In this document: piece after piece, positions 1 through 45,379 of the stretch
Layout of the letters: every line of letters starts with the position of its first letter
Position numbering within the stretch: the stretch's first letter is position 1
From: Minisyncoccota bacterium
GTDB taxonomy: Bacteria; Patescibacteriota; Minisyncoccia; UBA6257; GWB1-50-10
Length of the DNA: 45,379 nucleotides
NCBI GenBank assembly: GCA_035573955.1
Contig: DATLZO010000018.1
Span: 1-45,379 of the forward strand
Reading direction: 5' to 3'
The notes under the pieces: model-generated
What the model was told of the DNA's origin: nothing
Databases searched by the model: none
Seen by the model: only the letters and a program-made list of their open reading frames with translations
Made by a program: the position numbers and the translations under genes

Positions 1-367
1 CGGCCAAACCTCCCTTGCCGGGCGAGACAATATCTATAAAACCCAGCCCCGAGACAACAAAAAAGAGTCCGGCGGCGACGGTGAGCCCGAATACTCTCCT
101 GCGCTCCGTCTGGACGAACGAGAAAGCGAGCATTAAGAAAACGAGCGGGAGCAGGAAGTAACCCCAACCGAGCAGTTTATTGAAGAAAGAATAGAAGCTA
201 TTACCCCACGGACCGGCCTGACCGGTTCCAGCGAGAATAAAAAGCACGGCAATACCGAGGAATGCGACTAGCCAGACACTCTTTTTAACTTCGGGATGAA
301 TCTTCTCGTCCTCCGACGGAATTTCGTCACTCTTACCCTTTCGTTCTCTTTTCTTCTTGCGGGCCAT
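1..367 (-). CDS. ftsK: Probable DNA translocase FtsK/SpoIIIE, N-terminal membrane region (partial, runs off the window)
   Basis: Hand translation from ATG at 367: MARKKKRERKGKSDEIPSEDEKIHPEVKKSVWLVAFLGIAVLFILAGTGQAGPWGNSFYSFFNKLLGWGYFLLPLVFLML..., open to position 1. A basic N-terminus plus several TM helices with the G-x-x-G...LLGW pattern resembles the FtsK 4TM region. The ATPase domain is not in the window. Confidence 0.6.
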   Translation of the reverse strand, partial: MARKKKRERKGKSDEIPSEDEKIHPEVKKSVWLVAFLGIAVLFILAGTGQAGPWGNSFYSFFNKLLGWGYFLLPLVFLMLAFSFVQTERRRVFGLTVAAGLFFVVSGLGFIDIVSPGKGGLA

Positions 368-424
368 TTTGATTCGTATCTATATTTAAACCCAATTCTC
401 CGCCGGTTTCAATATAATAGTAGT

Positions 425-820
425 ATGGATGTTTCCATCTTTAAGGCCTACGACGTCCGCGGACTCTACCCGACCCAAGTGAACCAAGGGGTTGCTTTTG
501 CGCTCGGCTTGGCCTTGGGCAAACATTTCAAAAAAAGTCCTTTGGTGATCGCCCGCGATGGGCGCATTGGCTCCCCGGAGTTATACCGGTCAGTCTTGAA
601 CGGACTTCGGAGGTCGGGCCGCGCGACCGGACTAGTCGAGGCCGGTCTTACAACAACGCCGATGTTCTACTATCTCGTCCAAAAGATGGCCGCTCGCGGC
701 GGCATTATGATCACCGCCTCCCATAACCCCGGTCGATATAACGGTTTCAAGGTGGTGGGCAAAAACGCGGAAATGATTAGCGGTAAAAAGCTATTGAGAA
801 TTATGAATAAAGAATTATGA
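425..820 (+). CDS. Phosphomannomutase/phosphoglucomutase domain I (N-terminal part of a split enzyme)
   Basis: Likely start ATG at 425 (MDVSIFKAYDVRG). Contains FKAYDVRG, D-G-R, TTPM and the phosphoserine motif ITASHNP..YNGFK. TATAAT at 413-418. Confidence 0.9.
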   Translation: MDVSIFKAYDVRGLYPTQVNQGVAFALGLALGKHFKKSPLVIARDGRIGSPELYRSVLNGLRRSGRATGLVEAGLTTTPMFYYLVQKMAARGGIMITASHNPGRYNGFKVVGKNAEMISGKKLLRIMNKEL

Positions 821-1620
821 ATTATGTAAAACTTTACGCGGGTTTCCTGCAAAAACAGGCGGTTGTTAAAAAACCACTCAAAATCGTCCTTGATTGCTCG
901 AACGGTACTGCTGGCTTGATTCTTAAAAAACTGAGAATTCCAAATTCTAGATTCTCCATTATAAATTCTAAGGTGGATGGTCGCTTCCCAGCCCACGGAC
1001 CGAACCCGCTTGAGGCAGGCGCCTTGGATGACGTAAAACGCGAGATAAAAAAGCGTAAATCTGACTTCGGTGTCGTATACGATGCCGATGCCGACCGAGC
1101 TGTGTTCGTCGACAACCTCGGGCGACCCGTACCAGTCCATGCCATCCTTTACCTCCTATCGCTCAAGAGCCGCCCTCCCTACGTCGCCGACCTTTACATC
1201 GCGAAAACTATGAAATTATTAAAGCTTCTTCCCGTTTTCGAATCGCGTGTCGGCACCTTTTTTGTGAAAAGGGAAATGAAACGGCGAGGAGCAAAACTCG
1301 CCGCCGAATTCTCCGGTCACTACTATTTCGGGGACATGAAAAACGCCGACTCGGGGATACTTGCCACGATCAAGGTTATGAATGCTCTTTCTGAACTCCC
1401 CTACAAATTGAGCGAATTCACCGACCTTCTACCAAAGTTCTATTTCGAGCAATGGAACATCCGGACGAAAAAAACTGTCGCTAAATCGCGATCAGCGGGA
1501 AAATGGTTTCTTGTAGTCCGACCCTCCAATACCGAACCTTTGGTGAGATTTTTCCTTGGCTCTCGGGACAAAGAAGTTTTCCTTACAGAACTGAAAAAGC
1601 TCAAAAATCGTCTTTTTTAG
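817..1620 (+). CDS. Phosphomannomutase/phosphoglucomutase domains II-IV (C-terminal part of a split enzyme)
   Basis: IVLDCSNG, DGRFPAHGPNP, metal-binding loop DADADR, sugar-binding AEFSGHYYF and phosphate-binding RPSNTEP. ATGA overlap with the upstream ORF. Confidence 0.9.
   Translation: MNYVKLYAGFLQKQAVVKKPLKIVLDCSNGTAGLILKKLRIPNSRFSIINSKVDGRFPAHGPNPLEAGALDDVKREIKKRKSDFGVVYDADADRAVFVDNLGRPVPVHAILYLLSLKSRPPYVADLYIAKTMKLLKLLPVFESRVGTFFVKREMKRRGAKLAAEFSGHYYFGDMKNADSGILATIKVMNALSELPYKLSEFTDLLPKFYFEQWNIRTKKTVAKSRSAGKWFLVVRPSNTEPLVRFFLGSRDKEVFLTELKKLKNRLF
935..969 (+). repeat. Degenerate 7-nt tandem array inside the PMM CDS
   Basis: GAATTCC-AAATTCT-AGATTCT-CCATTAT-AAATTCT, encoding RIPNSRFSIINSK. 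Confidence 0.6.
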
Positions 1621-1711
1621 CTCTTTCTCTGCTTAAATCTATAACCTCTGCCCAAAGAAGGAAGCAAAAAATGAGGGCAACGGCGATGAAAATCAGTAAT
1701 GCGGCGACCAT
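1601..1711 (-). CDS. Possible small single-TM protein or gene remnant (36 aa)
   Basis: MVAALLIFIAVALIFCFLLWAEVIDLSRERAKKDDF. The frame is open 19 codons further upstream (basic KVIHKTGRRFFQK) with no standard start codon. Overlaps the PMM 3' end by 20 nt. Confidence 0.3.
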   Translation of the reverse strand: MVAALLIFIAVALIFCFLLWAEVIDLSRERAKKDDF

Positions 1712-1879
1712 GAAACCTAAAATACCATATTTTTGAAAGAACCGGCGTCCGGTTTTGTGAATAACTTTCTATTGATCTCAATCAATTTTTAGTCGGGCAG
1801 ACTGATATTGGATGGTGGATGGGTGACTTAAGTTTTATATTTTTCCAAAAGACTAGTGAAAACGAGAAAAAGGATTTTA

Positions 1880-1915
1880 CTGAAAAAGCTGAAAAATTTG
1901 AAAAAACTGAAAAAC
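1880..1915 (+). repeat. 9-nt tandem repeat, 4 copies
   Basis: CTGAAAAAG-CTGAAAAAT-TTGAAAAAA-CTGAAAAAC. Confidence 0.8.
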
Positions 1916-2017
1916 CTGATAGTGCGATGAAATCTACATTTTTCGTTTTTTATCATTTTCCTGTCGCAAAACGAACAAGCTGATAATGCGATGAAAACTA
2001 CATTTGGTCGTTTTTAA
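1916..2017 (+). repeat. Imperfect direct repeat, two copies 64 nt apart
   Basis: CTGATAGTGCGATGAAATCTACATTT (1916-1941) vs CTGATAATGCGATGAAAACTACATTT (1980-2005): 24/26 identical, each followed by TCGTTTTT. Confidence 0.8.
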
Positions 2018-2341
2018 ATGTTTGGCCACAAACAAAATTTTTATATAAATTTTATTTTAAGGAGCTTTTCTACCTTGTTTGTAGCTTACTTCTAAGACGC
2101 TTATATTCCTTGAGCATAGTTATAAATCTTTACCAACCTTATTAATCCTTTGCCTCTCTCGTATCTCGCGTATTTGAAAAGCAAAAGCCGGATTTTAATT
2201 CCTTATCCTAGATGGAGCCTTCCAGCATTTTCGCGAGTCTGGTGGAGAACGTGAAAATTCTTCCTCCATTCACTAAGTTGCGAATGTGGCCATAAGGCAA
2301 TTTGGCATGTAGTATAATTATGATGGATTTTAACTTATTTC

Positions 2342-2707
2342 ATGACCAAAAAATCGGAATTAGGCGCGTGGGGTGAAGATAGGGCGTGTGAATATTTAGT
2401 GGAGAACGACTACCGCATAATTGATCGGAATTTCAGGAAAGCGTGGGGCGAAATCGATATTGTCGCAAAATATAAAGACGGTACGCTGGTTTTTGTGGAG
2501 GTGAAAACGGTAAATAATACAAACACTTCTGGTATTACTGCCGAGGACCAGATGACCAACGCGAAAATCCGCAAGTTCAAAAAAGCAGCTTTGCTCTATG
2601 CTGGTCATCGACCGGAATTAGTAAATAAACTAGGTTGGCGTCTTGATCTTATAACCTTGACAAAATCTGGAGAAAATTTTACTACAAAACACTACCAAAA
2701 TATTTGA
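2342..2707 (+). CDS. yraN: YraN/UPF0102 family PD-(D/E)xK nuclease
   Basis: LGAWGEDRACEYL, GEIDIVA and LVFVEVK motifs; 121 aa; lies near comM. Confidence 0.9.
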   Translation: MTKKSELGAWGEDRACEYLVENDYRIIDRNFRKAWGEIDIVAKYKDGTLVFVEVKTVNNTNTSGITAEDQMTNAKIRKFKKAALLYAGHRPELVNKLGWRLDLITLTKSGENFTTKHYQNI

Positions 2708-2729
2708 GAACAACTATAATTAATCCGTT

Positions 2730-3065
2730 ATGCCATTAACCAAAGAGCAGTTAGAGAAATTTGAGGCACGACTGCAAACGGAAAAAAAGGAGATTCTGGA
2801 CAATATCGGGAAAATGAAGGCCGATCTGGATTTTGGCGACGATACCGACCATCTCGATGAGGAAGCGGATGAAACCGAAGAGATGACAAAGTTTTTGGGT
2901 TTGAAAAAACCGCTCGAGGACAAATTGGAGGCAATTGAAACGGCGCTTGAGCGCATTAGAAAAGGAACCTACGGCAAGTGCGAGAAATGCGGCATGGACA
3001 TTGAAACCGAAGTGCTCGAGGCGGCACCGGAATCATCGCTCTGCAAACATTGTAAATTAGGCTGA
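2730..3065 (+). CDS. TraR/DksA C4-type zinc-finger protein
   Basis: Coiled coil with an acidic tip (DEEADETEE), then IETALERIRKGTYGKCEKC...I...LEAAP...LCKHC (4 Cys). Confidence 0.85.
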   Translation: MPLTKEQLEKFEARLQTEKKEILDNIGKMKADLDFGDDTDHLDEEADETEEMTKFLGLKKPLEDKLEAIETALERIRKGTYGKCEKCGMDIETEVLEAAPESSLCKHCKLG

Positions 3066-3066
3066 C

Positions 3067-4602
3067 GTGGGAGAAGTCGCGCGAATTTATTCCGCCGAAC
3101 TAGATGGAATAGACGCTGAACCCGTCGAAGTGGAGGCTGACTTGAACGTCGGCCTTCATTCTTTCAATATCGTCGGCCTTGCCGACACTGCCGTGAAAGA
3201 GGCGAAAGAAAGAGTGAACTCGGCGCTCAAAAACAGCGGCATCAAACCGCCTTCCAAAGAGAATCGCCGCGTTACTGTGAACCTCGCGCCAGCTGACGTA
3301 AAAAAGGCCGGCTCGCGCTTCGATCTGCCGATTGCAATTGCGTATCTCCTCGCAAGCGGCCAACTGAAAAGTTTCGACACCAGCGATAAGCTTTTTGTTG
3401 GTGAACTATCGCTTGACGGAGACCTCCGACCCATAAATGGTTCACTAAACATAGCCACATTCGCCAAGGACAGGGGATTCAAGGAAATGTTCCTGCCGGA
3501 GATAAATGCGGCCGAAGCGGCCGTCGTAGGCAACCTGAAGATAATCCCCGTAAGGTCTCTAAAACAACTCGTCGAGCATCTGGAGAAAATCTCACTGATC
3601 GAACCGCAACCGCAAACGCAAGTGAAATTCGGCTATCCCCGGTCTCTCCAAAAAGTCGGGGAGATAAAAGGTCAAACTTTCGCAAAACGCGCTCTTCTAG
3701 TCGCAGCTTCCGGCGGCCATAACCTATTGATGAGCGGGCCGCCCGGAACCGGTAAGACGATGCTTGCCGAGGCGCTTGCTTCGCTCCTGCCGCCACCAAG
3801 TCTCCACGAAGCAATGGAGGCGACGCGGATCTGGAGCGCCGTGGGACTCACTGCGGGCTCATCTTTTTTGAACGCGAGACCCTTCCGAGCACCTCATCAT
3901 TCTTCATCGCTTGTGTCACTAATCGGCGGCGGTACAAACCCGCGCCCCGGCGAGATCAGCCTTGCCCACCGCGGCGTGCTTTTCCTCGACGAAATGCCGG
4001 AGTTCCATCGCGATGCCCTGGAGGGTCTCCGCCAGCCGCTCGAGAACGGTTATGTCCATGTCTCCCGCGCCAAAAAGAGCCTGGTTTTCCCAAGCCGCTT
4101 CCAACTCATCGCCGCGATGAATCCCTGCCCCTGCGGATATTTCGACGATCCCGAAAAGAACTGCCGGTGCACCGCGAACGAAATAATGCGTTATAAAAAG
4201 CGGATTTCCGGGCCATTGATGGACCGGATTGACCTCCAAATCGAGGTACCGCGCTTGGCCGTCAAGGAACTCCGGAGCGGAGAAACGGACGAAAACTTGG
4301 AAAAATCTATGCGGGAGAAGGTTATCGCGGCAAGGCGCGTTCAGGAAGAGCGTTTCCGCGACTCTTCCCCACGGATATTCTCCAATGCGGAGATGACATC
4401 TAAGCAAACCGATTTTTTCGTCCGGCTCTCAGCGGAGGCCGAGGATTTTCTGAAGAATAACCTGGAAAGGACATTTCTCTCGCCGCGCGGTTACTACCGA
4501 ATTCTCAAGGTCTCGCGAACTATCGCCGACCTAGAAAAATCCGAGGAAATAAAAAAAGAACATCTTGCGGAGGCATTCCAGTACAGATTAAAAAACGAAT
4601 AA
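3067..4602 (+). CDS. comM: ComM/YifB Mg-chelatase-related AAA+ helicase
   Basis: GTG start. Lon-like N-domain (VGLAD.AVKEAKERV, VNLAPAD, DLPIA), Walker A GPPGTGKT, RPFRAPHH, GEISLAHRGVLFLDE and the zinc motif NPCPCG...CRC. Confidence 0.95.
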   Translation: MGEVARIYSAELDGIDAEPVEVEADLNVGLHSFNIVGLADTAVKEAKERVNSALKNSGIKPPSKENRRVTVNLAPADVKKAGSRFDLPIAIAYLLASGQLKSFDTSDKLFVGELSLDGDLRPINGSLNIATFAKDRGFKEMFLPEINAAEAAVVGNLKIIPVRSLKQLVEHLEKISLIEPQPQTQVKFGYPRSLQKVGEIKGQTFAKRALLVAASGGHNLLMSGPPGTGKTMLAEALASLLPPPSLHEAMEATRIWSAVGLTAGSSFLNARPFRAPHHSSSLVSLIGGGTNPRPGEISLAHRGVLFLDEMPEFHRDALEGLRQPLENGYVHVSRAKKSLVFPSRFQLIAAMNPCPCGYFDDPEKNCRCTANEIMRYKKRISGPLMDRIDLQIEVPRLAVKELRSGETDENLEKSMREKVIAARRVQEERFRDSSPRIFSNAEMTSKQTDFFVRLSAEAEDFLKNNLERTFLSPRGYYRILKVSRTIADLEKSEEIKKEHLAEAFQYRLKNE

Positions 4603-4657
4603 GGGTCTAGGGTTTAGCCAATAGCCGCTAGTGGCTAGACCCTAATCGCTAGTGGCT
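4602..4657. repeat. Eight degenerate 7-nt units forming a hairpin between convergent genes (terminator-like)
   Basis: AGGGTCT-AGGGTTT-AGCCAAT-AGCCGCT-AGTGGCT-AGACCCT-AATCGCT-AGTGGCT. AGGGTCTAG (4602-4610) pairs with CTAGACCCT (4635-4643). Confidence 0.65.
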
Positions 4658-5687
4658 ATCTTACGGCAAACGGATTTCTCGCGCCGTGAACCTCGAAGTG
4701 AAGGTGGCAACCAGTCGGCCCGTGAGTGTTGCCGGTCGAGCCGATCGTCGCGATAGGATCGCCCTGCGAAACGTAGTCACCGACCCTGACTAAGTTACGG
4801 TCGTTGTGGGCGTAGCGCGTCTTCGTTCCGTTCGGATGTTCGATGATTATGTAATTGCCGTACCCCTGATTCCAAAAACCATTCGATGATTCTTCTGCCA
4901 CCAATCCCTCGGCAGAAGCATATATCGGTTTGCCGCACTGATCGGCAATGTCGACGGCATTAGAATTATGGAGCGTGCCCCAGTTCCAACCGCGAGCCGG
5001 CAGCATGAAGTAACCTCCGAGATTCGGTAAATTCTTCGCGAGTTCCTTGTATGTCCCGCCCTCAATGGGCTTGGCATAAGGAAGAATGATATTCGCCCCA
5101 ACCTTGTCTAAAATTTTCTGGATTCCCGGATTGTAGTCCCGGATAGTTTGCGGATCTATTCGGTATCGGCTCGCGATGGATTCAAGCGAATCGCCTTCAC
5201 GGATTGTGTAAACAATTCCCGAAACGGGGAGAATAACAAGCTCCTCACCAACCTTAAGGATTGACCTCGTGTCGGGGTTCGCCCACTTTATGGTCTGGAC
5301 GTTCACACCGAAGGCGGCGGCGATCGAGGAAAGCGTGTCGCCGGCCTGGACCCGGTATTTCTGAAGACCATCACGGGTCTGAACCAGGTTACTCAGAGGA
5401 TGGGAGGCGCCGAGAACGGCGATGCCGTCGAAAACTATGGGCGTTTCCTCTCCGCTTCGGGAAAAGATTCCATCCGAAACGGCAAGCTCCGATCGGCCGA
5501 CGAAAAAACCGAGATCGCCCGCCGGTTCGTCGGGGCCACCGCTCGAGTAGGGTAAATCGCTCTCGGCGCGGCCATTCGGACCGAGATCAGCGAAGATTCC
5601 GAGAAGCGCGAGAGATAAGACGAAAAACAACGACCAGAAGTTAGTCGTCTTCAGAAAACCCGAAAGAACGGGTTTGATATGCTCCAA
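4656..5687 (-). CDS. Membrane-anchored LysM (x2) + M23 family metallopeptidase
   Basis: N-terminal TM helix. LysM repeats YRVQAGDTLSSIA..FGV and YTIREGDSLESIA..Y. M23 motifs AVDIA, IYASAEG, GYGNYIIIEH, YAH, GSTGNT and HLHFEV. Confidence 0.9.
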   Translation of the reverse strand: MEHIKPVLSGFLKTTNFWSLFFVLSLALLGIFADLGPNGRAESDLPYSSGGPDEPAGDLGFFVGRSELAVSDGIFSRSGEETPIVFDGIAVLGASHPLSNLVQTRDGLQKYRVQAGDTLSSIAAAFGVNVQTIKWANPDTRSILKVGEELVILPVSGIVYTIREGDSLESIASRYRIDPQTIRDYNPGIQKILDKVGANIILPYAKPIEGGTYKELAKNLPNLGGYFMLPARGWNWGTLHNSNAVDIADQCGKPIYASAEGLVAEESSNGFWNQGYGNYIIIEHPNGTKTRYAHNDRNLVRVGDYVSQGDPIATIGSTGNTHGPTGCHLHFEVHGARNPFAVR

Positions 5688-5715
5688 AAGAGTACTAATA
5701 TTCTGATACTACCAT

Positions 5716-6507
5716 ATGGAACGCGCACACTCAAGAAGATTGGGCCAATATTTCCTGAAAAACCGAGAAAAGCTTAGGAAAATTGCAGCTTGTTTGGAGA
5801 TTGCGAACGGCGACACAATCGTCGAGATAGGCCCGGGGCACGGAGAGTTGACGAAAGAGTTGGTAGCTGGAATAGAGAATTTAGAATTTAGGTTGATTGC
5901 GATTGAGAAAGACGAGAAACTGGCCCGAGGTTTGCAAGAAAAATTCAAAAACCACAAGAGTATCCAAATCGTGCATGGTGACGCTCTGAAAATCCTCCCT
6001 GAATTGAAAATTGTAAATTGTAAATTGAAAATTACGGGGAATATTCCTTACTACATCACCGGAAAACTTTTGAGAACCATCGGCGACCTAATTACCAATT
6101 ACAAATTACCAATTACTACTTGCGTTCTCACAGTCCAGAAAGAAGTGGCGGAACGAATTTGCGCCAAACCCCCGCACATGAACCTTCTAGCCGCCGCCGT
6201 CCGGTTCTGGGCCGAGCCAAAAATTATAGATTACATTTCCAAAAAAGATTTCAAGCCCCAACCCGATGTCGATTCTGCCGTCGTCAAATTCGAAATTCGA
6301 AATTCGAAATTCGAAATTCAAGATTCTTACTATAAATTAGTAAGAATCTTGTTTAAGCAGCCGCGGAAAACAATTCTCAATAATTTAAGCGTCTTCAAAC
6401 CTAAAGAGGAAATCCTTCCTGTTCTCGAAAAAATGGGGGTAAATCCCGGCCTCCGGCCGCAAAATCTTAGTGTTGAAGACATTAAACTCCTGAGCCGAGT
6501 GCTATAA
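5716..6507 (+). CDS. rsmA: 16S rRNA m6,2A dimethyltransferase KsgA/RsmA
   Basis: LGQYFL, VEIGPGHG, IEKD, GDAL, GNIPYYIT, QKEVAERI and F.PQPDVDSAVV. Confidence 0.95.
   Translation: MERAHSRRLGQYFLKNREKLRKIAACLEIANGDTIVEIGPGHGELTKELVAGIENLEFRLIAIEKDEKLARGLQEKFKNHKSIQIVHGDALKILPELKIVNCKLKITGNIPYYITGKLLRTIGDLITNYKLPITTCVLTVQKEVAERICAKPPHMNLLAAAVRFWAEPKIIDYISKKDFKPQPDVDSAVVKFEIRNSKFEIQDSYYKLVRILFKQPRKTILNNLSVFKPKEEILPVLEKMGVNPGLRPQNLSVEDIKLLSRVL
5869..5894 (+). repeat. 7-nt tandem array 1 in ksgA
   Basis: GGAATAG-AGAATTT-AGAATTT-AGGTT (IENLEFRL). Confidence 0.6.
6002..6035 (+). repeat. 7-nt tandem array 2 in ksgA
   Basis: AATTGAA-AATTGTA-AATTGTA-AATTGAA-AATTAC (LKIVNCKLKIT). Confidence 0.85.
6090..6117 (+). 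repeat. 7-nt tandem array 3 in ksgA
   Basis: AATTACC-AATTACA-AATTACC-AATTACT (ITNYKLPITT). Confidence 0.85.
6286..6327 (+). repeat. 7-nt tandem array 4 in ksgA
   Basis: (AAATTCG)x4-AAATTCA-AGATTCT; 42 nt encoding KFEIRNSKFEIQDS. Confidence 0.9.
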
Positions 6508-6518
6508 TTATTGCAATC

Positions 6519-6932
6519 ATGAGACTATTCGCTCCCGTTTTGATTTTTGTCGCCATTGCCGGTTTCGCGTCGGCAGAAAAAGTCTCCGCTATCGGCGTTA
6601 TCAACCCTTTCGGCGGCAAGGTGGTCACCAATAGTGTCCACGGCGTTGTCTGCCCCGGCGCCGGACCAATTACCATCATTCCGATGGGAATTTCTCCGGT
6701 TGGTCCTTATGCCGTAACCGCCGGCACAAAACGTTATCCTTATGGAACGCCGACGCCGAGCAGTTGGATACTCGGCCTCTACGGGCCAATGTCGCCTATC
6801 TGTCACATTCCCGCCACCGCTTTCTCTCCTCCCATTCCCGTCCCTGCATTTCCGATAATTCTATTTGGAACATCAAAAACAATTCCTGCAAAAAAAACTA
6901 TTATCAAGGGAGGGGATTCGATTCCTAAGTAA
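6519..6932 (+). CDS. Small secreted Pro/Gly-rich hypothetical protein (PFGG motif, Cys pair) at the head of the T4SS-like region
   Basis: Signal-peptide-like N-terminus (MRLFAPVLIFVAIAGFASA), INPFGGKV, two Cys and LFGTS. Extended -10 TGcTATAAT at 6500-6508. Confidence 0.7.
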   Translation: MRLFAPVLIFVAIAGFASAEKVSAIGVINPFGGKVVTNSVHGVVCPGAGPITIIPMGISPVGPYAVTAGTKRYPYGTPTPSSWILGLYGPMSPICHIPATAFSPPIPVPAFPIILFGTSKTIPAKKTIIKGGDSIPK

Positions 6933-6947
6933 AAACCGGAAAAATAG

Positions 6948-6990
6948 TGTTATAATTAAAGCTAAGCCCGTGTTTTTAGAAAGGCTTAGT
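6948..6990 (+). promoter_or_regulatory. Extended -10 promoter followed by a hairpin in the leader of the T4SS-like operon
   Basis: TGtTATAAT at 6948-6956. CTAAGCC (6962-6968) pairs with GGCTTAG (6983-6989), followed by a U-rich tract. Confidence 0.45.
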
Positions 6991-7000
6991 TCTTGTTGAA

Positions 7001-7798
7001 TTGAAAATGATTTTTCTCAACAAAAAAATCATGTCCCTTGCCATAATCGCGACCGGCATTGTTCTGGCCGTAATGATAAATGTTTCTTCCCCCGGCAAAA
7101 AAGAAAAGGGCTTTAAAATCTCTTACCCTAATAAAGAAACCAGCCCCAATCTGGCCTTTCAAATAAACAGAAAGATAAACCAGCCTTTCCCCTCCAATCC
7201 CTCTTCAAACGGAGATTCCTTGACTGACTCGATCGCCAGAGCATATTTGGAAAAAATCCTCCAGAACAACCCGTCGGGGGCGCAGAAATCAGGCGACCAA
7301 ACCCAGCTTGTCATCCCCTCAAACGCTTCCTTTGAGGAAATAATGCAGAACTACCTGAAAACCGGTCTTGTTTGGACGCGGTTCGAAATAAGCGACATTA
7401 AAATAAGCCAGGATAATTCCCCCAAAAACAAGATGTCCTACCTGGAAACCCTGCGAAACATTCTCAATGACAGGAAAAGAACAATAGACGCCGAATTCGG
7501 CGCCTTAACGAAATTTCTGGAAAACAGCGAATCGGCTGAATTTGAAAAATATGTTGCCGGGGTTCAGGAACAACTCGGCAAACTTCTCGCCTTAGCCGCT
7601 CCTTCCGAAATACGTCTTTTCCATCTCCAAGCAGTGAACGCTTGGCAACATCAGCTAGCCGTCTATAAAGCCATTCTCGCGATAAAAGAGGATCCGGCGC
7701 GGGCACTTCTCGGGATAAACGATTTAGCCAACATGGCCGACGAGTTGAGCAATATAAACCTCACCGTTCAAAAAGAATATGAATCGCTCAAATCTTAA
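7001..7798 (+). CDS. Membrane-anchored alpha-helical hypothetical protein (T4SS-like operon)
   Basis: TTG start (alternative ATG at 7007), one N-terminal TM helix and a helical C-terminal part. Overlaps the next gene by 20 nt. Confidence 0.75.
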   Translation: MKMIFLNKKIMSLAIIATGIVLAVMINVSSPGKKEKGFKISYPNKETSPNLAFQINRKINQPFPSNPSSNGDSLTDSIARAYLEKILQNNPSGAQKSGDQTQLVIPSNASFEEIMQNYLKTGLVWTRFEISDIKISQDNSPKNKMSYLETLRNILNDRKRTIDAEFGALTKFLENSESAEFEKYVAGVQEQLGKLLALAAPSEIRLFHLQAVNAWQHQLAVYKAILAIKEDPARALLGINDLANMADELSNINLTVQKEYESLKS

Positions 7799-9455
7799 AA
7801 CCAGTTCGGGCAAACTGCTTGCCGCCGCGCTGATTGTCTTTTTCATTAGCGGTTCAATTCCTCTCAAAACAAAGGCTCAATCGGAGAGAGTCCTTGCCCA
7901 ATGCGCCCAGGAAATTTTTGGCATCAATGTATCTTCTTTGACAGGAAACATCAGTGTAGATCCTTCCAGTATTCTTGGGGGAGTGCCAGTAAAAGACGAG
8001 GGAGTTAAGGGGAGGATCGAACAAGCGGAGCAGAAGAAGTGCGTCGACCGATTAATGGATTTAGCCGTAACTATTGCAAGAAACATTCTCAAAAAGCGGA
8101 TTTTAGACACGATCGTTGATCAAACCATTAATTGGATTCAGGGCGAGGGCACACCCCGGTTTGTCACCGACTTCGGCGGATTTATCGAGGATGCTGCCGA
8201 CGCGGCGGCAGGCGACGTCATTCAAGAATTGGGAGCGGGAGCGCTTTGCCAACCTTTCCGAACCCGACTTTTACTCCAGCTTCAAGAGCCGGCGCCGTTT
8301 TCCCAACAGGTCAGCTGTACTCTAAGCAATGTTGTCGATAATATCGAAAACTTCTACGACGATTTTTCCCAAGGAGGTTGGATTGCTTACAACGAGGTTA
8401 TCCGACCTCGGAACAATTATTTCGGCGCATTGATCCTTTCTCTCGATGAAATCTCGACTCGTAGGGCGGCGGCACAGGAAGCCGCCCGCACCGAGGCTAT
8501 TGCCGGCCAGGGTTTCCGTAGTGAAACGGAGTGTCTCCAGTGGACCGGCATGACGCCGGAGGGCGGGGAAGTGGTTGTTGAAGTAGACGATGATTTTCCT
8601 TATCGCAACCCTTTGGTGCCTCCGCCAACCGACGGTTTCCGGTTAGACCCCGGTTTTCCCTGGCGATGCACAAAGCAGACGGTTACCACCCCCGGCAACG
8701 TGATTGCCGCGACCACAAATCAAACTCTTGGTCTTCATTCCAATTTTATTATTAACGCCGACGACCTTACCGAATACGCCGCGGCGATAATTGATGCCGG
8801 CATCAACCGGTTGATAAGAGAGGGGGTTGGCGGCTTGCGGCGAATAACAACCCAGGCGACAAGCCGGGGTTTCTCGAGCGAGGAAGACCTGCCTGGTAAT
8901 TTGAGGGAGGCGGGAAGAGGTTACACCAGCGATTCGGAAAATCAGCGTTTGGGCCAAACAAGGACGAGCATTCTTAATAATCTTTCGGATACCTTAACCC
9001 GCCTTGAAGGAGCAAGAACTAATTACCAGGATGTGAAAGAAGCGTTCGACGAACTTGAGCTCCTTGGCGGGCTTTTCAAAACGTGGTGCGACAACACGAC
9101 CGGCGGAGCGCAAAACCGGACTCTCCACCCGACAACCTGCGAGAGTTACACTGACGCGACGCTTACGGCCTTGAACCAAAGAGCGAGTTCGACAAAGGGA
9201 TTGGTTGACGAAAAACTTGAAGAAATCGATCCCTTAATGAATAGAATCTCCGCTCTTATTCCGCAAATCCAAAACCTCAACACCTCAAACGCCGACGCTC
9301 TCGCCACCCAGGCGACTAATCTTCTCCAAGAAGCTTCGGCTATTATCAATGATTCTGTCTCCCTAGTTGAAGAAATCCAAACCGAGGTCGAGAATACCCG
9401 GGCGCTACTTTCAAGCTGCCAGAGTTCTACGCCCTCTCCCGGAAGTTGTCCTTGA
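7779..9455 (+). CDS. Large exported protein with Cys pairs and a coiled-coil C-terminus; candidate VirB5/TrbJ-position subunit
   Basis: Signal peptide, GVPVKD, IVDQTINWIQG..TPRFVTD, ALCQPF, VSCTL and TTPG, with long helical repeats at the C-terminus. Lies directly upstream of the VirB6-like gene. The function call is inference. Confidence 0.7.
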   Translation: MNRSNLKTSSGKLLAAALIVFFISGSIPLKTKAQSERVLAQCAQEIFGINVSSLTGNISVDPSSILGGVPVKDEGVKGRIEQAEQKKCVDRLMDLAVTIARNILKKRILDTIVDQTINWIQGEGTPRFVTDFGGFIEDAADAAAGDVIQELGAGALCQPFRTRLLLQLQEPAPFSQQVSCTLSNVVDNIENFYDDFSQGGWIAYNEVIRPRNNYFGALILSLDEISTRRAAAQEAARTEAIAGQGFRSETECLQWTGMTPEGGEVVVEVDDDFPYRNPLVPPPTDGFRLDPGFPWRCTKQTVTTPGNVIAATTNQTLGLHSNFIINADDLTEYAAAIIDAGINRLIREGVGGLRRITTQATSRGFSSEEDLPGNLREAGRGYTSDSENQRLGQTRTSILNNLSDTLTRLEGARTNYQDVKEAFDELELLGGLFKTWCDNTTGGAQNRTLHPTTCESYTDATLTALNQRASSTKGLVDEKLEEIDPLMNRISALIPQIQNLNTSNADALATQATNLLQEASAIINDSVSLVEEIQTEVENTRALLSSCQSSTPSPGSCP

Positions 9456-9457
9456 TC

Positions 9458-11002
9458 ATGAAGATTAACAAGAAACTGGTCTTGTGGGGAACGGTCGCGA
9501 TTATCTTTTTATTGGTACCTTTTCAAACTCACGCACAAGCAGGGTCTCTTGCGCGTAGTGTTGTTAACTCTCTAATCGATTTTACTGCCACTGCCGTTGG
9601 AAAACTGTTCTACGTCGCCGCCTGGATTTTCAGCTTTATCGGCGGCCTGTTCTTTGCCCTCGGCGCTTTCTTTACCAGGATCGGTTTGGAAATGAACTTC
9701 AGATTAATGTCGCCCGAAAACACTCTCCTCACAATCGGGTGGAAAATTGTGCGGGATATGGCTAATCTCGGCTTCGTCTTGATGATAATAGTGATAGCCA
9801 TCGCCACCATCATCCGCTACGAATCCTACGGCAACAAAAAAATACTGACGAAACTCATCGCGGCGGCGATTCTCGTGAACTTCAGTTTGACAATCGCCGG
9901 CATCTTCATTGATTTCTCCCACGTTCTCACAAAATTTTTCTTCCAAAAAATTTCGACCAATCCTGCCGAAATTGCTTCCACTCTTGCCGGCGCCTTCAAC
10001 CCCCAAAAATTTTTTACCCCTCCTCCGTCCGATGCCAGAGACGCCGACATTCGTGGACCAAACCCGTTGGAAGCGCTGGCCGTCAGTTCCGCTTCCTTGG
10101 TTTTCGTGGTTGTTTTCACGGCTTTGGGAGCTCTCACAATGTTTGCCACCGCCGCAATGCTCTTTTTAAGATATTTATGGCTCACGTTCCTTATTATCCT
10201 CTCGCCGATCGTCTGGCTTTTTTGGGTGATTCCCGCCCTGGAAGGGCAGTGGAAAAAATGGTGGGATAAATTTTTCCAGTGGGTTTTCTTTGCGCCGGCA
10301 ATTTCATTTTTCATCTATCTCGCCTTGCTTAGCGCGGAGGGTTTGAGGCAGACGGATCCAATCTACAACGCCGGAAATATCTTCGGCGGCATCACGGGAA
10401 TAGTGGCGACAGTCGCCTCAACTGGCGCCCAAATGACGGTTCTTGTGGGCATCCTGCTCGGCGGTTTAATTGCCGCGCAGAAAATGGGGATTACTGGAGC
10501 TACGGCAGCTGTCAAAGGAGCAACTAGTATGCTTAGTGGAGTAAAGGATTGGGCCAGTTACAGGACTGGAGCGGCTTTCAAGGGTAGTAGAGCCGCCGGT
10601 TTTGTCTCAAAAGCGGCTACAGGCCTACAAAAATTCAGCAACTGGAAACCTCAGGGTAAATTTGCAAGATACGCATCCGCACCATTTAGAGCCCCGCTCC
10701 AAGGCCTAGCGGGCGGATTAGCCACTCTAGCCCAAGGTCCTAAAGCTAAAGGAAAACCAACAACACTTGCTGGTTTCATGCTGAAAGGCGCCTTGACCGG
10801 CTCCGGACTATGGAAAAAACCCAGCAAGAAGGCGAGAGGCAAAACAGCATCTGGAGAAGACGTGGAAATCGATTTGCCCGAAGAAGAGGGGGGTGAAGAA
10901 GAAGGAGATAGCAAACCAGCTACAACACCACAACCGAAATCACCCTTACAGGAAATTGATACAGAAAGAGAACAACACGGTGAAAGGCAAATTAACCTAT
11001 GA
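9458..11002 (+). CDS. VirB6/TrbL-like polytopic membrane protein
   Basis: Likely ATG at 9458. Several TM helices with GWKIVRDMANLGFVL, LIAAAILVNFSL, LRYLWLTFLIILSPIVWL and WKKWWDKFFQWVFFAP, the typical VirB6-like core. Basic/acidic low-complexity tail. Confidence 0.75.
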   Translation: MKINKKLVLWGTVAIIFLLVPFQTHAQAGSLARSVVNSLIDFTATAVGKLFYVAAWIFSFIGGLFFALGAFFTRIGLEMNFRLMSPENTLLTIGWKIVRDMANLGFVLMIIVIAIATIIRYESYGNKKILTKLIAAAILVNFSLTIAGIFIDFSHVLTKFFFQKISTNPAEIASTLAGAFNPQKFFTPPPSDARDADIRGPNPLEALAVSSASLVFVVVFTALGALTMFATAAMLFLRYLWLTFLIILSPIVWLFWVIPALEGQWKKWWDKFFQWVFFAPAISFFIYLALLSAEGLRQTDPIYNAGNIFGGITGIVATVASTGAQMTVLVGILLGGLIAAQKMGITGATAAVKGATSMLSGVKDWASYRTGAAFKGSRAAGFVSKAATGLQKFSNWKPQGKFARYASAPFRAPLQGLAGGLATLAQGPKAKGKPTTLAGFMLKGALTGSGLWKKPSKKARGKTASGEDVEIDLPEEEGGEEEGDSKPATTPQPKSPLQEIDTEREQHGERQINL

Positions 11003-11946
11003 TCGATTATTTCTTAATAGACGAGAAAAAAATAAGAGAGAGAGCACAATCAGTGCCGAAAACAATCGAGGTTCTTTTGAATTCCGAAAACACCCAAAAA
11101 ACGGTCCAAAGAATAGCGCGTGAGCATTTTCTCGACGAAGAAAGAACCACGACCCTCAGCCAACTAACGGGGCTTGTGCTCTTGGGTTTTGTCTCTTTAG
11201 AAGATCTTGCTCACGAGATAAGCGAAAACCTTCCCTTAAATCAGGTTCATTCGCGGCAACTCACTGAAGATTTAAAAGCAGCGATCTTTGAACCTATAAA
11301 AAGAGATTTAGAAAGAGTATACGAACCGGTAAGTAGGTTTGAAACAAAAGAATTTGTTCCGGTACCAGAAAAAAAAGAATTTATCGCGGATGAAAAAACA
11401 CCATTGGAAAAGATCGGCCAGGAGGGAATTAAAACAGCAATAAAAATTGAAGTAAGAGAAAAAGAACCTCCAATCGAAGGAGCGCCGCTCATCATCCACA
11501 AAGAGGATAGCATGCCCGCGCCGGTGCAAACGGAGAAAAAATCTTTCAAAGGCTTGGAGTTCCCGTTCGGTTTTTTCGGAAAGGAATCCAAATCCGCTCC
11601 CTCCGAACCAGTAAAGGTCCGGGTGGAAGGACCGACAAGCCGCTCGAAGGAGCTGCATGTCAAAAAAGAAGAGAAAAAAGTCGTCCATTACAGCGAGCTC
11701 CGAACCCCCCTTACTCCTTTCCAGAAAGCGGGTGACGAAATAATAAACCTGGAAACCTTCGACCGAAAACCCGCCGGAGTCATAATACCAATACCCGAGG
11801 AAGAACCGGCGAAGGAGGTTCCGATAAAACCCGTCGCGGAAACAACGAGGTTACCGATAGAAACCGATCCGGGGCCGCCGAAAAACTCACCGGAGCCTAA
11901 ACCCGAACCTAAAATAGAAGGTAACATCGTTGACCTAAGACAGTAA
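10999..11946 (+). CDS. Cytoplasmic hypothetical protein (helical N-domain, disordered Pro/Glu/Lys-rich C-terminus)
   Basis: ATGA overlap with the upstream gene. LTGLVLLG...EDL..EI...L.L...L..D....IF.PIK pattern; no TM helix. Confidence 0.75.
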   Translation: MIDYFLIDEKKIRERAQSVPKTIEVLLNSENTQKTVQRIAREHFLDEERTTTLSQLTGLVLLGFVSLEDLAHEISENLPLNQVHSRQLTEDLKAAIFEPIKRDLERVYEPVSRFETKEFVPVPEKKEFIADEKTPLEKIGQEGIKTAIKIEVREKEPPIEGAPLIIHKEDSMPAPVQTEKKSFKGLEFPFGFFGKESKSAPSEPVKVRVEGPTSRSKELHVKKEEKKVVHYSELRTPLTPFQKAGDEIINLETFDRKPAGVIIPIPEEEPAKEVPIKPVAETTRLPIETDPGPPKNSPEPKPEPKIEGNIVDLRQ

Positions 11947-11948
11947 CA

Positions 11949-12443
11949 ATGTCAACCTTCCAAGTCCCCCAATTCATAGAACAAAAGGCAAGAATAGTCG
12001 GGCCCCTCACGCTCGAGCAGTTCCTATATATGGCGGTTGCCGGCGCCCTAAGTTTTATTTCTTATTACATCTTCAACTTTCTTTTCTGGTTCATGATAAG
12101 CGCCGTCATGTTCATTATTGCAATCGGTCTCGCGTTCGTGAAAATAAACGGCCAAAGCCTGCCGCAGGTCTTGAAAGCAGGCTTCTTATATGTTTGGAAT
12201 CCGCGAACTTACACCTGGCAACGGGCAGTGAAAATCGATAAAACCGACCTATCCGAATTGGAAAAACTGGAGGAGATTAGAAACCGGATAGGTTTCCAAC
12301 AAAAATTGAAATCGATCGCCCAAAACATCGCGACCGGCAAGATATTCTCTCCGAAGAAGCTGCGCGAGGAAGAAGGGGAACAATTCCAGGTCGTAACCCG
12401 ATTAACGGGGGAAAAAGAAGTAGCCAAACGAGTCAATTACTAA
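11949..12443 (+). CDS. PrgI family (VirB3-like) membrane protein
   Basis: FQVPQFIEQKARIVGPLTLEQF followed by two TM helices, then KINGQSL...YVWNPRTYTW. Lies upstream of the VirB4-like gene. Confidence 0.85.
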   Translation: MSTFQVPQFIEQKARIVGPLTLEQFLYMAVAGALSFISYYIFNFLFWFMISAVMFIIAIGLAFVKINGQSLPQVLKAGFLYVWNPRTYTWQRAVKIDKTDLSELEKLEEIRNRIGFQQKLKSIAQNIATGKIFSPKKLREEEGEQFQVVTRLTGEKEVAKRVNY

Positions 12444-12456
12444 TAAGATTATTAAA

Positions 12457-13104
12457 ATGCCGGAGGTTTCATTACCAACACAAAAATTCGTAGAGGTCGC
12501 CGATATCAAAAACGGCGTGGTTTACCTCAAGAGGGGTGGCCTGCGCAAGGTGCTGATAGTAGGTGGCATCAATTTCGACCTCAAATCCGAGGCCGAACAA
12601 AACCTCATTCTCCAAAGCTTCCAGAATTTTTTGAACACGCTCGATTTCGGCGTCCAGTTCTTCATTCACTCGCGAAAAATCAACATCAATGAATACCTCG
12701 AAAAATTGAGGGCGCGGAAAGAGGAAGAACAAAACGAGCTGCTCAAAGTCCAAATCGAAGACTATGCCGAGTTTATCAGGGCGTTCGTTGAAGAAAATTC
12801 TATCATCAGCAAAGATTTCTTTGTGGTCGTCCCATACGACCCGATCACCGTTGCCGCCCAAGCCAAGGGCTTACTTGGCCTTTTTAAGAAGGCGCCGACA
12901 AAAAAAGAGGAGACAGCCAAAGAAGAAAGAGATAGAAAAAATATCGAGGAATTGGAACAACGCGCAAATGAAGTCGTTAGCGGTCTTGAGCAAATAGGCC
13001 TCCGGGCAACGGCTCTCGAAGACGAGGAATTAATTGAACTCTTCTACAACCTTTACAACCCCCAACTCGTAGAGAAAAAAGATCTGGAGATAGCAAAAAA
13101 ATAA
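12457..13104 (+). CDS. TrsD/TraC-like accessory protein of the VirB4 module
   Basis: GINFDLKSEAEQ...FQNFLNTLDF.VQFFI.SRK, DFFVVVPY and ELFYNLYNP. Sits between prgI and virB4, 1 nt before the virB4 start. Confidence 0.7.
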   Translation: MPEVSLPTQKFVEVADIKNGVVYLKRGGLRKVLIVGGINFDLKSEAEQNLILQSFQNFLNTLDFGVQFFIHSRKININEYLEKLRARKEEEQNELLKVQIEDYAEFIRAFVEENSIISKDFFVVVPYDPITVAAQAKGLLGLFKKAPTKKEETAKEERDRKNIEELEQRANEVVSGLEQIGLRATALEDEELIELFYNLYNPQLVEKKDLEIAKK

Positions 13105-13105
13105 A

Positions 13106-14869
13106 ATGGAATACGATACCGACAAGATAAAAATTACCAAACCCTACACGCCGGGCGAGGAAGATATCCCGAACGTCATCGCACCGGCCGGGATGGAGGT
13201 AAATTCCAACTACCTGAAAATCGGTGACTATTTCGCGAAGACTTTTTTCGTCTTCACTTACCCTCGTTACGTCGCGAGCGGCTGGTTCTCGCCGGTCATC
13301 AATCTCGCCGAGATGATGGATATTTCAATTATCATCCATCCGATGGACACGGCACTCGCCTTAAAAAACCTCCGAAAGAAAGTGGCACAAGTGGAAGCGG
13401 AAATTGCCGAGAAACAGGAGAAAGGGCTTGTGCGCGACCCGATACTCGAAACAGCCTATCAGGATATCGAGAACCTCCGCGACGCCCTCCAACAAGCTCG
13501 GGAAAAACTTTTCGAAGTCGGCGTTTATATAACTATCTACAGCTCGAATCTGGAGAACTTGAATAAACTTGAGAAAACACTGGAAAATCTCCTCGAGAGC
13601 AAGTTGGTCTACATAAAACCTGCTCTCTTCCGGCATCTCGAAGGCTTCAATTCGGTGCTTCCCATCGCCCAAGACAGCCTTGGTGTCCGGACCCCATTGA
13701 ATTCGAGCCCCACCTCGTCGCTTTTCCCTTTCATCTCGCCGGATCTCACCTCTGACAAGGGCATCCTCTACGGCGTGAACCTCCACAACAATTCTCTCGT
13801 CATCTTCGACCGCTTTTCTCTCGAGAACGCAAACAGCGTCGTTTTCGCTAAATCCGGCAGCGGCAAATCATACACCACAAAACTCGAGATAATTCGATCA
13901 TTAATGATGGGCACGAACGTTATCGTCATTGACCCCGAGAATGAGTACGAGAACCTAGCGAACGCCGTGGGGGGGAGTTACTTCCGGATATCTCTCACCT
14001 CCCAGAACCACGTTAATCCCTTTGATATCCCCATCATCCCGCAAGGCGAGGAGCCGGCTGACGTCTTCAAATCGCACATCTTGAACCTCGCCGGTCTCGT
14101 AAAACTCATGCTCGGGGAAGTGACGCCCGAGGAAGACGCCATTTTGGACCGTGTTATCACCGAAACCTATGCCTCGCGCGACATCACCGCCGAAAATTTC
14201 GGCAAGATTGTGGAGCTCCGCCCGCTGCTCCTTGAAGATCTCCAGACCATTCTTCAAAACACCGAGGGCGGTCGGACGCTCGGAAACCGGCTCGATAAAT
14301 TTACTCATGGTTCCTACGCCGGTTTTACCAACGCGCCGACGAACGTTGATATCAAGAACCGCCTGATCGTCTTTTCCATCCGGGATCTGGAGGAAGAACT
14401 GCGGCCAATTGCAATGTATATCGTCCTCAATTTCGTCTGGAATCTGGTGAGAGGAGAACTTAGGCGGCGACTCCTTATAATCGATGAGGCTTGGTGGATG
14501 ATGAAATACAAGGATTCGGCATCTTTCCTTTTCGGTCTCGTGAAAAGGGCGAGAAAGTACTTTCTGGGCGTCACTACTATTACCCAAGACGTGGAAGATT
14601 TCTTGAGATCCGATTACGGCCGGCCCATTGTCACCAACTCCTCGCTCCAACTGCTGATGAAGCAGTCGCCAACTTCGATAAACTCGGTGGCCCAGGCTTT
14701 TAACTTGACCGAGGGTGAGAAAACTTTTCTTCTGGAATCGGCAGTCGGCGAGGGGCTTTTCTTTGCAGGATTAAAGCATGTGGCCATTAAAGTCATTGCT
14801 TCCTACACCGAGGACCAGATCATTACCACCAACCCGGAGCAGATACTGGAACAAAAGGGGTTAAAATAA
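13106..14869 (+). CDS. virB4: VirB4/TrsE-like conjugation/T4SS ATPase
   Basis: GILYGVN, DRFSLENANSVVF, Walker A AKSGSGKS, VIVIDPENEY, Walker B LLIIDEAW, KRARKY, TITQDVEDF and GEGLFF. Confidence 0.9.
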   Translation: MEYDTDKIKITKPYTPGEEDIPNVIAPAGMEVNSNYLKIGDYFAKTFFVFTYPRYVASGWFSPVINLAEMMDISIIIHPMDTALALKNLRKKVAQVEAEIAEKQEKGLVRDPILETAYQDIENLRDALQQAREKLFEVGVYITIYSSNLENLNKLEKTLENLLESKLVYIKPALFRHLEGFNSVLPIAQDSLGVRTPLNSSPTSSLFPFISPDLTSDKGILYGVNLHNNSLVIFDRFSLENANSVVFAKSGSGKSYTTKLEIIRSLMMGTNVIVIDPENEYENLANAVGGSYFRISLTSQNHVNPFDIPIIPQGEEPADVFKSHILNLAGLVKLMLGEVTPEEDAILDRVITETYASRDITAENFGKIVELRPLLLEDLQTILQNTEGGRTLGNRLDKFTHGSYAGFTNAPTNVDIKNRLIVFSIRDLEEELRPIAMYIVLNFVWNLVRGELRRRLLIIDEAWWMMKYKDSASFLFGLVKRARKYFLGVTTITQDVEDFLRSDYGRPIVTNSSLQLLMKQSPTSINSVAQAFNLTEGEKTFLLESAVGEGLFFAGLKHVAIKVIASYTEDQIITTNPEQILEQKGLK

Positions 14870-14873
14870 GGAT

Positions 14874-15254
14874 ATGGAGGACAAGAACAATAAAATCAGC
14901 GAGAGTGAGATGATAGTAATCGGCGGATTGATGTTTCTCACCGATGGTATTTGCCTCCTTATAGATTTCACCGTGGTGGGTCCGGCCTTCACTCCCGTCA
15001 TCCAAAGCGCGGCGACTTTCACGAGCGCCTGGTGGTTTAGTATGAAGGGCGATTCAAGCGCCTTTAATTTTGGGAAAATGGGGGCGCAGTTAGGCGCCAA
15101 CATCCTGCCGTGGCTCCCGACCCTCACCGTAGCTTTCGCCATTAATACTTTCACATTCAACCATCCTCGACTTACTAAAACTGTCGGTACCGTCGTAGGG
15201 AAAATCAAACCGTCGGCCGGAACCGCAGTTAAAATATTAAAGAAAGCGGCATGA
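14874..15254 (+). CDS. Small membrane protein (T4SS-like operon)
   Basis: 126 aa with two to three hydrophobic segments (..ILPWLPTLTVAF..). ATGA overlap with the next gene. Confidence 0.7.
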   Translation: MEDKNNKISESEMIVIGGLMFLTDGICLLIDFTVVGPAFTPVIQSAATFTSAWWFSMKGDSSAFNFGKMGAQLGANILPWLPTLTVAFAINTFTFNHPRLTKTVGTVVGKIKPSAGTAVKILKKAA

Positions 15255-15934
15255 GAAAATTTTCACAACTCCTAACAATTATTGTCACGGTATTGGCTGT
15301 TGGTTATTGGTTATCAACTGCCCGCGCTCAGTCGCCGACCCAAGTCATTATTACCTGGCAAGCCATAAACTTCTATCCGGCCGACTACAAAGGCAAGGCG
15401 GCGGTAACGCCGAGAACGCCGGTTGCGGTCGCGGCTGAAGTTTTAAAAAACGGAAAATTACTTGACTTGAAAAAATCAAATTTCACCTGGCTTCTCGACG
15501 AAAAACTTCTGGGTCGGGGCGAAGGATTGAAAGAAACATCGTTTACAGCGAAAAAGCCCGCTGGTGATAGCCACCTTCTCCGTTTGACGGTCAAATTTGA
15601 AAACGAGTCTTTTGAAAAAGCGGTTCGAATTCCGGTGGAACGGCCGCGGGTGGTGGTAAAAACCGGCCTTGCCAAAAACACCGTCGAGCCGGGGGGTAAA
15701 ATAAATCTCGTCGCAATACCCTATTTCTTTAATGTCAGTTCTCTTGATGGACTTAATTTCTCGTGGGAAATAAACGACGAGAAAATAGTCGGTCCTTCCT
15801 CTAATCAACTGACCTTGAATGTTGGTTCGCCGCAGAGCGAATCCCAAAAATCGATAAGAATAACATCGCTTATTCAAAACAGGACCAATATACTGGAATC
15901 GGCCAGTGAGACCGTCCAAATTAAAATGCCTTAA
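15251..15934 (+). CDS. Secreted protein with Ig/PKD-like beta-sandwich domains
   Basis: Signal peptide ending ARA-Q, IITWQA..FYP..YKGKA, FTWLLD, AIPYFF and FSWEIND; alternating beta-strand pattern. Confidence 0.7.
   Translation: MRKFSQLLTIIVTVLAVGYWLSTARAQSPTQVIITWQAINFYPADYKGKAAVTPRTPVAVAAEVLKNGKLLDLKKSNFTWLLDEKLLGRGEGLKETSFTAKKPAGDSHLLRLTVKFENESFEKAVRIPVERPRVVVKTGLAKNTVEPGGKINLVAIPYFFNVSSLDGLNFSWEINDEKIVGPSSNQLTLNVGSPQSESQKSIRITSLIQNRTNILESASETVQIKMP
15291..15318 (+). repeat. Degenerate 7-nt array in a signal-peptide coding region
   Basis: TATTGGC-TGTTGGT-TATTGGT-TATCAAC (VLAVGYWLST). Confidence 0.55.
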
Positions 15935-15936
15935 AA

Positions 15937-17097
15937 ATGAAAAGAAACATTTCCAAAATATGTCTGTTTATTTTGACAATCGCGTTCGTCGGTTTCTTAG
16001 GCAACGTTAACCAAGCCAGAGGATTGGAATTTGACCTCAATTACACGCCGCCTTGCATCGGCGGAGAGGTTGGAGGTAATTGTCCTTCTGATGAGCAAAT
16101 TAGTGGCAGTATTGCCTCCTATATCAAAAGAATCTACATGTTCAGCGTCGGTATCGCCGGAGTGCTTGCGGTCGGAATGATTGTGGTCGGGGCAATTATG
16201 ATCTCCGTTTCGGCCGGTAACCCCGACAAACAGCGGGAAGGCCGCGACTACATCACTTCCGCCCTCTGGGGTGTAGCGCTCCTTTTAGGCTCCTACCTGA
16301 TTTTGAGGACCATCAACCCGCGGTTAGTGAACTTGAGCGAATTGGAAAGAACAACAAGGGAAGCGAGGCAAGTAAGAATATTAACGTACGAGCTGGCCGC
16401 AGGAGCCGCTACAACCACTTGTCCGACTGAAGGCCAAACCGGTTGTTTTTTTAATGAAAATAATGAAGCTTGTCCTTTTGATCTGACAAGTGACGCGGTT
16501 TGTACCTCTTTGGATTCAAGAACATCGGCGTGTGATAACGTTCCGGATACTAATGCCGCAGGTGAAACCCTTTCCCCTTCCCCGCGATACCCCTGCGCTT
16601 GTTGGAATTGCAAAGTTCTAAATACGGCCGACTATCCTGTCAAAACAGGAGCTTGTCCCGGCACTTTGGCAAGGTGCTTCCTAGAAGAGGATACCTTGGA
16701 TGCCTTTAAGGATTTCATTGAAGAATTAAGGGATTTCCCTTCAATCCGGTTGGGTTCAGACGGACCGGGAGTATGGAGGGTAACGGAAGCCTTCCCGCCC
16801 GCCGTACGGCATTCCTCCCTCTCCCACTACAACGGTCGCGGTTTTGACTTCGGCCGGGGCGGAACAAACTTCCCAACATTCCCTTCCCCGACGGACGCGG
16901 GTTTCTGCAATGAGATTCGCCTCATAGCCACGGCGGCGGCCAGGCAATTTAATAGAATTTACATAGAAGCTCTTCCGGACAACTACTGCAGGGATTTGAA
17001 TCCCCCAACCAATCCCATACAGGGATTAACGGGCGTCGAACGACGGACATTTCAGACAACAACTGGTTTTCACATTCATGTGGAAAATCCAAAGTAA
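15937..17097 (+). CDS. VirB2/TrbC-type (T4SS) pilin fused via a Cys-rich linker to a LAS/M15-like zinc peptidase domain
   Basis: Signal peptide. Pilin hairpin YIKRIYMFSVGIAGVLAVGMIVVGAI..SAGNPDK..EGRDYITSALWGVALLLGSYLILRTINP.L. Ten Cys in the linker. C-terminal WRVTEAFPP, H297-x6-D304 (HYNGRGFD) and H379-x-H381 (FHIHVE). Confidence 0.8.
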   Translation: MKRNISKICLFILTIAFVGFLGNVNQARGLEFDLNYTPPCIGGEVGGNCPSDEQISGSIASYIKRIYMFSVGIAGVLAVGMIVVGAIMISVSAGNPDKQREGRDYITSALWGVALLLGSYLILRTINPRLVNLSELERTTREARQVRILTYELAAGAATTTCPTEGQTGCFFNENNEACPFDLTSDAVCTSLDSRTSACDNVPDTNAAGETLSPSPRYPCACWNCKVLNTADYPVKTGACPGTLARCFLEEDTLDAFKDFIEELRDFPSIRLGSDGPGVWRVTEAFPPAVRHSSLSHYNGRGFDFGRGGTNFPTFPSPTDAGFCNEIRLIATAAARQFNRIYIEALPDNYCRDLNPPTNPIQGLTGVERRTFQTTTGFHIHVENPK

Positions 17098-17103
17098 TCA
17101 GCT

Positions 17104-18234
17104 ATGAAATCTGTTCAAAAAAAACTAATATTATCGGTAATCATTGTGATTATCTTAAGTCTTGGTTTCTACCTGATTTGGAAAAAGATTGCCGGCACAC
17201 AAGAGGGTGATGATTTTCTGCCAGCAAACGGTTTTCCGGAAAATCCTTTAGACGGCGGTGATGTTACGAAAACATCCGCTGGACCAACTCTTAAGAGGTT
17301 ATCCGACCAGGAAGTCACCGATTTTTGGTTGGTTGAAGAAACCGGAGAAATTTACTACATAAATTATTCGGGCAATATCCTTATCGCCAAAGACGGTCCC
17401 GATTTGGAGGTCTCAAAACAGAACGTGAGCGCGATAAATTCCTCCGAAACAAGTCCGTCTACAAGAAAAATTCTCGTTGCTTTTAGCGATCCTCTCTCGC
17501 CCCAGTGGGGAATTTTTGACATCTTTGATAAAGTCTGGCGGCCACTACCTTCCGAAATATTGGTTGCTTCTTGGGGGGCAAGCGATGACAAGTTAGTCGC
17601 ATTGGTAAAAAATAGCGGTAAAACAGATTTGGTTGAAGTCGATCTGACCAAAACACCGCCCGCTAACAAAATCTTGTTGGGTGATTTTGGGTTTAAGGAT
17701 ATTCGTCTCATCTTTAACCCGCCGGACAAGATTCTTATCGTCGAGAAAACTTCGGCTGATTATCAAGGTAGGTTATGGCAATTCAATATCTTAACTCAAA
17801 ACTTAAATCTTATGATATCAGGAGAAAAAGGTCTTTCACTTTACGCCTCGCCGCAGAAGGATTTTTTTCTTAAATATTCTTCTGATAATGGTTTGGATAT
17901 TCTAACTCCTGAGCTCGCACCAACAATGGAGTCTCCATTAAACACTCTTCCGCAAAAATGCGGTTTTGGTGAGGGTGCGGCAATATATTGTTTTGAACCA
18001 ATAGTTTGGCCTCCCGACGCCGAGTTGCCGGATGACTATCTTGTGGGGAAAATATACACTGTCGATGATTTATTTGAGATAGACCCGCTGGGCGAAGGTC
18101 GTTACAGCAGAGTCTTTAGAAGTGGTGAAAATAACCTTCAGTTGGTTGATGGTGAAAAACCTACGCTGGCGGGGGGAAATGTTTATTTCGTGAATAGGTT
18201 TGATAACCGACTCTACTCGGTGACGCTACCGTGA
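17104..18234 (+). CDS. Membrane-anchored extracellular protein, probable beta-propeller
   Basis: One N-terminal TM helix, then repeated short beta-strand blades (SPSTRKIL, SWGASDDKL, ASPQKD), a PQKC...YC motif and DDY. Confidence 0.65.
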   Translation: MKSVQKKLILSVIIVIILSLGFYLIWKKIAGTQEGDDFLPANGFPENPLDGGDVTKTSAGPTLKRLSDQEVTDFWLVEETGEIYYINYSGNILIAKDGPDLEVSKQNVSAINSSETSPSTRKILVAFSDPLSPQWGIFDIFDKVWRPLPSEILVASWGASDDKLVALVKNSGKTDLVEVDLTKTPPANKILLGDFGFKDIRLIFNPPDKILIVEKTSADYQGRLWQFNILTQNLNLMISGEKGLSLYASPQKDFFLKYSSDNGLDILTPELAPTMESPLNTLPQKCGFGEGAAIYCFEPIVWPPDAELPDDYLVGKIYTVDDLFEIDPLGEGRYSRVFRSGENNLQLVDGEKPTLAGGNVYFVNRFDNRLYSVTLP

Positions 18235-18235
18235 T

Positions 18236-18667
18236 TTAAGAGATGTGTTTGATTATCACCCGACGTTCCTTATTGAGGCCTACGCTCTCAGTTGTTAGTT
18301 CCGGGTGGGTAGTTATCTCCATATGGATCAGCCGGCGCTCGTAGGCGTTCATTGGGGGGAGTTCCACATCGGATTTGGTAAGCATCGCTTTGTGAGCGGC
18401 AGCTCGCGCGAGCTCGGTGATCAGCCGTTCTCGCTCTTTGCGATAGTAATTTAAATCGACAACATAGGGGCCGTTATTCTCGCCTTTTACCATCAAATTC
18501 AGAATATGCTCAATCGCTGGCAAAACAACCGCCACTCTTGATTGAATGAGATCGTCATCAATGAAAAGGGAGATCTTGCGGTGTTCCGCGTCAAGCTCCA
18601 CCCGCGGTTCCTCGAAACCCATTAGGGCCACCATTTTCTTTGTTTTTTGAATCAGATTCTCGGTCAT
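18236..18667 (-). CDS. jag: Short Jag/KhpB(EloR)-like KH-R3H RNA-binding protein
   Basis: VVDLNYYRKERE, LPPMNAYERRLIH (R3H) and TESVG...ERRVII; canonical position after yidC. Confidence 0.85.
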   Translation of the reverse strand: MTENLIQKTKKMVALMGFEEPRVELDAEHRKISLFIDDDLIQSRVAVVLPAIEHILNLMVKGENNGPYVVDLNYYRKERERLITELARAAAHKAMLTKSDVELPPMNAYERRLIHMEITTHPELTTESVGLNKERRVIIKHIS

Positions 18668-19334
18668 GGGTTAGTTTCGGCAATTTTTTATTGATAATAA
18701 CCTGCTGTAAGAGAGAAAACAAGGTCGAGGCCGACCAGTAGATTCCAAGCGCCGCAGGAAAATTTAAGAGGATAACAAATGTAAAGGCCGGCGCCACATA
18801 CACCATCATCTTCATTTGAAAGAACATTTGTCCGCTGCGCTCACTTTTCGGCTGCGCGCCCATTGTCATCTTTCCCAAGAGATATTGCAGAAGAGCGGCA
18901 ACAACAGCGAGTAGAACACTCTTTGATCCGAGATCGAGAATTCCAAGGAAATCGTGCGCCGTGAAAATGTTATTGCCAATTTCCTTCAAGAAAATCTGGT
19001 AGAGAGCGATTAAGATCGGTAGTTGGATAAGAAGTAAAAGAAAACCAGAAAAGGGGTTTAGGCGATGTTTTTTATATAGGTCCATGAGCGCTCTGGCCTG
19101 CTGTTCTTTATTGTCCTTATGATCAAGTTGAATTTTCTGGATATGAGGTTGAAGCCGTTGCATCAAACTCTGATCTTTGGCGCTCTTGTAAAATAAAGGG
19201 AAAAGAACAAGCCGAACCAAGAAGGTTAAAAGAATTATGGAAACGCCGAGGTCGTGAAAAGCGATATTTTGGTAGATAAAAACCAAAACCGCGAGGAGTG
19301 GTTCATAAAGGTACGTATTGAAGATTTCGCTCAT
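18591..19334 (-). CDS. yidC: YidC/Oxa1 membrane protein insertase (short form)
   Basis: YEPLL, DLGVSIILLT..VRLVLFPL, LQP.I..IQ, NPFSGFL..LIQLPILIALY and FPAALGIYW. Confidence 0.95.
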   Translation of the reverse strand: MSEIFNTYLYEPLLAVLVFIYQNIAFHDLGVSIILLTFLVRLVLFPLFYKSAKDQSLMQRLQPHIQKIQLDHKDNKEQQARALMDLYKKHRLNPFSGFLLLLIQLPILIALYQIFLKEIGNNIFTAHDFLGILDLGSKSVLLAVVAALLQYLLGKMTMGAQPKSERSGQMFFQMKMMVYVAPAFTFVILLNFPAALGIYWSASTLFSLLQQVIINKKLPKLTHDRESDSKNKENGGPNGFRGTAGGA

Positions 19335-19576
19335 TTTATGCTCTCCAAAATCTCTCTCTTAATATCGGCGAAGGTGGCTTCGGCTGCTCCTGGTCTCGCA
19401 ATAACCGAAAAATAACCTTCTTTTTCCTTTAAAATTGGTCTCATTACCGCCCTGATCCGCCGTTTCAGAAGGTTCCTTGTGACTGCTTTCCTCGCGACGC
19501 CTTTCCCAATTGATATAACCAAACGTCCGCCCGAGACTCCTTGAAATCTCCTCCTAACAATGATGAGGGGTGGCAT
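19331..19576 (-). CDS. rnpA: RNase P protein subunit, N-terminally shortened (81 aa)
   Basis: RLVISIGKGVARKAVTRNLLKRRIR (RNR-type motif); lies between rpmH and yidC. Confidence 0.85.
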   Translation of the reverse strand: MPPLIIVRRRFQGVSGGRLVISIGKGVARKAVTRNLLKRRIRAVMRPILKEKEGYFSVIARPGAAEATFADIKREILESIK

Positions 19577-19579
19577 CTC

Positions 19580-19717
19580 TCAGACGGCGAGTTGTTTCCT
19601 GCCTTTCCGGCGCCTCCGCCTTAAAACGGATCGGCCGCTTGGTTTACTTTGCCTTGAGAGGAATCCGTGAGTAGATTTTCTTTTCCTTTTATTCGGTTGA
19701 TACGTTCTTTTGGGCAT
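19580..19717 (-). CDS. rpmH: 50S ribosomal protein L34 (not in the ORF track)
   Basis: Hand translation [45 protein letters not shown], with KRTYQP and HGF motifs; divergent from dnaA. Confidence 0.97.
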
Positions 19718-19776
19718 GGGTTAATGAAACTATCTTTGAAAAATTATTGCAAGCCGACCTTGTCTCGCTCCACAAC

Positions 19777-19785
19777 TTATTCACA
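19777..19785 (+). promoter_or_regulatory. DnaA box upstream of dnaA
   Basis: TTATTCACA matches the consensus TT(A/T)TNCACA. Confidence 0.75.
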
Positions 19786-19865
19786 ATTAAAACACAAATC
19801 TCTTTTTGCATCAATGTTGCAACGGAACGATAATTCCTTATCATAGTAGAACCGAGACAAATCTC

Positions 19866-21245
19866 ATGGACCCGAAAGAAATTTGGCAAACAGTGTTGGG
19901 CGAGATAGAACTCCAGATATCTAGGCCGAATTTCCTGACTTGGTTAAAACAAAGCGAACTCCTCAATAAAGATGAGAAGGAGGGGACGGCGCTTGTTGGA
20001 CTCCCTAATAATTTCGCTAAAGAATGGGTCCGCAACCGTTATCACAAGATAATCCTTGGTTCTCTCCGCAACATTGATGGTTCCATTAAGAACATTGATT
20101 ATGTGGTTGTGAACCACACCAATCAAACTACCCAACTGAACCAACTGAAGAAACCGCGCGGCACAAAAAGTCCTTCGGTTCCCCAGCCGACGCTTTTGGA
20201 AACAAGAGTGGATCCCAAAACCAATTTGAATCCCAAGTACACTTTGGATTCGTTTGTTGTTGGGTCATCGAATGAATTGGCTTACGCCGCGATTCAGGCG
20301 GTAACAAAAGACGTGGGTCGGAAATACAACCCTCTCTTTGTTTACGGCGGTGTGGGTTTGGGTAAAACACACCTTATCCAAGCTGGGGGGAATGAAATCG
20401 TCAAAAACCATGGTTCCAAAAATGTTTTATATGTTTCCTCAGAAAAGTTCATAAACGATGTTGTTTGGGCCATTCGCAACAAACGGATGGAAGATATGAA
20501 AAGAAAATACCGGGATACTGATGTCCTTATAATCGATGATATCCAATTCATCGGCGGTAAGGCTTCAACCGAGCAGGAATTCTTCTACACCTTTAACGTC
20601 CTTCATGAGAATTCCAAGCAGATAATAATTTCCTCCGACCGGCCGCCGGCGGCAATTCCCACCCTTGAAGAACGTTTGAGGTCGCGTTTTGAGGGAGGGA
20701 TGATAGTGGATATAGGCTATCCGGATTATGAGATGCGGCTCGCTATCTTAAGAACCAAAGTCCAAGATCACGGTTGGGTGGTTGAAGAAAAAACCTTGGA
20801 ATCAATTGCCACTAAGGTCCAGCGGAACATTCGGGAATTGGAGGGGGTTTTAAATAAAGTCGTCTTTTACGAACAGTACAAGAACGAGAAAATAGACGCG
20901 AAGAAACTAGACGAGATAATAAGCGAAACTACCCAACTCGCGGCTAAAAACATCACGGTTGGTAATGTTGTAAATGCCGTCGCCGAGTTCTTTGAGGTGT
21001 CGGCAAGTGATTTGACCGGTCGGAGCCGTAAGAGCGAGGTTGTTGAACCGAGGCAGATTTGTATGTACCTTCTCCGTGACATCCTAAAGTTGTCGTACCC
21101 TCACATCGGCGAGAAGTTGGGTAACCGCGACCACACAACTGCAATCCACGCCTGCGAAAAAATTACCAAAGATATTAACCAAAACCCCTCACTAAACCAA
21201 AAGATCATGCTTATTAAAGAAAGGTTGTATAAAAACGGGGGATAA
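19866..21245 (+). CDS. dnaA: Chromosomal replication initiator DnaA
   Basis: Likely start ATG at 19866 (MDPKEIWQ). LNPKYTLDSFVVG.SNELA, YNPLFVYGGVGLGKTHL, LIIDDIQF, RLRSRFEGG, NIRELEG and RDHTTAIHA. Confidence 0.98.
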   Translation: MDPKEIWQTVLGEIELQISRPNFLTWLKQSELLNKDEKEGTALVGLPNNFAKEWVRNRYHKIILGSLRNIDGSIKNIDYVVVNHTNQTTQLNQLKKPRGTKSPSVPQPTLLETRVDPKTNLNPKYTLDSFVVGSSNELAYAAIQAVTKDVGRKYNPLFVYGGVGLGKTHLIQAGGNEIVKNHGSKNVLYVSSEKFINDVVWAIRNKRMEDMKRKYRDTDVLIIDDIQFIGGKASTEQEFFYTFNVLHENSKQIIISSDRPPAAIPTLEERLRSRFEGGMIVDIGYPDYEMRLAILRTKVQDHGWVVEEKTLESIATKVQRNIRELEGVLNKVVFYEQYKNEKIDAKKLDEIISETTQLAAKNITVGNVVNAVAEFFEVSASDLTGRSRKSEVVEPRQICMYLLRDILKLSYPHIGEKLGNRDHTTAIHACEKITKDINQNPSLNQKIMLIKERLYKNGG

Positions 21246-21410
21246 GTGTGGTAAATATTAGTTAGTAATTAACAATCAATAATTTTTATCAACAATTTAT
21301 AAATACTTTCCCAAGTTTTTTCCCCACCAACAAAATCTAAAACACCAGTTGCCAATTAACAATTTCTAACTTTTCCACTTATCAACACAAACTACTACCG
21401 CTCCTATTTA
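21246..21410. promoter_or_regulatory. Probable oriC unwinding region (DnaA boxes plus DnaA-trios)
   Basis: AT-rich dnaA-dnaN spacer. TTATCAACA at 21286-21294 and 21379-21387, TTTTCCACT at 21371-21379, followed by ACTACTACC at 21391-21399. Confidence 0.75.
21345..21372 (+). repeat. Degenerate 7-nt array in the dnaA-dnaN spacer
   Basis: CCAGTTG-CCAATTA-ACAATTT-CTAACTT. Confidence 0.4.
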
Positions 21411-22523
21411 ATGAAACTAATAATATTAAAAAACAACTTAGTAGACGCACTGAACGCTGTGGAAGGTTCGGTTGGTGATAATACAAATTTACCAATCCTA
21501 AAGAATATTCTAATTTCTGCCGAAGACAATAAAATAACACTAACTTCGACGAATTTAGAAATAGCGGTAAAATACATAGTTCCCGGGAAAATAGTTGAAG
21601 GGGGGTCGCTTACGGTTATTTTTTCGGTGTTCAGTAATATCGTGAAAAATCTCAGTTCTGAGAGGGTAACCCTTGAAAAAGACGATAAAAACTTAATAGT
21701 GACCACTGATAATTATGAAGCGGTTATTCGCGTTCAGGACCCTAAAGATTTCCCCATTATTCCTTCAATTCAAGATAGAAAAAAATCGATAAAAATCGGC
21801 CTAAACACTCTCAAAAATACCATTTCCCGAGCTATTATTGCCGCTCAGTACTCCGATGTGAGACCGGAGATAAGCGGTGTTCTTGTAAGCCTTAACGACC
21901 AGAAGTTGAAGTTTGTTGCCACCGATAGTTTTCGTCTTGTGGAGATAACTCTAAACCCCGGCGATTTTGAGACAAACATCAAAGAACTTTCGGTTATTGT
22001 TCCTTTAAAAGCGGCGACGGAAGTAGTGAGAAGTTTGACCAACAAGAATGGTGGAGAGGTTTTGGTTTTTGTCGAGTCAAACCAAATCCTTTTCCAAACC
22101 GAGAACGAGAACTTAATTTCGCGCCTCATAGACGGTACCTTCCCCGACTATCAGGCGATTGTCCCAAAGACCGCCAAATCCGAAGCGGTGGCAAGCCGGG
22201 AAGAGTTGATGAATGCGGTGAAAATAACGAAGATTTTTTCGGGTCGGGCGAACGACATTTCACTTAAAGTCGGTGAGAACAACAAGTTTATTGAGGTTTC
22301 AGCAACCGACAGTTCTTTGGGTGAGAATCGTTATAAGATTCCAATAAAACTGTCCGGTGAAAAATTCTCCTTAAGTTTCAATTGGCGGTATCTGATGGAC
22401 GGCCTAAAAATCTGGGAAGGGGAAGAAGTGATTATGGGTGTAAACGAGCCCGGCCGCCCAGTTTCATTAAGAAGCCTAAGCGATCCAAACATGCTTTATA
22501 TTGTGATGCCGGTGAAATCTTAA
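21411..22523 (+). CDS. dnaN: DNA polymerase III beta sliding clamp
   Basis: LPILKNILI, LTSTNLEI, DFP.IP, VATDSFRL, SRLIDGTFPDYQ and YIVMPV; follows dnaA. Confidence 0.97.
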   Translation: MKLIILKNNLVDALNAVEGSVGDNTNLPILKNILISAEDNKITLTSTNLEIAVKYIVPGKIVEGGSLTVIFSVFSNIVKNLSSERVTLEKDDKNLIVTTDNYEAVIRVQDPKDFPIIPSIQDRKKSIKIGLNTLKNTISRAIIAAQYSDVRPEISGVLVSLNDQKLKFVATDSFRLVEITLNPGDFETNIKELSVIVPLKAATEVVRSLTNKNGGEVLVFVESNQILFQTENENLISRLIDGTFPDYQAIVPKTAKSEAVASREELMNAVKITKIFSGRANDISLKVGENNKFIEVSATDSSLGENRYKIPIKLSGEKFSLSFNWRYLMDGLKIWEGEEVIMGVNEPGRPVSLRSLSDPNMLYIVMPVKS

Positions 22524-22533
22524 CCCCCCACCG

Positions 22534-25053
22534 TTAATGGAAGAGAATGAGAATGGTTTTGTATTCCTCCCCCGAAACGTCCACAGCTTTTATTTCCACA
22601 AGGTTCTGTGAACCAAGAGGAGCAGTCAGTATGTAATCAAATCGATAATAGTTCCCTGAAACACTTTGAACAGTCGTTTTTTGGCGGTTGAAAAAAACCT
22701 CAAAACGGCTTAAACCCCGAACCGCCCTAATATCAGCAGAAATTCTGACGGGAGAATTCACAAAACTGCCGTTTGGTGGCGAAACATTGGTTATAGTTAT
22801 ATTGCCGGAACCACTTCCCGGAAAAGCGCCGTCCAGAAATGACACATTCGAAGGAAGAGGTTTATTGTAAAGATAAAAATCGGGAATATTTGCTCGCGCC
22901 CAATTTGTGACCCCAATTTCCCAGTTTGCGAATTGAGGGTCTTCATCAGGAGTGGTTGGGGGTTGGCCAAGCGGATCCTTTTTGGACACGTAGTACAGAA
23001 TGGAGTGGAATTGGGGCAACACCCTACCGTTCACAATCGGTCGGTAGAAAGCTTCGCCGTTCAACATTGGTTTTGATATCTGGGTAGCTGGGGCGGGTTT
23101 TGTGAACGTCTCACTCGGGAGTTTATTAATAACCTCTTTTAAGAAAGCACTCCAAATAGGAACGGCTGCAAGGATACTTGAACCGCGACGTTGCATCGGT
23201 TCATTGTTGTTGTTGCCGGCCCAAACTCCGACCGCGAGAGAGGGGGTATAACCTACCGCCCATGCATCGCGGTAATCATTGGTGGTGCCGGTCTTTAGAG
23301 CCACTTCGTGGTCGGGGAAAATAGTGAGACCGAGACTAGACTGGAAGAGTCCGCTTCTTAGATTCACATCCGAGAGAATTTGATTAATTGTCCGCACGGG
23401 ATCAGCCTCCATAACCCGCTCCGATTTATCACTCCACGAATCCAAAACCCTACCCTTACTATCTTTCACTTCAAGGACGAGTGATTGGGTGTGTCGCACC
23501 CCTTCGGAGGCAAGAGTGGCGTAGGCGTTAACAAGATCAAATAGTTTGACCTCGCCACCGCCCAATATGAGCGAAAGGCCGTAACGCGCCCGCTCGTTCA
23601 GAGTTGTAATACCGAATGAATGCAGGGTTTTTAGAACTTCATCAAAACCGGCAAGATAGAGGACTTTGACCGAAGGAACATTAATGGATTGAGCTAACGC
23701 TTCTTCAAAACTAACCGGTCCTCTAAAAAAGCCGTCAAAATTCTCCGGATTGAAGCAATCGGGGTTGGCGTCAGATTCCGGTGTCACGGTGGGCGGACAA
23801 TTGGGATCGTTGGAAACGAATTCGGTTGGGGCGTCGATCAAAACCGTCTTCGACGGATAACCTTTGTTCAAAGCTGTGAGATAGGCGAATGGTTTTAGAG
23901 CCGAGCCCGGTTGGCGGAGGCCTTGAGTGGCCACGTTGAATTTAGGTTCAAAACGGCATTCGAGCGGCGGTATGCATCCTTCGGGCAGGGACGACGATGA
24001 AAACCAATCACGAGAACCAACCAAAGCGAGAACCTGACCCGTCTTAGGATCTTCGGCGACTAAAGCGGCATTCTCACCATAGTAGAGCTCGCCGTTCCTT
24101 TTAGCTCCTTCAAGGACGACTTTCTCGGCGACCTGCTGCATTTCCCAGTCGAGTGTCGTTTTGACTCGGAGACCACCGTTCATTACTTCTTCTTCGCCAT
24201 ATTTTTCGATCAGATAATCCTTAACCGCTAAGGAGAAGTGAGGCGCCTTAATGGTGCCGAGTGAGGGTGGGGCGAAGACAATTTTCTCCTCGGAAGCTTT
24301 TTTTGCCTCCTCGGTGGAAATATAACCCAATTCAACCATCCTCCGGAGAACATAATCGCGTCTCTCAAAAAGTTCGTCGGTATGGCTACCCCAAGGTGAG
24401 AAATAACTCGGGGCTTTAGGAAGGCTTGCGATTATTGCCGCCTCACCCAACGACAAGTCCTTCGCCGGTTTGTTGAAGAAGGTGACGGAGGCCGCTTCTA
24501 CACCATAAGCGTTCGAACCGTAGGGTATTTGGTTCAGATAGAAATTAAAGATCTCGTCCTTGCTGTACCGCGATTCAAGTTGAATGGCGAGAAAAAGCTC
24601 CTTAATCTTGCGTGCTAATGTCTTCTCAGACGAAAGGAAGGCATTTTTAGCGAGTTGTTGGGTGATAGTTGAACCGCCCTGACTTAATCTCCTTTCCTTC
24701 AAGTCGACGAAGATGGCTCTTGCAATTCCCTTCCAATCGAAAGCCGGTTGGTTATAGAAATCCGCATCTTCGGCGGCTAGTGTTGCTTGCTTAAGGTACT
24801 CGGGAATTTCTTCAAAAGGGATAACCGTTCTTTTCTCCTCACCGTGGATTTCATAAAGGAGAATTTCACCAGTCCGATCGTAGAGTTTGGTGGACTGACT
24901 CACCTTTCTTTCGCCGAACTCGTAAGGGGAGGGCAGGTCTCGCAGGATGACGACGAGATAGACGGCAGAAACGGCTGCGAAGAGAATAATGAAGCCGGCT
25001 GCTGCAAAAAAAGCAACTATCTTAAACCTTCTCAACCTCCTCTTTTTTGCCAT
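22534..25053 (-). CDS. Class A penicillin-binding protein (transglycosylase + transpeptidase) with a C-terminal Ig-like domain
   Basis: TM anchor. GT51 motifs AEDADF, QGGSTITQQLAKN, RKIKEL and YLNQIPYG. Transpeptidase SxxK (SALK), SxN (SIN) and KTG (KTGT). Confidence 0.95.
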   Translation of the reverse strand: MAKKRRLRRFKIVAFFAAAGFIILFAAVSAVYLVVILRDLPSPYEFGERKVSQSTKLYDRTGEILLYEIHGEEKRTVIPFEEIPEYLKQATLAAEDADFYNQPAFDWKGIARAIFVDLKERRLSQGGSTITQQLAKNAFLSSEKTLARKIKELFLAIQLESRYSKDEIFNFYLNQIPYGSNAYGVEAASVTFFNKPAKDLSLGEAAIIASLPKAPSYFSPWGSHTDELFERRDYVLRRMVELGYISTEEAKKASEEKIVFAPPSLGTIKAPHFSLAVKDYLIEKYGEEEVMNGGLRVKTTLDWEMQQVAEKVVLEGAKRNGELYYGENAALVAEDPKTGQVLALVGSRDWFSSSSLPEGCIPPLECRFEPKFNVATQGLRQPGSALKPFAYLTALNKGYPSKTVLIDAPTEFVSNDPNCPPTVTPESDANPDCFNPENFDGFFRGPVSFEEALAQSINVPSVKVLYLAGFDEVLKTLHSFGITTLNERARYGLSLILGGGEVKLFDLVNAYATLASEGVRHTQSLVLEVKDSKGRVLDSWSDKSERVMEADPVRTINQILSDVNLRSGLFQSSLGLTIFPDHEVALKTGTTNDYRDAWAVGYTPSLAVGVWAGNNNNEPMQRRGSSILAAVPIWSAFLKEVINKLPSETFTKPAPATQISKPMLNGEAFYRPIVNGRVLPQFHSILYYVSKKDPLGQPPTTPDEDPQFANWEIGVTNWARANIPDFYLYNKPLPSNVSFLDGAFPGSGSGNITITNVSPPNGSFVNSPVRISADIRAVRGLSRFEVFFNRQKTTVQSVSGNYYRFDYILTAPLGSQNLVEIKAVDVSGEEYKTILILFH

Positions 25054-25084
25054 AACCTAATAATTAAACACCAAAAATGTCCGT

Positions 25085-25131
25085 GACTCAAAAACAAATC
25101 CCGCCGGGCAATAGCCTCGGCGGGATGAGTC
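25085..25131 (-). terminator. Intrinsic terminator after the acidic microprotein
   Basis: ATCCCGCCG (25098-25106) pairs with CGGCGGGAT (25118-25126), with an inner GGC/GCC pair. TTTGTTTTT follows on the minus strand. Confidence 0.8.
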
Positions 25132-25146
25132 AGGTTTGTCCGAATT

Positions 25147-25296
25147 CTAGTACTCCAGATTTTCCTCCTCGTCTTCATCTGCGCCGTCCCCACCCTCTTC
25201 CATCGGTTCGGCCAATTCCTCACTCTCGTCGTCGCCAATTTCCACTTCGTCTTCTTCGGCGACCAGATTGATTTCCTTGATATCTAAAGTCGTCAT
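25147..25296 (-). CDS. 49-aa highly acidic microprotein (not in the ORF track)
   Basis: MTTLDIKEINLVAEEDEVEIGDDESEELAEPMEEGGDGADEDEEENLEY: 23 D/E and 1 K. Own promoter upstream and terminator downstream. Confidence 0.75.
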   Translation of the reverse strand: MTTLDIKEINLVAEEDEVEIGDDESEELAEPMEEGGDGADEDEEENLEY

Positions 25297-25339
25297 AATT
25301 TTTTCCTATTAAGGCGACCTTTAAAACTATTATGGGGTA

Positions 25340-25367
25340 AGTATACAGACGAGTCTCCCTGTGTCAA
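25340..25367 (-). promoter_or_regulatory. Sigma70-type promoter of the acidic microprotein
   Basis: Minus strand TTGACA (25362-25367), 16-nt spacer, TATACT (25340-25345). Confidence 0.75.
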
Positions 25368-25382
25368 CCTACCCTGGGGTGC

Positions 25383-25886
25383 CTAAAAATCAAGGTTTGA
25401 AGCGGCAGAAATGGCAATGGCCAAGGCATCGCTTATGTCATCGATCATTTTCTCTCCTCTTATTCCGAGAGTTAAACGGACCATCTTTTGAACCGCTTTC
25501 TTGTCGGCGCCGCCGTCGCCAGTCACGGCAAGCTTTACTTCGTTGGGGCCCATTTCTTTGAGGGGTACGGCGTTTTGGAAAACAGTTTTTATGATCACCC
25601 CTCTCGCCTCCGCGACTTCCATTGCGGTTTTCCGGTTTTTAGAAAGGAACAAACGTTCAAGACCAACCTTGTCCGGCGCAAAACGACGGATGAGGTTGTT
25701 GAGGTTTTTTTCTAAAGAAACAAGCCGCCGCCCATGATTTTCTTTCGGCAGTTCTATAAGTCCCGATTCAAGACGAGTGAGTTTTGAACCGTCTTTCCTC
25801 ACAATTCCGTAACCGATGCGAACCGTGCCGGGGTCGATTCCGAGAACAACGACCGGTTTGTTAGTTATGATAGACTTCTTGAACAT
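25383..25886 (-). CDS. ruvC: Holliday junction resolvase RuvC
   Basis: VLGIDPG, GYG, LERLF, AEARGVI, KLAVTGDG.ADKKAVQKMV and DDISDALAIA. Confidence 0.95.
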   Translation of the reverse strand: MFKKSIITNKPVVVLGIDPGTVRIGYGIVRKDGSKLTRLESGLIELPKENHGRRLVSLEKNLNNLIRRFAPDKVGLERLFLSKNRKTAMEVAEARGVIIKTVFQNAVPLKEMGPNEVKLAVTGDGGADKKAVQKMVRLTLGIRGEKMIDDISDALAIAISAASNLDF

Positions 25887-26382
25887 CTTCGTGGGCAGAA
25901 AGGGATTTTATAAGCTCGTCCGTTTTTTTCTTATCTTCCTCGTTGAATGAGCCGGGAAATTTCGGTTTCCAGACACCGTTTTCGTTTGTGAACGCCCAGA
26001 CGACACTCTTCGGTGCGGCGAGGCGACCGCCGCCATCACGCAGGATGTTTTTTATCTCCTGGATTGTCCGGTTGGTGTTGTCGCTTACGGCGTGGATCAC
26101 AAGAGCGACGCCACCGGGACCGTAAGCCTCGAGAATTATTTCTTCAAGCGCTTCTCCTCCACCAGCAGCTTTTTCAATGGCTCGCTCGATGTTCTCCTGC
26201 GGCACTTGAGCGGCTCTGGCCCGATCTATCGCGCTTCTCAGTCCCGGATTGAAATCCGGGTTTTTCTCGCTGCGCGCCTGGACGGTTATCATCCTAAGGA
26301 TTTTTGAAAATTCGCGCCCGCGCCGCAGGTCGGCCTTACCTTTCTTCTCTTTAATTTGTTTCCATCGGCTGTGGCCAGCCAT
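25861..26382 (-). CDS. yebC: YebC/PmpR family protein, short form (173 aa)
   Basis: MAGHSRWKQIK..K, NPGLRSAI..A, EAYGPGGVAL, SDNTNRT..EIK and EDVQEVYHN. Confidence 0.92.
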   Translation of the reverse strand: MAGHSRWKQIKEKKGKADLRRGREFSKILRMITVQARSEKNPDFNPGLRSAIDRARAAQVPQENIERAIEKAAGGGEALEEIILEAYGPGGVALVIHAVSDNTNRTIQEIKNILRDGGGRLAAPKSVVWAFTNENGVWKPKFPGSFNEEDKKKTDELIKSLSAHEDVQEVYHN

Positions 26383-26388
26383 AGAAGA

Positions 26389-27705
26389 TTACTCGTAGAG
26401 GATTTTTTTCTCCGGCACGAACGAGAAATCGAGAGGTAATGTAAACCAAAAATTACTGCCGCGTCCAAGATCTGATTCGACGCCTATTTCACCGCCGTGG
26501 CCTTTCACAATGTTCTTTGTGATATACAGTCCCAAGCCGCTGCCATTCGGCTCGATTTCCACAACATTCTTTCCGCGATGGAACTTTTCAAAGACTTTAC
26601 TTAGTTCTCCCGGCGGGATACCGACACCGGTGTCCCGGACGTTCACTCTCACAAACTTACCTGTTTCCTCTAAACTAACGGAAACCGAGCCCCCTTTCAC
26701 GTTGTAGCGGATGGCATTGTCAAGAAGATTGGTTAGAACGATGCCGAGGCGCTCCTTGTCAATCATTACCCGGTAGTCTTTTTTCGGGCGCGTGAAATCG
26801 ATTTTAATGCCGTATTCCTCAGCAATAATGGTTGCCTGGGCCACAACTTTCTCTACGAATCCGACAAGCCCCGTCTCCTCGAATTTGTAGCCAAACTTAC
26901 CTTCTTCTATCCGCGCGGCATCAAGGAGATCGTTCACAATTTCTATCATCCTTTCAGCCAGTTCAAGCCCTTTCTTGGCGTTCTCGCGCGAATCATCTTC
27001 CTTGGCGCCGCCTAAAATAGTTTCAAAAGACCATTTGATGGCGGTAAGCGGTGTCCGGAGTTGGTGGGCGGCGACCGTAAGGAACTCACTCTTGGATTCT
27101 GCTACCTGCCTCTCGCGGGAGAGATCTTGGACAATCTTCAAGAAGCCTTTGACGACACCGGTCTCGTCGGGGATGCGGTGGAGTGTTGAGCGAAGCTTCA
27201 GAGACGGTTCCTCGAGTATAATGTCGACAATCTGAGGCGGGCCGCCGGAGACTTCCGTCACCGTCGGGGCAAGAGAAGGGAAAAGGACTTGGGTAAGCGC
27301 CCGAAGGCGGGGAAATTTGGCAGAGTCTGGCGACACCCGTTCACCTACAATATCGCTTTTTTTCAGTTCGAAGATCGCTTCGGCCGCCTTGTTCCACTCC
27401 ATTATCCGGAAATCTTGGTCGTAGATTATGACGGCGTCGTTCAGATTCTCGATGACAGCCCGGAGTTCGGCATCTTTCTGTTTGGCTGATGATTTAAAAA
27501 AACCCAAATCGATGAAGCCGCGGATGACGACCGGAACAAGACCGAGAAAGATCGCAAGACCTACGAAAACGAGAAAGCCGGGAGTTGACACGGCGACAAC
27601 AACGAGGTAGGCGAGACCAGCGACGAGGAGTATAAGGACGGCCAAAATTTCTGGTGTTCGGCGTAGTTCCTTAAACCTTTCCGAAAATTTTTCAGTATTT
27701 ACCAT
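26389..27705 (-). CDS. Membrane PAS-domain sensor histidine kinase
   Basis: Two TM helices; PAS (IENLNDAVIIYD..FRIMEWNKAAEAIF); H-box AAHQLRTPL, N-box NLLDNAIRY, G1 DTGVGI and G2 GSGLGL. Confidence 0.93.
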   Translation of the reverse strand: MVNTEKFSERFKELRRTPEILAVLILLVAGLAYLVVVAVSTPGFLVFVGLAIFLGLVPVVIRGFIDLGFFKSSAKQKDAELRAVIENLNDAVIIYDQDFRIMEWNKAAEAIFELKKSDIVGERVSPDSAKFPRLRALTQVLFPSLAPTVTEVSGGPPQIVDIILEEPSLKLRSTLHRIPDETGVVKGFLKIVQDLSRERQVAESKSEFLTVAAHQLRTPLTAIKWSFETILGGAKEDDSRENAKKGLELAERMIEIVNDLLDAARIEEGKFGYKFEETGLVGFVEKVVAQATIIAEEYGIKIDFTRPKKDYRVMIDKERLGIVLTNLLDNAIRYNVKGGSVSVSLEETGKFVRVNVRDTGVGIPPGELSKVFEKFHRGKNVVEIEPNGSGLGLYITKNIVKGHGGEIGVESDLGRGSNFWFTLPLDFSFVPEKKILYE

Positions 27706-30157
27706 TCTGAAGTTTTTCTAAATCACCGAGATTCTTACCGACGCGCATTTCAACAGAAAGAGGAACGGAGATTTTTTGGACATTCTCCATAATGGGGCGG
27801 ATTAACCCCGAGATTTCTTCCAGAATATCATCCCGCACCTCAAAGAGCAATTCGTCGTGGATGGTGAGAACGAGTTTCGCTTTGCTCCCCAACCAACCTT
27901 TTTCCTTGATGAGTTGGAAAGTTCCAATCATCGCTTTCTTAATAATATCGGCGCCGAGGCTCTGGATAGGGAAATTCACCGCCGCTCTCTCTGTTTCCGA
28001 TTCGGCCCGCGGCGAGCCGGAAGCACCCTCCAAAAACCAACGCCGGCGGCCGTTCTCATTCCTCACAAAACCGAAAGTCCGCGCCTCGTTCTTTATTCTG
28101 TCCTGCCATGCTTTAACTTCAGGAAAATCACCGAAGTACTCCTCGATAAACTGCGACGATTTTTCAAGAGGAAGTTCTGAGATTTCACTGAAGGCTCTTG
28201 CCCCCATGCCGTAGATAACCCCAAAGTTCAGGGTTTTCCCTACCCGCCGCATCTCTGGCGTCACTTTCTCCGGTGGGACATTGAAGATTTGGGAGGCGGT
28301 TATCCTGTGGGCGTCAATCCCTTCAATGAAAGCTTTGCGCAGTTTCCTGTCACCCGAGACGTGAGCGAGAAGGCGAAGCTCGAGTTGAGAGTAGTCAAGA
28401 GCGAGGAATCTGAAACCTTTCGGTGTTTCGAAGCATTCTCTGAGTCTTTTCGACCACCGCGATTCTTGGGGTAGGTTCTGGAGATTTGGTTCAGCGGACG
28501 CAATCCGTCCGGTCGAGGTTCCGGTTTGGATGAAATTTGTCCGAACCCGTCCGTCACCCTCCGTTTCCTTGATGAGCGGCCTCACGAAGGTAGACGCGAT
28601 TTTGAAATTTTCCCGATAGTCGAGGATAAGCGAGATAATAGGGTGTTCATTTTTCAATTCTTTCAAAACCTCGAAGGAAGTTGATTTCAGACCGCTCTTA
28701 GTTTTTCTAACCTTGACCGCTTTAATACCGAGTTTCTCAAAGAGAATGCGGGAAAGTTGCTGCGACGAATTAATATTGAACGTCGTCCCGGCGGCCTCGT
28801 AAATCCTCTTCGCCGTTTCTTCGAGGCCCGCGGATATTTCCCCGTCGAGGATTCGAAGCTTCTCGGCATTCGCGCCAATACCCCATTTTTCCATAAAGGC
28901 GAGGACTTCGATCAAAGGCATCTCAATTTCTTCGAAAACGGTGCCGAGGCCGTACTCGCCTATTTTGGCCTCGAAGAGCGGCGCAAGGCGTGAGATAAGA
29001 CCGATTGCTTCCTCACCCTCCCCGCTTTCGTGGAAGAAACGCCGATAAAGAGAATTAAGCGAGAAGTCTTTCCCGCCCGGATCGATGAGCCAACCCGCCA
29101 CCTTGACGTCGAAGATTGGCGGGCGCACTTCAATGCCCTTTCCGGAGAGTTCCTTTATAATTTCCTTCCAATCGAAGGCAATTTTTAACTTGGAAGACGA
29201 GAGTTCCCCACGCCGTTCCGCGGCAAATGAAGCCGATGGAACAATCACCGCTTCCCCGACCGCTTTTGGTTCGAAGGTAATCGCTTTTCCGCCGCTGTCC
29301 GCGAATCTTTTCACGAGACTTTGGAAACCGAGGCGAGCAAAGTAGGGGACAATTTCGGCCGTCCTCGGTCCCTTAAACGAAAGCCCATTCAAGTCGACAT
29401 CAAGAGGTATGCTCTCCTTCAAAGTGACTAGTTTTTTGGAAAGTTCGGCCTGTTCTCGGAATCCGCCGATTTTTACGGCGAGTTTCTTATCCTCACCCAA
29501 CCGCTTAAAAAGGCCCTCGACGGAACCGTACTTTCCGAGAAGTTTGGCGGCTGTCTTGGGGCCGATACCTGGAATGCCGGGGATGTTGTCCGAAGGGTCG
29601 CCGACCAGAGCTTTGTAATCGGTCATACTCCGCGGGGGAACGCCGAAACGGGCCCGGACGGCATCCTCATTATAGATAAAAGTTTCAGAAAGACCCTTTT
29701 TTGGTGCCTGGACCACCACTTTGTCTTTATGGACTAGTTGAAGAGTATCGAGGTCGCCCGTGAGAATGACTATTTTCAAACCAGGAACAGTCTTAAATTT
29801 AGAAACAAGAGAAGCGATTATATCATCCGCTTCTAAACCCTTCTCTTCAAAGGAACGGACACCGAATTTCCGGAAAAGTTCGCGAGCCTCCGCAAGTTGG
29901 TGGATAAGCTCCTCTTCTACCGGGGGGCGGTGAGCTTTGTATTCACGGAAAAGCTCGTCCCGGAAAGTTGGTTCGGGTCTGTCGAAAGCGGCTGCGGCAT
30001 AATCGGGTTTTTGTTCCCGCAGGAGTTTCAAAAGGACGCTCGAAAGGCCGTAGAGCGCGCCGACAGGTTCCCCGCTGGGAGCGGTTAAGGGCGGCAGGGC
30101 ATGGTAAGCTCGGTGGATGAGAGCGTTTGCGTCGATAAGAAAAAGAGTTTTCTTCAT
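27692..30157 (-). CDS. polA: DNA polymerase I
   Basis: True start ATG at 30157 (MKKTLFLIDANALIHRAYHA), ATGA-coupled to tsaE. GDPSDNIPGIPGIGPKTA, DYSQLELR, KTLNFGVIYG and TIHDEL. Confidence 0.97.
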   Translation of the reverse strand: MKKTLFLIDANALIHRAYHALPPLTAPSGEPVGALYGLSSVLLKLLREQKPDYAAAAFDRPEPTFRDELFREYKAHRPPVEEELIHQLAEARELFRKFGVRSFEEKGLEADDIIASLVSKFKTVPGLKIVILTGDLDTLQLVHKDKVVVQAPKKGLSETFIYNEDAVRARFGVPPRSMTDYKALVGDPSDNIPGIPGIGPKTAAKLLGKYGSVEGLFKRLGEDKKLAVKIGGFREQAELSKKLVTLKESIPLDVDLNGLSFKGPRTAEIVPYFARLGFQSLVKRFADSGGKAITFEPKAVGEAVIVPSASFAAERRGELSSSKLKIAFDWKEIIKELSGKGIEVRPPIFDVKVAGWLIDPGGKDFSLNSLYRRFFHESGEGEEAIGLISRLAPLFEAKIGEYGLGTVFEEIEMPLIEVLAFMEKWGIGANAEKLRILDGEISAGLEETAKRIYEAAGTTFNINSSQQLSRILFEKLGIKAVKVRKTKSGLKSTSFEVLKELKNEHPIISLILDYRENFKIASTFVRPLIKETEGDGRVRTNFIQTGTSTGRIASAEPNLQNLPQESRWSKRLRECFETPKGFRFLALDYSQLELRLLAHVSGDRKLRKAFIEGIDAHRITASQIFNVPPEKVTPEMRRVGKTLNFGVIYGMGARAFSEISELPLEKSSQFIEEYFGDFPEVKAWQDRIKNEARTFGFVRNENGRRRWFLEGASGSPRAESETERAAVNFPIQSLGADIIKKAMIGTFQLIKEKGWLGSKAKLVLTIHDELLFEVRDDILEEISGLIRPIMENVQKISVPLSVEMRVGKNLGDLEKLQNGKY

Positions 30158-30585
30158 CGGATTTTCCCAAAGGAAATCATCCGCTCGTTTAGTTTCCGGC
30201 CGTGCCGGAAGCGGACGACGAGAGAATCTTTCGGTAGAACCTTTTTGATCCGGTCGGCCCATTCGACTAAAACAACATTCCTCGGATCTTCAAAGATATC
30301 TTTCAAGCCTATAACCTCGAGCTCGTTCAAGTTTCTTATCCGGTAGGCGTCTATATGATGGAGCCTTCCGTAGCTGCGGAGGACGAGAAAAGTTGGGCTC
30401 GTTATCCGGCGTTTCAGACCGAAACCGTGGGCGAAGCCTTGGACAAAAGCAGTCTTCCCGCTGCCCAAGTTTCCAACGAGAGCTACAACGAAAGCACCGC
30501 CGGTTTTTCTCGACTTTCTGATTTCCCTGGCCAGAAGAGCAGCAATTTCTTTAGTTCTCCGAAGAGACGAAGATTTAAACGTCAT
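30154..30585 (-). CDS. tsaE: t6A biosynthesis ATPase TsaE
   Basis: GNLGSGKT, ITSPTF, HIDAYR and VEWAD. Confidence 0.95.
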   Translation of the reverse strand: MTFKSSSLRRTKEIAALLAREIRKSRKTGGAFVVALVGNLGSGKTAFVQGFAHGFGLKRRITSPTFLVLRSYGRLHHIDAYRIRNLNELEVIGLKDIFEDPRNVVLVEWADRIKKVLPKDSLVVRFRHGRKLNERMISFGKIR

Positions 30586-31596
30586 CTAAAGGAGGGTATT
30601 TTTGGGACTAAGTCCCAGATGCCGGTAAGCGGCCTCAGTCGCAATTCGGCCGAGCTGGGTCCTTTCCAAAAAACCCAGTTTCATAAGAAATGGCTCGTAA
30701 ACCTCCTCGATGGCGTCCGGTTCGTCGTTCAAGGCTGCGGCGATGGCTCTCACGCCGACGGGACCCCCGCCGAATCTCTTAATAATGACACTAAGAAGAT
30801 CTCGATCGATCTCCTCAAGCCCCATTTCGTCGATTTCGAGAAGGTTGAGAGTGTTTTTCACGACTTCAGCGTCAACGACGTCCTTTTTGTAAACCTGGGC
30901 GTAATCGCGGGCGCGCTTCAGCAGCCGGTTTGCAACCCGGGGCGTGAATCGGCTGGCCCGAGCGAGGGAATTTACCGCCTCGGGAAGGATTTTAACTTTG
31001 AGTATATTGGCGGAGCGAGAGATGATCTTCTCGATGTCTTCCAATTGGTAGTAGTCAAGCCGGAGAACGGCGCCAAAGCGCGAGCGGAGAGGCCCGGATA
31101 TAAGGTTTGTGCGGGTGGTCGCGGCAATAAGCGTAAAGGGCGGCAGGTCTAGAGTGAGTGTTCTCGCCGACGGCCCTTTGCCTATGATAAGATGAAGCTT
31201 CCTTGCCTCGAGAGCCGGATACATTACCTCTTCAACCATTTTGTTGATGCGGTGCGCCTCGTCGATGAAAAGAACCTCGTTTGGCTCCAAATTGGAAAGG
31301 ATGGCAGCGACGTCGCCGGCTTTCTCGAGCGCCGGCCCGGAGGTCGCCCGGACGTTCACCCCCATCTCTTTGCCGATCAAGTAAGCGAGGGTGGTCTTGC
31401 CAAGGCCCGCCTGACCGCAGAAGAGAATATGATCGCAAGACTCGCTCCGTTCTCGGGCCGCCTGCATGATGAGTTTCAGGTTTGCCTTGATCTTATCCTG
31501 ACCAATATAATCTTCCCAAACGGAAGGACGGAGGGTAAGCTCCAACCCCTCATCGTTATTAGAGTTCAGTTCTTTCAGAGGTGTTTTTGGGGTCAT
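30586..31596 (-). CDS. ruvB: Holliday junction branch-migration helicase RuvB
   Basis: LRP..WEDYIGQ, GQAGLGKTT, LFIDEAHR, LRSRFG, RFTPRVANRLLKR and EPFL...G.LERT..GR. Confidence 0.97.
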   Translation of the reverse strand: MTPKTPLKELNSNNDEGLELTLRPSVWEDYIGQDKIKANLKLIMQAARERSESCDHILFCGQAGLGKTTLAYLIGKEMGVNVRATSGPALEKAGDVAAILSNLEPNEVLFIDEAHRINKMVEEVMYPALEARKLHLIIGKGPSARTLTLDLPPFTLIAATTRTNLISGPLRSRFGAVLRLDYYQLEDIEKIISRSANILKVKILPEAVNSLARASRFTPRVANRLLKRARDYAQVYKKDVVDAEVVKNTLNLLEIDEMGLEEIDRDLLSVIIKRFGGGPVGVRAIAAALNDEPDAIEEVYEPFLMKLGFLERTQLGRIATEAAYRHLGLSPKNTLL

Positions 31597-31597
31597 A

Positions 31598-31626
31598 TTG
31601 ACAAATTTACCATAATATGCTAACGT
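31598..31626 (+). promoter_or_regulatory. Sigma70-type promoter of the 6S-like RNA
   Basis: TTGACA (31598-31603), 17 nt, TAACGT (31621-31626) with an extended TG at 31618-31619. Confidence 0.65.
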
Positions 31627-31632
31627 TTAAAT

Positions 31633-31799
31633 GGTTATTCTGAAGATCGACCTGTGGGCAAAGGGGCTCATTCTCGCTTTAAGGACCAGACGGCTCCGGC
31701 TATCTGAATCCCGAGTGTAAACCTCAATCTCTTCCTTTTAGGAAGGGTTTCTATAGGCCTTTACCGGCATATGCCCACAGATCCATCTTCGGAATAATC
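31633..31799 (+). ncRNA. ssrS: 6S RNA (SsrS)-like structured RNA
   Basis: Terminal stem TTATTCTGAAGAT (31635-31647) / ATCTTCGGAATAA (31785-31797); its U-G pair favours the + strand. Second stem CTGTGGGCA / TGCCCACAG. Small hairpin CTTCC-TTTTA-GGAAG in the 3' bubble. Length ~167 nt; bracketed by a promoter and terminator. Confidence 0.65.
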
Positions 31800-31800
31800 T

Positions 31801-31830
31801 GCGCCGCTTTCCAAAGCGGGCTTTTTAGTT
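31801..31830 (+). terminator. Intrinsic terminator after the 6S-like RNA
   Basis: CCGCTT-TCCA-AAGCGG hairpin followed by TTTTTAGTTTTT, overlapping the convergent pilB stop codon. Confidence 0.75.
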
Positions 31831-33501
31831 TTTAAGCCAAGCAATCGGGCCGGTTGCCCGCTCCACCTCGTCGAAGCTCGTGATTCCTGAAATCGCTTTT
31901 AAAATCCCGTCTTCCTGCATCGTAACCAAACCCTCTTCTCTTGCCAAGACCTTAAGCTCGATTTCGGTCGGACTTTTGTAGATCTTTTCTTCAATCTTTT
32001 CACTAATGACGAAAAGCTCGAAGATTGAAACCCGGCCTCGGTAGCCCAAATTGCCGCATTTCTCACAGCCTACCGGCTCGAATACACTCACTTTTTCGTA
32101 AGGATTCTTGTTGACGCGGGCAGGAAGATTTTCCAAGAACACTTTTATCGCTTGGGCAAATTTTTCGTCGACCTTTTTTTCTTTCTTACAGTGGGGGCAG
32201 AGAATACGGACCAATCGTTGGGCAATGACGAGGGATATGGCGGGTCCGAGAACCTGGGGCTTCGCACCTAAATCGAGGAGACGGGGGACGGCCCCCACCG
32301 CGTCGTTCGTGTGTAAAGTGGAGAAAACCAAGTGGCCGGTCAAAGAGGCATTCATGGCGATTTCAGCCGTTTCTTTGTCCCTAATCTCACCAACCAGGAT
32401 CACATCCGGGTCCTGGCGGAGAATGGAGCGGAGGCCTGAGGCAAAAGTGTAGCCGGCCTCGGCTTTGACCTGCGTTTGGGAAATACCAGGCAAGTGATAC
32501 TCTATCGGATCCTCGATGGTGATAATTTTTATCTCCGGGTTCGTTATCTTTCGGAGGAAAGCGTAAAGGGTTGTGGTCTTACCGCTGCCGGTGGGGCCGG
32601 TTACCAGTATCAAGCCGTTTGGTTTCTCTATCTCGGCCGATGCTATCGCGAGATCATCTTTTCGCCAACCGAGGTCCTCGAGATTTACCTTGAGCGATTT
32701 GGGATCGAGAAGCCGTAGAACAGCGGTCTCGCCGTACTCCGAGGGGATGATGGAAGTTCTAATCTCAATATCGCGGTCAGTAAGTCTGATGGTGAAACGG
32801 CCATCCTGGGGCTGATCCTGAATGTTCAATTTGAGGTTGGAGAGGAGTTTTATTCTTGTCACCACCGATTTGTATTTAGTGAGTTCGAGTTTATCGTAAG
32901 CATTATGTAGAAGACCGTCGATCCGAAAGCGGAGAAGGCCGAATCTTTCGGTTGGTTCCAGGTGGATATCGGAGGCGGAGAGGGAAAATGCTCCGGCAAG
33001 GATAATCTCCAGAATCTCCGAGGTGTAGGGGCTTTCAAAAGAATCAATGCTCTTTTGCAAGCTCACAAGGTCTTTTATTTTCTCGCCAAGCTTCTTTAGA
33101 TTTTCCTCGCTCACGTCCACCTGCCCGCTGATCTCCTTACTCTCCGGTTTCACGTACTGGTAGTATTTCCAAGCGTGCTCGAGACCGCGCTTTGAGACGA
33201 TGACAAGTTCTACCTCAAACTCTTTTCCGAGCTCGTCTATTATCGCTTTGGTCTCCGGTAATTTGGGGTTGAAGACGGCGACGACGAGTTTTTTTGCGAC
33301 CCGTTGGAGGGGAACAAGAAGAGCGCTCTTTGCTTTCTCCTCGGGGACGAGGGCCATCGCCTTTATCTCGGTCGGGACGTGGACGGAAATCAGATTCAGG
33401 TAACGGATACCTGCGGCCTCGGCCCGGCGGCGGGCGTCTTCTTCCTCCGCCCTTCGTCTCTCCTCATCCAACTTCTCAAGCAAGTCCTTAGCAAGAGTCA
33501 T
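31825..33501 (-). CDS. pilB: PilB/GspE type IV pilus assembly ATPase
   Basis: ASDIHLEP, RFRIDG, PQDGRF, Walker A GPTGSGKTT, TIEDPIE, LRQDPDVILVGEIRD, GHLVFSTLH and the zinc motif CPHC...GCEKC. Confidence 0.93.
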   Translation of the reverse strand: MTLAKDLLEKLDEERRRAEEEDARRRAEAAGIRYLNLISVHVPTEIKAMALVPEEKAKSALLVPLQRVAKKLVVAVFNPKLPETKAIIDELGKEFEVELVIVSKRGLEHAWKYYQYVKPESKEISGQVDVSEENLKKLGEKIKDLVSLQKSIDSFESPYTSEILEIILAGAFSLSASDIHLEPTERFGLLRFRIDGLLHNAYDKLELTKYKSVVTRIKLLSNLKLNIQDQPQDGRFTIRLTDRDIEIRTSIIPSEYGETAVLRLLDPKSLKVNLEDLGWRKDDLAIASAEIEKPNGLILVTGPTGSGKTTTLYAFLRKITNPEIKIITIEDPIEYHLPGISQTQVKAEAGYTFASGLRSILRQDPDVILVGEIRDKETAEIAMNASLTGHLVFSTLHTNDAVGAVPRLLDLGAKPQVLGPAISLVIAQRLVRILCPHCKKEKKVDEKFAQAIKVFLENLPARVNKNPYEKVSVFEPVGCEKCGNLGYRGRVSIFELFVISEKIEEKIYKSPTEIELKVLAREEGLVTMQEDGILKAISGITSFDEVERATGPIAWLKN

Positions 33502-33540
33502 TACTTTTAGATTATCCTTTTTAGGAGACCCTTACAAGGT

Positions 33541-33583
33541 TCAAACGGCCGTGTTTGACAAATTAGTGTTTTTCTGCTACCAT
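33541..33583 (+). promoter_or_regulatory. Sigma70 promoter with an overlapping palindrome
   Basis: TTGACA (33555-33560), 17 nt, TACCAT (33578-33583) with extended TG. Near-palindrome TCAAACGGCCGTGTTTGA (33541-33558) overlaps the -35 box. Confidence 0.6.
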
Positions 33584-33622
33584 TAAAAGCAGACCATCAC
33601 ATAGGTAGAACAGGGAGGCACT

Positions 33623-34051
33623 GTGAAACTGATCCACGCTGCTTTTGCGGTATTGCTTGTAAGTGGTGGTTGCGTTCCCACCGCCACTTACACGGTGAGC
33701 ACGAGAAACCTCGGGCTTACCGGAGAATGTTTGGTGAGGGGTGAGATCGAAATCGCCTCCGTGAATTTCTACAACGGCAGGCGGGACACGGTTTCGGTTC
33801 TCATCCCCCCCATCGCCGGCGTGCGCACCACTGAGCTCGAGGCTCTCCCGCCCGGCGGCTACGGGACGGTGTCCTTTCGGGTGAGGTGCCAGCGGGGGCG
33901 GTATTTTGCGACGGAATTCATCGTCGCTCCCCTGCAGGCGGGTGGCATCGAGCCGGCCCGAAGGTCGTGGGCTTTCAGCGACAACATTCGTTCTGTTCGC
34001 CACCAAAGCTTTATTATAAGTGGCGACAGGACGAGAATTATCCTTCGCTGA
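33623..34051 (+). CDS. Orphan exported protein, possible lipoprotein
   Basis: GTG start preceded by a strong SD (AGGGAGG). Signal MKLIHAAFAVLLVSGG-C and a beta-rich mature part with two more Cys. Confidence 0.7.
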   Translation: MKLIHAAFAVLLVSGGCVPTATYTVSTRNLGLTGECLVRGEIEIASVNFYNGRRDTVSVLIPPIAGVRTTELEALPPGGYGTVSFRVRCQRGRYFATEFIVAPLQAGGIEPARRSWAFSDNIRSVRHQSFIISGDRTRIILR

Positions 34052-34082
34052 GAGGCGGCCCGCCGGCCCCCGCACAGCAAAC

Positions 34083-34116
34083 AACCCCTTCCCGGGTTTC
34101 TCGGGAAGGGGTTTGT
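34083..34116 (+). terminator. Intrinsic terminator
   Basis: 12-bp stem AACCCCTTCCCG / CGGGAAGGGGTT followed by TGT. Confidence 0.75.
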
Positions 34117-34132
34117 GCTATAAAATGGATTG

Positions 34133-35047
34133 ATGCCGGAATTACCCGAAGTCGAGACAATCGCCCGCGGTTTGGCTAGGAAACTGAAGGGTCGGAAGAT
34201 CACCGGTTTTTGGACCGATTGGCCAAAATATTTCAAGCGCCAGGGCGGGGAGGCGGCTTTCCGCCGCCATGTTATCGGTAAAAAAATTAAAAGCGTTTCC
34301 CGCCGCGCCAAAAATTTGTTCATCCATCTTTCCGACGATCACCTGATACTGGTGCACCAGAAAATGACCGGTCATCTCATGGTCGGTAAGTGGAAACCTT
34401 TTAAAAACCAGGAGGTAGAGGAGTGCTGGCGGAATCAAAAATGGATTCCCGACCCGCCGCGAGGCCCTTTAATGGACCCGATGAACCGGTTTATCCGACT
34501 CATTTTCTTTCTAGATAACAAAGAAATGCTTGCCTTATCCGATCTCCGGCGTTTTGCCAAAGTTGTTTGCGGCCCGCGAGCGGAAATTTTAAGTGCCGAA
34601 GACATTGAAAAATTGGGACCGGAACCGCTTGCGCCCGGTTTCACTTTCAGGAAGTTCAGCGAACTTTTTAAGGGAAAGCGCGGTCGGATTAAGCCGGTTC
34701 TTATGGATCAAAACTTCATCTCCGGCGTCGGCAACATTTATGCCGACGAGATTCTTTGGGTCGCCAAAATTCATCCCTTAAAACGAGTGGAGGATTTAAA
34801 AGAGGAGGATTTAAAAATGATCTTTGCGGCGATGAAAAAGATTTTAAAAAAAGCCCTTCGGCTGCGGGGTACCTCCATCGACGACTATCGGGATGCGGAG
34901 GGCCGTCGCGGCGGCTACGACAAGGTCCGCTACGTTTACCAACGGGAAGGTGAAGCCTGCCCGCGCTGCGACACCCGCATTAAACGCCTTAAAATTGGCG
35001 GGCGATCGGCTCATTTCTGCCCGAGTTGCCAGAAAAGTGTAGAATAA
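34133..35047 (+). CDS. mutM: Formamidopyrimidine-DNA glycosylase
   Basis: MPELPEVET start, RRAK, HQKMTG, DLRRF, GVGNIYADE and the zinc finger CPRC...CPSCQ. Confidence 0.97.
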   Translation: MPELPEVETIARGLARKLKGRKITGFWTDWPKYFKRQGGEAAFRRHVIGKKIKSVSRRAKNLFIHLSDDHLILVHQKMTGHLMVGKWKPFKNQEVEECWRNQKWIPDPPRGPLMDPMNRFIRLIFFLDNKEMLALSDLRRFAKVVCGPRAEILSAEDIEKLGPEPLAPGFTFRKFSELFKGKRGRIKPVLMDQNFISGVGNIYADEILWVAKIHPLKRVEDLKEEDLKMIFAAMKKILKKALRLRGTSIDDYRDAEGRRGGYDKVRYVYQREGEACPRCDTRIKRLKIGGRSAHFCPSCQKSVE

Positions 35048-35054
35048 AACCAAA

Positions 35055-35861
35055 ATGATATTTCTTCTTTATGGCGAGGATTCTTTCCGGCGGACGGAAC
35101 GCTTGAAGGAGCTTATTACTCCATACCGGGCAAAATATTCCGATCTGGACATGATTTCTCTGGATCTGGAAGACGAACCGGACGGGTGGCGGAGGGTGCG
35201 AGATTTTCTAAACCAACCGTCAATGTTCGTCGACTCCAAAGTCGCTATCGTGAAGGAAGCGACATCCGTCAGAGAAAAGGAATGGGCCGCGACTCTAAAG
35301 AGCTTTCTCAATGTTCCGAAGACGTTCATCTTCATTTCTCAGCGCGAAGCGCCGGTTGGTGATTTTAGTTTTCTCCTTGCGCCGCCGGTGAAATCTCAAC
35401 AATTCGGCAGTTTACTACTCCGCGAGCTCGAGGCTTTTATTAAGGATAAGGCCGCGAAGCTCGGCCTTGAGTTTTCCGCCGACGCGTTCCGTTTCCTCTC
35501 CTTATACATAGGTTCTTCGACGGAGAAAACAGCGCTTGCCTCGTACGAACTTGAAAAAATTAGTTTAATGGGTTTCAAAAACCCTATTGCCCTCGAAGAC
35601 TTAAAGAAAGCAGTGGTATGGCAGCCGGGAACGGCCGCCTACGCTCTCTCTGCCGAAATTCTTGCAGCGCGGGATTTTCGCCGCCGGCTCGCTCCATTGG
35701 AAAAAATTCTCCTTTCGGAGGACCCGTACTACGCTTTTAATTCATTAGGATTCCAGGCGCGCGGGGCGCAAGCGGCGCTTCTCGCCGAATATGATATTTC
35801 CGTAAAGAGCGGCGGTTTGGAATACGAAGAAGCGCTTACCGATTTTGTAGTTGGAAATTAG
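35055..35861 (+). CDS. holA: DNA polymerase III delta subunit (short)
   Basis: IFLLYGEDSF, PSMF...KVAIVK and ELEKISL; typical holA position next to rpsT. Confidence 0.75.
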   Translation: MIFLLYGEDSFRRTERLKELITPYRAKYSDLDMISLDLEDEPDGWRRVRDFLNQPSMFVDSKVAIVKEATSVREKEWAATLKSFLNVPKTFIFISQREAPVGDFSFLLAPPVKSQQFGSLLLRELEAFIKDKAAKLGLEFSADAFRFLSLYIGSSTEKTALASYELEKISLMGFKNPIALEDLKKAVVWQPGTAAYALSAEILAARDFRRRLAPLEKILLSEDPYYAFNSLGFQARGAQAALLAEYDISVKSGGLEYEEALTDFVVGN

Positions 35862-35884
35862 TAATCAGACAAAGCTCATCGTTA

Positions 35885-36148
35885 CTATTTACCGGTTGCT
35901 AATTTCCGTGAAAATCGGGATTTGAGTCGGGCAGCTTTATTCGGTTTTACAAAGCCGACTTTGGCCAATTTGTCGAGTGTTTTATAAAGCTTGGGAAGTA
36001 TCTCCCTCGCCTTCGCTTGGTCCTTTGCGGCTAGGGCCTGCCGGAAATCCTTAATAACTCCTTTCATCCTGTTCTTGCGGCTGACGTTACGGCTTCGGCG
36101 TCGGATGTTCTGCCGAAGCGCTTTCTTTGCCGATTTCGTTCTGGGCAT
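35885..36148 (-). CDS. rpsT: 30S ribosomal protein S20
   Basis: MPRTKSAKKALRQ..RR...N, LDKLAKVG.VKPNKAARLKSR. Confidence 0.97.
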   Translation of the reverse strand: MPRTKSAKKALRQNIRRRSRNVSRKNRMKGVIKDFRQALAAKDQAKAREILPKLYKTLDKLAKVGFVKPNKAARLKSRFSRKLATGK

Positions 36149-36156
36149 ATTTCGTA

Positions 36157-36184
36157 TTATAGGTTATAGGTTTTGGATTATGAA
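36157..36184 (+). repeat. 7-nt array in the rpsT/ruvA divergent promoter region
   Basis: TTATAGG-TTATAGG-TTTTGGA-TTATGAA; the first unit contains the rpsT -10 box. Confidence 0.55.
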
Positions 36185-36222
36185 CGCAAGTCCGCTCATC
36201 CGCTGGGGTATAATATGAGTGG

Positions 36223-36804
36223 ATGCTTCATTCCGTTTCAGGAAAAATATCCGGCCGCGGCGAAGACTTTTTTGTGATCGAGTCCGGCGGCTTCGGTTTC
36301 CGTGTCTCTGCCTCGGCCCGCACCATTGCCCGCCTGCCGAGCGACGGAGAGACAGTTCGCGTCCATACGTTTCTCTACGTTCGGGAAGATCGGTTCGAAC
36401 TCTACGGTTTCCTTGACGAGCAGGCCCTTCGCCTCTTCGAGATCCTAAACACCGTTCCCGGCGTGGGCCCTAAAACCGCTCTCGGGATATTGGACATTGA
36501 TGAGGTGCCGAACATAATGGCAGCAATAATCGAGAAGAGGACGGAACTCCTTACAAAAGCTTCCGGCATTGGCCGGCGGACCGCCGAGCGCATAATCCTC
36601 GATCTTCAAGGCAGGTTAAATTTGCCGGGCGCTAAAACTCTAACCGAAAAAATGACCTTGGATGCCGAAGTGGAAGAAGCACTCGTCGGCCTGGGGTACT
36701 CAAGATCGGAAGTGAGGAAAATATTGCCTGCCGTTCAGTCCTCCGCCAAAACCCTTGAAGGCCGTCTGAAGGACGCCTTAAAATTCATGGGAAGGCGTTC
36801 TTAA
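36223..36804 (+). CDS. ruvA: Holliday junction DNA-binding protein RuvA
   Basis: GGFGFRV, YVREDRFELYGF, VPGVGPKTAL, ASGIGRRTAERI and EALVGLGY. Confidence 0.96.
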   Translation: MLHSVSGKISGRGEDFFVIESGGFGFRVSASARTIARLPSDGETVRVHTFLYVREDRFELYGFLDEQALRLFEILNTVPGVGPKTALGILDIDEVPNIMAAIIEKRTELLTKASGIGRRTAERIILDLQGRLNLPGAKTLTEKMTLDAEVEEALVGLGYSRSEVRKILPAVQSSAKTLEGRLKDALKFMGRRS

Positions 36805-36805
36805 G

Positions 36806-38023
36806 ATGCTCCGCAATCTCTATCACTATCTGTTTGCTTTTCTCGCCAATCTTATCTACGGCGCGCCGTCGAGAAAAATTTTCGTCCTCGGACTGACCGG
36901 CACTAAAGGCAAATCGACCGCGCTTGAGATGCTTGATTCAGTTCTCTCGGTTGCCGGACGACGGACAGCGCTTCTTACCTCGACCCGGCGGAAAATAGGC
37001 GACCGGTCGGAGAAGAGCCCTTATACGAACACCATGCCCGGCCGCGGCGCCATCCAAGCTTTTCTTAAGGAGGCAGTCCGTGCCGGTTGTGATATTGCTT
37101 TGGTTGAGGTTACGTCCGAAGGCATGAAGCAGCATCGCGGAAGGTTTATCGATTGGGATGCGGCTGTTTTCCTAAACCTCCACCCCGAACACATTGAAGC
37201 CCACGGCAGTTTTGAGAAGTATCGGGAGGCGAAACTTGATCTTTTCCGGGAACTTGGGCGTTCAGAGAAACCGCGGAAATTTTTCGTTGTGAACGCCTCA
37301 AGCGCTGACGCCCCCCATTTCCAGAAGGTGGCGGGAGGCATACCCGGTGGCGAAACGTTTCTCGCTACCTTGGCTGAAGTCGACCGTATTGTTCGGCGGA
37401 TAAGGAAAGATAAGAACCCCGATTGGCTCCTGGCCGATTTCAACATCGAGAACATCGCCGTAGTTGCGAAGACCGCCCGGGCGCTCGGGGTCGGCGAGGA
37501 GGATATAATAACCGGCCTGGAAAAATTTCCTGGCCTCCGCGGCCGCATGGATTTTGTGCAGCACGAACCGTTTTCAGTCGTAGTCGACTACGCCCACACG
37601 CCGGAATCACTCCGGGCTGTATATAACACACTGCGGAAACACCTAAAAGAAGGGAGTCGCCTAATCTGCGTTTTAGGTTCGGCTGGTGGCGGCCGCGATA
37701 AGTGGAAACGGCCCGAGCTTGGGAAAATTGCGGGAGAGTCTTGCGACATCTTAATTTTGACGAGCGAGGACCCGTACGATGAGGATCCCGAAGAAATCAT
37801 CAGAGCTATTGAGAAGGGCATTCCCGCCGACAAAGCCGGAAAAATTTTGAAGATAACCAACCGGCGAACCGCGCTTCGTGAAGCGGTGGCGGTCGCGAGG
37901 AATGGTGACGTGGTTGTCTCGACTGGTATGGGCAGCCAGGACTGGTTTTACGGTCCCCGCGGCGCGAAAATTCCGTGGGACGAGCATAGAATCTTCGAGG
38001 AAATTCTGAAGTCAGGCGGGTGA
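36806..38023 (+). CDS. murE: UDP-N-acetylmuramoyl-dipeptide amino-acid ligase MurE
   Basis: GLTGTKGKST, VEVTSEG, FLNLHPEHIEAHG, VDYAHTPESL, GGGRDKWKR and TSEDPYDEDP. Confidence 0.9.
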   Translation: MLRNLYHYLFAFLANLIYGAPSRKIFVLGLTGTKGKSTALEMLDSVLSVAGRRTALLTSTRRKIGDRSEKSPYTNTMPGRGAIQAFLKEAVRAGCDIALVEVTSEGMKQHRGRFIDWDAAVFLNLHPEHIEAHGSFEKYREAKLDLFRELGRSEKPRKFFVVNASSADAPHFQKVAGGIPGGETFLATLAEVDRIVRRIRKDKNPDWLLADFNIENIAVVAKTARALGVGEEDIITGLEKFPGLRGRMDFVQHEPFSVVVDYAHTPESLRAVYNTLRKHLKEGSRLICVLGSAGGGRDKWKRPELGKIAGESCDILILTSEDPYDEDPEEIIRAIEKGIPADKAGKILKITNRRTALREAVAVARNGDVVVSTGMGSQDWFYGPRGAKIPWDEHRIFEEILKSGG

Positions 38024-38036
38024 TATAATTTAATCA

Positions 38037-39392
38037 ATGAATATAACCTTTTGGGGCGGAACGAAAGAGGTGACGGGAGCCAACTATTTGCTTGAGTCAG
38101 GCGGGACGAAGATACTCGTTGACTGCGGTCTCCATCAAGGCAGCCGTTATTCGGAGCGCCGCAACTTCGAACCATTCCCTTATAAACCAGAAGAAATCAC
38201 TGCTGTCTTTGTCACGCACGCTCATATCGATCACATTGGTCGCCTCCCACAGCTCTATAAAGCCGGGTTTCGAGGCGAGATATTCTCCACCGGACCGACC
38301 AAGGATTTTGCCGAACTCCTCCTCCTCGATTCGGAGCACATTCTGCGGAAGGAAGCCGAACGGGAAGGAAAACCTTTTCTTTACGACACAAACGACGTTG
38401 TCCAGACGATGGGTCTTTGGAAAAAGAAGTCATACCACGAGAAAGTCGAGGTGGGGCCGTTCGTGGTTGAGCTCTACGATGCCGGTCACATCCTCGGCTC
38501 CGCCTCGTACTTGGTGAAGGCGGAGGGTAAAAGGGTAGTTTTTTCCGGCGATCTCGGGAACGCTCCGGCCCCTCTCATTAATTCGACCGAATATTTCGAG
38601 GAAGCCGACTATGCCCTTATCGAATCCGTCTACGGTGGACGAGTTCACGAACGGCTTGGAGCGAGAAAAGATGAGCTTGAGGATTTGATTGAGGACACCG
38701 TGAAATCAAAGGGTACGCTTATGATACCTGCTTTCGCCCTCGAACGGACCCAGGAACTTCTTACGGAGTTGAACGACCTCATTGAGAACGGCCGTATTCC
38801 CCGCGTCCCGATTTTCATCGACAGCCCGCTTGCGATACGTTTGACCGGAATTTACCACAAGTATTCTGCCGACCCCCGCTACTTTAATAAGGAGGCGATT
38901 GCCCTGAACCGAAGCGGAGACAGGATATTCGATTTCACTGGGCTTAAGATGACGCTCACGACTAATGAGTCTAAGGAGATTGCGAATGTCCCGCCGCCTA
39001 AGGTAATCGTTGCCGGCGCCGGGATGTCAAACGGCGGGCGGATCCTCCATCACGAGAAGTTGTATCTAGCCGATCCGAAGAGCGCCATCCTTTTCATCGG
39101 TTACCAGGCGACAGGCTCTCTCGGTCGGCAGATATTGGACGGCGCCGAGTCTGTAAAGATCTACGGCGAGGAAGTACCGGTTCGCTGCCGGAAAATGGTG
39201 GTGAGCGGCTACTCGGCCCATGCCGACCAGCCGCAGCTTTTGAAGTGGGTATCTCCGATGCGGGAGAGTCTTAAAAAGATTTTTGTCGTCCAGGGTGAGG
39301 AAAGTGAAGCACTCGCCCTTTCCCAGAAAATAAGGGATGAAATGGCGGTCCAGACGGAAATCCCTTCGTTGGGTGAGCAGGCGGTGTTATAA
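38037..39392 (+). CDS. Metallo-beta-lactamase/beta-CASP RNA nuclease
   Basis: VDCGL, THAHIDHIG, AGHILGS, FSGDLG, ESVYG, PAFALERTQE, GGRILHH and YSAHADQ. Confidence 0.93.
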   Translation: MNITFWGGTKEVTGANYLLESGGTKILVDCGLHQGSRYSERRNFEPFPYKPEEITAVFVTHAHIDHIGRLPQLYKAGFRGEIFSTGPTKDFAELLLLDSEHILRKEAEREGKPFLYDTNDVVQTMGLWKKKSYHEKVEVGPFVVELYDAGHILGSASYLVKAEGKRVVFSGDLGNAPAPLINSTEYFEEADYALIESVYGGRVHERLGARKDELEDLIEDTVKSKGTLMIPAFALERTQELLTELNDLIENGRIPRVPIFIDSPLAIRLTGIYHKYSADPRYFNKEAIALNRSGDRIFDFTGLKMTLTTNESKEIANVPPPKVIVAGAGMSNGGRILHHEKLYLADPKSAILFIGYQATGSLGRQILDGAESVKIYGEEVPVRCRKMVVSGYSAHADQPQLLKWVSPMRESLKKIFVVQGEESEALALSQKIRDEMAVQTEIPSLGEQAVL

Positions 39393-39453
39393 TTACTAAC
39401 GAGCGGAAAAATGTAAAAATGATTCATATCTTTTCCGAGAGAAGTAATTATAA
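39387..39453. repeat. 67-bp inverted-repeat element
   Basis: TTATAATTACT (39387-39397) / AGTAATTATAA (39443-39453) is a perfect 11-bp inverted repeat, with an inner CGGAAAA / TTTTCCG pair. Confidence 0.8.
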
Positions 39454-39477
39454 ACGGAGCGATATAATCAGACAGCT

Positions 39478-40095
39478 ATGCCTAAAAAAACACAGTCCAC
39501 AACCGATCATGGTTACGACCATCGCCTGAAGTACAAAATCTGCGTCTCGGGAGCGGCCGAAACGGGTCACTGCTCCGCCGATTCTCTTGAGAAGGCTGAG
39601 GAAATCGGCCGGGAGATCGCGCGGCGAGGTCTCGTCCTTGTGACCGGCGCGACGACGGGCATACCTTACTGGGCGGCCAAAGGCGCCAAAGCCGAAGGCG
39701 GCATCGTGATCGGTATCTCGCCGGCTTCTTCCAAGCTTCAGCATCTGAGGACATACCGTCTACCCGTCGACTACCACGATCTTATTATCTACACCGGTTT
39801 CGAGTATGCCGGCCGTAATCTTCTTCTCACTCGGTCGGCCGATGCTGTTGTCACCTTATGCGGTCGCATCGGAACCTTGAACGAATTTACGGACGCTTTC
39901 GAGGACCAGAAACCGCAAGGAGTGCTCCTTGGTACCGGCGGGACAACCGAATTACTACCGGAGATTGTCGAAAAAGCTCATCGGGGAACGGGTAAGATTG
40001 TTTTCGCCCGTGAACCCAAGGATCTAATGGATAAACTCCTGAGTCTTGTTGAGAACGAAGAGGTGAAAAACGGCGTCAAAGGTCGAGTAGTCTAA
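39478..40095 (+). CDS. LOG/SLOG family protein
   Basis: ICVSGAA, LVTGATTG.P, GGIVIGISP, GRNLLL..SAD and GTLNEF. Confidence 0.85.
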   Translation: MPKKTQSTTDHGYDHRLKYKICVSGAAETGHCSADSLEKAEEIGREIARRGLVLVTGATTGIPYWAAKGAKAEGGIVIGISPASSKLQHLRTYRLPVDYHDLIIYTGFEYAGRNLLLTRSADAVVTLCGRIGTLNEFTDAFEDQKPQGVLLGTGGTTELLPEIVEKAHRGTGKIVFAREPKDLMDKLLSLVENEEVKNGVKGRVV

Positions 40096-40103
40096 AAAAC
40101 AAA

Positions 40104-40388
40104 ATGGGATTCTTTTCAGGGTTGTTTTCCAAAAAGTCCGAAGGACCAAAGCCGATAGGTGTTGTTACCCACTATTACGGGGGGTTGGGCGTTGCCATTG
40201 TAAAGTTCAACCGAGCGGTCAAGGTGGGTGAAACTGTCCATTTCAAGGGCGCGACGACTGACTTCAAACAGACCATAAAATCGATGCAGTACGACCATAA
40301 GGAGATTACAGAGGCCGGTAAGAACCAAGAAGTCGGTGTCAAAGTTTCGGATAAAGTTCGGGAAGGTGACCGCGTCTACGAGACTTGA
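40104..40388 (+). CDS. Stand-alone beta-barrel (U32 peptidase C-terminal / EF-Tu domain II-like)
   Basis: IGVVTHYYG.LGVAIVK...VKVGETVHFKG..TDF.QTI.SMQ.DH..I..A...EVG.KV...VREGD.VY. Confidence 0.75.
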   Translation: MGFFSGLFSKKSEGPKPIGVVTHYYGGLGVAIVKFNRAVKVGETVHFKGATTDFKQTIKSMQYDHKEITEAGKNQEVGVKVSDKVREGDRVYET

Positions 40389-40398
40389 AAACTGTTTC

Positions 40399-41511
40399 AT
40401 GAGCCGAGATTCTATTTTGGCCGCAAGCATTCTTGCAGGTACGACTATTGGTGCAGGAATTTTTTCCTTGCCATATGTTTTCAACAAAATCGGCGTCTTC
40501 GCCGGATTTTTTTATCTCATTTTCTTTGCCTGCGTCTACGTCACGGTATATCTCATGTATGCTTCGGTTCTCCGGACGCGGAGCGGGCGGCACGACTTTT
40601 CCTATTTTGCCGAACTGTATCTCCCTAAAACCGTTGCCAAGTTCGCTTCTTTTGCAATTCTCGCGGAGGCGATCTTTGTTCTCACTATCTATCTTATTCT
40701 CGCTCCGACTTTTATTTCTCTTATCGCCGAGGTGGAATGGTTCTACGCCGTCTTCGCATTCTGGCTCTTTGGTTCCATCTTCGTCTTCGCAAGTCTCCTC
40801 TGGCAGGGAATGGCCGAGCTTTTAGGAACGCTTGCAATCATCTTCATCATCTTTGTAGTCGTTTTTTTGGGAGGTTGGAGCGGCGATGGCTTGCCGATTG
40901 TGAAACCACTGAATATCGAATCGTTCCTCCTGCCTTTTGGGCCTCTTCTCTTTTCCTTCGCCGCGAGGGTGGCGATCTCCCGTATGGTTGACGAGGAACG
41001 GGCAGCTCGGCGCGCCCGGCGGCCCTTCTCTCTCCGGGGAGCGATAATTGTCGGCACTTTCATACCGGCACTCGTCTATTTCTTATTTGTTCTGGGGATC
41101 TTGGGTCTTTCCTCTGATGTGACGCCGGAGGCCTTGAACGGTCTTACGGAACTACCCGCCCCCCTCATCGCGACTTTCGGAGTCCTCGGCCTCATAACTA
41201 TTTGGACGTCGTATTTCATGATCGGCGCGAATTTCCGCGAAATCCTTATCGAAGACAAAAAAGTGCGCCCTCTCCTTGCTTCGGCACTCGTTATTTTTCT
41301 ACCACTCGGATTTTATTTCGCCGGCTTGAGAGATTTTCTTGAAACACTTTCCTTCACTGGCGGCGTTTTTCTCAGCCTTGAAGGCATCTTCCTTGTTACC
41401 ATTTGGCGTCGGGCTTTCCCGGAGCATCCTTGGAAAAAGTTGAGCTACCCCCTTTATCTTGTATTTTCAGTCGCTCTAATCTACGCTGTTTTTGACGCCC
41501 TCGTAGTTTAA
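40399..41511 (+). CDS. Aromatic/hydroxy amino-acid permease (Trp/Tyr permease-like)
   Basis: Likely ATG at 40399. GTTIGAGIFSLP, ~11 TM helices, PFGPLLFSF and IWTSYF. Confidence 0.85.
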   Translation: MSRDSILAASILAGTTIGAGIFSLPYVFNKIGVFAGFFYLIFFACVYVTVYLMYASVLRTRSGRHDFSYFAELYLPKTVAKFASFAILAEAIFVLTIYLILAPTFISLIAEVEWFYAVFAFWLFGSIFVFASLLWQGMAELLGTLAIIFIIFVVVFLGGWSGDGLPIVKPLNIESFLLPFGPLLFSFAARVAISRMVDEERAARRARRPFSLRGAIIVGTFIPALVYFLFVLGILGLSSDVTPEALNGLTELPAPLIATFGVLGLITIWTSYFMIGANFREILIEDKKVRPLLASALVIFLPLGFYFAGLRDFLETLSFTGGVFLSLEGIFLVTIWRRAFPEHPWKKLSYPLYLVFSVALIYAVFDALVV

Positions 41512-41568
41512 CGGATAAAACGCCTCCCTCCGGAGGAGGTGATAGGGGTTCAATTCCTCTCGAGGGCA
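41497..41568 (+). tRNA. trnR: tRNA-Arg (anticodon CCG)
   Basis: Acceptor stem GCCCTCG/CGAGGGC, D-arm GTTT..AAAC, anticodon stem CCTCC/GGAGG with loop CT-CCG-GA, T-arm AGGGG-TTCAATT-CCTCT, discriminator A. CCA is not encoded. Confidence 0.96.
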
Positions 41569-41581
41569 CAAATCCCAAAAC

Positions 41582-41612
41582 GGCTCAACATTTGAGCCAT
41601 TTTTATTTTTGT
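41582..41612 (+). terminator. Terminator after the tRNA
   Basis: GGCTCA-ACATT-TGAGCC followed by ATTTTTATTTTT. Confidence 0.65.
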
Positions 41613-41637
41613 CGGATGGTATTGGTTAAATCGCGCC

Positions 41638-41672
41638 GGGAGCGACCCGAAAAGGTCGCTCCCACTTTTTTT
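41638..41672 (+). terminator. Second strong terminator-like hairpin
   Basis: GGGAGCGACC-CGAAAA-GGTCGCTCCC (10-bp perfect stem) followed by ACTTTTTTT. Confidence 0.7.
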
Positions 41673-41698
41673 CTCTGCTATTATGGTGGGGAAACGTC

Positions 41699-42643
41699 AT
41701 GAAAGTTAGGAAGAATATCTCGCTTGCGCCGTTGAGCACTTTCCGCATTGGGGGGCGGGCGGATTTTTTTTGTCTGGTTAAGGAACCGACGGATTTGTTT
41801 GAAGCGGTAGAGTTCGCCAGAAACAAAAAAATTCCCTACCGTATTTTAGCGGGCGGCAGTAACATTGTTTTTCCTGATGGCAGATTCAAAGGCCTCCTCA
41901 TTAAAATTTCGGACGGCGGCATTGTTAAAGACAAAAACCGGCTCATTGTCGGTGCGGGCGTTGCTCTCGAGGAGGTTATCAAAAAATCCATCTCGGCGGG
42001 ACTCAAGGGCTTGGAGACACTATCCGGTATTCCCGGCACCTTGGGTGGGGCAATCGTCGGGAACGCCGGCGCTTACGGCCATTCCATTTCCGAAGTCGTA
42101 GAGCGAGTCAAGGTTTGGGATCCCGTCGGAGGACAAAATCTCTCTAAAGGTGCAGGTAGTAAGGGTTTCTTTTGGATTTCTAAAAAAGATTGCAAATTTC
42201 GTTATCGGGAAAGCGTTTTCAAGCACAAGCCCTACATTGTTGTTTGTGCTGTCCTTAAGTTCAAAAATGGTAATTCAAAAAATCTAAGGAAAATCTCCCG
42301 CGACATTATTAAATTGCGTCTCAAAAAGTACAAACCAGGCCTGAGATGTCCGGGCAGTTTCTTTAAAAATGTTCTTGTCAGCGAAGTTTCTAAAAAATCA
42401 CTTTTAAAGATAAACAAATCAAAGATTATAGAAGGCAAAATCCCCGCCGGCTACTTATTGGAAGAAGTCGGGGCGAAAGGTATGCGTGTGGGCGGCATTG
42501 AAATAGCAAACTTCCACGGAAACCTTCTTATAAACCGAGGCGGTGCCAGAGCGGCCGATGTTAGAAAGCTTGCGGCGCTTCTAAAGAAGCGTGTTTTTGA
42601 AAAATTTGGCATTCGGCTGGAGGAAGAAATACGCTATTTCTAA
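41699..42643 (+). CDS. murB: UDP-N-acetylenolpyruvoylglucosamine reductase
   Basis: STFRIGG.A, GGSNIVF.D, GLETLSGIPGTLGGA..GNAGAYG, FRYRES, GSFFKN, HGNLLIN and LEEEIR. Confidence 0.96.
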   Translation: MKVRKNISLAPLSTFRIGGRADFFCLVKEPTDLFEAVEFARNKKIPYRILAGGSNIVFPDGRFKGLLIKISDGGIVKDKNRLIVGAGVALEEVIKKSISAGLKGLETLSGIPGTLGGAIVGNAGAYGHSISEVVERVKVWDPVGGQNLSKGAGSKGFFWISKKDCKFRYRESVFKHKPYIVVCAVLKFKNGNSKNLRKISRDIIKLRLKKYKPGLRCPGSFFKNVLVSEVSKKSLLKINKSKIIEGKIPAGYLLEEVGAKGMRVGGIEIANFHGNLLINRGGARAADVRKLAALLKKRVFEKFGIRLEEEIRYF

Positions 42644-42654
42644 GGGTTTAGAGC

Positions 42655-42700
42655 GCCGGTGGTAACTTTAATACTTTAAGTACACCACCCGGCAATTTTT
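42655..42700 (+). terminator. Probable terminator after murB
   Basis: GCCGGTGGT / ACCACCCGGC bulged stem followed by AATTTTTGTTCTTTT. Confidence 0.5.
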
Positions 42701-42724
42701 GTTCTTTTCTATAATTAAATAAGA

Positions 42725-43339
42725 ATGGACAATAAGGCGGAATTACTCAAAGCTCTTGAGAGAGAAATGGAAGCCGACAGATCGCTCCCGCTTCAAGAAT
42801 CCAATCTTGTTTTCGGTGAAGGCAATCCCGATTGCAAGGTGATGTTTATAGGCGAAGGGCCAGGATTTTACGAAGATAAAATGAAGCGTCCCTTTGTGGG
42901 CCGAGCCGGCCAGCTCCTCGACCGGCTGATAGCCGGCATCGGCTGGAGAAGGGAGGATGTTTACATAACTAACATCGTGAAGCGTCGACCACCCGAAAAC
43001 CGCGACCCGTTTCCCAACGAAATAGCGGCCTATGCTCCCTACCTAACGCGGCAGATAGAGATTATTGGGCCCACAGTCATCGTCCCGCTCGGCCGCTTTG
43101 CGATGAATTACTTTTTGCCGCAGGCAAAAATATCGCGTGACCAGGGAAAACTTTTTAAATCCGGCGGCCGCTACATCTATCCACTTTTTCATCCGGCGGC
43201 GGCGCTGCGCGGCACGGAGACACTGAACGCTTTGACATCAAGTTTCATGAAATTACCGGATATGCTGAAAAAACTCGACGCGGTTGCCGAAATCGTCGCC
43301 GACGAGAAGAAGGGAAGCGCTCAAGAAAGTCTGTTTTAA
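42725..43339 (+). CDS. Family-4-type uracil-DNA glycosylase lacking the Fe-S Cys ligands
   Basis: VFGEGNP, MFIGEGPG..ED...RPFVGRAG, YITNIVK.RPP.NRDP, LGRFA and FHPAAAL. Confidence 0.9.
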   Translation: MDNKAELLKALEREMEADRSLPLQESNLVFGEGNPDCKVMFIGEGPGFYEDKMKRPFVGRAGQLLDRLIAGIGWRREDVYITNIVKRRPPENRDPFPNEIAAYAPYLTRQIEIIGPTVIVPLGRFAMNYFLPQAKISRDQGKLFKSGGRYIYPLFHPAAALRGTETLNALTSSFMKLPDMLKKLDAVAEIVADEKKGSAQESLF

Positions 43340-43400
43340 AGAAGCGAGGGGTGAAATTCCCAGCAGCAAAGTTCAGAGCTCATTCCGTTATAATTAGTAT

Positions 43401-43742
43401 ATGAATTTCGCGCTGATCTACGTTTTGGAAAGGTTTTTCTACAGAATCTACCGCTTTTTAGACCACTGGTATGTGAGAAGCGTCAAAATCTATTCCAATT
43501 TCATTCTTGATCTTTTGGGCCGCGTCGACTATTACCTTGCTTGGAAGATAACCCTCCGCCACCTCTTCGAACCGCTTTATAAGGACTATTCCGTCCTAGG
43601 TTATGTTCTAGGTTTCGTTTTTCGGATCTCGCGGTTAGTGGGCGCCGGTATTTGCTACCTCATTATTTTTATCTTTGCCATCGCCGCCTATCTTACTTGG
43701 TTGCTCTTCATTCCCTACGCCGTTTACAAGATATTCACCTAA
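43401..43742 (+). CDS. Small membrane protein coupled to the Clp-type ATPase
   Basis: 113 aa. FLDHWY, LFEPLYKDYSVLGYVLGFVFR and a C-terminal hydrophobic hairpin. Its stop directly abuts the next ATG. Confidence 0.75.
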   Translation: MNFALIYVLERFFYRIYRFLDHWYVRSVKIYSNFILDLLGRVDYYLAWKITLRHLFEPLYKDYSVLGYVLGFVFRISRLVGAGICYLIIFIFAIAAYLTWLLFIPYAVYKIFT

Positions 43743-45379
43743 ATGACTGTATTTTTCGAGGACAAGAGACTTTATCTCACGCGCGGTGGGGAATTCCTGA
43801 CGCGTCTCTTTTCCTCCGTCTCTTATTTCTTCCTTGCGGCCGCAACAGCCGTTCTTTTTCTCTCGGAATCCGGGAATCAAATATGGCTTGCTGTCATTCT
43901 CACGCTCTTTCTCGCCGACCGTCTACTCCATTTCAACGAGGCGGAAAAATCGCTCGGGGAGTTGAAGGAAGAAAAAGCTAATCTCGCCGATTTTGCGACG
44001 CCGGCTGTCCACAGCATTATCCGCCGCGCCTTTTTCAAATCCCGAGTTCTCCGACAGGATTTTTACCTCACTATTTTCAAGGAGCTCATCTTAAATCGCG
44101 ATGTCGAGGAAATTCTCAGGCGGCTCAGCGTGCCGCCGGAGGAAATTCTCGCAAAAGTTGAGGAAAAATTGGACGACAGCGCTGTCACCGAAAGCCGGAC
44201 CGAGGTTCTCAAAAAAATCGAGGAACTTGTTGTTGCCGCTTGTGAGAATGCCAAGAAGACACACGAACGTTTCATTGAACCGAGAAATGTTTTTGCTGCA
44301 CTATGCACCTTGCGCAACAACGCGGCGATTGCAAATCTTTTCTCACTTTTTGAAATCGAGACGCTCGATCTGGAAGAGGCGGCGGTTTTCGGCCGTTTCC
44401 GCCGGAAATTCTCCCGACTTAGCCGTTTACCGTCTGCTTTGGGCGGTTTTGCCCACCGCCCTCGGTTTTTACGGAAGCGCGTTATGAACCGCGCTTGGAC
44501 GGCAAGACCGACGCCGCTTTTAGACCAGTTCAGTGAGGACCTTACCAATCTGGCCCGGGAGGAGAAGATCGGTTTTCTCATCGGTCATGAGAAAGAATTC
44601 AACGAGATACTTTCGGTTATTTCCAGACCGGGTAAACCCAACGTGCTTCTTATCGGCGAGCCCGGAGTGGGGAAGTCAACTGTTATCGCTCACCTCGCCT
44701 TTCGAATGGTGAAAGACGATGTTCCGCCCATACTATTCGACAAACGTCTGGTCAAGTTGGAGCTTTCCTCGCTCCTTTCCGGAGCGACGCCGGAGATTAT
44801 TGCCGAACGTCTCCAGCAGATAGCCGATGAGATAATCACCGCAGATAATATCGTTCTATTCATTCCCAACATCCACGACTTTTTCCGGACGGGGACGGAG
44901 AGGACGCTCTCGGCCATTGATTTTTTCTTACCCCTCATCAAGCGTGACGGTATTCCTGTAATAGGTGAGACTTTTCCGCGCGAATTCAAGGAATACATTG
45001 AACCGCGCACGGATTTCTTGAGCCAGTTCGAAACGGTGAGGATAGAAGAAATATCCATCGAGGAGGCTTATCGCTTTCTTATCTATAACAGTCTTATCTT
45101 AGAAAAAGAGTTTAAGAAAGAAATTTCCCTGCGAGCGGTTAAGGGCGCTGTGCGGCTCGCCCACCGCTATTTTCGTAATCGCCTTCTACCTGGTTCGGCA
45201 GTCGATCTTTTGAAGCACGCCCTGGTCGAGGCCGACCGACGAGGCGAAAAAATTCTTACCGAGGATTCGGTCACCGCCGTCGCTGAGGCGGAGAGTCGTA
45301 TTCCTATCCAGAAGGCGGGCCGCGATGAAACGGAGAAGCTTCTGAATCTCGAAGAATTAATCCATAAGAAGCTTGTTAA
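43743..45379 (+). CDS. Membrane-anchored ClpA/B/C-like AAA+ ATPase (partial, runs off the window; not in the ORF track)
   Basis: Hand translation from ATG at 43743: two N-terminal hydrophobic helices, MNRAWTARPTP.LDQFSEDLT, IGHEKE, NVLLIGEPGVGKST, RLVKLEL, RYF.NR.LPGSAVDLL and SRIP..K...ETEKLLNLEE.IH. Confidence 0.88.
   Translation, partial: MTVFFEDKRLYLTRGGEFLTRLFSSVSYFFLAAATAVLFLSESGNQIWLAVILTLFLADRLLHFNEAEKSLGELKEEKANLADFATPAVHSIIRRAFFKSRVLRQDFYLTIFKELILNRDVEEILRRLSVPPEEILAKVEEKLDDSAVTESRTEVLKKIEELVVAACENAKKTHERFIEPRNVFAALCTLRNNAAIANLFSLFEIETLDLEEAAVFGRFRRKFSRLSRLPSALGGFAHRPRFLRKRVMNRAWTARPTPLLDQFSEDLTNLAREEKIGFLIGHEKEFNEILSVISRPGKPNVLLIGEPGVGKSTVIAHLAFRMVKDDVPPILFDKRLVKLELSSLLSGATPEIIAERLQQIADEIITADNIVLFIPNIHDFFRTGTERTLSAIDFFLPLIKRDGIPVIGETFPREFKEYIEPRTDFLSQFETVRIEEISIEEAYRFLIYNSLILEKEFKKEISLRAVKGAVRLAHRYFRNRLLPGSAVDLLKHALVEADRRGEKILTEDSVTAVAEAESRIPIQKAGRDETEKLLNLEELIHKKLV

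Follow-up and report, generated by a model that had tools for sequence, protein, structure and literature searches.

A vertically inherited chromosomal T4SS operon in the replication-origin neighbourhood of a Paceibacteria genome, with candidate accessory subunits

Why would a small genome keep, among its housekeeping genes, the parts of a conjugation channel with no relaxase or coupling protein beside them? The window considered here, the whole stretch of 45,379 nucleotides that was analysed, is a 45-kb contig of an uncultured MAG (592 kb in 26 contigs, 100%-complete). An ORF scan places twelve co-oriented, tightly packed plus-strand ORFs at 6519-18234, as the original prediction from sequence had it; the junctions between successive genes, o1 to o12, run from -20 to +13 nt, with a single 68-nt gap as the sole exception. 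The flanking genes, identified by Pfam matches, bear out the proposal that the locus is wedged between ksgA and the origin genes. The features are as follows:

5716..6507, + strand: ksgA, rRNA adenine dimethylase, the upstream flank (PF00398, E 4.6e-46)
6519..6932, + strand: o1, small protein, rich in Gly and Pro, that has a signal peptide (N-terminal hydrophobic segment)
7001..7798, + strand: o2, membrane protein, bitopic, with a single TM segment at the N-terminus (hydropathy)
7779..9455, + strand: o3, exported, mostly helical 558-aa protein with a C-terminal long-helix bundle (signal peptide)
9446..11002, + strand: o4, VirB6/TrbL-like channel protein, polytopic and ending in a hydrophilic tail (~8 TM segments)
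10999..11946, + strand: o5, cytoplasmic protein, its conserved N-domain of ~110 aa followed by a tail rich in Pro, Glu and Lys (no TM segment)
11949..12443, + strand: o6, PrgI/VirB3-like membrane anchor for VirB4 (PF12666, 30.9 bits, above cut-off)
12457..13104, + strand: o7, TrsD-like protein, the detached VirB4 N-terminal domain (N-terminal parts of VirB4 models; TrsD NF041427)
13106..14869, + strand: o8, VirB4 ATPase of the CD1110 (MPF_FATA) family (NF045971, 371.5 bits against a cut-off of 325)
14874..15254, + strand: o9, small membrane protein (hydropathy)
15251..15934, + strand: o10, exported beta-rich protein (signal peptide)
15937..17097, + strand: o11, signal peptide, VirB2-type pilin hairpin, Cys-rich linker and C-domain (T4SS_pilin PF18895)
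17104..18234, + strand: o12, N-terminal membrane anchor (TM segment 8-26) and TolB-like beta-propeller
18236..21245: downstream flank: jag (R3H), yidC and rnpA, all - strand, followed by dnaA, + strand (Pfam matches)

The downstream flank is a replication-origin neighbourhood. On the other side, ksgA ends 11 nt before o1, and the two are possibly co-transcribed. The operon encodes a VirB6-like protein, PrgI/VirB3, a VirB4 split between o7 and o8, one protein with a VirB2-type pilin domain, and seven that are unnamed. Where the original prediction counted five uncharacterised exported or membrane proteins, hydropathy assigns six of the unnamed seven to that class (o1, o2, o3, o9, o10 and o12) and one, o5, to the cytoplasm.

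The membrane core of a T4SS, made up of o4, o6, o7 and o8, is present and intact. Family matches confirm the components that had been named, in the case of the VirB6-like protein by way of its homologues: o4 alone gave a weak match to CD3337/EF1877 (E 2e-4), and among 43 homologues five match PF04610 TrbL/VirB6 (best 1.9e-7) and two TrbL_4. The NTP-binding motifs of o8 are intact (Walker A, AKSGSGKS; Walker B, LLIIDE), and the protein also matches the PF19044 TraG P-loop domain (E 3.6e-26). It scores best with two VirB4 models of MPF_FATA type, CD1110 and Mbov_0397, and the closest plasmid VirB4s are CD1110-family proteins of Firmicutes and Actinobacteria. Identity is 57-82% to Paceibacteria VirB4s and 30-36% to plasmid VirB4s, and o8 was placed in the Patescibacteria clade on the basis of this percent identity. 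As in T4SSs of that clade, o7 and o6 lie directly upstream of virB4. The anchor o6, with two TM segments, was detected in 74 of 80 relatives and o4 in 45; the TrsD domain is an ORF of its own in 68 relatives and is fused to VirB4 (768-794 aa) in 6 of 74.

Is the operon a passenger or a fixture of the chromosome? Of 301 genomes sampled from the class, 292 have VirB4, nearly always as a single copy, and 80 relatives show 100% collinearity of gene order and strand. In all 38 relatives that have ksgA, its side and strand are unchanged; yidC (55 of 80) and dnaA (52 of 80) are on the same side every time. The VirB4 and DnaA trees have 26 of 47 splits in common (normalised RF 0.45, compared with 0.996 for shuffled labels), and identities correlate with those of DnaA across relatives (r = 0.87). 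The operon is therefore a vertically inherited core chromosomal gene set of the class that co-diverges with dnaA. Patchiness or horizontal incongruence, which the original prediction had set as evidence against itself, is thus not what this near-universal, fixed-position locus with its DnaA-congruent tree displays.

Five Pfam relaxase families (Relaxase, PF03432; Rep_trans, PF02486; Mob_Pre, PF01076; TrwC, PF08751; TraI_2, PF07514), a set that leaves the MOBC and MOBM classes outside, gave 0 matches genome-wide, in keeping with the predicted lack of a relaxase. An integrase was likewise absent among the scanned contig ORFs of at least 120 aa, which are housekeeping genes, and the operon borders have neither flanking repeats nor a nearby tRNA, so that the claim of no integrase or att repeats holds for the contig. 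The claim that VirD4/T4CP is missing is correct for the locus, with no coupling protein found within the 45-kb contig, but not for the genome: contigs C15, C3 and C12 between them carry three VirD4/TrwB-family ATPase paralogs (TrwB_AAD_bind/T4SS-DNA_transf), none of which is linked to a T4SS or relaxase gene. Given these three ATPases, a classical coupling function, recruiting DNA or protein, could still be available to the machine.

With the relaxase and patchiness tests both negative, the description of the locus as a domesticated conjugation channel fits and is supported. We consider it likely, at a probability of roughly 0.85, that this is a Patescibacteria-type chromosomal T4SS, an ancient MPF_FATA derivative inherited as a vertically transmitted core operon, non-conjugative and serving host interaction. 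That a monoderm conjugation channel has been exapted in this way is supported but already published, between 2023 and 2025 (PMC10633639, PMC12102498).

The three ATPases on other contigs, the fragmentation of the assembly into 26 pieces and the two relaxase classes beyond the search could be read as pointing to a conventional integrative conjugative element, whole or reduced to a remnant, with a relaxase, coupling protein and integrase that are located elsewhere or escaped detection. We find this hardly credible for a single-copy core set with a fixed site between ksgA and yidC/dnaA, co-divergence with DnaA, clean borders and a GC content resembling that of its surroundings; the T4CP-like genes of Patescibacteria, here without a relaxase at their side, are moreover non-essential and thought to be exapted (PMC12102498). 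Since the relaxase is absent, DNA export is unlikely, and the absence of all five families has also been a reason to consider traffic in the other direction. In an organism unable to make nucleotides, a machine resembling the H. pylori ComB T4SS or the archaeal Ced system could take up DNA, or the nucleotides it yields, from its host or surroundings. The transformation-associated helicase gene comM lies 2 kb upstream of the operon, the CedB DNA-import ATPase model picks up o8 weakly (E 1.5e-9, far under cut-off) and T4SS loci of the ABY1 class adjoin comF, recG and radA (PMC12102498). However, comM is adjacent in only 6 of 80 relatives and the CedB match is limited to the common ATPase fold. 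In S. epibionticum, deletion of comEC ends competence but not viability, whereas the T4SS is essential (reviewed in PMC12857230), so that its essentiality does not derive from ComEC-dependent uptake. We therefore regard DNA import as improbable.

Somewhat less improbable, though still doubtful, is an organelle of adhesion alone, in which VirB4 assembles VirB2-like pili that display o11 and nothing is translocated. Four pilin-domain genes in a 592-kb genome, the operon's lack of a coupling protein and the high expression of T4SS pilins in Paceibacteria cultures, where few unknown genes are expressed more strongly (PMC10936435), are all consistent with it, as is the variation between species in the C-terminal domains of the operon-encoded pilin, which would be expected of host-facing surfaces. 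Against it, the VirB6-like channel protein is conserved, and VirB6 is needed for substrate passage in the T4SSs studied (PMC12857230); type IV pili are also already available for adhesion, with PilB-like ATPases encoded at 31825-33501 of the window and on C15.

The pilin-domain protein of the operon, o11, is encoded three genes after virB4. Its PF18895 match (aa 58-117, 28.1 bits, above cut-off) falls on a hairpin at aa ~58-126. The predicted pilin component is thus in the operon, but it is not the genome's sole pilin gene, as three short VirB2-like pilins form a tandem array on another contig (C10:14799-16048). The C-domain of o11 (aa ~240-386) is probably a LAS (Hedgehog/DD-peptidase-type) zinc peptidase-like domain, judging from motifs and weak profile matches. 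The residues H297-x6-D304 and H379-x-H381 do not vary across 12 family members; this ligand pattern (H-x6-D...H-x-H) is shared with the LAS zinc hydrolases (MEROPS M15 and M23; Shh N-domain), and a PDB profile search returned only Hedgehog N-domains, aligned on the zinc motif with weak E values of 0.011-0.05. Unlike those hydrolases, o11 itself has no Pfam or NCBIfam match to M15 or M23, and its AF2 model, with a C-domain pLDDT of 85-96, had no significant match in Foldseek, LAS included. At the position of o11, relatives L013 and L057 have C-domains of the same predicted Hedgehog-like LAS type, L070 has a pilin plus M23 and various Cys-rich domains occur elsewhere. In the literature searched, we found no description of a VirB2-type pilin hairpin fused to a LAS-type domain. 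One speculative and rather unlikely proposal is that in Paceibacteria the o11-type genes of the operon encode a modular "pilin-anchored warhead", in which the hairpin would enter the pilus or channel and a swappable extracellular C-domain would cut or bind the host wall.

The profile of o12, built from 31 homologues, matched TolB in the PDB (E 4.7e-13), and o12 was found in 37 of 80 relatives. The beta-rich o10 (31 of 80) had only weak PDB profile matches, to Ig-like decoration and surface proteins, and is possibly Ig-like. For o3 (29 of 80), the AF2 model has a mean pLDDT of 64 with helices 373-549 at high confidence, and Foldseek and PDB profile searches gave coiled-coil noise only; the protein is possibly an extracellular scaffold or stalk. 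o5 contains the conserved motifs APLILHEE and VVHYSE in alignment and has no Pfam or PDB match. o1, without a family match, was detected in only 2 of 80 relatives; o2, also without a family match, was found in six and o9 in five. Any roles proposed for o1, o2, o3, o5, o9 and o10 are guesses.

If the locus is a host-interaction T4SS, how might it work? PrgI and the VirB6-like protein would dock a VirB4 hexamer at the membrane, and VirB4 would pull VirB2-like pilins, the three C10 pilins with o11 as a minor subunit, from the membrane into a pilus or conduit. The putative LAS-type domain of o11, on the extracytoplasmic side, may cleave peptidoglycan cross-links locally, either in the cell's own wall or in that of the host; such local cutting would make o11 a functional VirB1 equivalent. 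The TolB-like propeller of o12, the beta-rich o10 and the helical o3 may form the wall-crossing part. By analogy with Southlakia epibionticum, the machine would serve host interaction, through transfer of protein or other macromolecules or through attachment, rather than plasmid conjugation.

Compared with known systems, the locus does not differ in kind from the T4SSs of the Patescibacteria clade (PMC12102498, PMC10633639). It shares with them TrsD, VirB4, PrgI/VirB3, VirB6 and a VirB2-like pilin near virB4, the absence of a relaxase with T4CP homologues confined to sites distant from virB4, pilin arrays outside the locus and a chromosomal dnaA/rnpA/ksgA context, as reported for Paceibacteria (and Microgenomatia). 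The phylum-wide occurrence of this T4SS and its ksgA/rnpA/dnaA neighbourhood were described by Quiñonero-Coronel et al. (2025; PMC12102498), and in S. epibionticum the corresponding genes, SEML1_0006-0019, also without relaxase or T4CP, are essential for epibiotic growth by Tn-seq (Wang et al., 2023; PMC10633639). That demonstration is confined to Saccharimonadia, a different class from Paceibacteria. The o11 LAS-type peptidase-like domain, the terminal TolB-like propeller and the minority TrsD-VirB4 fusion are not mentioned in either paper. With the monoderm MPF_FATA systems (CTn2/CD1110; TrsD-TrsE of pGO1/pSK41; PrgH-PrgI-PrgJ of pCF10), the locus has in common a VirB4 above the CD1110 cut-off, the split TrsD-like N-domain, PrgI and a CD3337/EF1877-type membrane protein. 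It differs from them in being a core chromosomal operon rather than a mobile element, in the low VirB4 identity given above, in having VirB2-like pilins, which are absent from Gram-positive systems, and in lacking a relaxase, a linked T4CP, a VirB1-type transglycosylase/CHAP protein and, in Pfam, NCBIfam and PDB profile searches of the operon proteins, a recognisable PrgL/TraM-type VirB8 homologue. Bordetella Ptl and Brucella VirB likewise have VirB4 without a dedicated T4CP, and they export protein and are not conjugative (PMC12102498, PMC12857230), but they belong to the diderm MPF_T type, have an outer-membrane core of VirB7/9/10 and export substrates that are known, whereas the envelope here is monoderm.

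No T4SS before that of Patescibacteria had been shown to be essential to its own carrier bacterium, and the window confirms what has been published, in a further Paceibacteria genome. It is useful for the annotation of accessory subunits: for the VirB1- and VirB8-type functions that are missing, it offers as candidates the probable pilin-LAS fusion, the TolB-like propeller and the long exported helical protein. If the proposal of a pilin-anchored, wall-directed C-domain were true, the T4SS would be a wall-breaching device for feeding or attachment, and swaps of the C-domain would track host range.

An ORF scan recovered the twelve co-oriented genes of the original prediction as + strand ORFs (o1–o12) at exactly 6519–18234. 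The window is one whole contig (C18; 45,379 bp) of a 592-kb genome in 26 contigs with a completeness score of 100%. Apart from a single 68-nt gap 3′ of o1, neighboring genes in the operon either overlap by 4–20 nt or are separated by 1–13 nt. The operon lies, as had been proposed, between ksgA and the origin genes: ksgA ends 11 nt before o1, and o12 is followed directly by jag, yidC, and rnpA on the − strand and then by dnaA on the + strand. Since a promoter/terminator scan gave counts close to shuffle expectation, operon boundaries could not be called from it.

Profile searches with Pfam and NCBIfam models confirmed the T4SS components that had been named from sequence (VirB6-like, PrgI, TrsD-like, VirB4, and VirB2-type pilin). 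o6 is PrgI/VirB3 (PF12666, 30.9 bits, above cut-off), o8 is a CD1110-family VirB4 (371.5 bits versus a cut-off of 325) with intact Walker A (AKSGSGKS) and Walker B (LLIIDE) motifs, and o11 contains a T4SS_pilin domain (aa 58–117). The polytopic membrane protein o4 is, taken alone, weakly VirB6-like (E 2e-4); among 43 homologues in relatives, five match TrbL/VirB6 and two match TrbL_4. Matches of o7 are limited to the TrsD model and the N-terminal portion of VirB4 models; TrsD is the detached N-domain of VirB4. A frameshifted VirB4 pseudogene is ruled out as an explanation of o7/o8, since 68 relatives keep TrsD apart from VirB4 as an ORF of its own, with all three relative frames represented, and six have the two fused into one ORF of 768–794 aa. 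The uncharacterized exported or membrane proteins number six (o1, o2, o3, o9, o10, and o12) rather than the five first counted, in addition to the cytoplasmic o5.

A scan of species-representative genomes yielded 585 stretches that encode o8 relatives, and the best 80 of these were compared with every window gene by tblastn. All 80 loci are from Paceibacteria MAGs (57–82% identity), including Jorgensen-, Harrison-, Kaiser-, Vogel-, and Taylorbacteria.

Loci with a tblastn match to each window gene, among the best 80
o8 (VirB4): 80/80
o7 (TrsD): 78/80
o6 (PrgI/VirB3): 74/80
o4 (VirB6/TrbL-like): 45/80
o11 (pilin-domain protein): 44/80
o12 (last gene of the operon): 37/80
o10: 31/80
o3: 29/80
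o5: 18/80
ksgA: 38/80
yidC: 55/80
dnaA: 52/80

Relative to virB4, every match keeps the side that its gene occupies in the window, and the strand agrees for all but one of the 74 o6 matches. VirB4 identity correlates with DnaA identity (Pearson r = 0.87, n = 52), and FastTree trees of the two proteins for 50 shared loci have 26 of 47 splits in common; their normalised RF is 0.45, whereas 500 shuffles of the labels averaged 0.996 and never fell below 0.957. When the class was sampled evenly, 292 of 301 genomes had the VirB4 gene, nearly always as a single copy; among the 279 of high quality, 273 had it. The locus is neither patchy nor incongruent, and the nearest plasmid-borne VirB4s, CD1110-family proteins of Firmicutes and Actinobacteria, share merely 30–36% identity. 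Together, the broad distribution, synteny, congruence with DnaA, and distance from plasmid VirB4s argue that the operon is an ancient core feature passed on by vertical descent, not a patchy acquisition.

Could the locus nonetheless be an ordinary ICE? The reported lack of a relaxase extends to the whole genome, in which models for the Relaxase, Rep_trans, Mob_Pre, TrwC, and TraI_2 families have zero matches. The expected absence of an integrase and att repeats likewise held: the locus is not flanked by direct or inverted repeats, the contig's sole tRNA is 23 kb away, and no integrase turned up among the contig's scanned ORFs of at least 120 aa. The rest of the contig is housekeeping (a phosphoglucosamine-mutase-like gene, an M23/LysM peptidase, comM, dnaN, a class A PBP, ruvABC, polA, fpg, mur genes, and RNase J), and the locus does not stand out from its surroundings in GC content. 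The locus is not a mobile element; an ICE is effectively excluded, and distribution, synteny, and tree congruence rule out recent horizontal acquisition.

Two features of this contig deserve mention. At 3067–5687, just 5′ of ksgA, comM (Mg-chelatase-like, transformation-associated) and the divergent LysM-LysM-M23 peptidase form a pair kept in the closest relatives only (6/80 loci). The GlmM-like phosphoglucomutase/phosphomannomutase frame consists of two overlapping + strand ORFs, 296–820 (domain I) and 817–1620 (domains II–IV), which may reflect a frameshift or a sequencing error, or may be a genuine split.

The claim that VirD4/T4CP is missing stands for the operon and fails for the genome, as three paralogous VirD4/TrwB-family ATPases (mutual identity 35–46%) are encoded on other contigs:

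C15:16671–19019, VirD4/TrwB-family ATPase, 782 aa, with an N-terminal membrane domain
C3:33835–35658 (−), VirD4/TrwB-family ATPase, 607 aa, with a zf_Tbcl_2 zinc finger
C12:5725–7176, VirD4/TrwB-family ATPase, 483 aa; with the preceding gene, the pair spans C12:3812–7176

The gene preceding the C12 copy encodes a membrane protein homologous to the N-domain of the C15 copy, from which the C12 ATPase is split. No T4SS or relaxase gene adjoins any of the three. This arrangement agrees with the published pattern in Patescibacteria, in which genomes carry about two T4CP homologues, mostly distant from virB4 and non-essential in Southlakia epibionticum (PMC12102498). A type IV pilus cluster (PilB-like gene, 9171–10886) immediately precedes the C15 ATPase gene. 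Besides this PilB-like copy on C15, the genome has a second one, a PilB/GspE-type T2SSE ATPase encoded in the window (31825–33501, −; 558 aa; PF00437, E 8e-118) at a distance of 14 kb from the T4SS operon.

o11 is more than a simple pilin. Relatives conserve its hairpin (aa ~55–135) alone; their ORFs at this position vary in length between 99 and 538 aa, and T4SS_pilin is present in 34/34 tested. With the C-domain as query, a word-index homology search returned the query itself only, and a sequence search of the PDB gave no matches. An exhaustive HMMER search found 22 proteins, about ten of which share the pilin-plus-C-domain architecture. Invariant residues of this family (W280, E284, P287, P288, H292, H297, Y298, G300, D304, C324, C351, H379, and H381) give the pattern H-x6-D ... 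H-x-H, and in the PDB the family profile matched nothing but Hedgehog N-terminal domains (E 0.011–0.4), aligned on the WRxTE...HYxGxxxD zinc motif. The C-domain is confidently modeled by AF2 (pLDDT 85–96). We regard a LAS fold (the zinc peptidase group of Hedgehog/DD-peptidase, M15, and M23) as probable rather than proven, because Foldseek of the o11 model against the PDB and BFVD gave no significant match, to LAS proteins or otherwise; the best relevant rows, both non-significant, were a phage DD-carboxypeptidase (E 1.4) and an archaeal conjugative pilin (E 2.8).

Independent support for a peptidase-type C-domain comes from the operon pilins of relatives. At the same operon position, L070:12170–12982 fuses a Peptidase_M23 domain (also LAS; E 2e-33) to the pilin hairpin. 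Hedgehog-like HY.G...D / H.H motifs occur on the hairpin in L013:14129–15601 and L057:13129–14097, the latter with HYEGRAVD, the exact zinc motif of Sonic hedgehog. In the majority of other relatives, the hairpin carries Cys-rich C-domains without family assignment. The predicted order of o11 (signal peptide, TM, positively charged loop, TM, Cys-rich domain) places the C-domain outside the cell, and we infer that o11 supplies the VirB1-type wall-cutting function. Its Cys-rich linker (aa ~170–235) matches a repeat present in 6–10 copies in two very large metagenome proteins, P0014 (1962 aa) and P0016 (1443 aa), which suggests a mobile Cys-knot module. The major pilins are more likely to be three canonical short VirB2-like proteins (142, 129, and 133 aa; PF18895, 38–49 bits) than o11; these are encoded in tandem at C10:14799–16048 (−), away from the operon and adjoining a solute-binding-protein-like gene and gyrA.

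Among the other accessory subunits, o12 is a membrane-anchored TolB-like β-propeller (profile E 4.7e-13). The remaining subunits o3, o5, and o10 are without informative relatives: o10 is exported and β-rich, with weak, uninformative Ig-like matches in a PDB profile search; o3 is exported and mostly helical, ending in three long helices, with a mediocre AF2 model (pLDDT 64) for which Foldseek found coiled-coil proteins only; and cytoplasmic o5, with a conserved N-domain and short conserved motifs, gave an uninformative PDB profile search.

We favor a T4SS that forms a membrane motor building a pilus or conduit for host interaction, with a probability of roughly 0.85 for the identity of the system. 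Mechanistically, the VirB4/PrgI/VirB6-like motor would build a VirB2-type pilus or conduit across the monoderm wall, assembly may be assisted by the pilin-tethered peptidase and an extracellular scaffold, and the product would serve host interaction. A pilus used for adhesion alone is a less attractive alternative that we consider unlikely. DNA uptake is favored solely by the absence of a relaxase and by the nearby, non-conserved comM; as the comEC result in S. epibionticum speaks against it (PMC12857230), uptake seems quite improbable.

The original observation and the idea of a domesticated, non-conjugative T4SS are real and supported, and both coincide with published work, which already covers the system and its context. 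By Tn-seq, the homologous S. epibionticum cluster is essential for epibiotic growth; it is Gram-positive-like, with pilins and without recognizable coupling and relaxase proteins, and protein export or another non-conjugative role was proposed (Wang et al., 2023; PMC10633639). In cultures enriched in Paceibacteria, T4SS pilins ranked among the unknown genes with the highest expression (Kuroda et al., 2024; PMC10936435), and a 2025 FEMS review treats the Patescibacteria T4SS as a newcomer to the T4SS superfamily (PMC12857230). A survey of 3,035 Patescibacteria genomes found VirB4, a monophyletic clade nested in MPF_FATA, in 2,417 and relaxases in just 103; TrsD, PrgI/VirB3, VirB6, and VirB2-like pilins lie near virB4, T4CPs are distant, and the neighborhood in Paceibacteria and Microgenomatia includes DnaA, DnaN, RnpA, KsgA, and RpmH (Quiñonero-Coronel et al., 2025; PMC12102498). 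That survey mentions no pilin-peptidase type fusion, M15, Hedgehog, propeller, or TolB (PMC12102498). The modest new material here is the domain-level annotation of the accessory subunits, above all the pilin-LAS/M23 fusions.

What the first reader, a model, noticed from the sequence alone, without database searches (positions are those of the whole stretch)
15937..17097. T4SS pilin fused to a Cys-knotted stalk and an intact-looking LAS/M15 zinc peptidase: a pilus-displayed cell-wall hydrolase
One polypeptide joins a VirB2/TrbC-type pilin hairpin (aa ~58-135), a linker with 10 Cys, and a C-terminal domain with H297-x6-D304 plus H379-x-H381. That is the zinc-ligand signature of the LAS fold (D-Ala-D-Ala peptidases, L-Ala-D-Glu endolysins, Hedgehog-N). 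It is the only pilin and the only hydrolase in the operon, so it may replace a separate VirB1. If incorporated into the filament, it would put a peptidoglycan-cutting enzyme on the host wall, a plausible breaching tool for an epibiont. This is the strongest candidate for an undescribed system here.
Basis: partly seen in the sequence, partly recalled or inferred. Interest (0 to 1): 0.85.

Follow-up and report, generated by a model that had tools for sequence, protein, structure and literature searches.

The report
Pilin-anchored zinc cell-wall peptidase
In the type IV secretion operon of an ultrasmall (Patescibacteria) bacterium, one gene joins a pilus-subunit-like membrane hairpin to an outward-facing zinc peptidase of the Hedgehog/cell-wall DD-peptidase kind; this large family, which I did not find described in the papers searched, probably supplies the wall-cutting activity these secretion systems seemed to lack.

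Summary
ORF 15937-17097 (+, 386 aa) encodes these parts:
- a signal peptide;
- a VirB2-type two-helix hairpin (Pfam T4SS_pilin, aa 58-117);
- a flexible tether;
- a stalk with exactly 10 Cys;
- a C-terminal domain with H297-x6-D304, E344 and H379-x-H381.

A profile of the C-terminal domain matches Hedgehog N-domains in the PDB (E 1.6e-6), with the zinc and catalytic residues aligned. Its AlphaFold model matches MepA best (probability 0.97, but E 7e-3). No Pfam M15 model matches, so this is an unnamed LAS-type family.

The domain occurs in 812 clusters at 50% identity, and 120 of the top 137 carry the hairpin. The gene keeps a fixed slot (VirB4, 126 aa, 227 aa, this gene, 376 aa, then dnaA). 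In relatives the same slot holds the same hairpin with other heads, including M15_4, VanY, M23, SLT, NlpC/P60, CHAP and many unknown ones.

"Only pilin" is wrong for the genome: three short pilins lie in tandem elsewhere. An M23/LysM peptidase lies 1.3 kb upstream of the operon.

My best reading is that this is the T4SS's own VirB2-like subunit, carrying a tethered wall peptidase that stands in for VirB1. Display on a pilus against a host wall is possible but untested. I class it as a new variant of a known kind.

The parts
15937..17097 (+). Whole gene: pilin-hairpin / Cys-rich stalk / LAS zinc-peptidase fusion, 386 aa plus stop
   Evidence: ORF list and translation. It lies 2 nt after the upstream gene and 6 nt before the downstream gene.
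15937..16023 (+). Sec-type signal peptide, about aa 1-29 (MKRNISKICLFILTIAFVGFLGNVNQARG)
   Evidence: Read from the sequence: a basic N-terminus, a hydrophobic core and a small-residue end. AlphaFold helix 2-26. The cleavage site is inferred.
16024..16107 (+). Short N-terminal outside segment with the conserved C40...C49 pair
   Evidence: The P-C-x(n)-G-x-C pattern is conserved in most of the homologues (alignment A1).
16108..16335 (+). VirB2-type pilin hairpin, aa 58-133: two transmembrane helices, a charged loop (NPDKQREGRD) and an invariant T-I-N-P exit motif
   Evidence: PF18895 at aa 58-117. AlphaFold helices 59-91 and 96-126, pLDDT about 90. Foldseek match to the Aeropyrum conjugative pilin 8dfu, probability 0.91, TM 0.69. 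Mean pairwise identity is 64%, against 31% for the enzyme head.
16336..16410 (+). Flexible tether, aa 134-158
   Evidence: pLDDT below 50 at aa 135-157. Poorly conserved.
16411..16677 (+). Cys-rich stalk, aa 159-247, with 10 Cys
   Evidence: Cys positions. C189, C199, C222, C240 and C247 are at least 90% conserved. pLDDT 72-92 with short strands. VKOR and a DsbA-like oxidoreductase are present in the genome.
16678..17094 (+). Hedgehog/DD-peptidase-like LAS zinc-peptidase head, aa 248-386: E284, H292, H297-x6-D304, C324, E344, C351, H379-x-H381
   Evidence: Profile A2 against the PDB hits Shh/Ihh/Dhh N-domains at E 1.6e-6, with H297=H141, D304=D148, H292=H135 and E344=E177. Domain model pLDDT 86, pTM 0.84. 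Foldseek top hit is MepA 1tzp, probability 0.97. Conservation.
7001..18234 (+). Surrounding T4SS operon: VirB6-like 9446-11002, PrgI/VirB3-like 11949-12443, TrsD-like 12457-13104, VirB4 13106-14869, conserved unknowns 14874-15254 (126 aa), 15251-15934 (227 aa) and 17104-18234 (376 aa)
   Evidence: Pfam and NCBIfam hits. The same gene order occurs in relatives, ending at jag/yidC/rnpA/dnaA.

Best explanation
The gene encodes the T4SS operon's own VirB2-like subunit with a cell-wall peptidase attached.

After Sec export and signal-peptide removal, the two-helix hairpin sits in the cytoplasmic membrane with both ends outside. The C-terminal part is therefore extracytoplasmic. It consists of a tether of about 25 residues, a probably disulfide-stabilised stalk, and a Hedgehog/DD-peptidase-type LAS zinc domain.

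I propose three steps:
1. The hairpin docks on the VirB6-like/VirB4 platform, as VirB2 does in other T4SSs.
2. This concentrates the zinc peptidase at the assembly site.
3. The peptidase cuts peptide stems or cross-links of peptidoglycan (which bond is unknown) and opens the producer's wall for the conduit. That is the job done by VirB1-like hydrolases (PrgK, TraG of pIP501, CwlT) in other monoderm T4SSs.

Shown here: the architecture, the inferred topology, conservation of the active-site residues, LAS/Hedgehog homology, the fixed operon slot, and the family-wide exchange of wall-hydrolase heads.

Inferred: zinc binding, peptidoglycan as substrate, docking on the machine, and which wall is cut.
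For: Architecture:
- PF18895 hairpin plus signal peptide.

Active site:
- Complete Hh/DD-peptidase set (H292, H297-x6-D304, E344, H379-x-H381), conserved in 24 homologues and in the wider set of 137 representatives, where HxxGxxxD occurs in 130 and the upstream His in 128.

Homology of the head:
- Profile-to-PDB hit to Hedgehog-N at E 1.6e-6, with ligands aligned.
- Foldseek best match is MepA, a murein DD-endopeptidase, probability 0.97; Dhh-N scores 0.84.

Operon association:
- Strict synteny VirB6-like...PrgI, TrsD-like, VirB4, 126 aa, 227 aa, this gene, 376 aa, in relatives.
- 58 of 84 related loci have VirB4 within 6 kb.
- No other recognisable hydrolase in the operon.

Wall-directed function of the heads:
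- Sister proteins with the same hairpin carry Amidase_2, SLT, Glucosaminidase, M15_4, VanY, M23, NlpC/P60, CHAP or 3D heads, all wall hydrolase families.
- About 6 of 137 heads sit on a plain single-TM anchor, so the head can work from the membrane.

Specific role for the hairpin:
- It is far more conserved than the enzyme (64% against 31% mean pairwise identity), which argues for specific protein contacts rather than a passive anchor.

Literature:
- Most Patescibacteria with VirB2 homologues lack a detectable VirB1 (PMC12102498).
Against: - No enzymology exists for any member of the family.
- Structural matches are weak (no Foldseek E below 1e-3; TM 0.48 to MepA), and no Pfam M15 model hits.
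- The 3D proximity of the ligands could not be measured.
- Hedgehog-N itself is mainly a ligand, so an intact LAS site does not prove wall hydrolysis.
- An M23/LysM peptidase 1.3 kb upstream could serve as the wall hydrolase instead.
- The very high conservation of the hairpin, and cargo-free pilins in the same slot in a few genomes (L050, L059, L078), fit a true polymerising pilin at least as well as a docking anchor.
Confidence: 0.55

Rival explanations
1. It is a true modular pilin. The hairpin polymerises, along the shaft or at the tip of a VirB2-type filament or conduit, together with or instead of the short array pilins. The peptidase heads then sit on the outer surface and cut the partner or host cell's wall.
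For: - In all solved conjugative pili both termini lie on the outside of the tube (preprint 10.64898/2025.12.18.695078), so a C-terminal head would be displayed.
- The hairpin is the most conserved part, rich in small-residue packing positions.
- It occupies the operon's only pilin slot, and a few relatives have a cargo-free pilin there.
- The hairpin fold matches an archaeal conjugative pilin.
- Head diversity is extreme, 46 sequence clusters among 97 cargos, as expected for parts that meet varied foreign walls.
Against: - No filament has been seen for these proteins.
- A head-plus-stalk of about 250 aa on every subunit is sterically demanding. This is my estimate from published pilus geometry, not a computation.
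- Three ordinary short pilins exist in the genome and are the more obvious filament subunits.
- Some heads sit on a plain TM anchor.
- The lifestyle and host of this organism are unknown.
Confidence: 0.25
2. It is a pro-protein. The chain is cut just after the invariant T-I-N-P motif at the membrane exit. This releases a soluble secreted peptidase and leaves an ordinary short VirB2-like pilin.
For: - The [TS][IVL]NP motif at the end of helix 2 occurs in 71 of 96 long cargo carriers and in none of the genome's three short pilins.
- A disordered tether follows it.
- C-terminal processing of VirB2-family pilins (RP4 TrbC, VirB2 cyclisation) is established knowledge.
Against: No protease candidate or cleavage evidence was found. 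The motif may simply be a helix cap or a packing element. This is pure inference.
Confidence: 0.08
3. The head is a non-catalytic binding module, used as an adhesin or wall-binding domain in the way Hedgehog-N is used as a ligand. Alternatively, the protein is a housekeeping DD-carboxypeptidase with no role in the T4SS.
For: - The closest sequence relatives in the PDB are Hedgehog ligands.
- In 46 of 137 representatives no H-x-H was found; many of these keep the second His with Asn in place of the first (N-x-H).
Against: - The zinc ligands, the general-base Glu and the H292 equivalent are all retained here and almost everywhere in the family. Drosophila Hh, the known inactive case, has lost them (PMC6027127).
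- Strict conservation of the slot inside the T4SS operon argues against a housekeeping role.
Confidence: 0.07

Closest known systems
VirB1-like wall hydrolases of monoderm T4SSs: PrgK (pCF10), TraG (pIP501), TcpG (pCW3), CwlT (ICEBs1)
   Same: All are encoded in the T4SS operon near virB4. They are membrane-anchored with the enzyme outside. Their presumed job is local opening of the wall for the channel.
   Different: Those enzymes use SLT/muramidase, CHAP/NlpC-P60 or LytM domains on a simple N-terminal TM anchor. Here the catalytic domain is a Hedgehog-type LAS zinc peptidase, and the anchor is a signal peptide plus a VirB2-type pilin hairpin. No sequence homology to VirB1 families was found.
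Hh/DD-peptidase group of the LAS fold: Hedgehog N-domain, bacterial Hh-like proteins, Streptomyces albus Zn DD-carboxypeptidase (M15A), MepA (M74)
   Same: It shares H-x6-D, the general-base Glu, H-x-H, the extra upstream His, and the same order of strands and helices (family definition from PMC6027127).
   Different: - About 31% or less identity within its own family, and only a profile-level match to Hedgehog.
- An insertion of about 30 residues, with a conserved C324-C351 pair, between the Glu strand and the H-x-H strand.
- No Pfam M15 or HH_signal hit for this protein on its own.
- Only E284, aligned with Shh E127, hints at the Hedgehog Ca2+ site. This was not tested further.
VirB2/TrbC/TraA conjugative pilins, Pfam PF18895 T4SS_pilin, and the VirB2-like pilin arrays of Patescibacteria (S. 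epibionticum, N. lyticus); PrgF of pCF10
   Same: It has a signal peptide, two TM helices and a short charged loop. It is encoded beside virB4. The fold resembles a solved conjugative pilin.
   Different: - Canonical pilins are about 70-150 aa with no enzyme attached.
- This one carries about 250 extra C-terminal residues.
- Its hairpin belongs to a distinct, strongly conserved subtype. The genome's own array pilins score 35, 19 and no bits against it, while cargo carriers from other genera have a median of 68 bits.
Structural subunits fused to wall hydrolases in other machines: FlgJ (flagellar rod cap plus glucosaminidase), VgrG3 (T6SS spike plus hydrolase), phage T4 gp5 and phi29 gp13 tail lysins
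   Same: They follow the same design principle. A part of the penetrating structure carries the enzyme that clears peptidoglycan in its path. This comparison rests on established knowledge, not on a test here.
   Different: The folds and machines are unrelated. In the present case incorporation into a structure is unproven.

Membership tests
Pfam PF18895 T4SS_pilin / VirB2-like pilins | Match to the family HMM at or above the gathering score (26.6 bits) | tested here: inconclusive
   The protein scan gives 24.7 bits, E 2.6e-5. The six-frame genome scan of the same stretch gives 28.1 bits and is flagged as over the cut-off. 114 of 137 family representatives hit PF18895.
Pfam PF18895 T4SS_pilin / VirB2-like pilins | Signal peptide followed by two transmembrane helices joined by a short charged loop | tested here: met
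   Sequence reading plus AlphaFold helices 59-91 and 96-126, with loop NPDKQREGRD.
Pfam PF18895 T4SS_pilin / VirB2-like pilins | Fold similar to a solved conjugative pilin | tested here: met
   Foldseek match to 8dfu (Aeropyrum pernix conjugation pilus): probability 0.91, TM 0.69, rmsd 2.0 over 68 columns. The E-value is weak at 1.6 because the motif is short.
Pfam PF18895 T4SS_pilin / VirB2-like pilins | Encoded in a T4SS cluster with virB4 | tested here: met
Pfam PF18895 T4SS_pilin / VirB2-like pilins | Polymerises into a pilus | not testable with these tools
   This needs multimer modelling with the VirB6-like protein, or microscopy.
LAS fold, Hh/DD-peptidase group | H-x6-D zinc-ligand motif | tested here: met
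   H297 and D304 are invariant in 24 homologues. HxxGxxxD occurs in 130 of 137 representatives. They align to Shh H141 and D148.
LAS fold, Hh/DD-peptidase group | H-x-H motif giving the third ligand | tested here: met
   H379 and H381 are present and at least 90% conserved in close homologues. In the wider set H-x-H occurs in 91 of 137; many of the others keep the second His with Asn in place of the first.
LAS fold, Hh/DD-peptidase group | General-base Glu (Shh E177 equivalent) | tested here: met
   E344 aligns with E177. It is invariant in A3.
LAS fold, Hh/DD-peptidase group | LAS fold with the three ligands brought together | tested here: inconclusive
   Domain model pLDDT 86. Best Foldseek hits are the LAS members MepA (probability 0.97, E 7e-3, TM 0.48) and Dhh-N (0.84). 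BFVD gives weak M15/M15A hits. Coordinates are not exposed, so ligand distances were not measured.
LAS fold, Hh/DD-peptidase group | Zinc-dependent peptidase activity | not testable with these tools
   Requires biochemistry.
Pfam M15 families (VanX, VanY, Peptidase_M15_2/3/4) | Match to any M15 HMM | tested here: not met
   This protein has no M15 hit at E up to 0.1. None of 22 head domains hit M15 at E up to 1; six hit HH_signal weakly. It is therefore not filed as M15.
VirB1-like T4SS hydrolases | SLT/lysozyme-like or CHAP/NlpC-P60 catalytic domain homologous to VirB1, TrsG or CD419 | tested here: not met
   This protein has no such Pfam or NCBIfam hit. The similarity is in role and position only.

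The most novel reading that the evidence does not exclude
The VirB2-type conduit of the Patescibacteria T4SS is an enzymatically armed structure. The operon's own pilin polymerises on the VirB6-like platform with its exchangeable wall-hydrolase heads on the outside. The growing tube would then cut its way through the producer's wall and then a partner's wall. The great diversity of heads would track the wall chemistries of different partners.
Probability: 0.2. Interest if true: 0.85.

Novelty: new variant of a known kind. Interest (0 to 1): 0.65.

Why it matters
The T4SS is essential in the one Patescibacterium tested (Southlakia epibionticum), its function is unknown, and most of these genomes seem to lack a VirB1 hydrolase (PMC10633639, PMC12102498, PMC11665869).

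A conserved pilin-hydrolase fusion in the operon's pilin slot offers an explanation for the apparently missing VirB1. It also ties the puzzling VirB2-like proteins of a monoderm lineage to wall breaching.

It gives concrete experiments: enzyme assays with point mutants, localisation, and multimer models with the VirB6-like protein.

It also defines a large bacterial family of Hedgehog-like LAS domains with no Pfam model of its own: 812 clusters at 50% identity. That bears on the origin of the Hedgehog N-domain.

Tried and rejected
- Single-sequence phmmer against the PDB found nothing. Only the profile of the head domain worked.
- Foldseek with the full-length model was dominated by helical-hairpin look-alikes and did not find the head, so the head was modelled alone.
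- Pfam, NCBIfam and PHROGs give no M15, VanY or endolysin hit for this protein. I therefore rejected filing it as M15/VanY.
- Profiles of the conserved neighbours (227 aa and 376 aa) found nothing significant in the PDB. The 126-aa, 265-aa, 558-aa and 315-aa operon proteins also stay unassigned.
- The 'Novel Pilus System in CPR' preprint (PMC13278184) describes unrelated Ig-like Pam pili.
- I considered a housekeeping carboxypeptidase and a non-catalytic Hedgehog-like ligand. I rated both low because of the fixed T4SS slot and the fully conserved catalytic set.
Full report
**Observation**

The window has an open frame at 15937-17097 (+) of 386 aa. It starts 2 nt after the upstream gene, and the downstream gene starts 6 nt after it.

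It also confirmed 15 Cys, of which exactly ten lie between aa 162 and 247. The described anatomy is in the sequence.

**Pilin module**

- Pfam T4SS_pilin (PF18895) matches aa 58-117 at 24.7 bits, just under the 26.6 gathering score.
- The six-frame scan of the whole genome scores the same stretch at 28.1 bits, over the cut-off.
- The full-length AlphaFold model (pLDDT 78.5) gives a signal-peptide helix, then two long helices at 59-91 and 96-126 with pLDDT about 90. They are joined by the charged loop NPDKQREGRD.
- Foldseek aligns this hairpin to the conjugative pilin of Aeropyrum pernix (8dfu): probability 0.91, TM 0.69, rmsd 2.0 Å. The E-value is weak, as expected for 68 helical residues.
- With a cleaved signal peptide and two membrane passes, both ends face outward. 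Everything after aa 133 is therefore extracytoplasmic. This is inferred from topology rules.

**Enzyme head**

The protein alone hits nothing in the PDB and no M15 family in Pfam.

A profile of aa 236-386 from 22 homologues (A2) hits Sonic, Indian and Desert Hedgehog N-domains at E 1.6e-6 to 1e-3. In that alignment:

| This protein | Mouse Shh | Role in Shh |
|---|---|---|
| H297 | H141 | zinc ligand |
| D304 | D148 | zinc ligand |
| H292 | H135 | extra upstream His |
| E344 | E177 | general base |

The roles of H141, D148, H183 and E177 are as given in PMC6027127.

The H-x-H (H379, H381) lies about 30 residues further on than in Hedgehog, after an insertion that holds the conserved C351. The order of strands and helices is otherwise the same.

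The head modelled alone is confident (pLDDT 86, pTM 0.84). Its best PDB match is MepA, the LAS-fold murein DD-endopeptidase (probability 0.97, E 7e-3, TM 0.48), followed by Hedgehog N-domains. Viral structures give only weak M15/M15A matches.

Conservation supports an active enzyme:
- H297, Y298 and D304 are invariant in 24 homologues. H292, E284, E344, H379 and H381 are at least 90% conserved.
- E284, H292, D304 and E344 are invariant columns in 137 representatives.
- HxxGxxxD occurs in 130 of 137 and the upstream His in 128. H-x-H occurs in 91; many of the rest keep the second His with Asn in place of the first.

I conclude that the head is a divergent LAS zinc peptidase with no Pfam model of its own, nearest to the Hh/DD-peptidase group. 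It is not a member of any Pfam M15 family. I could not measure ligand distances because coordinates are not exposed.

**Stalk**

- aa 135-157 are disordered in the model (pLDDT below 50).
- aa 159-247 form a strand-rich segment of moderate confidence.
- Five of its ten Cys (C189, C199, C222, C240, C247) are at least 90% conserved.
- The genome encodes a VKOR homologue (87 bits) and a DsbA-like thioredoxin (70 bits), so extracytoplasmic disulfides are plausible.
- The actual pairing, and the word 'knot', remain interpretation.

**Context**

The gene sits in a co-oriented operon, in this order:
- VirB6-like membrane protein (9446-11002)
- PrgI/VirB3-like (11949-12443)
- TrsD-like piece (12457-13104)
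- VirB4 (13106-14869)
- conserved unknowns of 126 aa and 227 aa
- this gene
- a conserved 376-aa protein

Downstream lie jag, yidC and dnaA. This matches the origin-proximal T4SS described for Patescibacteria (PMC12102498).

The same order, gene for gene, surrounds homologues P0015 and P0010. Among loci fetched from species-representative genomes plus those, 58 of 84 loci with this hairpin type have VirB4 within 6 kb. That includes 12 of the 14 that carry the Hedgehog-type head. No other operon protein matches a hydrolase family.

**Family picture**

- The head profile finds 812 clusters at 50% identity with E up to 1e-3, and 171 with E up to 1e-10.
- Of the top 137, 114 hit PF18895 and 120 hit a hairpin HMM built here.
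- Eleven of the other 17 are N-terminally truncated fragments. About six carry the head on a plain single-TM anchor.
- Two also carry a Glucosaminidase domain and one an SLT domain.

The same hairpin subtype also carries other heads:
- Amidase_2 and SLT (P0055, P0058).
- Peptidase_M15_4, VanY, M23, 3D, SLT, SLT_2, NlpC/P60 and CHAP.
- Many heads have no Pfam match. The 97 heads fall into 46 sequence clusters.

A few genomes have a cargo-free pilin in the same slot (L050, L059, L078).

The hairpin is much better conserved than anything it carries: 64% mean pairwise identity, against 31% for the head and 26% for the stalk. It ends in a [TS][IVL]NP motif in 71 of 96 long carriers.

- The genome (592 kb, 26 contigs) has three more PF18895 genes of 129-142 aa. 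They lie in tandem on another contig, beside a solute-binding-like protein and gyrA.
- All 41 related genomes have 1-9 PF18895 genes, typically a short-pilin array plus one or two long ones.
- The own array pilins score only 35, 19 and no bits against the carrier-type hairpin HMM, while carriers from other genera have a median of 68 bits. The carrier is therefore a separate subtype.
- An M23+LysM peptidase lies at 4656-5687 (-), 1.3 kb upstream of the operon. So this is not the only wall enzyme nearby.

**Mechanism**

What is shown is an outward-facing LAS peptidase with an intact active-site motif set. It is tethered to a VirB2-type hairpin and fixed in the pilin slot of a monoderm-type T4SS operon. 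Its family exchanges wall-hydrolase heads.

My best reading (0.55) is that the hairpin docks on the VirB6-like/VirB4 platform as VirB2 does. The tethered peptidase then opens the producer's wall for the conduit, which is the VirB1 role. From the membrane, a 25-residue tether and a small stalk reach only the producer's own wall.

Rival readings:
1. True incorporation into a filament, with heads displayed outward (0.25). This is compatible with the fact that both pilin termini lie outside in all solved conjugative pili (preprint 10.64898/2025.12.18.695078), with the exceptional hairpin conservation, and with cargo-free pilins in the slot. A 250-aa load per subunit is demanding, and ordinary short pilins exist elsewhere in the genome.
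2. Cleavage after the TINP motif, releasing a soluble enzyme (0.08). This is speculative.
3. A non-catalytic or housekeeping role (0.07). This fits the conserved catalytic set and the fixed T4SS slot poorly.

**Comparison and novelty**

- In role and position it resembles PrgK, TraG, TcpG and CwlT. It shares neither their catalytic domains nor their simple anchor.
- In chemistry it resembles Hedgehog-N, bacterial Hh-like proteins, M15A DD-peptidase and MepA.
- In its anchor it resembles VirB2 and PF18895.
- The design principle of a structural subunit carrying the wall enzyme is known from FlgJ, VgrG3 and phage tail lysins.

The papers I could search describe VirB2-like pilins and arrays in Patescibacteria and remark on the missing VirB1. 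I found no mention of pilin-hydrolase fusions (PMC12102498, PMC10633639, PMC12857230, PMC11665869). That search covers only the held library.

Earlier notes of this scan report the same family in other genomes. I treated them as leads and re-derived the core points here.

I class this as a new variant of a known kind, with interest 0.65.

Noticed in passing
G000 contig C10 (locus L005) 8800-13864, minus strand: Three short PF18895 pilins (142, 129 and 133 aa) lie in tandem next to a 442-aa solute-binding-like protein and gyrA, far from the T4SS operon.
   Followed up: partly
window 4656-5687 (-): A secreted Peptidase_M23 with two LysM domains lies 1.3 kb upstream of the T4SS operon, in the opposite orientation. 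It is separated from the operon by ksgA (5716-6507) and a 137-aa ORF. It could be a general division enzyme or a second T4SS-associated wall enzyme.
   Followed up: no
window 12457-14869 (+): The VirB4 function is split into a 215-aa TrsD/TraC-N-like protein and a 587-aa P-loop protein that starts 2 nt later. The same split is seen in relatives (L006, L008).
   Followed up: partly
window 14874-15934 and 17104-18234 (+): Three proteins (126 aa membrane; 227 aa secreted, beta-rich; 376 aa TM-anchored, possibly propeller-like) flank the fusion gene in nearly all related loci. They match no Pfam, NCBIfam, PHROGs or PDB profile.
   Followed up: partly
L012 5905-6831, L016 5911-6819 and proteins P0013, P0022, P0034, P0037: In the closest Jorgensenbacteria-type relatives the same slot and hairpin carry a different Cys-rich head of about 170-200 aa with no Pfam match. 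It partly shares the PGIDCLP...ACGxxERAC stalk repeats with the LAS-bearing proteins.
   Followed up: no
L034 9080-10465; L075 5815-7239; L067 2494-6246; L069 1923-5855: Odd architectures occur in the same hairpin family. One protein has three hairpins and one has two. A 1250-aa protein has the hairpin at its very C-terminus. A 1310-aa protein has a head of about 1190 aa.
   Followed up: no
G000 C24:2421-2789 (L088) and C16:956-1420 (L089): A VKOR homologue and a DsbA-like thioredoxin are present in this 592-kb genome. That fits the many Cys-rich exported proteins.
   Followed up: partly
window 18236-21245: The T4SS operon abuts the jag (R3H), yidC and dnaA region, so it sits next to the likely replication origin.
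   Followed up: partly

Follow-up and report, generated by a model that had tools for sequence, protein, structure and literature searches.

A conserved gene pair of Patescibacteria encoding a divergent Clp/Hsp100-type ATPase and a small predicted membrane protein

The gene pair and reconstruction of the complete ATPase

The window analysed here is a stretch of 45,379 nucleotides from a Minisyncoccota bacterium (contig DATLZO010000018.1, positions 1 to 45,379, forward strand). According to the list of open reading frames its 3′ end holds two adjacent genes on the plus strand, a small ORF of 113 aa and a Clp-like ORF that runs from position 43743 into the contig end (545 aa, 3′ end open). The TAA stop codon of the small ORF (43740-43742) directly abuts the ATG of the Clp-like gene. 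Table 1 gives an overview of the features of both genes.

The missing 3′ part of the ATPase gene was located outside the window in bases 1-861 of contig C2, where the reading frame resumes at the D2 entry motif. The joined product comprises 831 aa and aligns without gaps with an ortholog of 831 aa from the same genus. Full-length homologs of about 830 aa number more than 100, those of 830-831 aa covering 100% of the joined protein, and the synteny across the contig join agrees with that in other genomes.

Upstream of the small gene no Shine-Dalgarno sequence is present between the TATAAT hexamer and the start codon, and a consensus promoter scan did not find a full sigma-70 site. Judged from this arrangement, the transcript of the small gene may be leaderless or carry a very short leader.

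Table 1 Features of the gene pair at the 3′ end of the window
Feature	Position	Strand	Remarks
TATAAT, −10-like hexamer	43389..43394	+	6 nt 5′ of the ATG of the small gene; read from the sequence
Small partner gene, 113 aa	43401..43742	+	Long helical hairpin; C-terminal part (~aa 84-108) predicted membrane helix
Clp/Hsp100 paralog, 5′ two thirds (aa 1-545)	43743..45379	+	Continues on contig C2
N-terminal TM hairpin, TM1 aa 22-40 and TM2 aa 47-62	43806..43928	+	Hydropathy, AF2 helices
Divergent Clp_N-like N-domain, ~aa 64-215	43932..44387	+	hhalign; ClpA model
Invariant linker motif RVMNRAWTARPTP, N-domain to D1	44478..44516	+	Family-specific
D1 Walker A, GEPGVGKS	44655-44678	+	Intact in the window protein
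D1 pore-1 loop position, GATPEIIA	44781..44804	+	ClpB counterpart GTKFRGEFE (KYR-type loop)
Degenerate D1 Walker B, LFIPNIHD	44856-44879	+	Pro for Mg-binding Asp, Asn for catalytic Glu
D1 arginine-finger segment, FLSQF	45015-45029	+	ClpB counterpart LERRF; both arginines gone
D1 small (lid) domain	45063..45257	+	PF17871 AAA_lid_9 at aa 441-505; leads directly into the D1-D2 linker

The small protein carries the conserved motifs F..HWY and PLY.DYS..GY.GF.FR..R. Its AF2 model (pLDDT 96.2) consists of helices 4-46, 48-53 and 65-112, and residues 86-104 reach a KD hydropathy of 2.49. Searches in Pfam and NCBIfam gave no match, and a fold search against the PDB yielded no significant match (E at least 7). 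A profile of the protein collected 351 clusters from a library of 1.8 billion proteins, nearly all of them 80-155 aa long, and the partner is conserved with E values down to 1e-51. Fusions of partner and ATPase were found neither among 39 fetched loci nor among the best 150 of the 351 representative matches; the sole long match to the profile, P0122, was rejected as a tandem-repeat artefact.

Domain architecture of the ATPase

The ATPase consists of an N-terminal region followed by two tandem AAA+ modules, D1 and D2. Pfam AAA and AAA_lid_9 match the part within the window, and NCBIfam Clp models reach residue 827 of the joined protein. The closest sequence matches in the PDB are ClpB (E 2.7e-117) and ClpC (E 2.3e-116), the D2 module being about 37-38% identical, and Foldseek finds the same two folds with E values of about 1e-50. 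Nevertheless the protein stays far below the family cutoffs: its bit scores are 473 for ClpB (TIGR03346, cutoff 1232), 423 for ClpA (TIGR02639, cutoff 993) and 407 for ClpV (TIGR03345, cutoff 885). A canonical ClpB-like paralog of the same genome, located on contig C4, reaches 1231.9 bits with the ClpB model and keeps all motifs that are lost in the membrane-anchored ATPase.

An earlier sequence-only reading of this DNA had proposed a membrane-tethered Clp/Hsp100 protein in which two TM-like helices take the place of the start of the N-domain. The first helix of the hairpin has a KD value of 1.98, the second ends in a conserved LFL.DR..H motif, and the AF2 model of an ATPase ortholog with 71% identity shows helices at residues 14-39 and 44-62 (pLDDT 80-89). 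At least one strongly hydrophobic window of 19 aa occurs within the first ~160 residues (starts 21-144) in each of 44 ATPase relatives, and none in the N-terminal part of the canonical ClpB of the same genome. The tethering proposal is consistent with these data and the hairpin is real, but it precedes a divergent Clp_N-like domain instead of replacing part of it. When the N-domain profile of the family was compared with the N-domain of the genome's own ClpB, hhalign returned a probability of 89% (E 2.3e-6, 107 columns). The alignment to the ClpA model begins at model position 29, and several homologs carry a precomputed PF02861 (Clp_N) match, while a Pfam search with the window ATPase gave no match in this domain.

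The RVMNRAWTARPTP linker, which differs from ClpB, shows at least 88% conservation in 25 order-level sequences and is invariant in set A1; it lies in the sole segment of low confidence in the AF2 model. Seven class-level relatives bear an additional N-terminal Cys-rich segment, which the window ATPase lacks. PF00684 (DnaJ_CXXCXGXG) was the top match for these segments, or in one of the seven the second after the related Anti-TRAP, with E values from 4.5e-5 to 5e-3; all scores stay below the 32.7-bit cutoff because a single zinc centre is present. Since relatives from other orders carry a putative DnaJ-type zinc finger, albeit with matches below the PF00684 cutoff, the client of the window ATPase is probably a protein.

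HMMER alignments to ClpB of T. thermophilus and ClpC of B. subtilis place LFIPNIH opposite LFIDELH and DFLSQF opposite ALERRF in D1, and an alignment to the canonical ClpB of the genome gives the same pairing. The Asp position of Walker B is occupied by Pro in 24 of 25 order-level sequences, and neither the DE pair nor the arginine pair (0/44) was found in any relative. Walker A is more variable elsewhere, often reading GKE, GKD or GKG in other families of the order and G.GR in other orders. The pore-1 loop of D1 is acid-rich and lacks an aromatic residue in the window protein as well as in all 44 relatives. Walker A, Walker B (at exactly the coordinates given in Table 1) and the arginine-finger segment of D1 had already been recognised by the sequence-only reading, which took the first ring to bind ATP without hydrolysing it; the missing aromatic residues of the pore loops, the key feature of the protein, had escaped it. 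The motif losses support D1 as a catalytically dead pseudo-ATPase module, and because the P-loop is kept in this clade, binding without hydrolysis is plausible.

A long M-domain is absent, as had also been proposed. ClpA models align in a single stretch over the D1-D2 junction (residues 111-815 for the ClpA HMM), whereas alignments to ClpB and ClpC break there, that to ClpB skipping its residues ~398-520.

Within the part encoded on contig C2, the ATPase motifs of D2 (Walker A and B, sensors 1 and 2, arginine finger) are intact, as is its C-terminal small domain; a second ring with degenerate ATPase motifs can thus be dismissed. Walker A is identical in 44/44 relatives, and the key residues of Walker B, sensor 1, arginine finger and sensor 2 are kept throughout this set with minor substitutions; the joined protein holds the NRF arginine and GARPLR. 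AAA_2 (1.5e-53) and ClpB_D2-small (7.5e-21) were detected in 28 of 28 homologs. The pore loop of D2 reads GAPSGERTG compared to GAPPGYVGYEEGG in ClpB, is four residues shorter and has lost the tyrosine of the GYVG motif. This position is variable among the relatives (K, E, S, A, N, G), and an aromatic residue is present in the loop in 0/44. Acidic loops are conserved at both positions (P-E-E in D1 and P-D-G in D2), which suggests that the channel is still under selection.

At the place of the loop for docking to ClpP, ESGRTIG stands opposite KYVGFNV of ClpC, and the loop column is gapped in 44/44 relatives. The genome encodes ClpP and lacks ClpX. The membrane-anchored ATPase was rejected as ClpP partner, as it has no docking loop, whereas the paralog on contig C4 shows GLGF at the same column and is, from this comparison, the likely partner of ClpP. 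Because the docking loop is missing, the database label "ATP-dependent Clp protease ATP-binding subunit" is almost certainly misleading for the membrane-anchored ATPase.

Distribution and gene neighbourhood

The N-terminus of the ATPase was detected in 248 of the 301 genomes of the order (~82%), nearly always in single copy (three genomes had two matches), and it was essentially confined to that order in a phylum-wide sample. The profile of the small partner matched in 252 genomes. Both genes were present in 237 genomes, only the ATPase in 11, only the partner in 15 and neither in 38 (raw counts, kinship ignored). Where coordinates were available, the partner immediately preceded the ATPase on the same strand in 126 of 127 genomes, and the same order was seen in all 39 fetched loci, 20/20 from the order and 19/19 from other orders of the class. 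The pair forms a two-gene module that is conserved within one class of Patescibacteria, in some other orders of this class as well, and the suggestion of a dedicated, co-occurring partner abutting the ATPase held up. A full-text search of the literature for this ATPase family found nothing.

Several further genes accompany the module locally. A half-size MFS gene (209-229 aa) abuts the stop codon of the ATPase in the genome studied and in 12 of 20 families of the order, but is missing in the other 8 families and was seen at a single one of the 19 loci from other orders; it was therefore rejected as a core third subunit. Genes for UDG, PolX, NUDIX and Ogt flank the module in several genomes. 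A reading as DNA-repair operon was likewise rejected, as only part of the order shows the linkage, which falls to 3/19 (NUDIX), 2/19 (PolX), 0/19 (UDG) and 0/19 (Ogt) in other orders. Unbiased clustering of the neighbours revealed no third conserved gene across the class, nor, next to the pair, a gene context of the ClpV/TssH type (type VI secretion). The sequence-only reading had also considered a role in pilus or T4SS substrate handling. The sole VirB4-like gene is located 29 kb upstream of the pair and no such gene recurs beside the module, so a neighbourhood link to VirB4, T4SS or pili was rejected.

Possible mode of action and comparison with known machines

We lean towards the view that the pair forms a membrane machine derived from Hsp100, with D1 as scaffold ring, D2 as motor ring and the small protein as partner, that acts by remodelling and not by threading. 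We infer that the ATPase forms an oligomeric ring, inserts into the membrane and contacts its partner. The N-terminal hairpins would fix the ring to the membrane from the cytoplasmic side and provide an anchor of twelve helices, possibly complemented by up to six partner hairpins, a stoichiometry that is conjectural. D1 would serve as a static assembly ring beside the membrane and D2 as the only motor. ATP hydrolysis would drive a conformational cycle that remodels a membrane-associated target through the N-domain together with the conserved linker and the partner protein, in a manner resembling Torsins with their membrane cofactors.

Clp/Hsp100 motors are the textbook case of machines that thread polypeptides with pore-loop tyrosines. 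The tyrosine loops with which such motors grip and pull their substrate are absent from both rings of the window ATPase, and for this reason its ATP hydrolysis is probably not used for processive threading. Threading is made unlikely by this loss, yet a special substrate could still be engaged by other residues of the loops. A more specific proposal, which we put forward tentatively, is that of a non-threading, membrane-embedded bacterial Hsp100 in which the pseudo-ATPase D1 scaffolds the motor D2 and the cycle is passed on to the N-domains and the assembly in the membrane and not to a polypeptide in the pore.

The alternative closest to the sequence-only reading, which had compared the protein to ClpV and Hsp101, is an extractor of membrane proteins or a translocon motor. 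In such a machine a hexamer powered by D2 would thread polypeptides out of or across the membrane through its pore, with the small protein as adaptor or channel subunit, as in Msp1, a protease-less FtsH, ClpV or Hsp101. The double-ring architecture, the Clp_N-type domain for substrates or adaptors and the fully competent D2 motifs are in line with this, D1 facing the membrane would have the right geometry for extraction, and the sub-threshold zinc fingers of the relatives point to polypeptide clients. Acidic residues are still conserved at the pore-loop positions, and ClpA with inactivated D1 hydrolysis still unfolds many substrates (PMC8666677). The function of ClpA, however, requires the pore-loop tyrosines of D1 and D2 (PMC8666677), and those of KYR and GYVG type are gone from D1 and D2, respectively, in 44/44 relatives, with the D2 loop shortened in addition. 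Furthermore, a ClpP loop is missing and no secretion genes are linked. Taken together, we regard extraction by threading as unlikely.

Transport of something other than protein is improbable. The ATPase might energise or gate a transport process together with the half-MFS protein, which is suggested by the abutting genes, or work as a nucleic-acid motor tied to DNA repair or DNA uptake, for which the flanking repair genes would speak. The neighbourhood of half-MFS, UDG, PolX and NUDIX genes is local, however, and the acidity of both pore loops speaks against a channel that takes up DNA or RNA. We know of no MFS transporter that is driven by an AAA+ ring. The loss of many canonical motifs from D1 and both pore loops might also indicate a decaying duplicate of ClpC or ClpB next to a chance ORF. 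This pseudogene reading was rejected on the conservation data and is hardly credible: the frames are open over their full length, the gene is kept at nearly one copy per genome through most of the order and is found in further orders as well, the D2 motifs and family-specific motifs such as RVMNRAWTARPTP persist, and the partner is both conserved and modelled with high confidence.

An arrangement with one silent ring is also known from other AAA+ proteins. NSF and PEX1/PEX6 are double-ring proteins in which one catalytically inactive ring presumably serves assembly while the other does the work. They share the single inactive ring with the window ATPase, but belong to a different AAA+ clade, are soluble, and their active rings have functional pore loops. 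ClpA of the E. coli type has the same domain order of Clp_N, D1 and D2 without M-domain and shares the D2 motifs and the D2-small domain. In contrast to ClpA the window ATPase has gained a TM hairpin, lacks the D1 Walker B and arginine fingers, the KYR/GYVG tyrosines and the IGL/IGF loop for ClpP docking, and is paired with an obligate small membrane protein instead of ClpS. From ClpB and ClpC it is set apart by the missing M-domain, the dead D1, the lack of pore tyrosines and the membrane anchor.

The closest functional analogy is provided by Torsins with LAP1/LULL1. Torsins are Clp-related and membrane-associated through an N-terminal hydrophobic segment, have pore loops without aromatic residues and need a membrane-bound cofactor (PMC5425593). 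Unlike the window ATPase, which has two modules and its own arginine finger in D2, Torsins consist of a single AAA+ module and receive the arginine finger from an AAA-like cofactor, whereas the partner described here is a simple helical hairpin without AAA-like fold. The window ATPase stands outside the Torsin family, and the resemblance is convergent, a functional analogy only.

The family represents a natural Hsp100 lineage, spread across much of one class, in which the double ring and a single active ATPase site persist, the gripper loops and D1 catalysis are lost, and a membrane anchor and a small obligate partner in the membrane have been acquired. One order of these CPR symbionts with minimal genomes carries the module almost universally, which makes an important role at the membrane or envelope probable. 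If functional, it would be a different output mode of the Clp/Hsp100 fold in bacteria, and a simple prokaryotic system for cofactor-dependent, non-threading AAA+ action, of which Torsins are a poorly understood eukaryotic case. If the non-threading reading is true, it would be a prokaryotic counterpart of the Torsin-cofactor principle that evolved independently in CPR for assembly or remodelling of the envelope or of membrane complexes.

FtsH and Msp1/ATAD1 likewise combine an N-terminal TM anchor with an AAA+ ring at the membrane surface. They differ from the window ATPase by their single ring and by aromatic pore loops that thread the substrate, and FtsH, which this genome also encodes (contig C10), bears a protease domain.

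The ATPase gene across the contig end

The window is all of contig C18 and belongs to a genome of 592 kb in 26 contigs, a size within the CPR range. Close to its end the TAA of a small ORF abuts the ATG of the ATPase ORF without a gap. The latter matched the first-module (D1) models of ClpV, ClpA and ClpB with E values of about 1e-45, all scores lying far under the curated cutoffs, and the small ORF had no match in Pfam or NCBIfam. A second contig of the same genome (C2) opens in frame with NQEAAVKAVA..., the entry of a canonical Clp D2 module, and continues for 286 open codons. Joining both contigs with a 2-nt overlap yielded an ATPase of 831 aa. This join is supported by a gap-free alignment (71% identity) to an 831-aa ortholog of the same genus, by 830-831-aa homologs covering 100% of the joined protein, and by the gene order UDG, small gene, Clp gene, half-MFS, PolX, NUDIX, Ogt and L20, which is that of the relatives' uninterrupted contigs.

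Location of features discussed in the text
Feature	Location	Strand	Size or remark
VirB4/CagE-like ATPase	window 12457-14869	+	two ORFs
Amino-acid permease, MurB, family-4-type UDG	window 40336-43339		upstream of module
TATAAT hexamer to small gene's ATG	window 43389-43400
Small partner ORF	window 43401-43742	same as ATPase ORF	113 aa
ATPase ORF, 5' part	window 43743 to sequence end		545 aa, open at 3' end
Linker motif RVMNRAWTARPTP	window 44478-44516		aa 246-258, N-D1 linker
D1 Walker B	window 44856-44879
Half-MFS gene	contig C2, L009:881-1516		211 aa
PolX-PHP, NUDIX, Ogt DNA-binding domain	contig C2, 1506-4063		downstream of module
Canonical ClpB-like paralog	contig C4, L010:3445-6069	minus	874 aa
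ClpP gene	C8:4108-4644

Fold and domain order place the ATPase in the Clp/Hsp100 class I superfamily. Its scores there stay under the curated ClpA, ClpB and ClpV thresholds, and several of the catalytic and pore-loop features that define the group are missing. In public records the protein is named 'ATP-dependent Clp protease ATP-binding subunit' or ClpC; no description of the family was found in full-text literature searches.

Between the TATAAT hexamer and the ATG of the small gene are 6 nt that contain no Shine-Dalgarno, and the ATPase ATG, abutting the upstream stop, likewise has none. This arrangement points to leaderless transcription and to coupled translation of the two genes.

The canonical ClpB-like paralog of the same genome scored 1231.9 bits against a ClpB cutoff of 1232.1. 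It carries a long ClpB-type M-domain and also, where the ClpP-docking loop would be, a ClpC-type insertion containing the tripeptide GLGF. Since ClpP is present and no ClpX was detectable in the genome, this ClpB/ClpC hybrid may double as disaggregase and ClpP partner.

Domain architecture, motif states and their conservation

For the motif comparison the ATPase was aligned with HMMER to ClpB and ClpC proteins of solved structure, and also with the genome's own ClpB-like paralog.

Motifs of the ATPase and of canonical Clp proteins
Element	Canonical (own ClpB-like paralog unless named)	ATPase
D1 Walker A	GEPGVGKT	GEPGVGKS, intact
D1 Walker B	LFIDEIH	LFIPNIH
D1 arginine fingers	ALERRFQ	DFLSQFE
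D1 pore-1 loop	GTKFRGEFE (KYR-type)	GATPEIIA
M-domain	present	none
D2 pore-1 loop	GAPPGYVGYEEGG (T. thermophilus ClpB); GSPPGYVGHEEGG	GAPSGERTG
ClpP-docking loop	KYVGFNV (ClpC); GLGF	ESGRTIG

All D1 motifs quoted in the sequence-only reading were found in the window, the Walker B coordinates being exact, and the lack of an M-domain noted there is confirmed by a single alignment stretch of the ClpA model over residues 111-815. The part of the gene beyond the contig end carries the D2 ATPase motifs GPTGVGKT, LLDEFEKAH, ATSN, NRF and GARPLRQ, and D2 is non-degenerate as an ATPase. Its pore loop has a 4-residue deletion and the GYVG tyrosine is gone.

Conservation was followed in 28 close homologs and in 44 relatives, of which 25 are order-level ATPases drawn from about 22 families and 19 come from other orders of the class. 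The DE pair of the D1 Walker B is absent in all 44 relatives, with proline at the Asp position in 24 of the 25 order-level sequences. None of the 44 has the D1 arginine-finger pair, an aromatic residue in the pore loop of either ring, or a ClpP-docking loop. The pore-loop positions are acid-rich in both rings (P-E-E in D1, P-D-G in D2). An N-terminal hydrophobic segment and an identical D2 Walker A occur in 44/44, as do the key residues of D2 Walker B, sensor 1, arginine finger and sensor 2, with minor substitutions. This conservation across relatives indicates that the unusual states are functional rather than a sign of decay. That D1 binds ATP without hydrolysing it, as proposed earlier, is plausible for the clade of the 28 close homologs, in which GKS is conserved, but is no family-wide property, as the D1 P-loop is eroded to GKE, GKD or G.GR in the wider family.

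At the N-terminus, residues 22-40 are strongly hydrophobic (KD 1.98) and a second helix spans residues 47-62; both form a helical hairpin in the AF2 model (pLDDT 80-89). From hydropathy and this model, the hairpin is a predicted membrane anchor. The domain behind it is Clp_N-like but divergent (hhalign probability 89%, E 2.3e-6). Thus the two helices reported earlier are present, but they are an addition to the N-domain and do not replace its start. The linker between N-domain and D1, disordered by AF2 prediction, contains the invariant motif RVMNRAWTARPTP, the most conserved family-specific element apart from the ATPase sites and a candidate docking site.

Obligate pairing with the small gene

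At each locus inspected, the gene immediately before the ATPase encodes a homolog of the small partner. Among 301 evenly sampled genomes of the order, 248 contained the ATPase N-terminus (a single match in all but 3) and 252 matched the partner profile. Both occurred in 237 of the 301 genomes, 11 had the ATPase without the partner, 15 the partner without the ATPase, and 38 had neither (odds ratio 55, from genome counts without phylogenetic correction). Where coordinates were available for both, the partner was immediately upstream on the same strand in 126 of 127 genomes, at a median distance of 35 nt between the matched segments. The small membrane partner is therefore indeed a dedicated one, as first supposed. 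Genomes with one gene only fall into the most divergent families of the order and probably reflect limits of search sensitivity. In a phylum-wide sample the ATPase N-terminus was essentially confined to the order; the partner profile matched 33 genomes from other orders of the class. In all 19 other-order loci the partner is followed by a TM-anchored Clp paralog with dead D1 and no aromatic pore loops.

Homologs of the partner make up 351 representative clusters, and almost all of these are 80-155 aa long. No natural fusion of partner and ATPase was seen in 39 loci or among the best 150 of the 351 representative hits. The AF2 model of the partner (pLDDT 96.2) consists of two long helices (4-46 and 65-112) connected by a conserved PLY.DYS loop, and hydropathy marks residues 84-108 in the C-terminal part as a membrane helix. 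A fold search gave no PDB match. A representative-library protein of 1540 aa with 23 tandem repeats (P0122) matched the partner profile (E 1e-37) and was rejected as a translated repeat artefact.

The half-MFS gene directly follows the ATPase stop and overlaps the PolX gene start with its 3' end. Its product has six hydrophobic segments, and the match to the MFS_1 profile is limited to the N-terminal half of that profile (E 3.6e-19). Such half-size transporters are unusual and would need to dimerise. The flanking repair-gene cluster is local, linkage of UDG, PolX, NUDIX and Ogt not being conserved in other orders. Unbiased clustering of all flanking ORFs revealed no third neighbour conserved at class level, and thus the core is a two-gene module.

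Possible mode of action

In seven other-order relatives (L034, L036, L037, L038, L040, L047, L050) the TM region is preceded by an additional N-terminal segment of the form CxxCxGxG...CxxCxGxG. DnaJ_CXXCXGXG (PF00684) was the top Pfam match, second to Anti-TRAP in one relative, and below threshold in all seven; two related zinc-finger families, BSD2_CRD and Anti-TRAP, also matched. DnaJ-type zinc fingers occur in polypeptide-binding chaperones. Together with the acidic pore loops they favour a protein client over nucleic acid. A nucleic-acid role appears very improbable. The same holds for transport: the half-MFS gene stands behind the ATPase in 12 of the 20 families sampled in the order, but this arrangement recurs at just 1 of 19 other-order loci. 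Loss of function has a negligible probability, as the D2 motifs are kept in 44/44 relatives and the unusual states are themselves conserved.

The sequence-only reading had seen a threading unfoldase or extractor. In ClpA the KYR and GYVG loops touch the substrate through their tyrosines, and exchanging these for alanine in either ring eliminated or hindered degradation of all tested substrates (PMC8666677). By analogy, processive threading is unlikely for the present ATPase, which lacks both tyrosines, and an extractor that threads in a non-canonical manner seems doubtful, given that both aromatic residues are missing in 44/44 relatives. We rather lean towards a non-threading remodeller. The ATPase ring would assemble at the membrane, on its cytoplasmic side, with D1 as a static scaffold ring and D2 as the sole motor, and would cooperate physically with the small partner. 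The nearest functional precedent is provided by Torsins, which are Clp-related, membrane-associated, cofactor-dependent and devoid of aromatic pore loops (PMC5425593). Nevertheless the ATPase is not a Torsin, having two modules, an arginine finger of its own in D2 and a partner that is not AAA-like.

The formerly suggested link to VirB4 and a T4SS is not supported by gene position, the VirB4-like gene lying 29 kb from the module. It appears as two neighbouring ORFs, one of 215 aa matching profile positions 19-186 and one of 587 aa matching positions 249-726, which represent either a split gene or naturally two genes.
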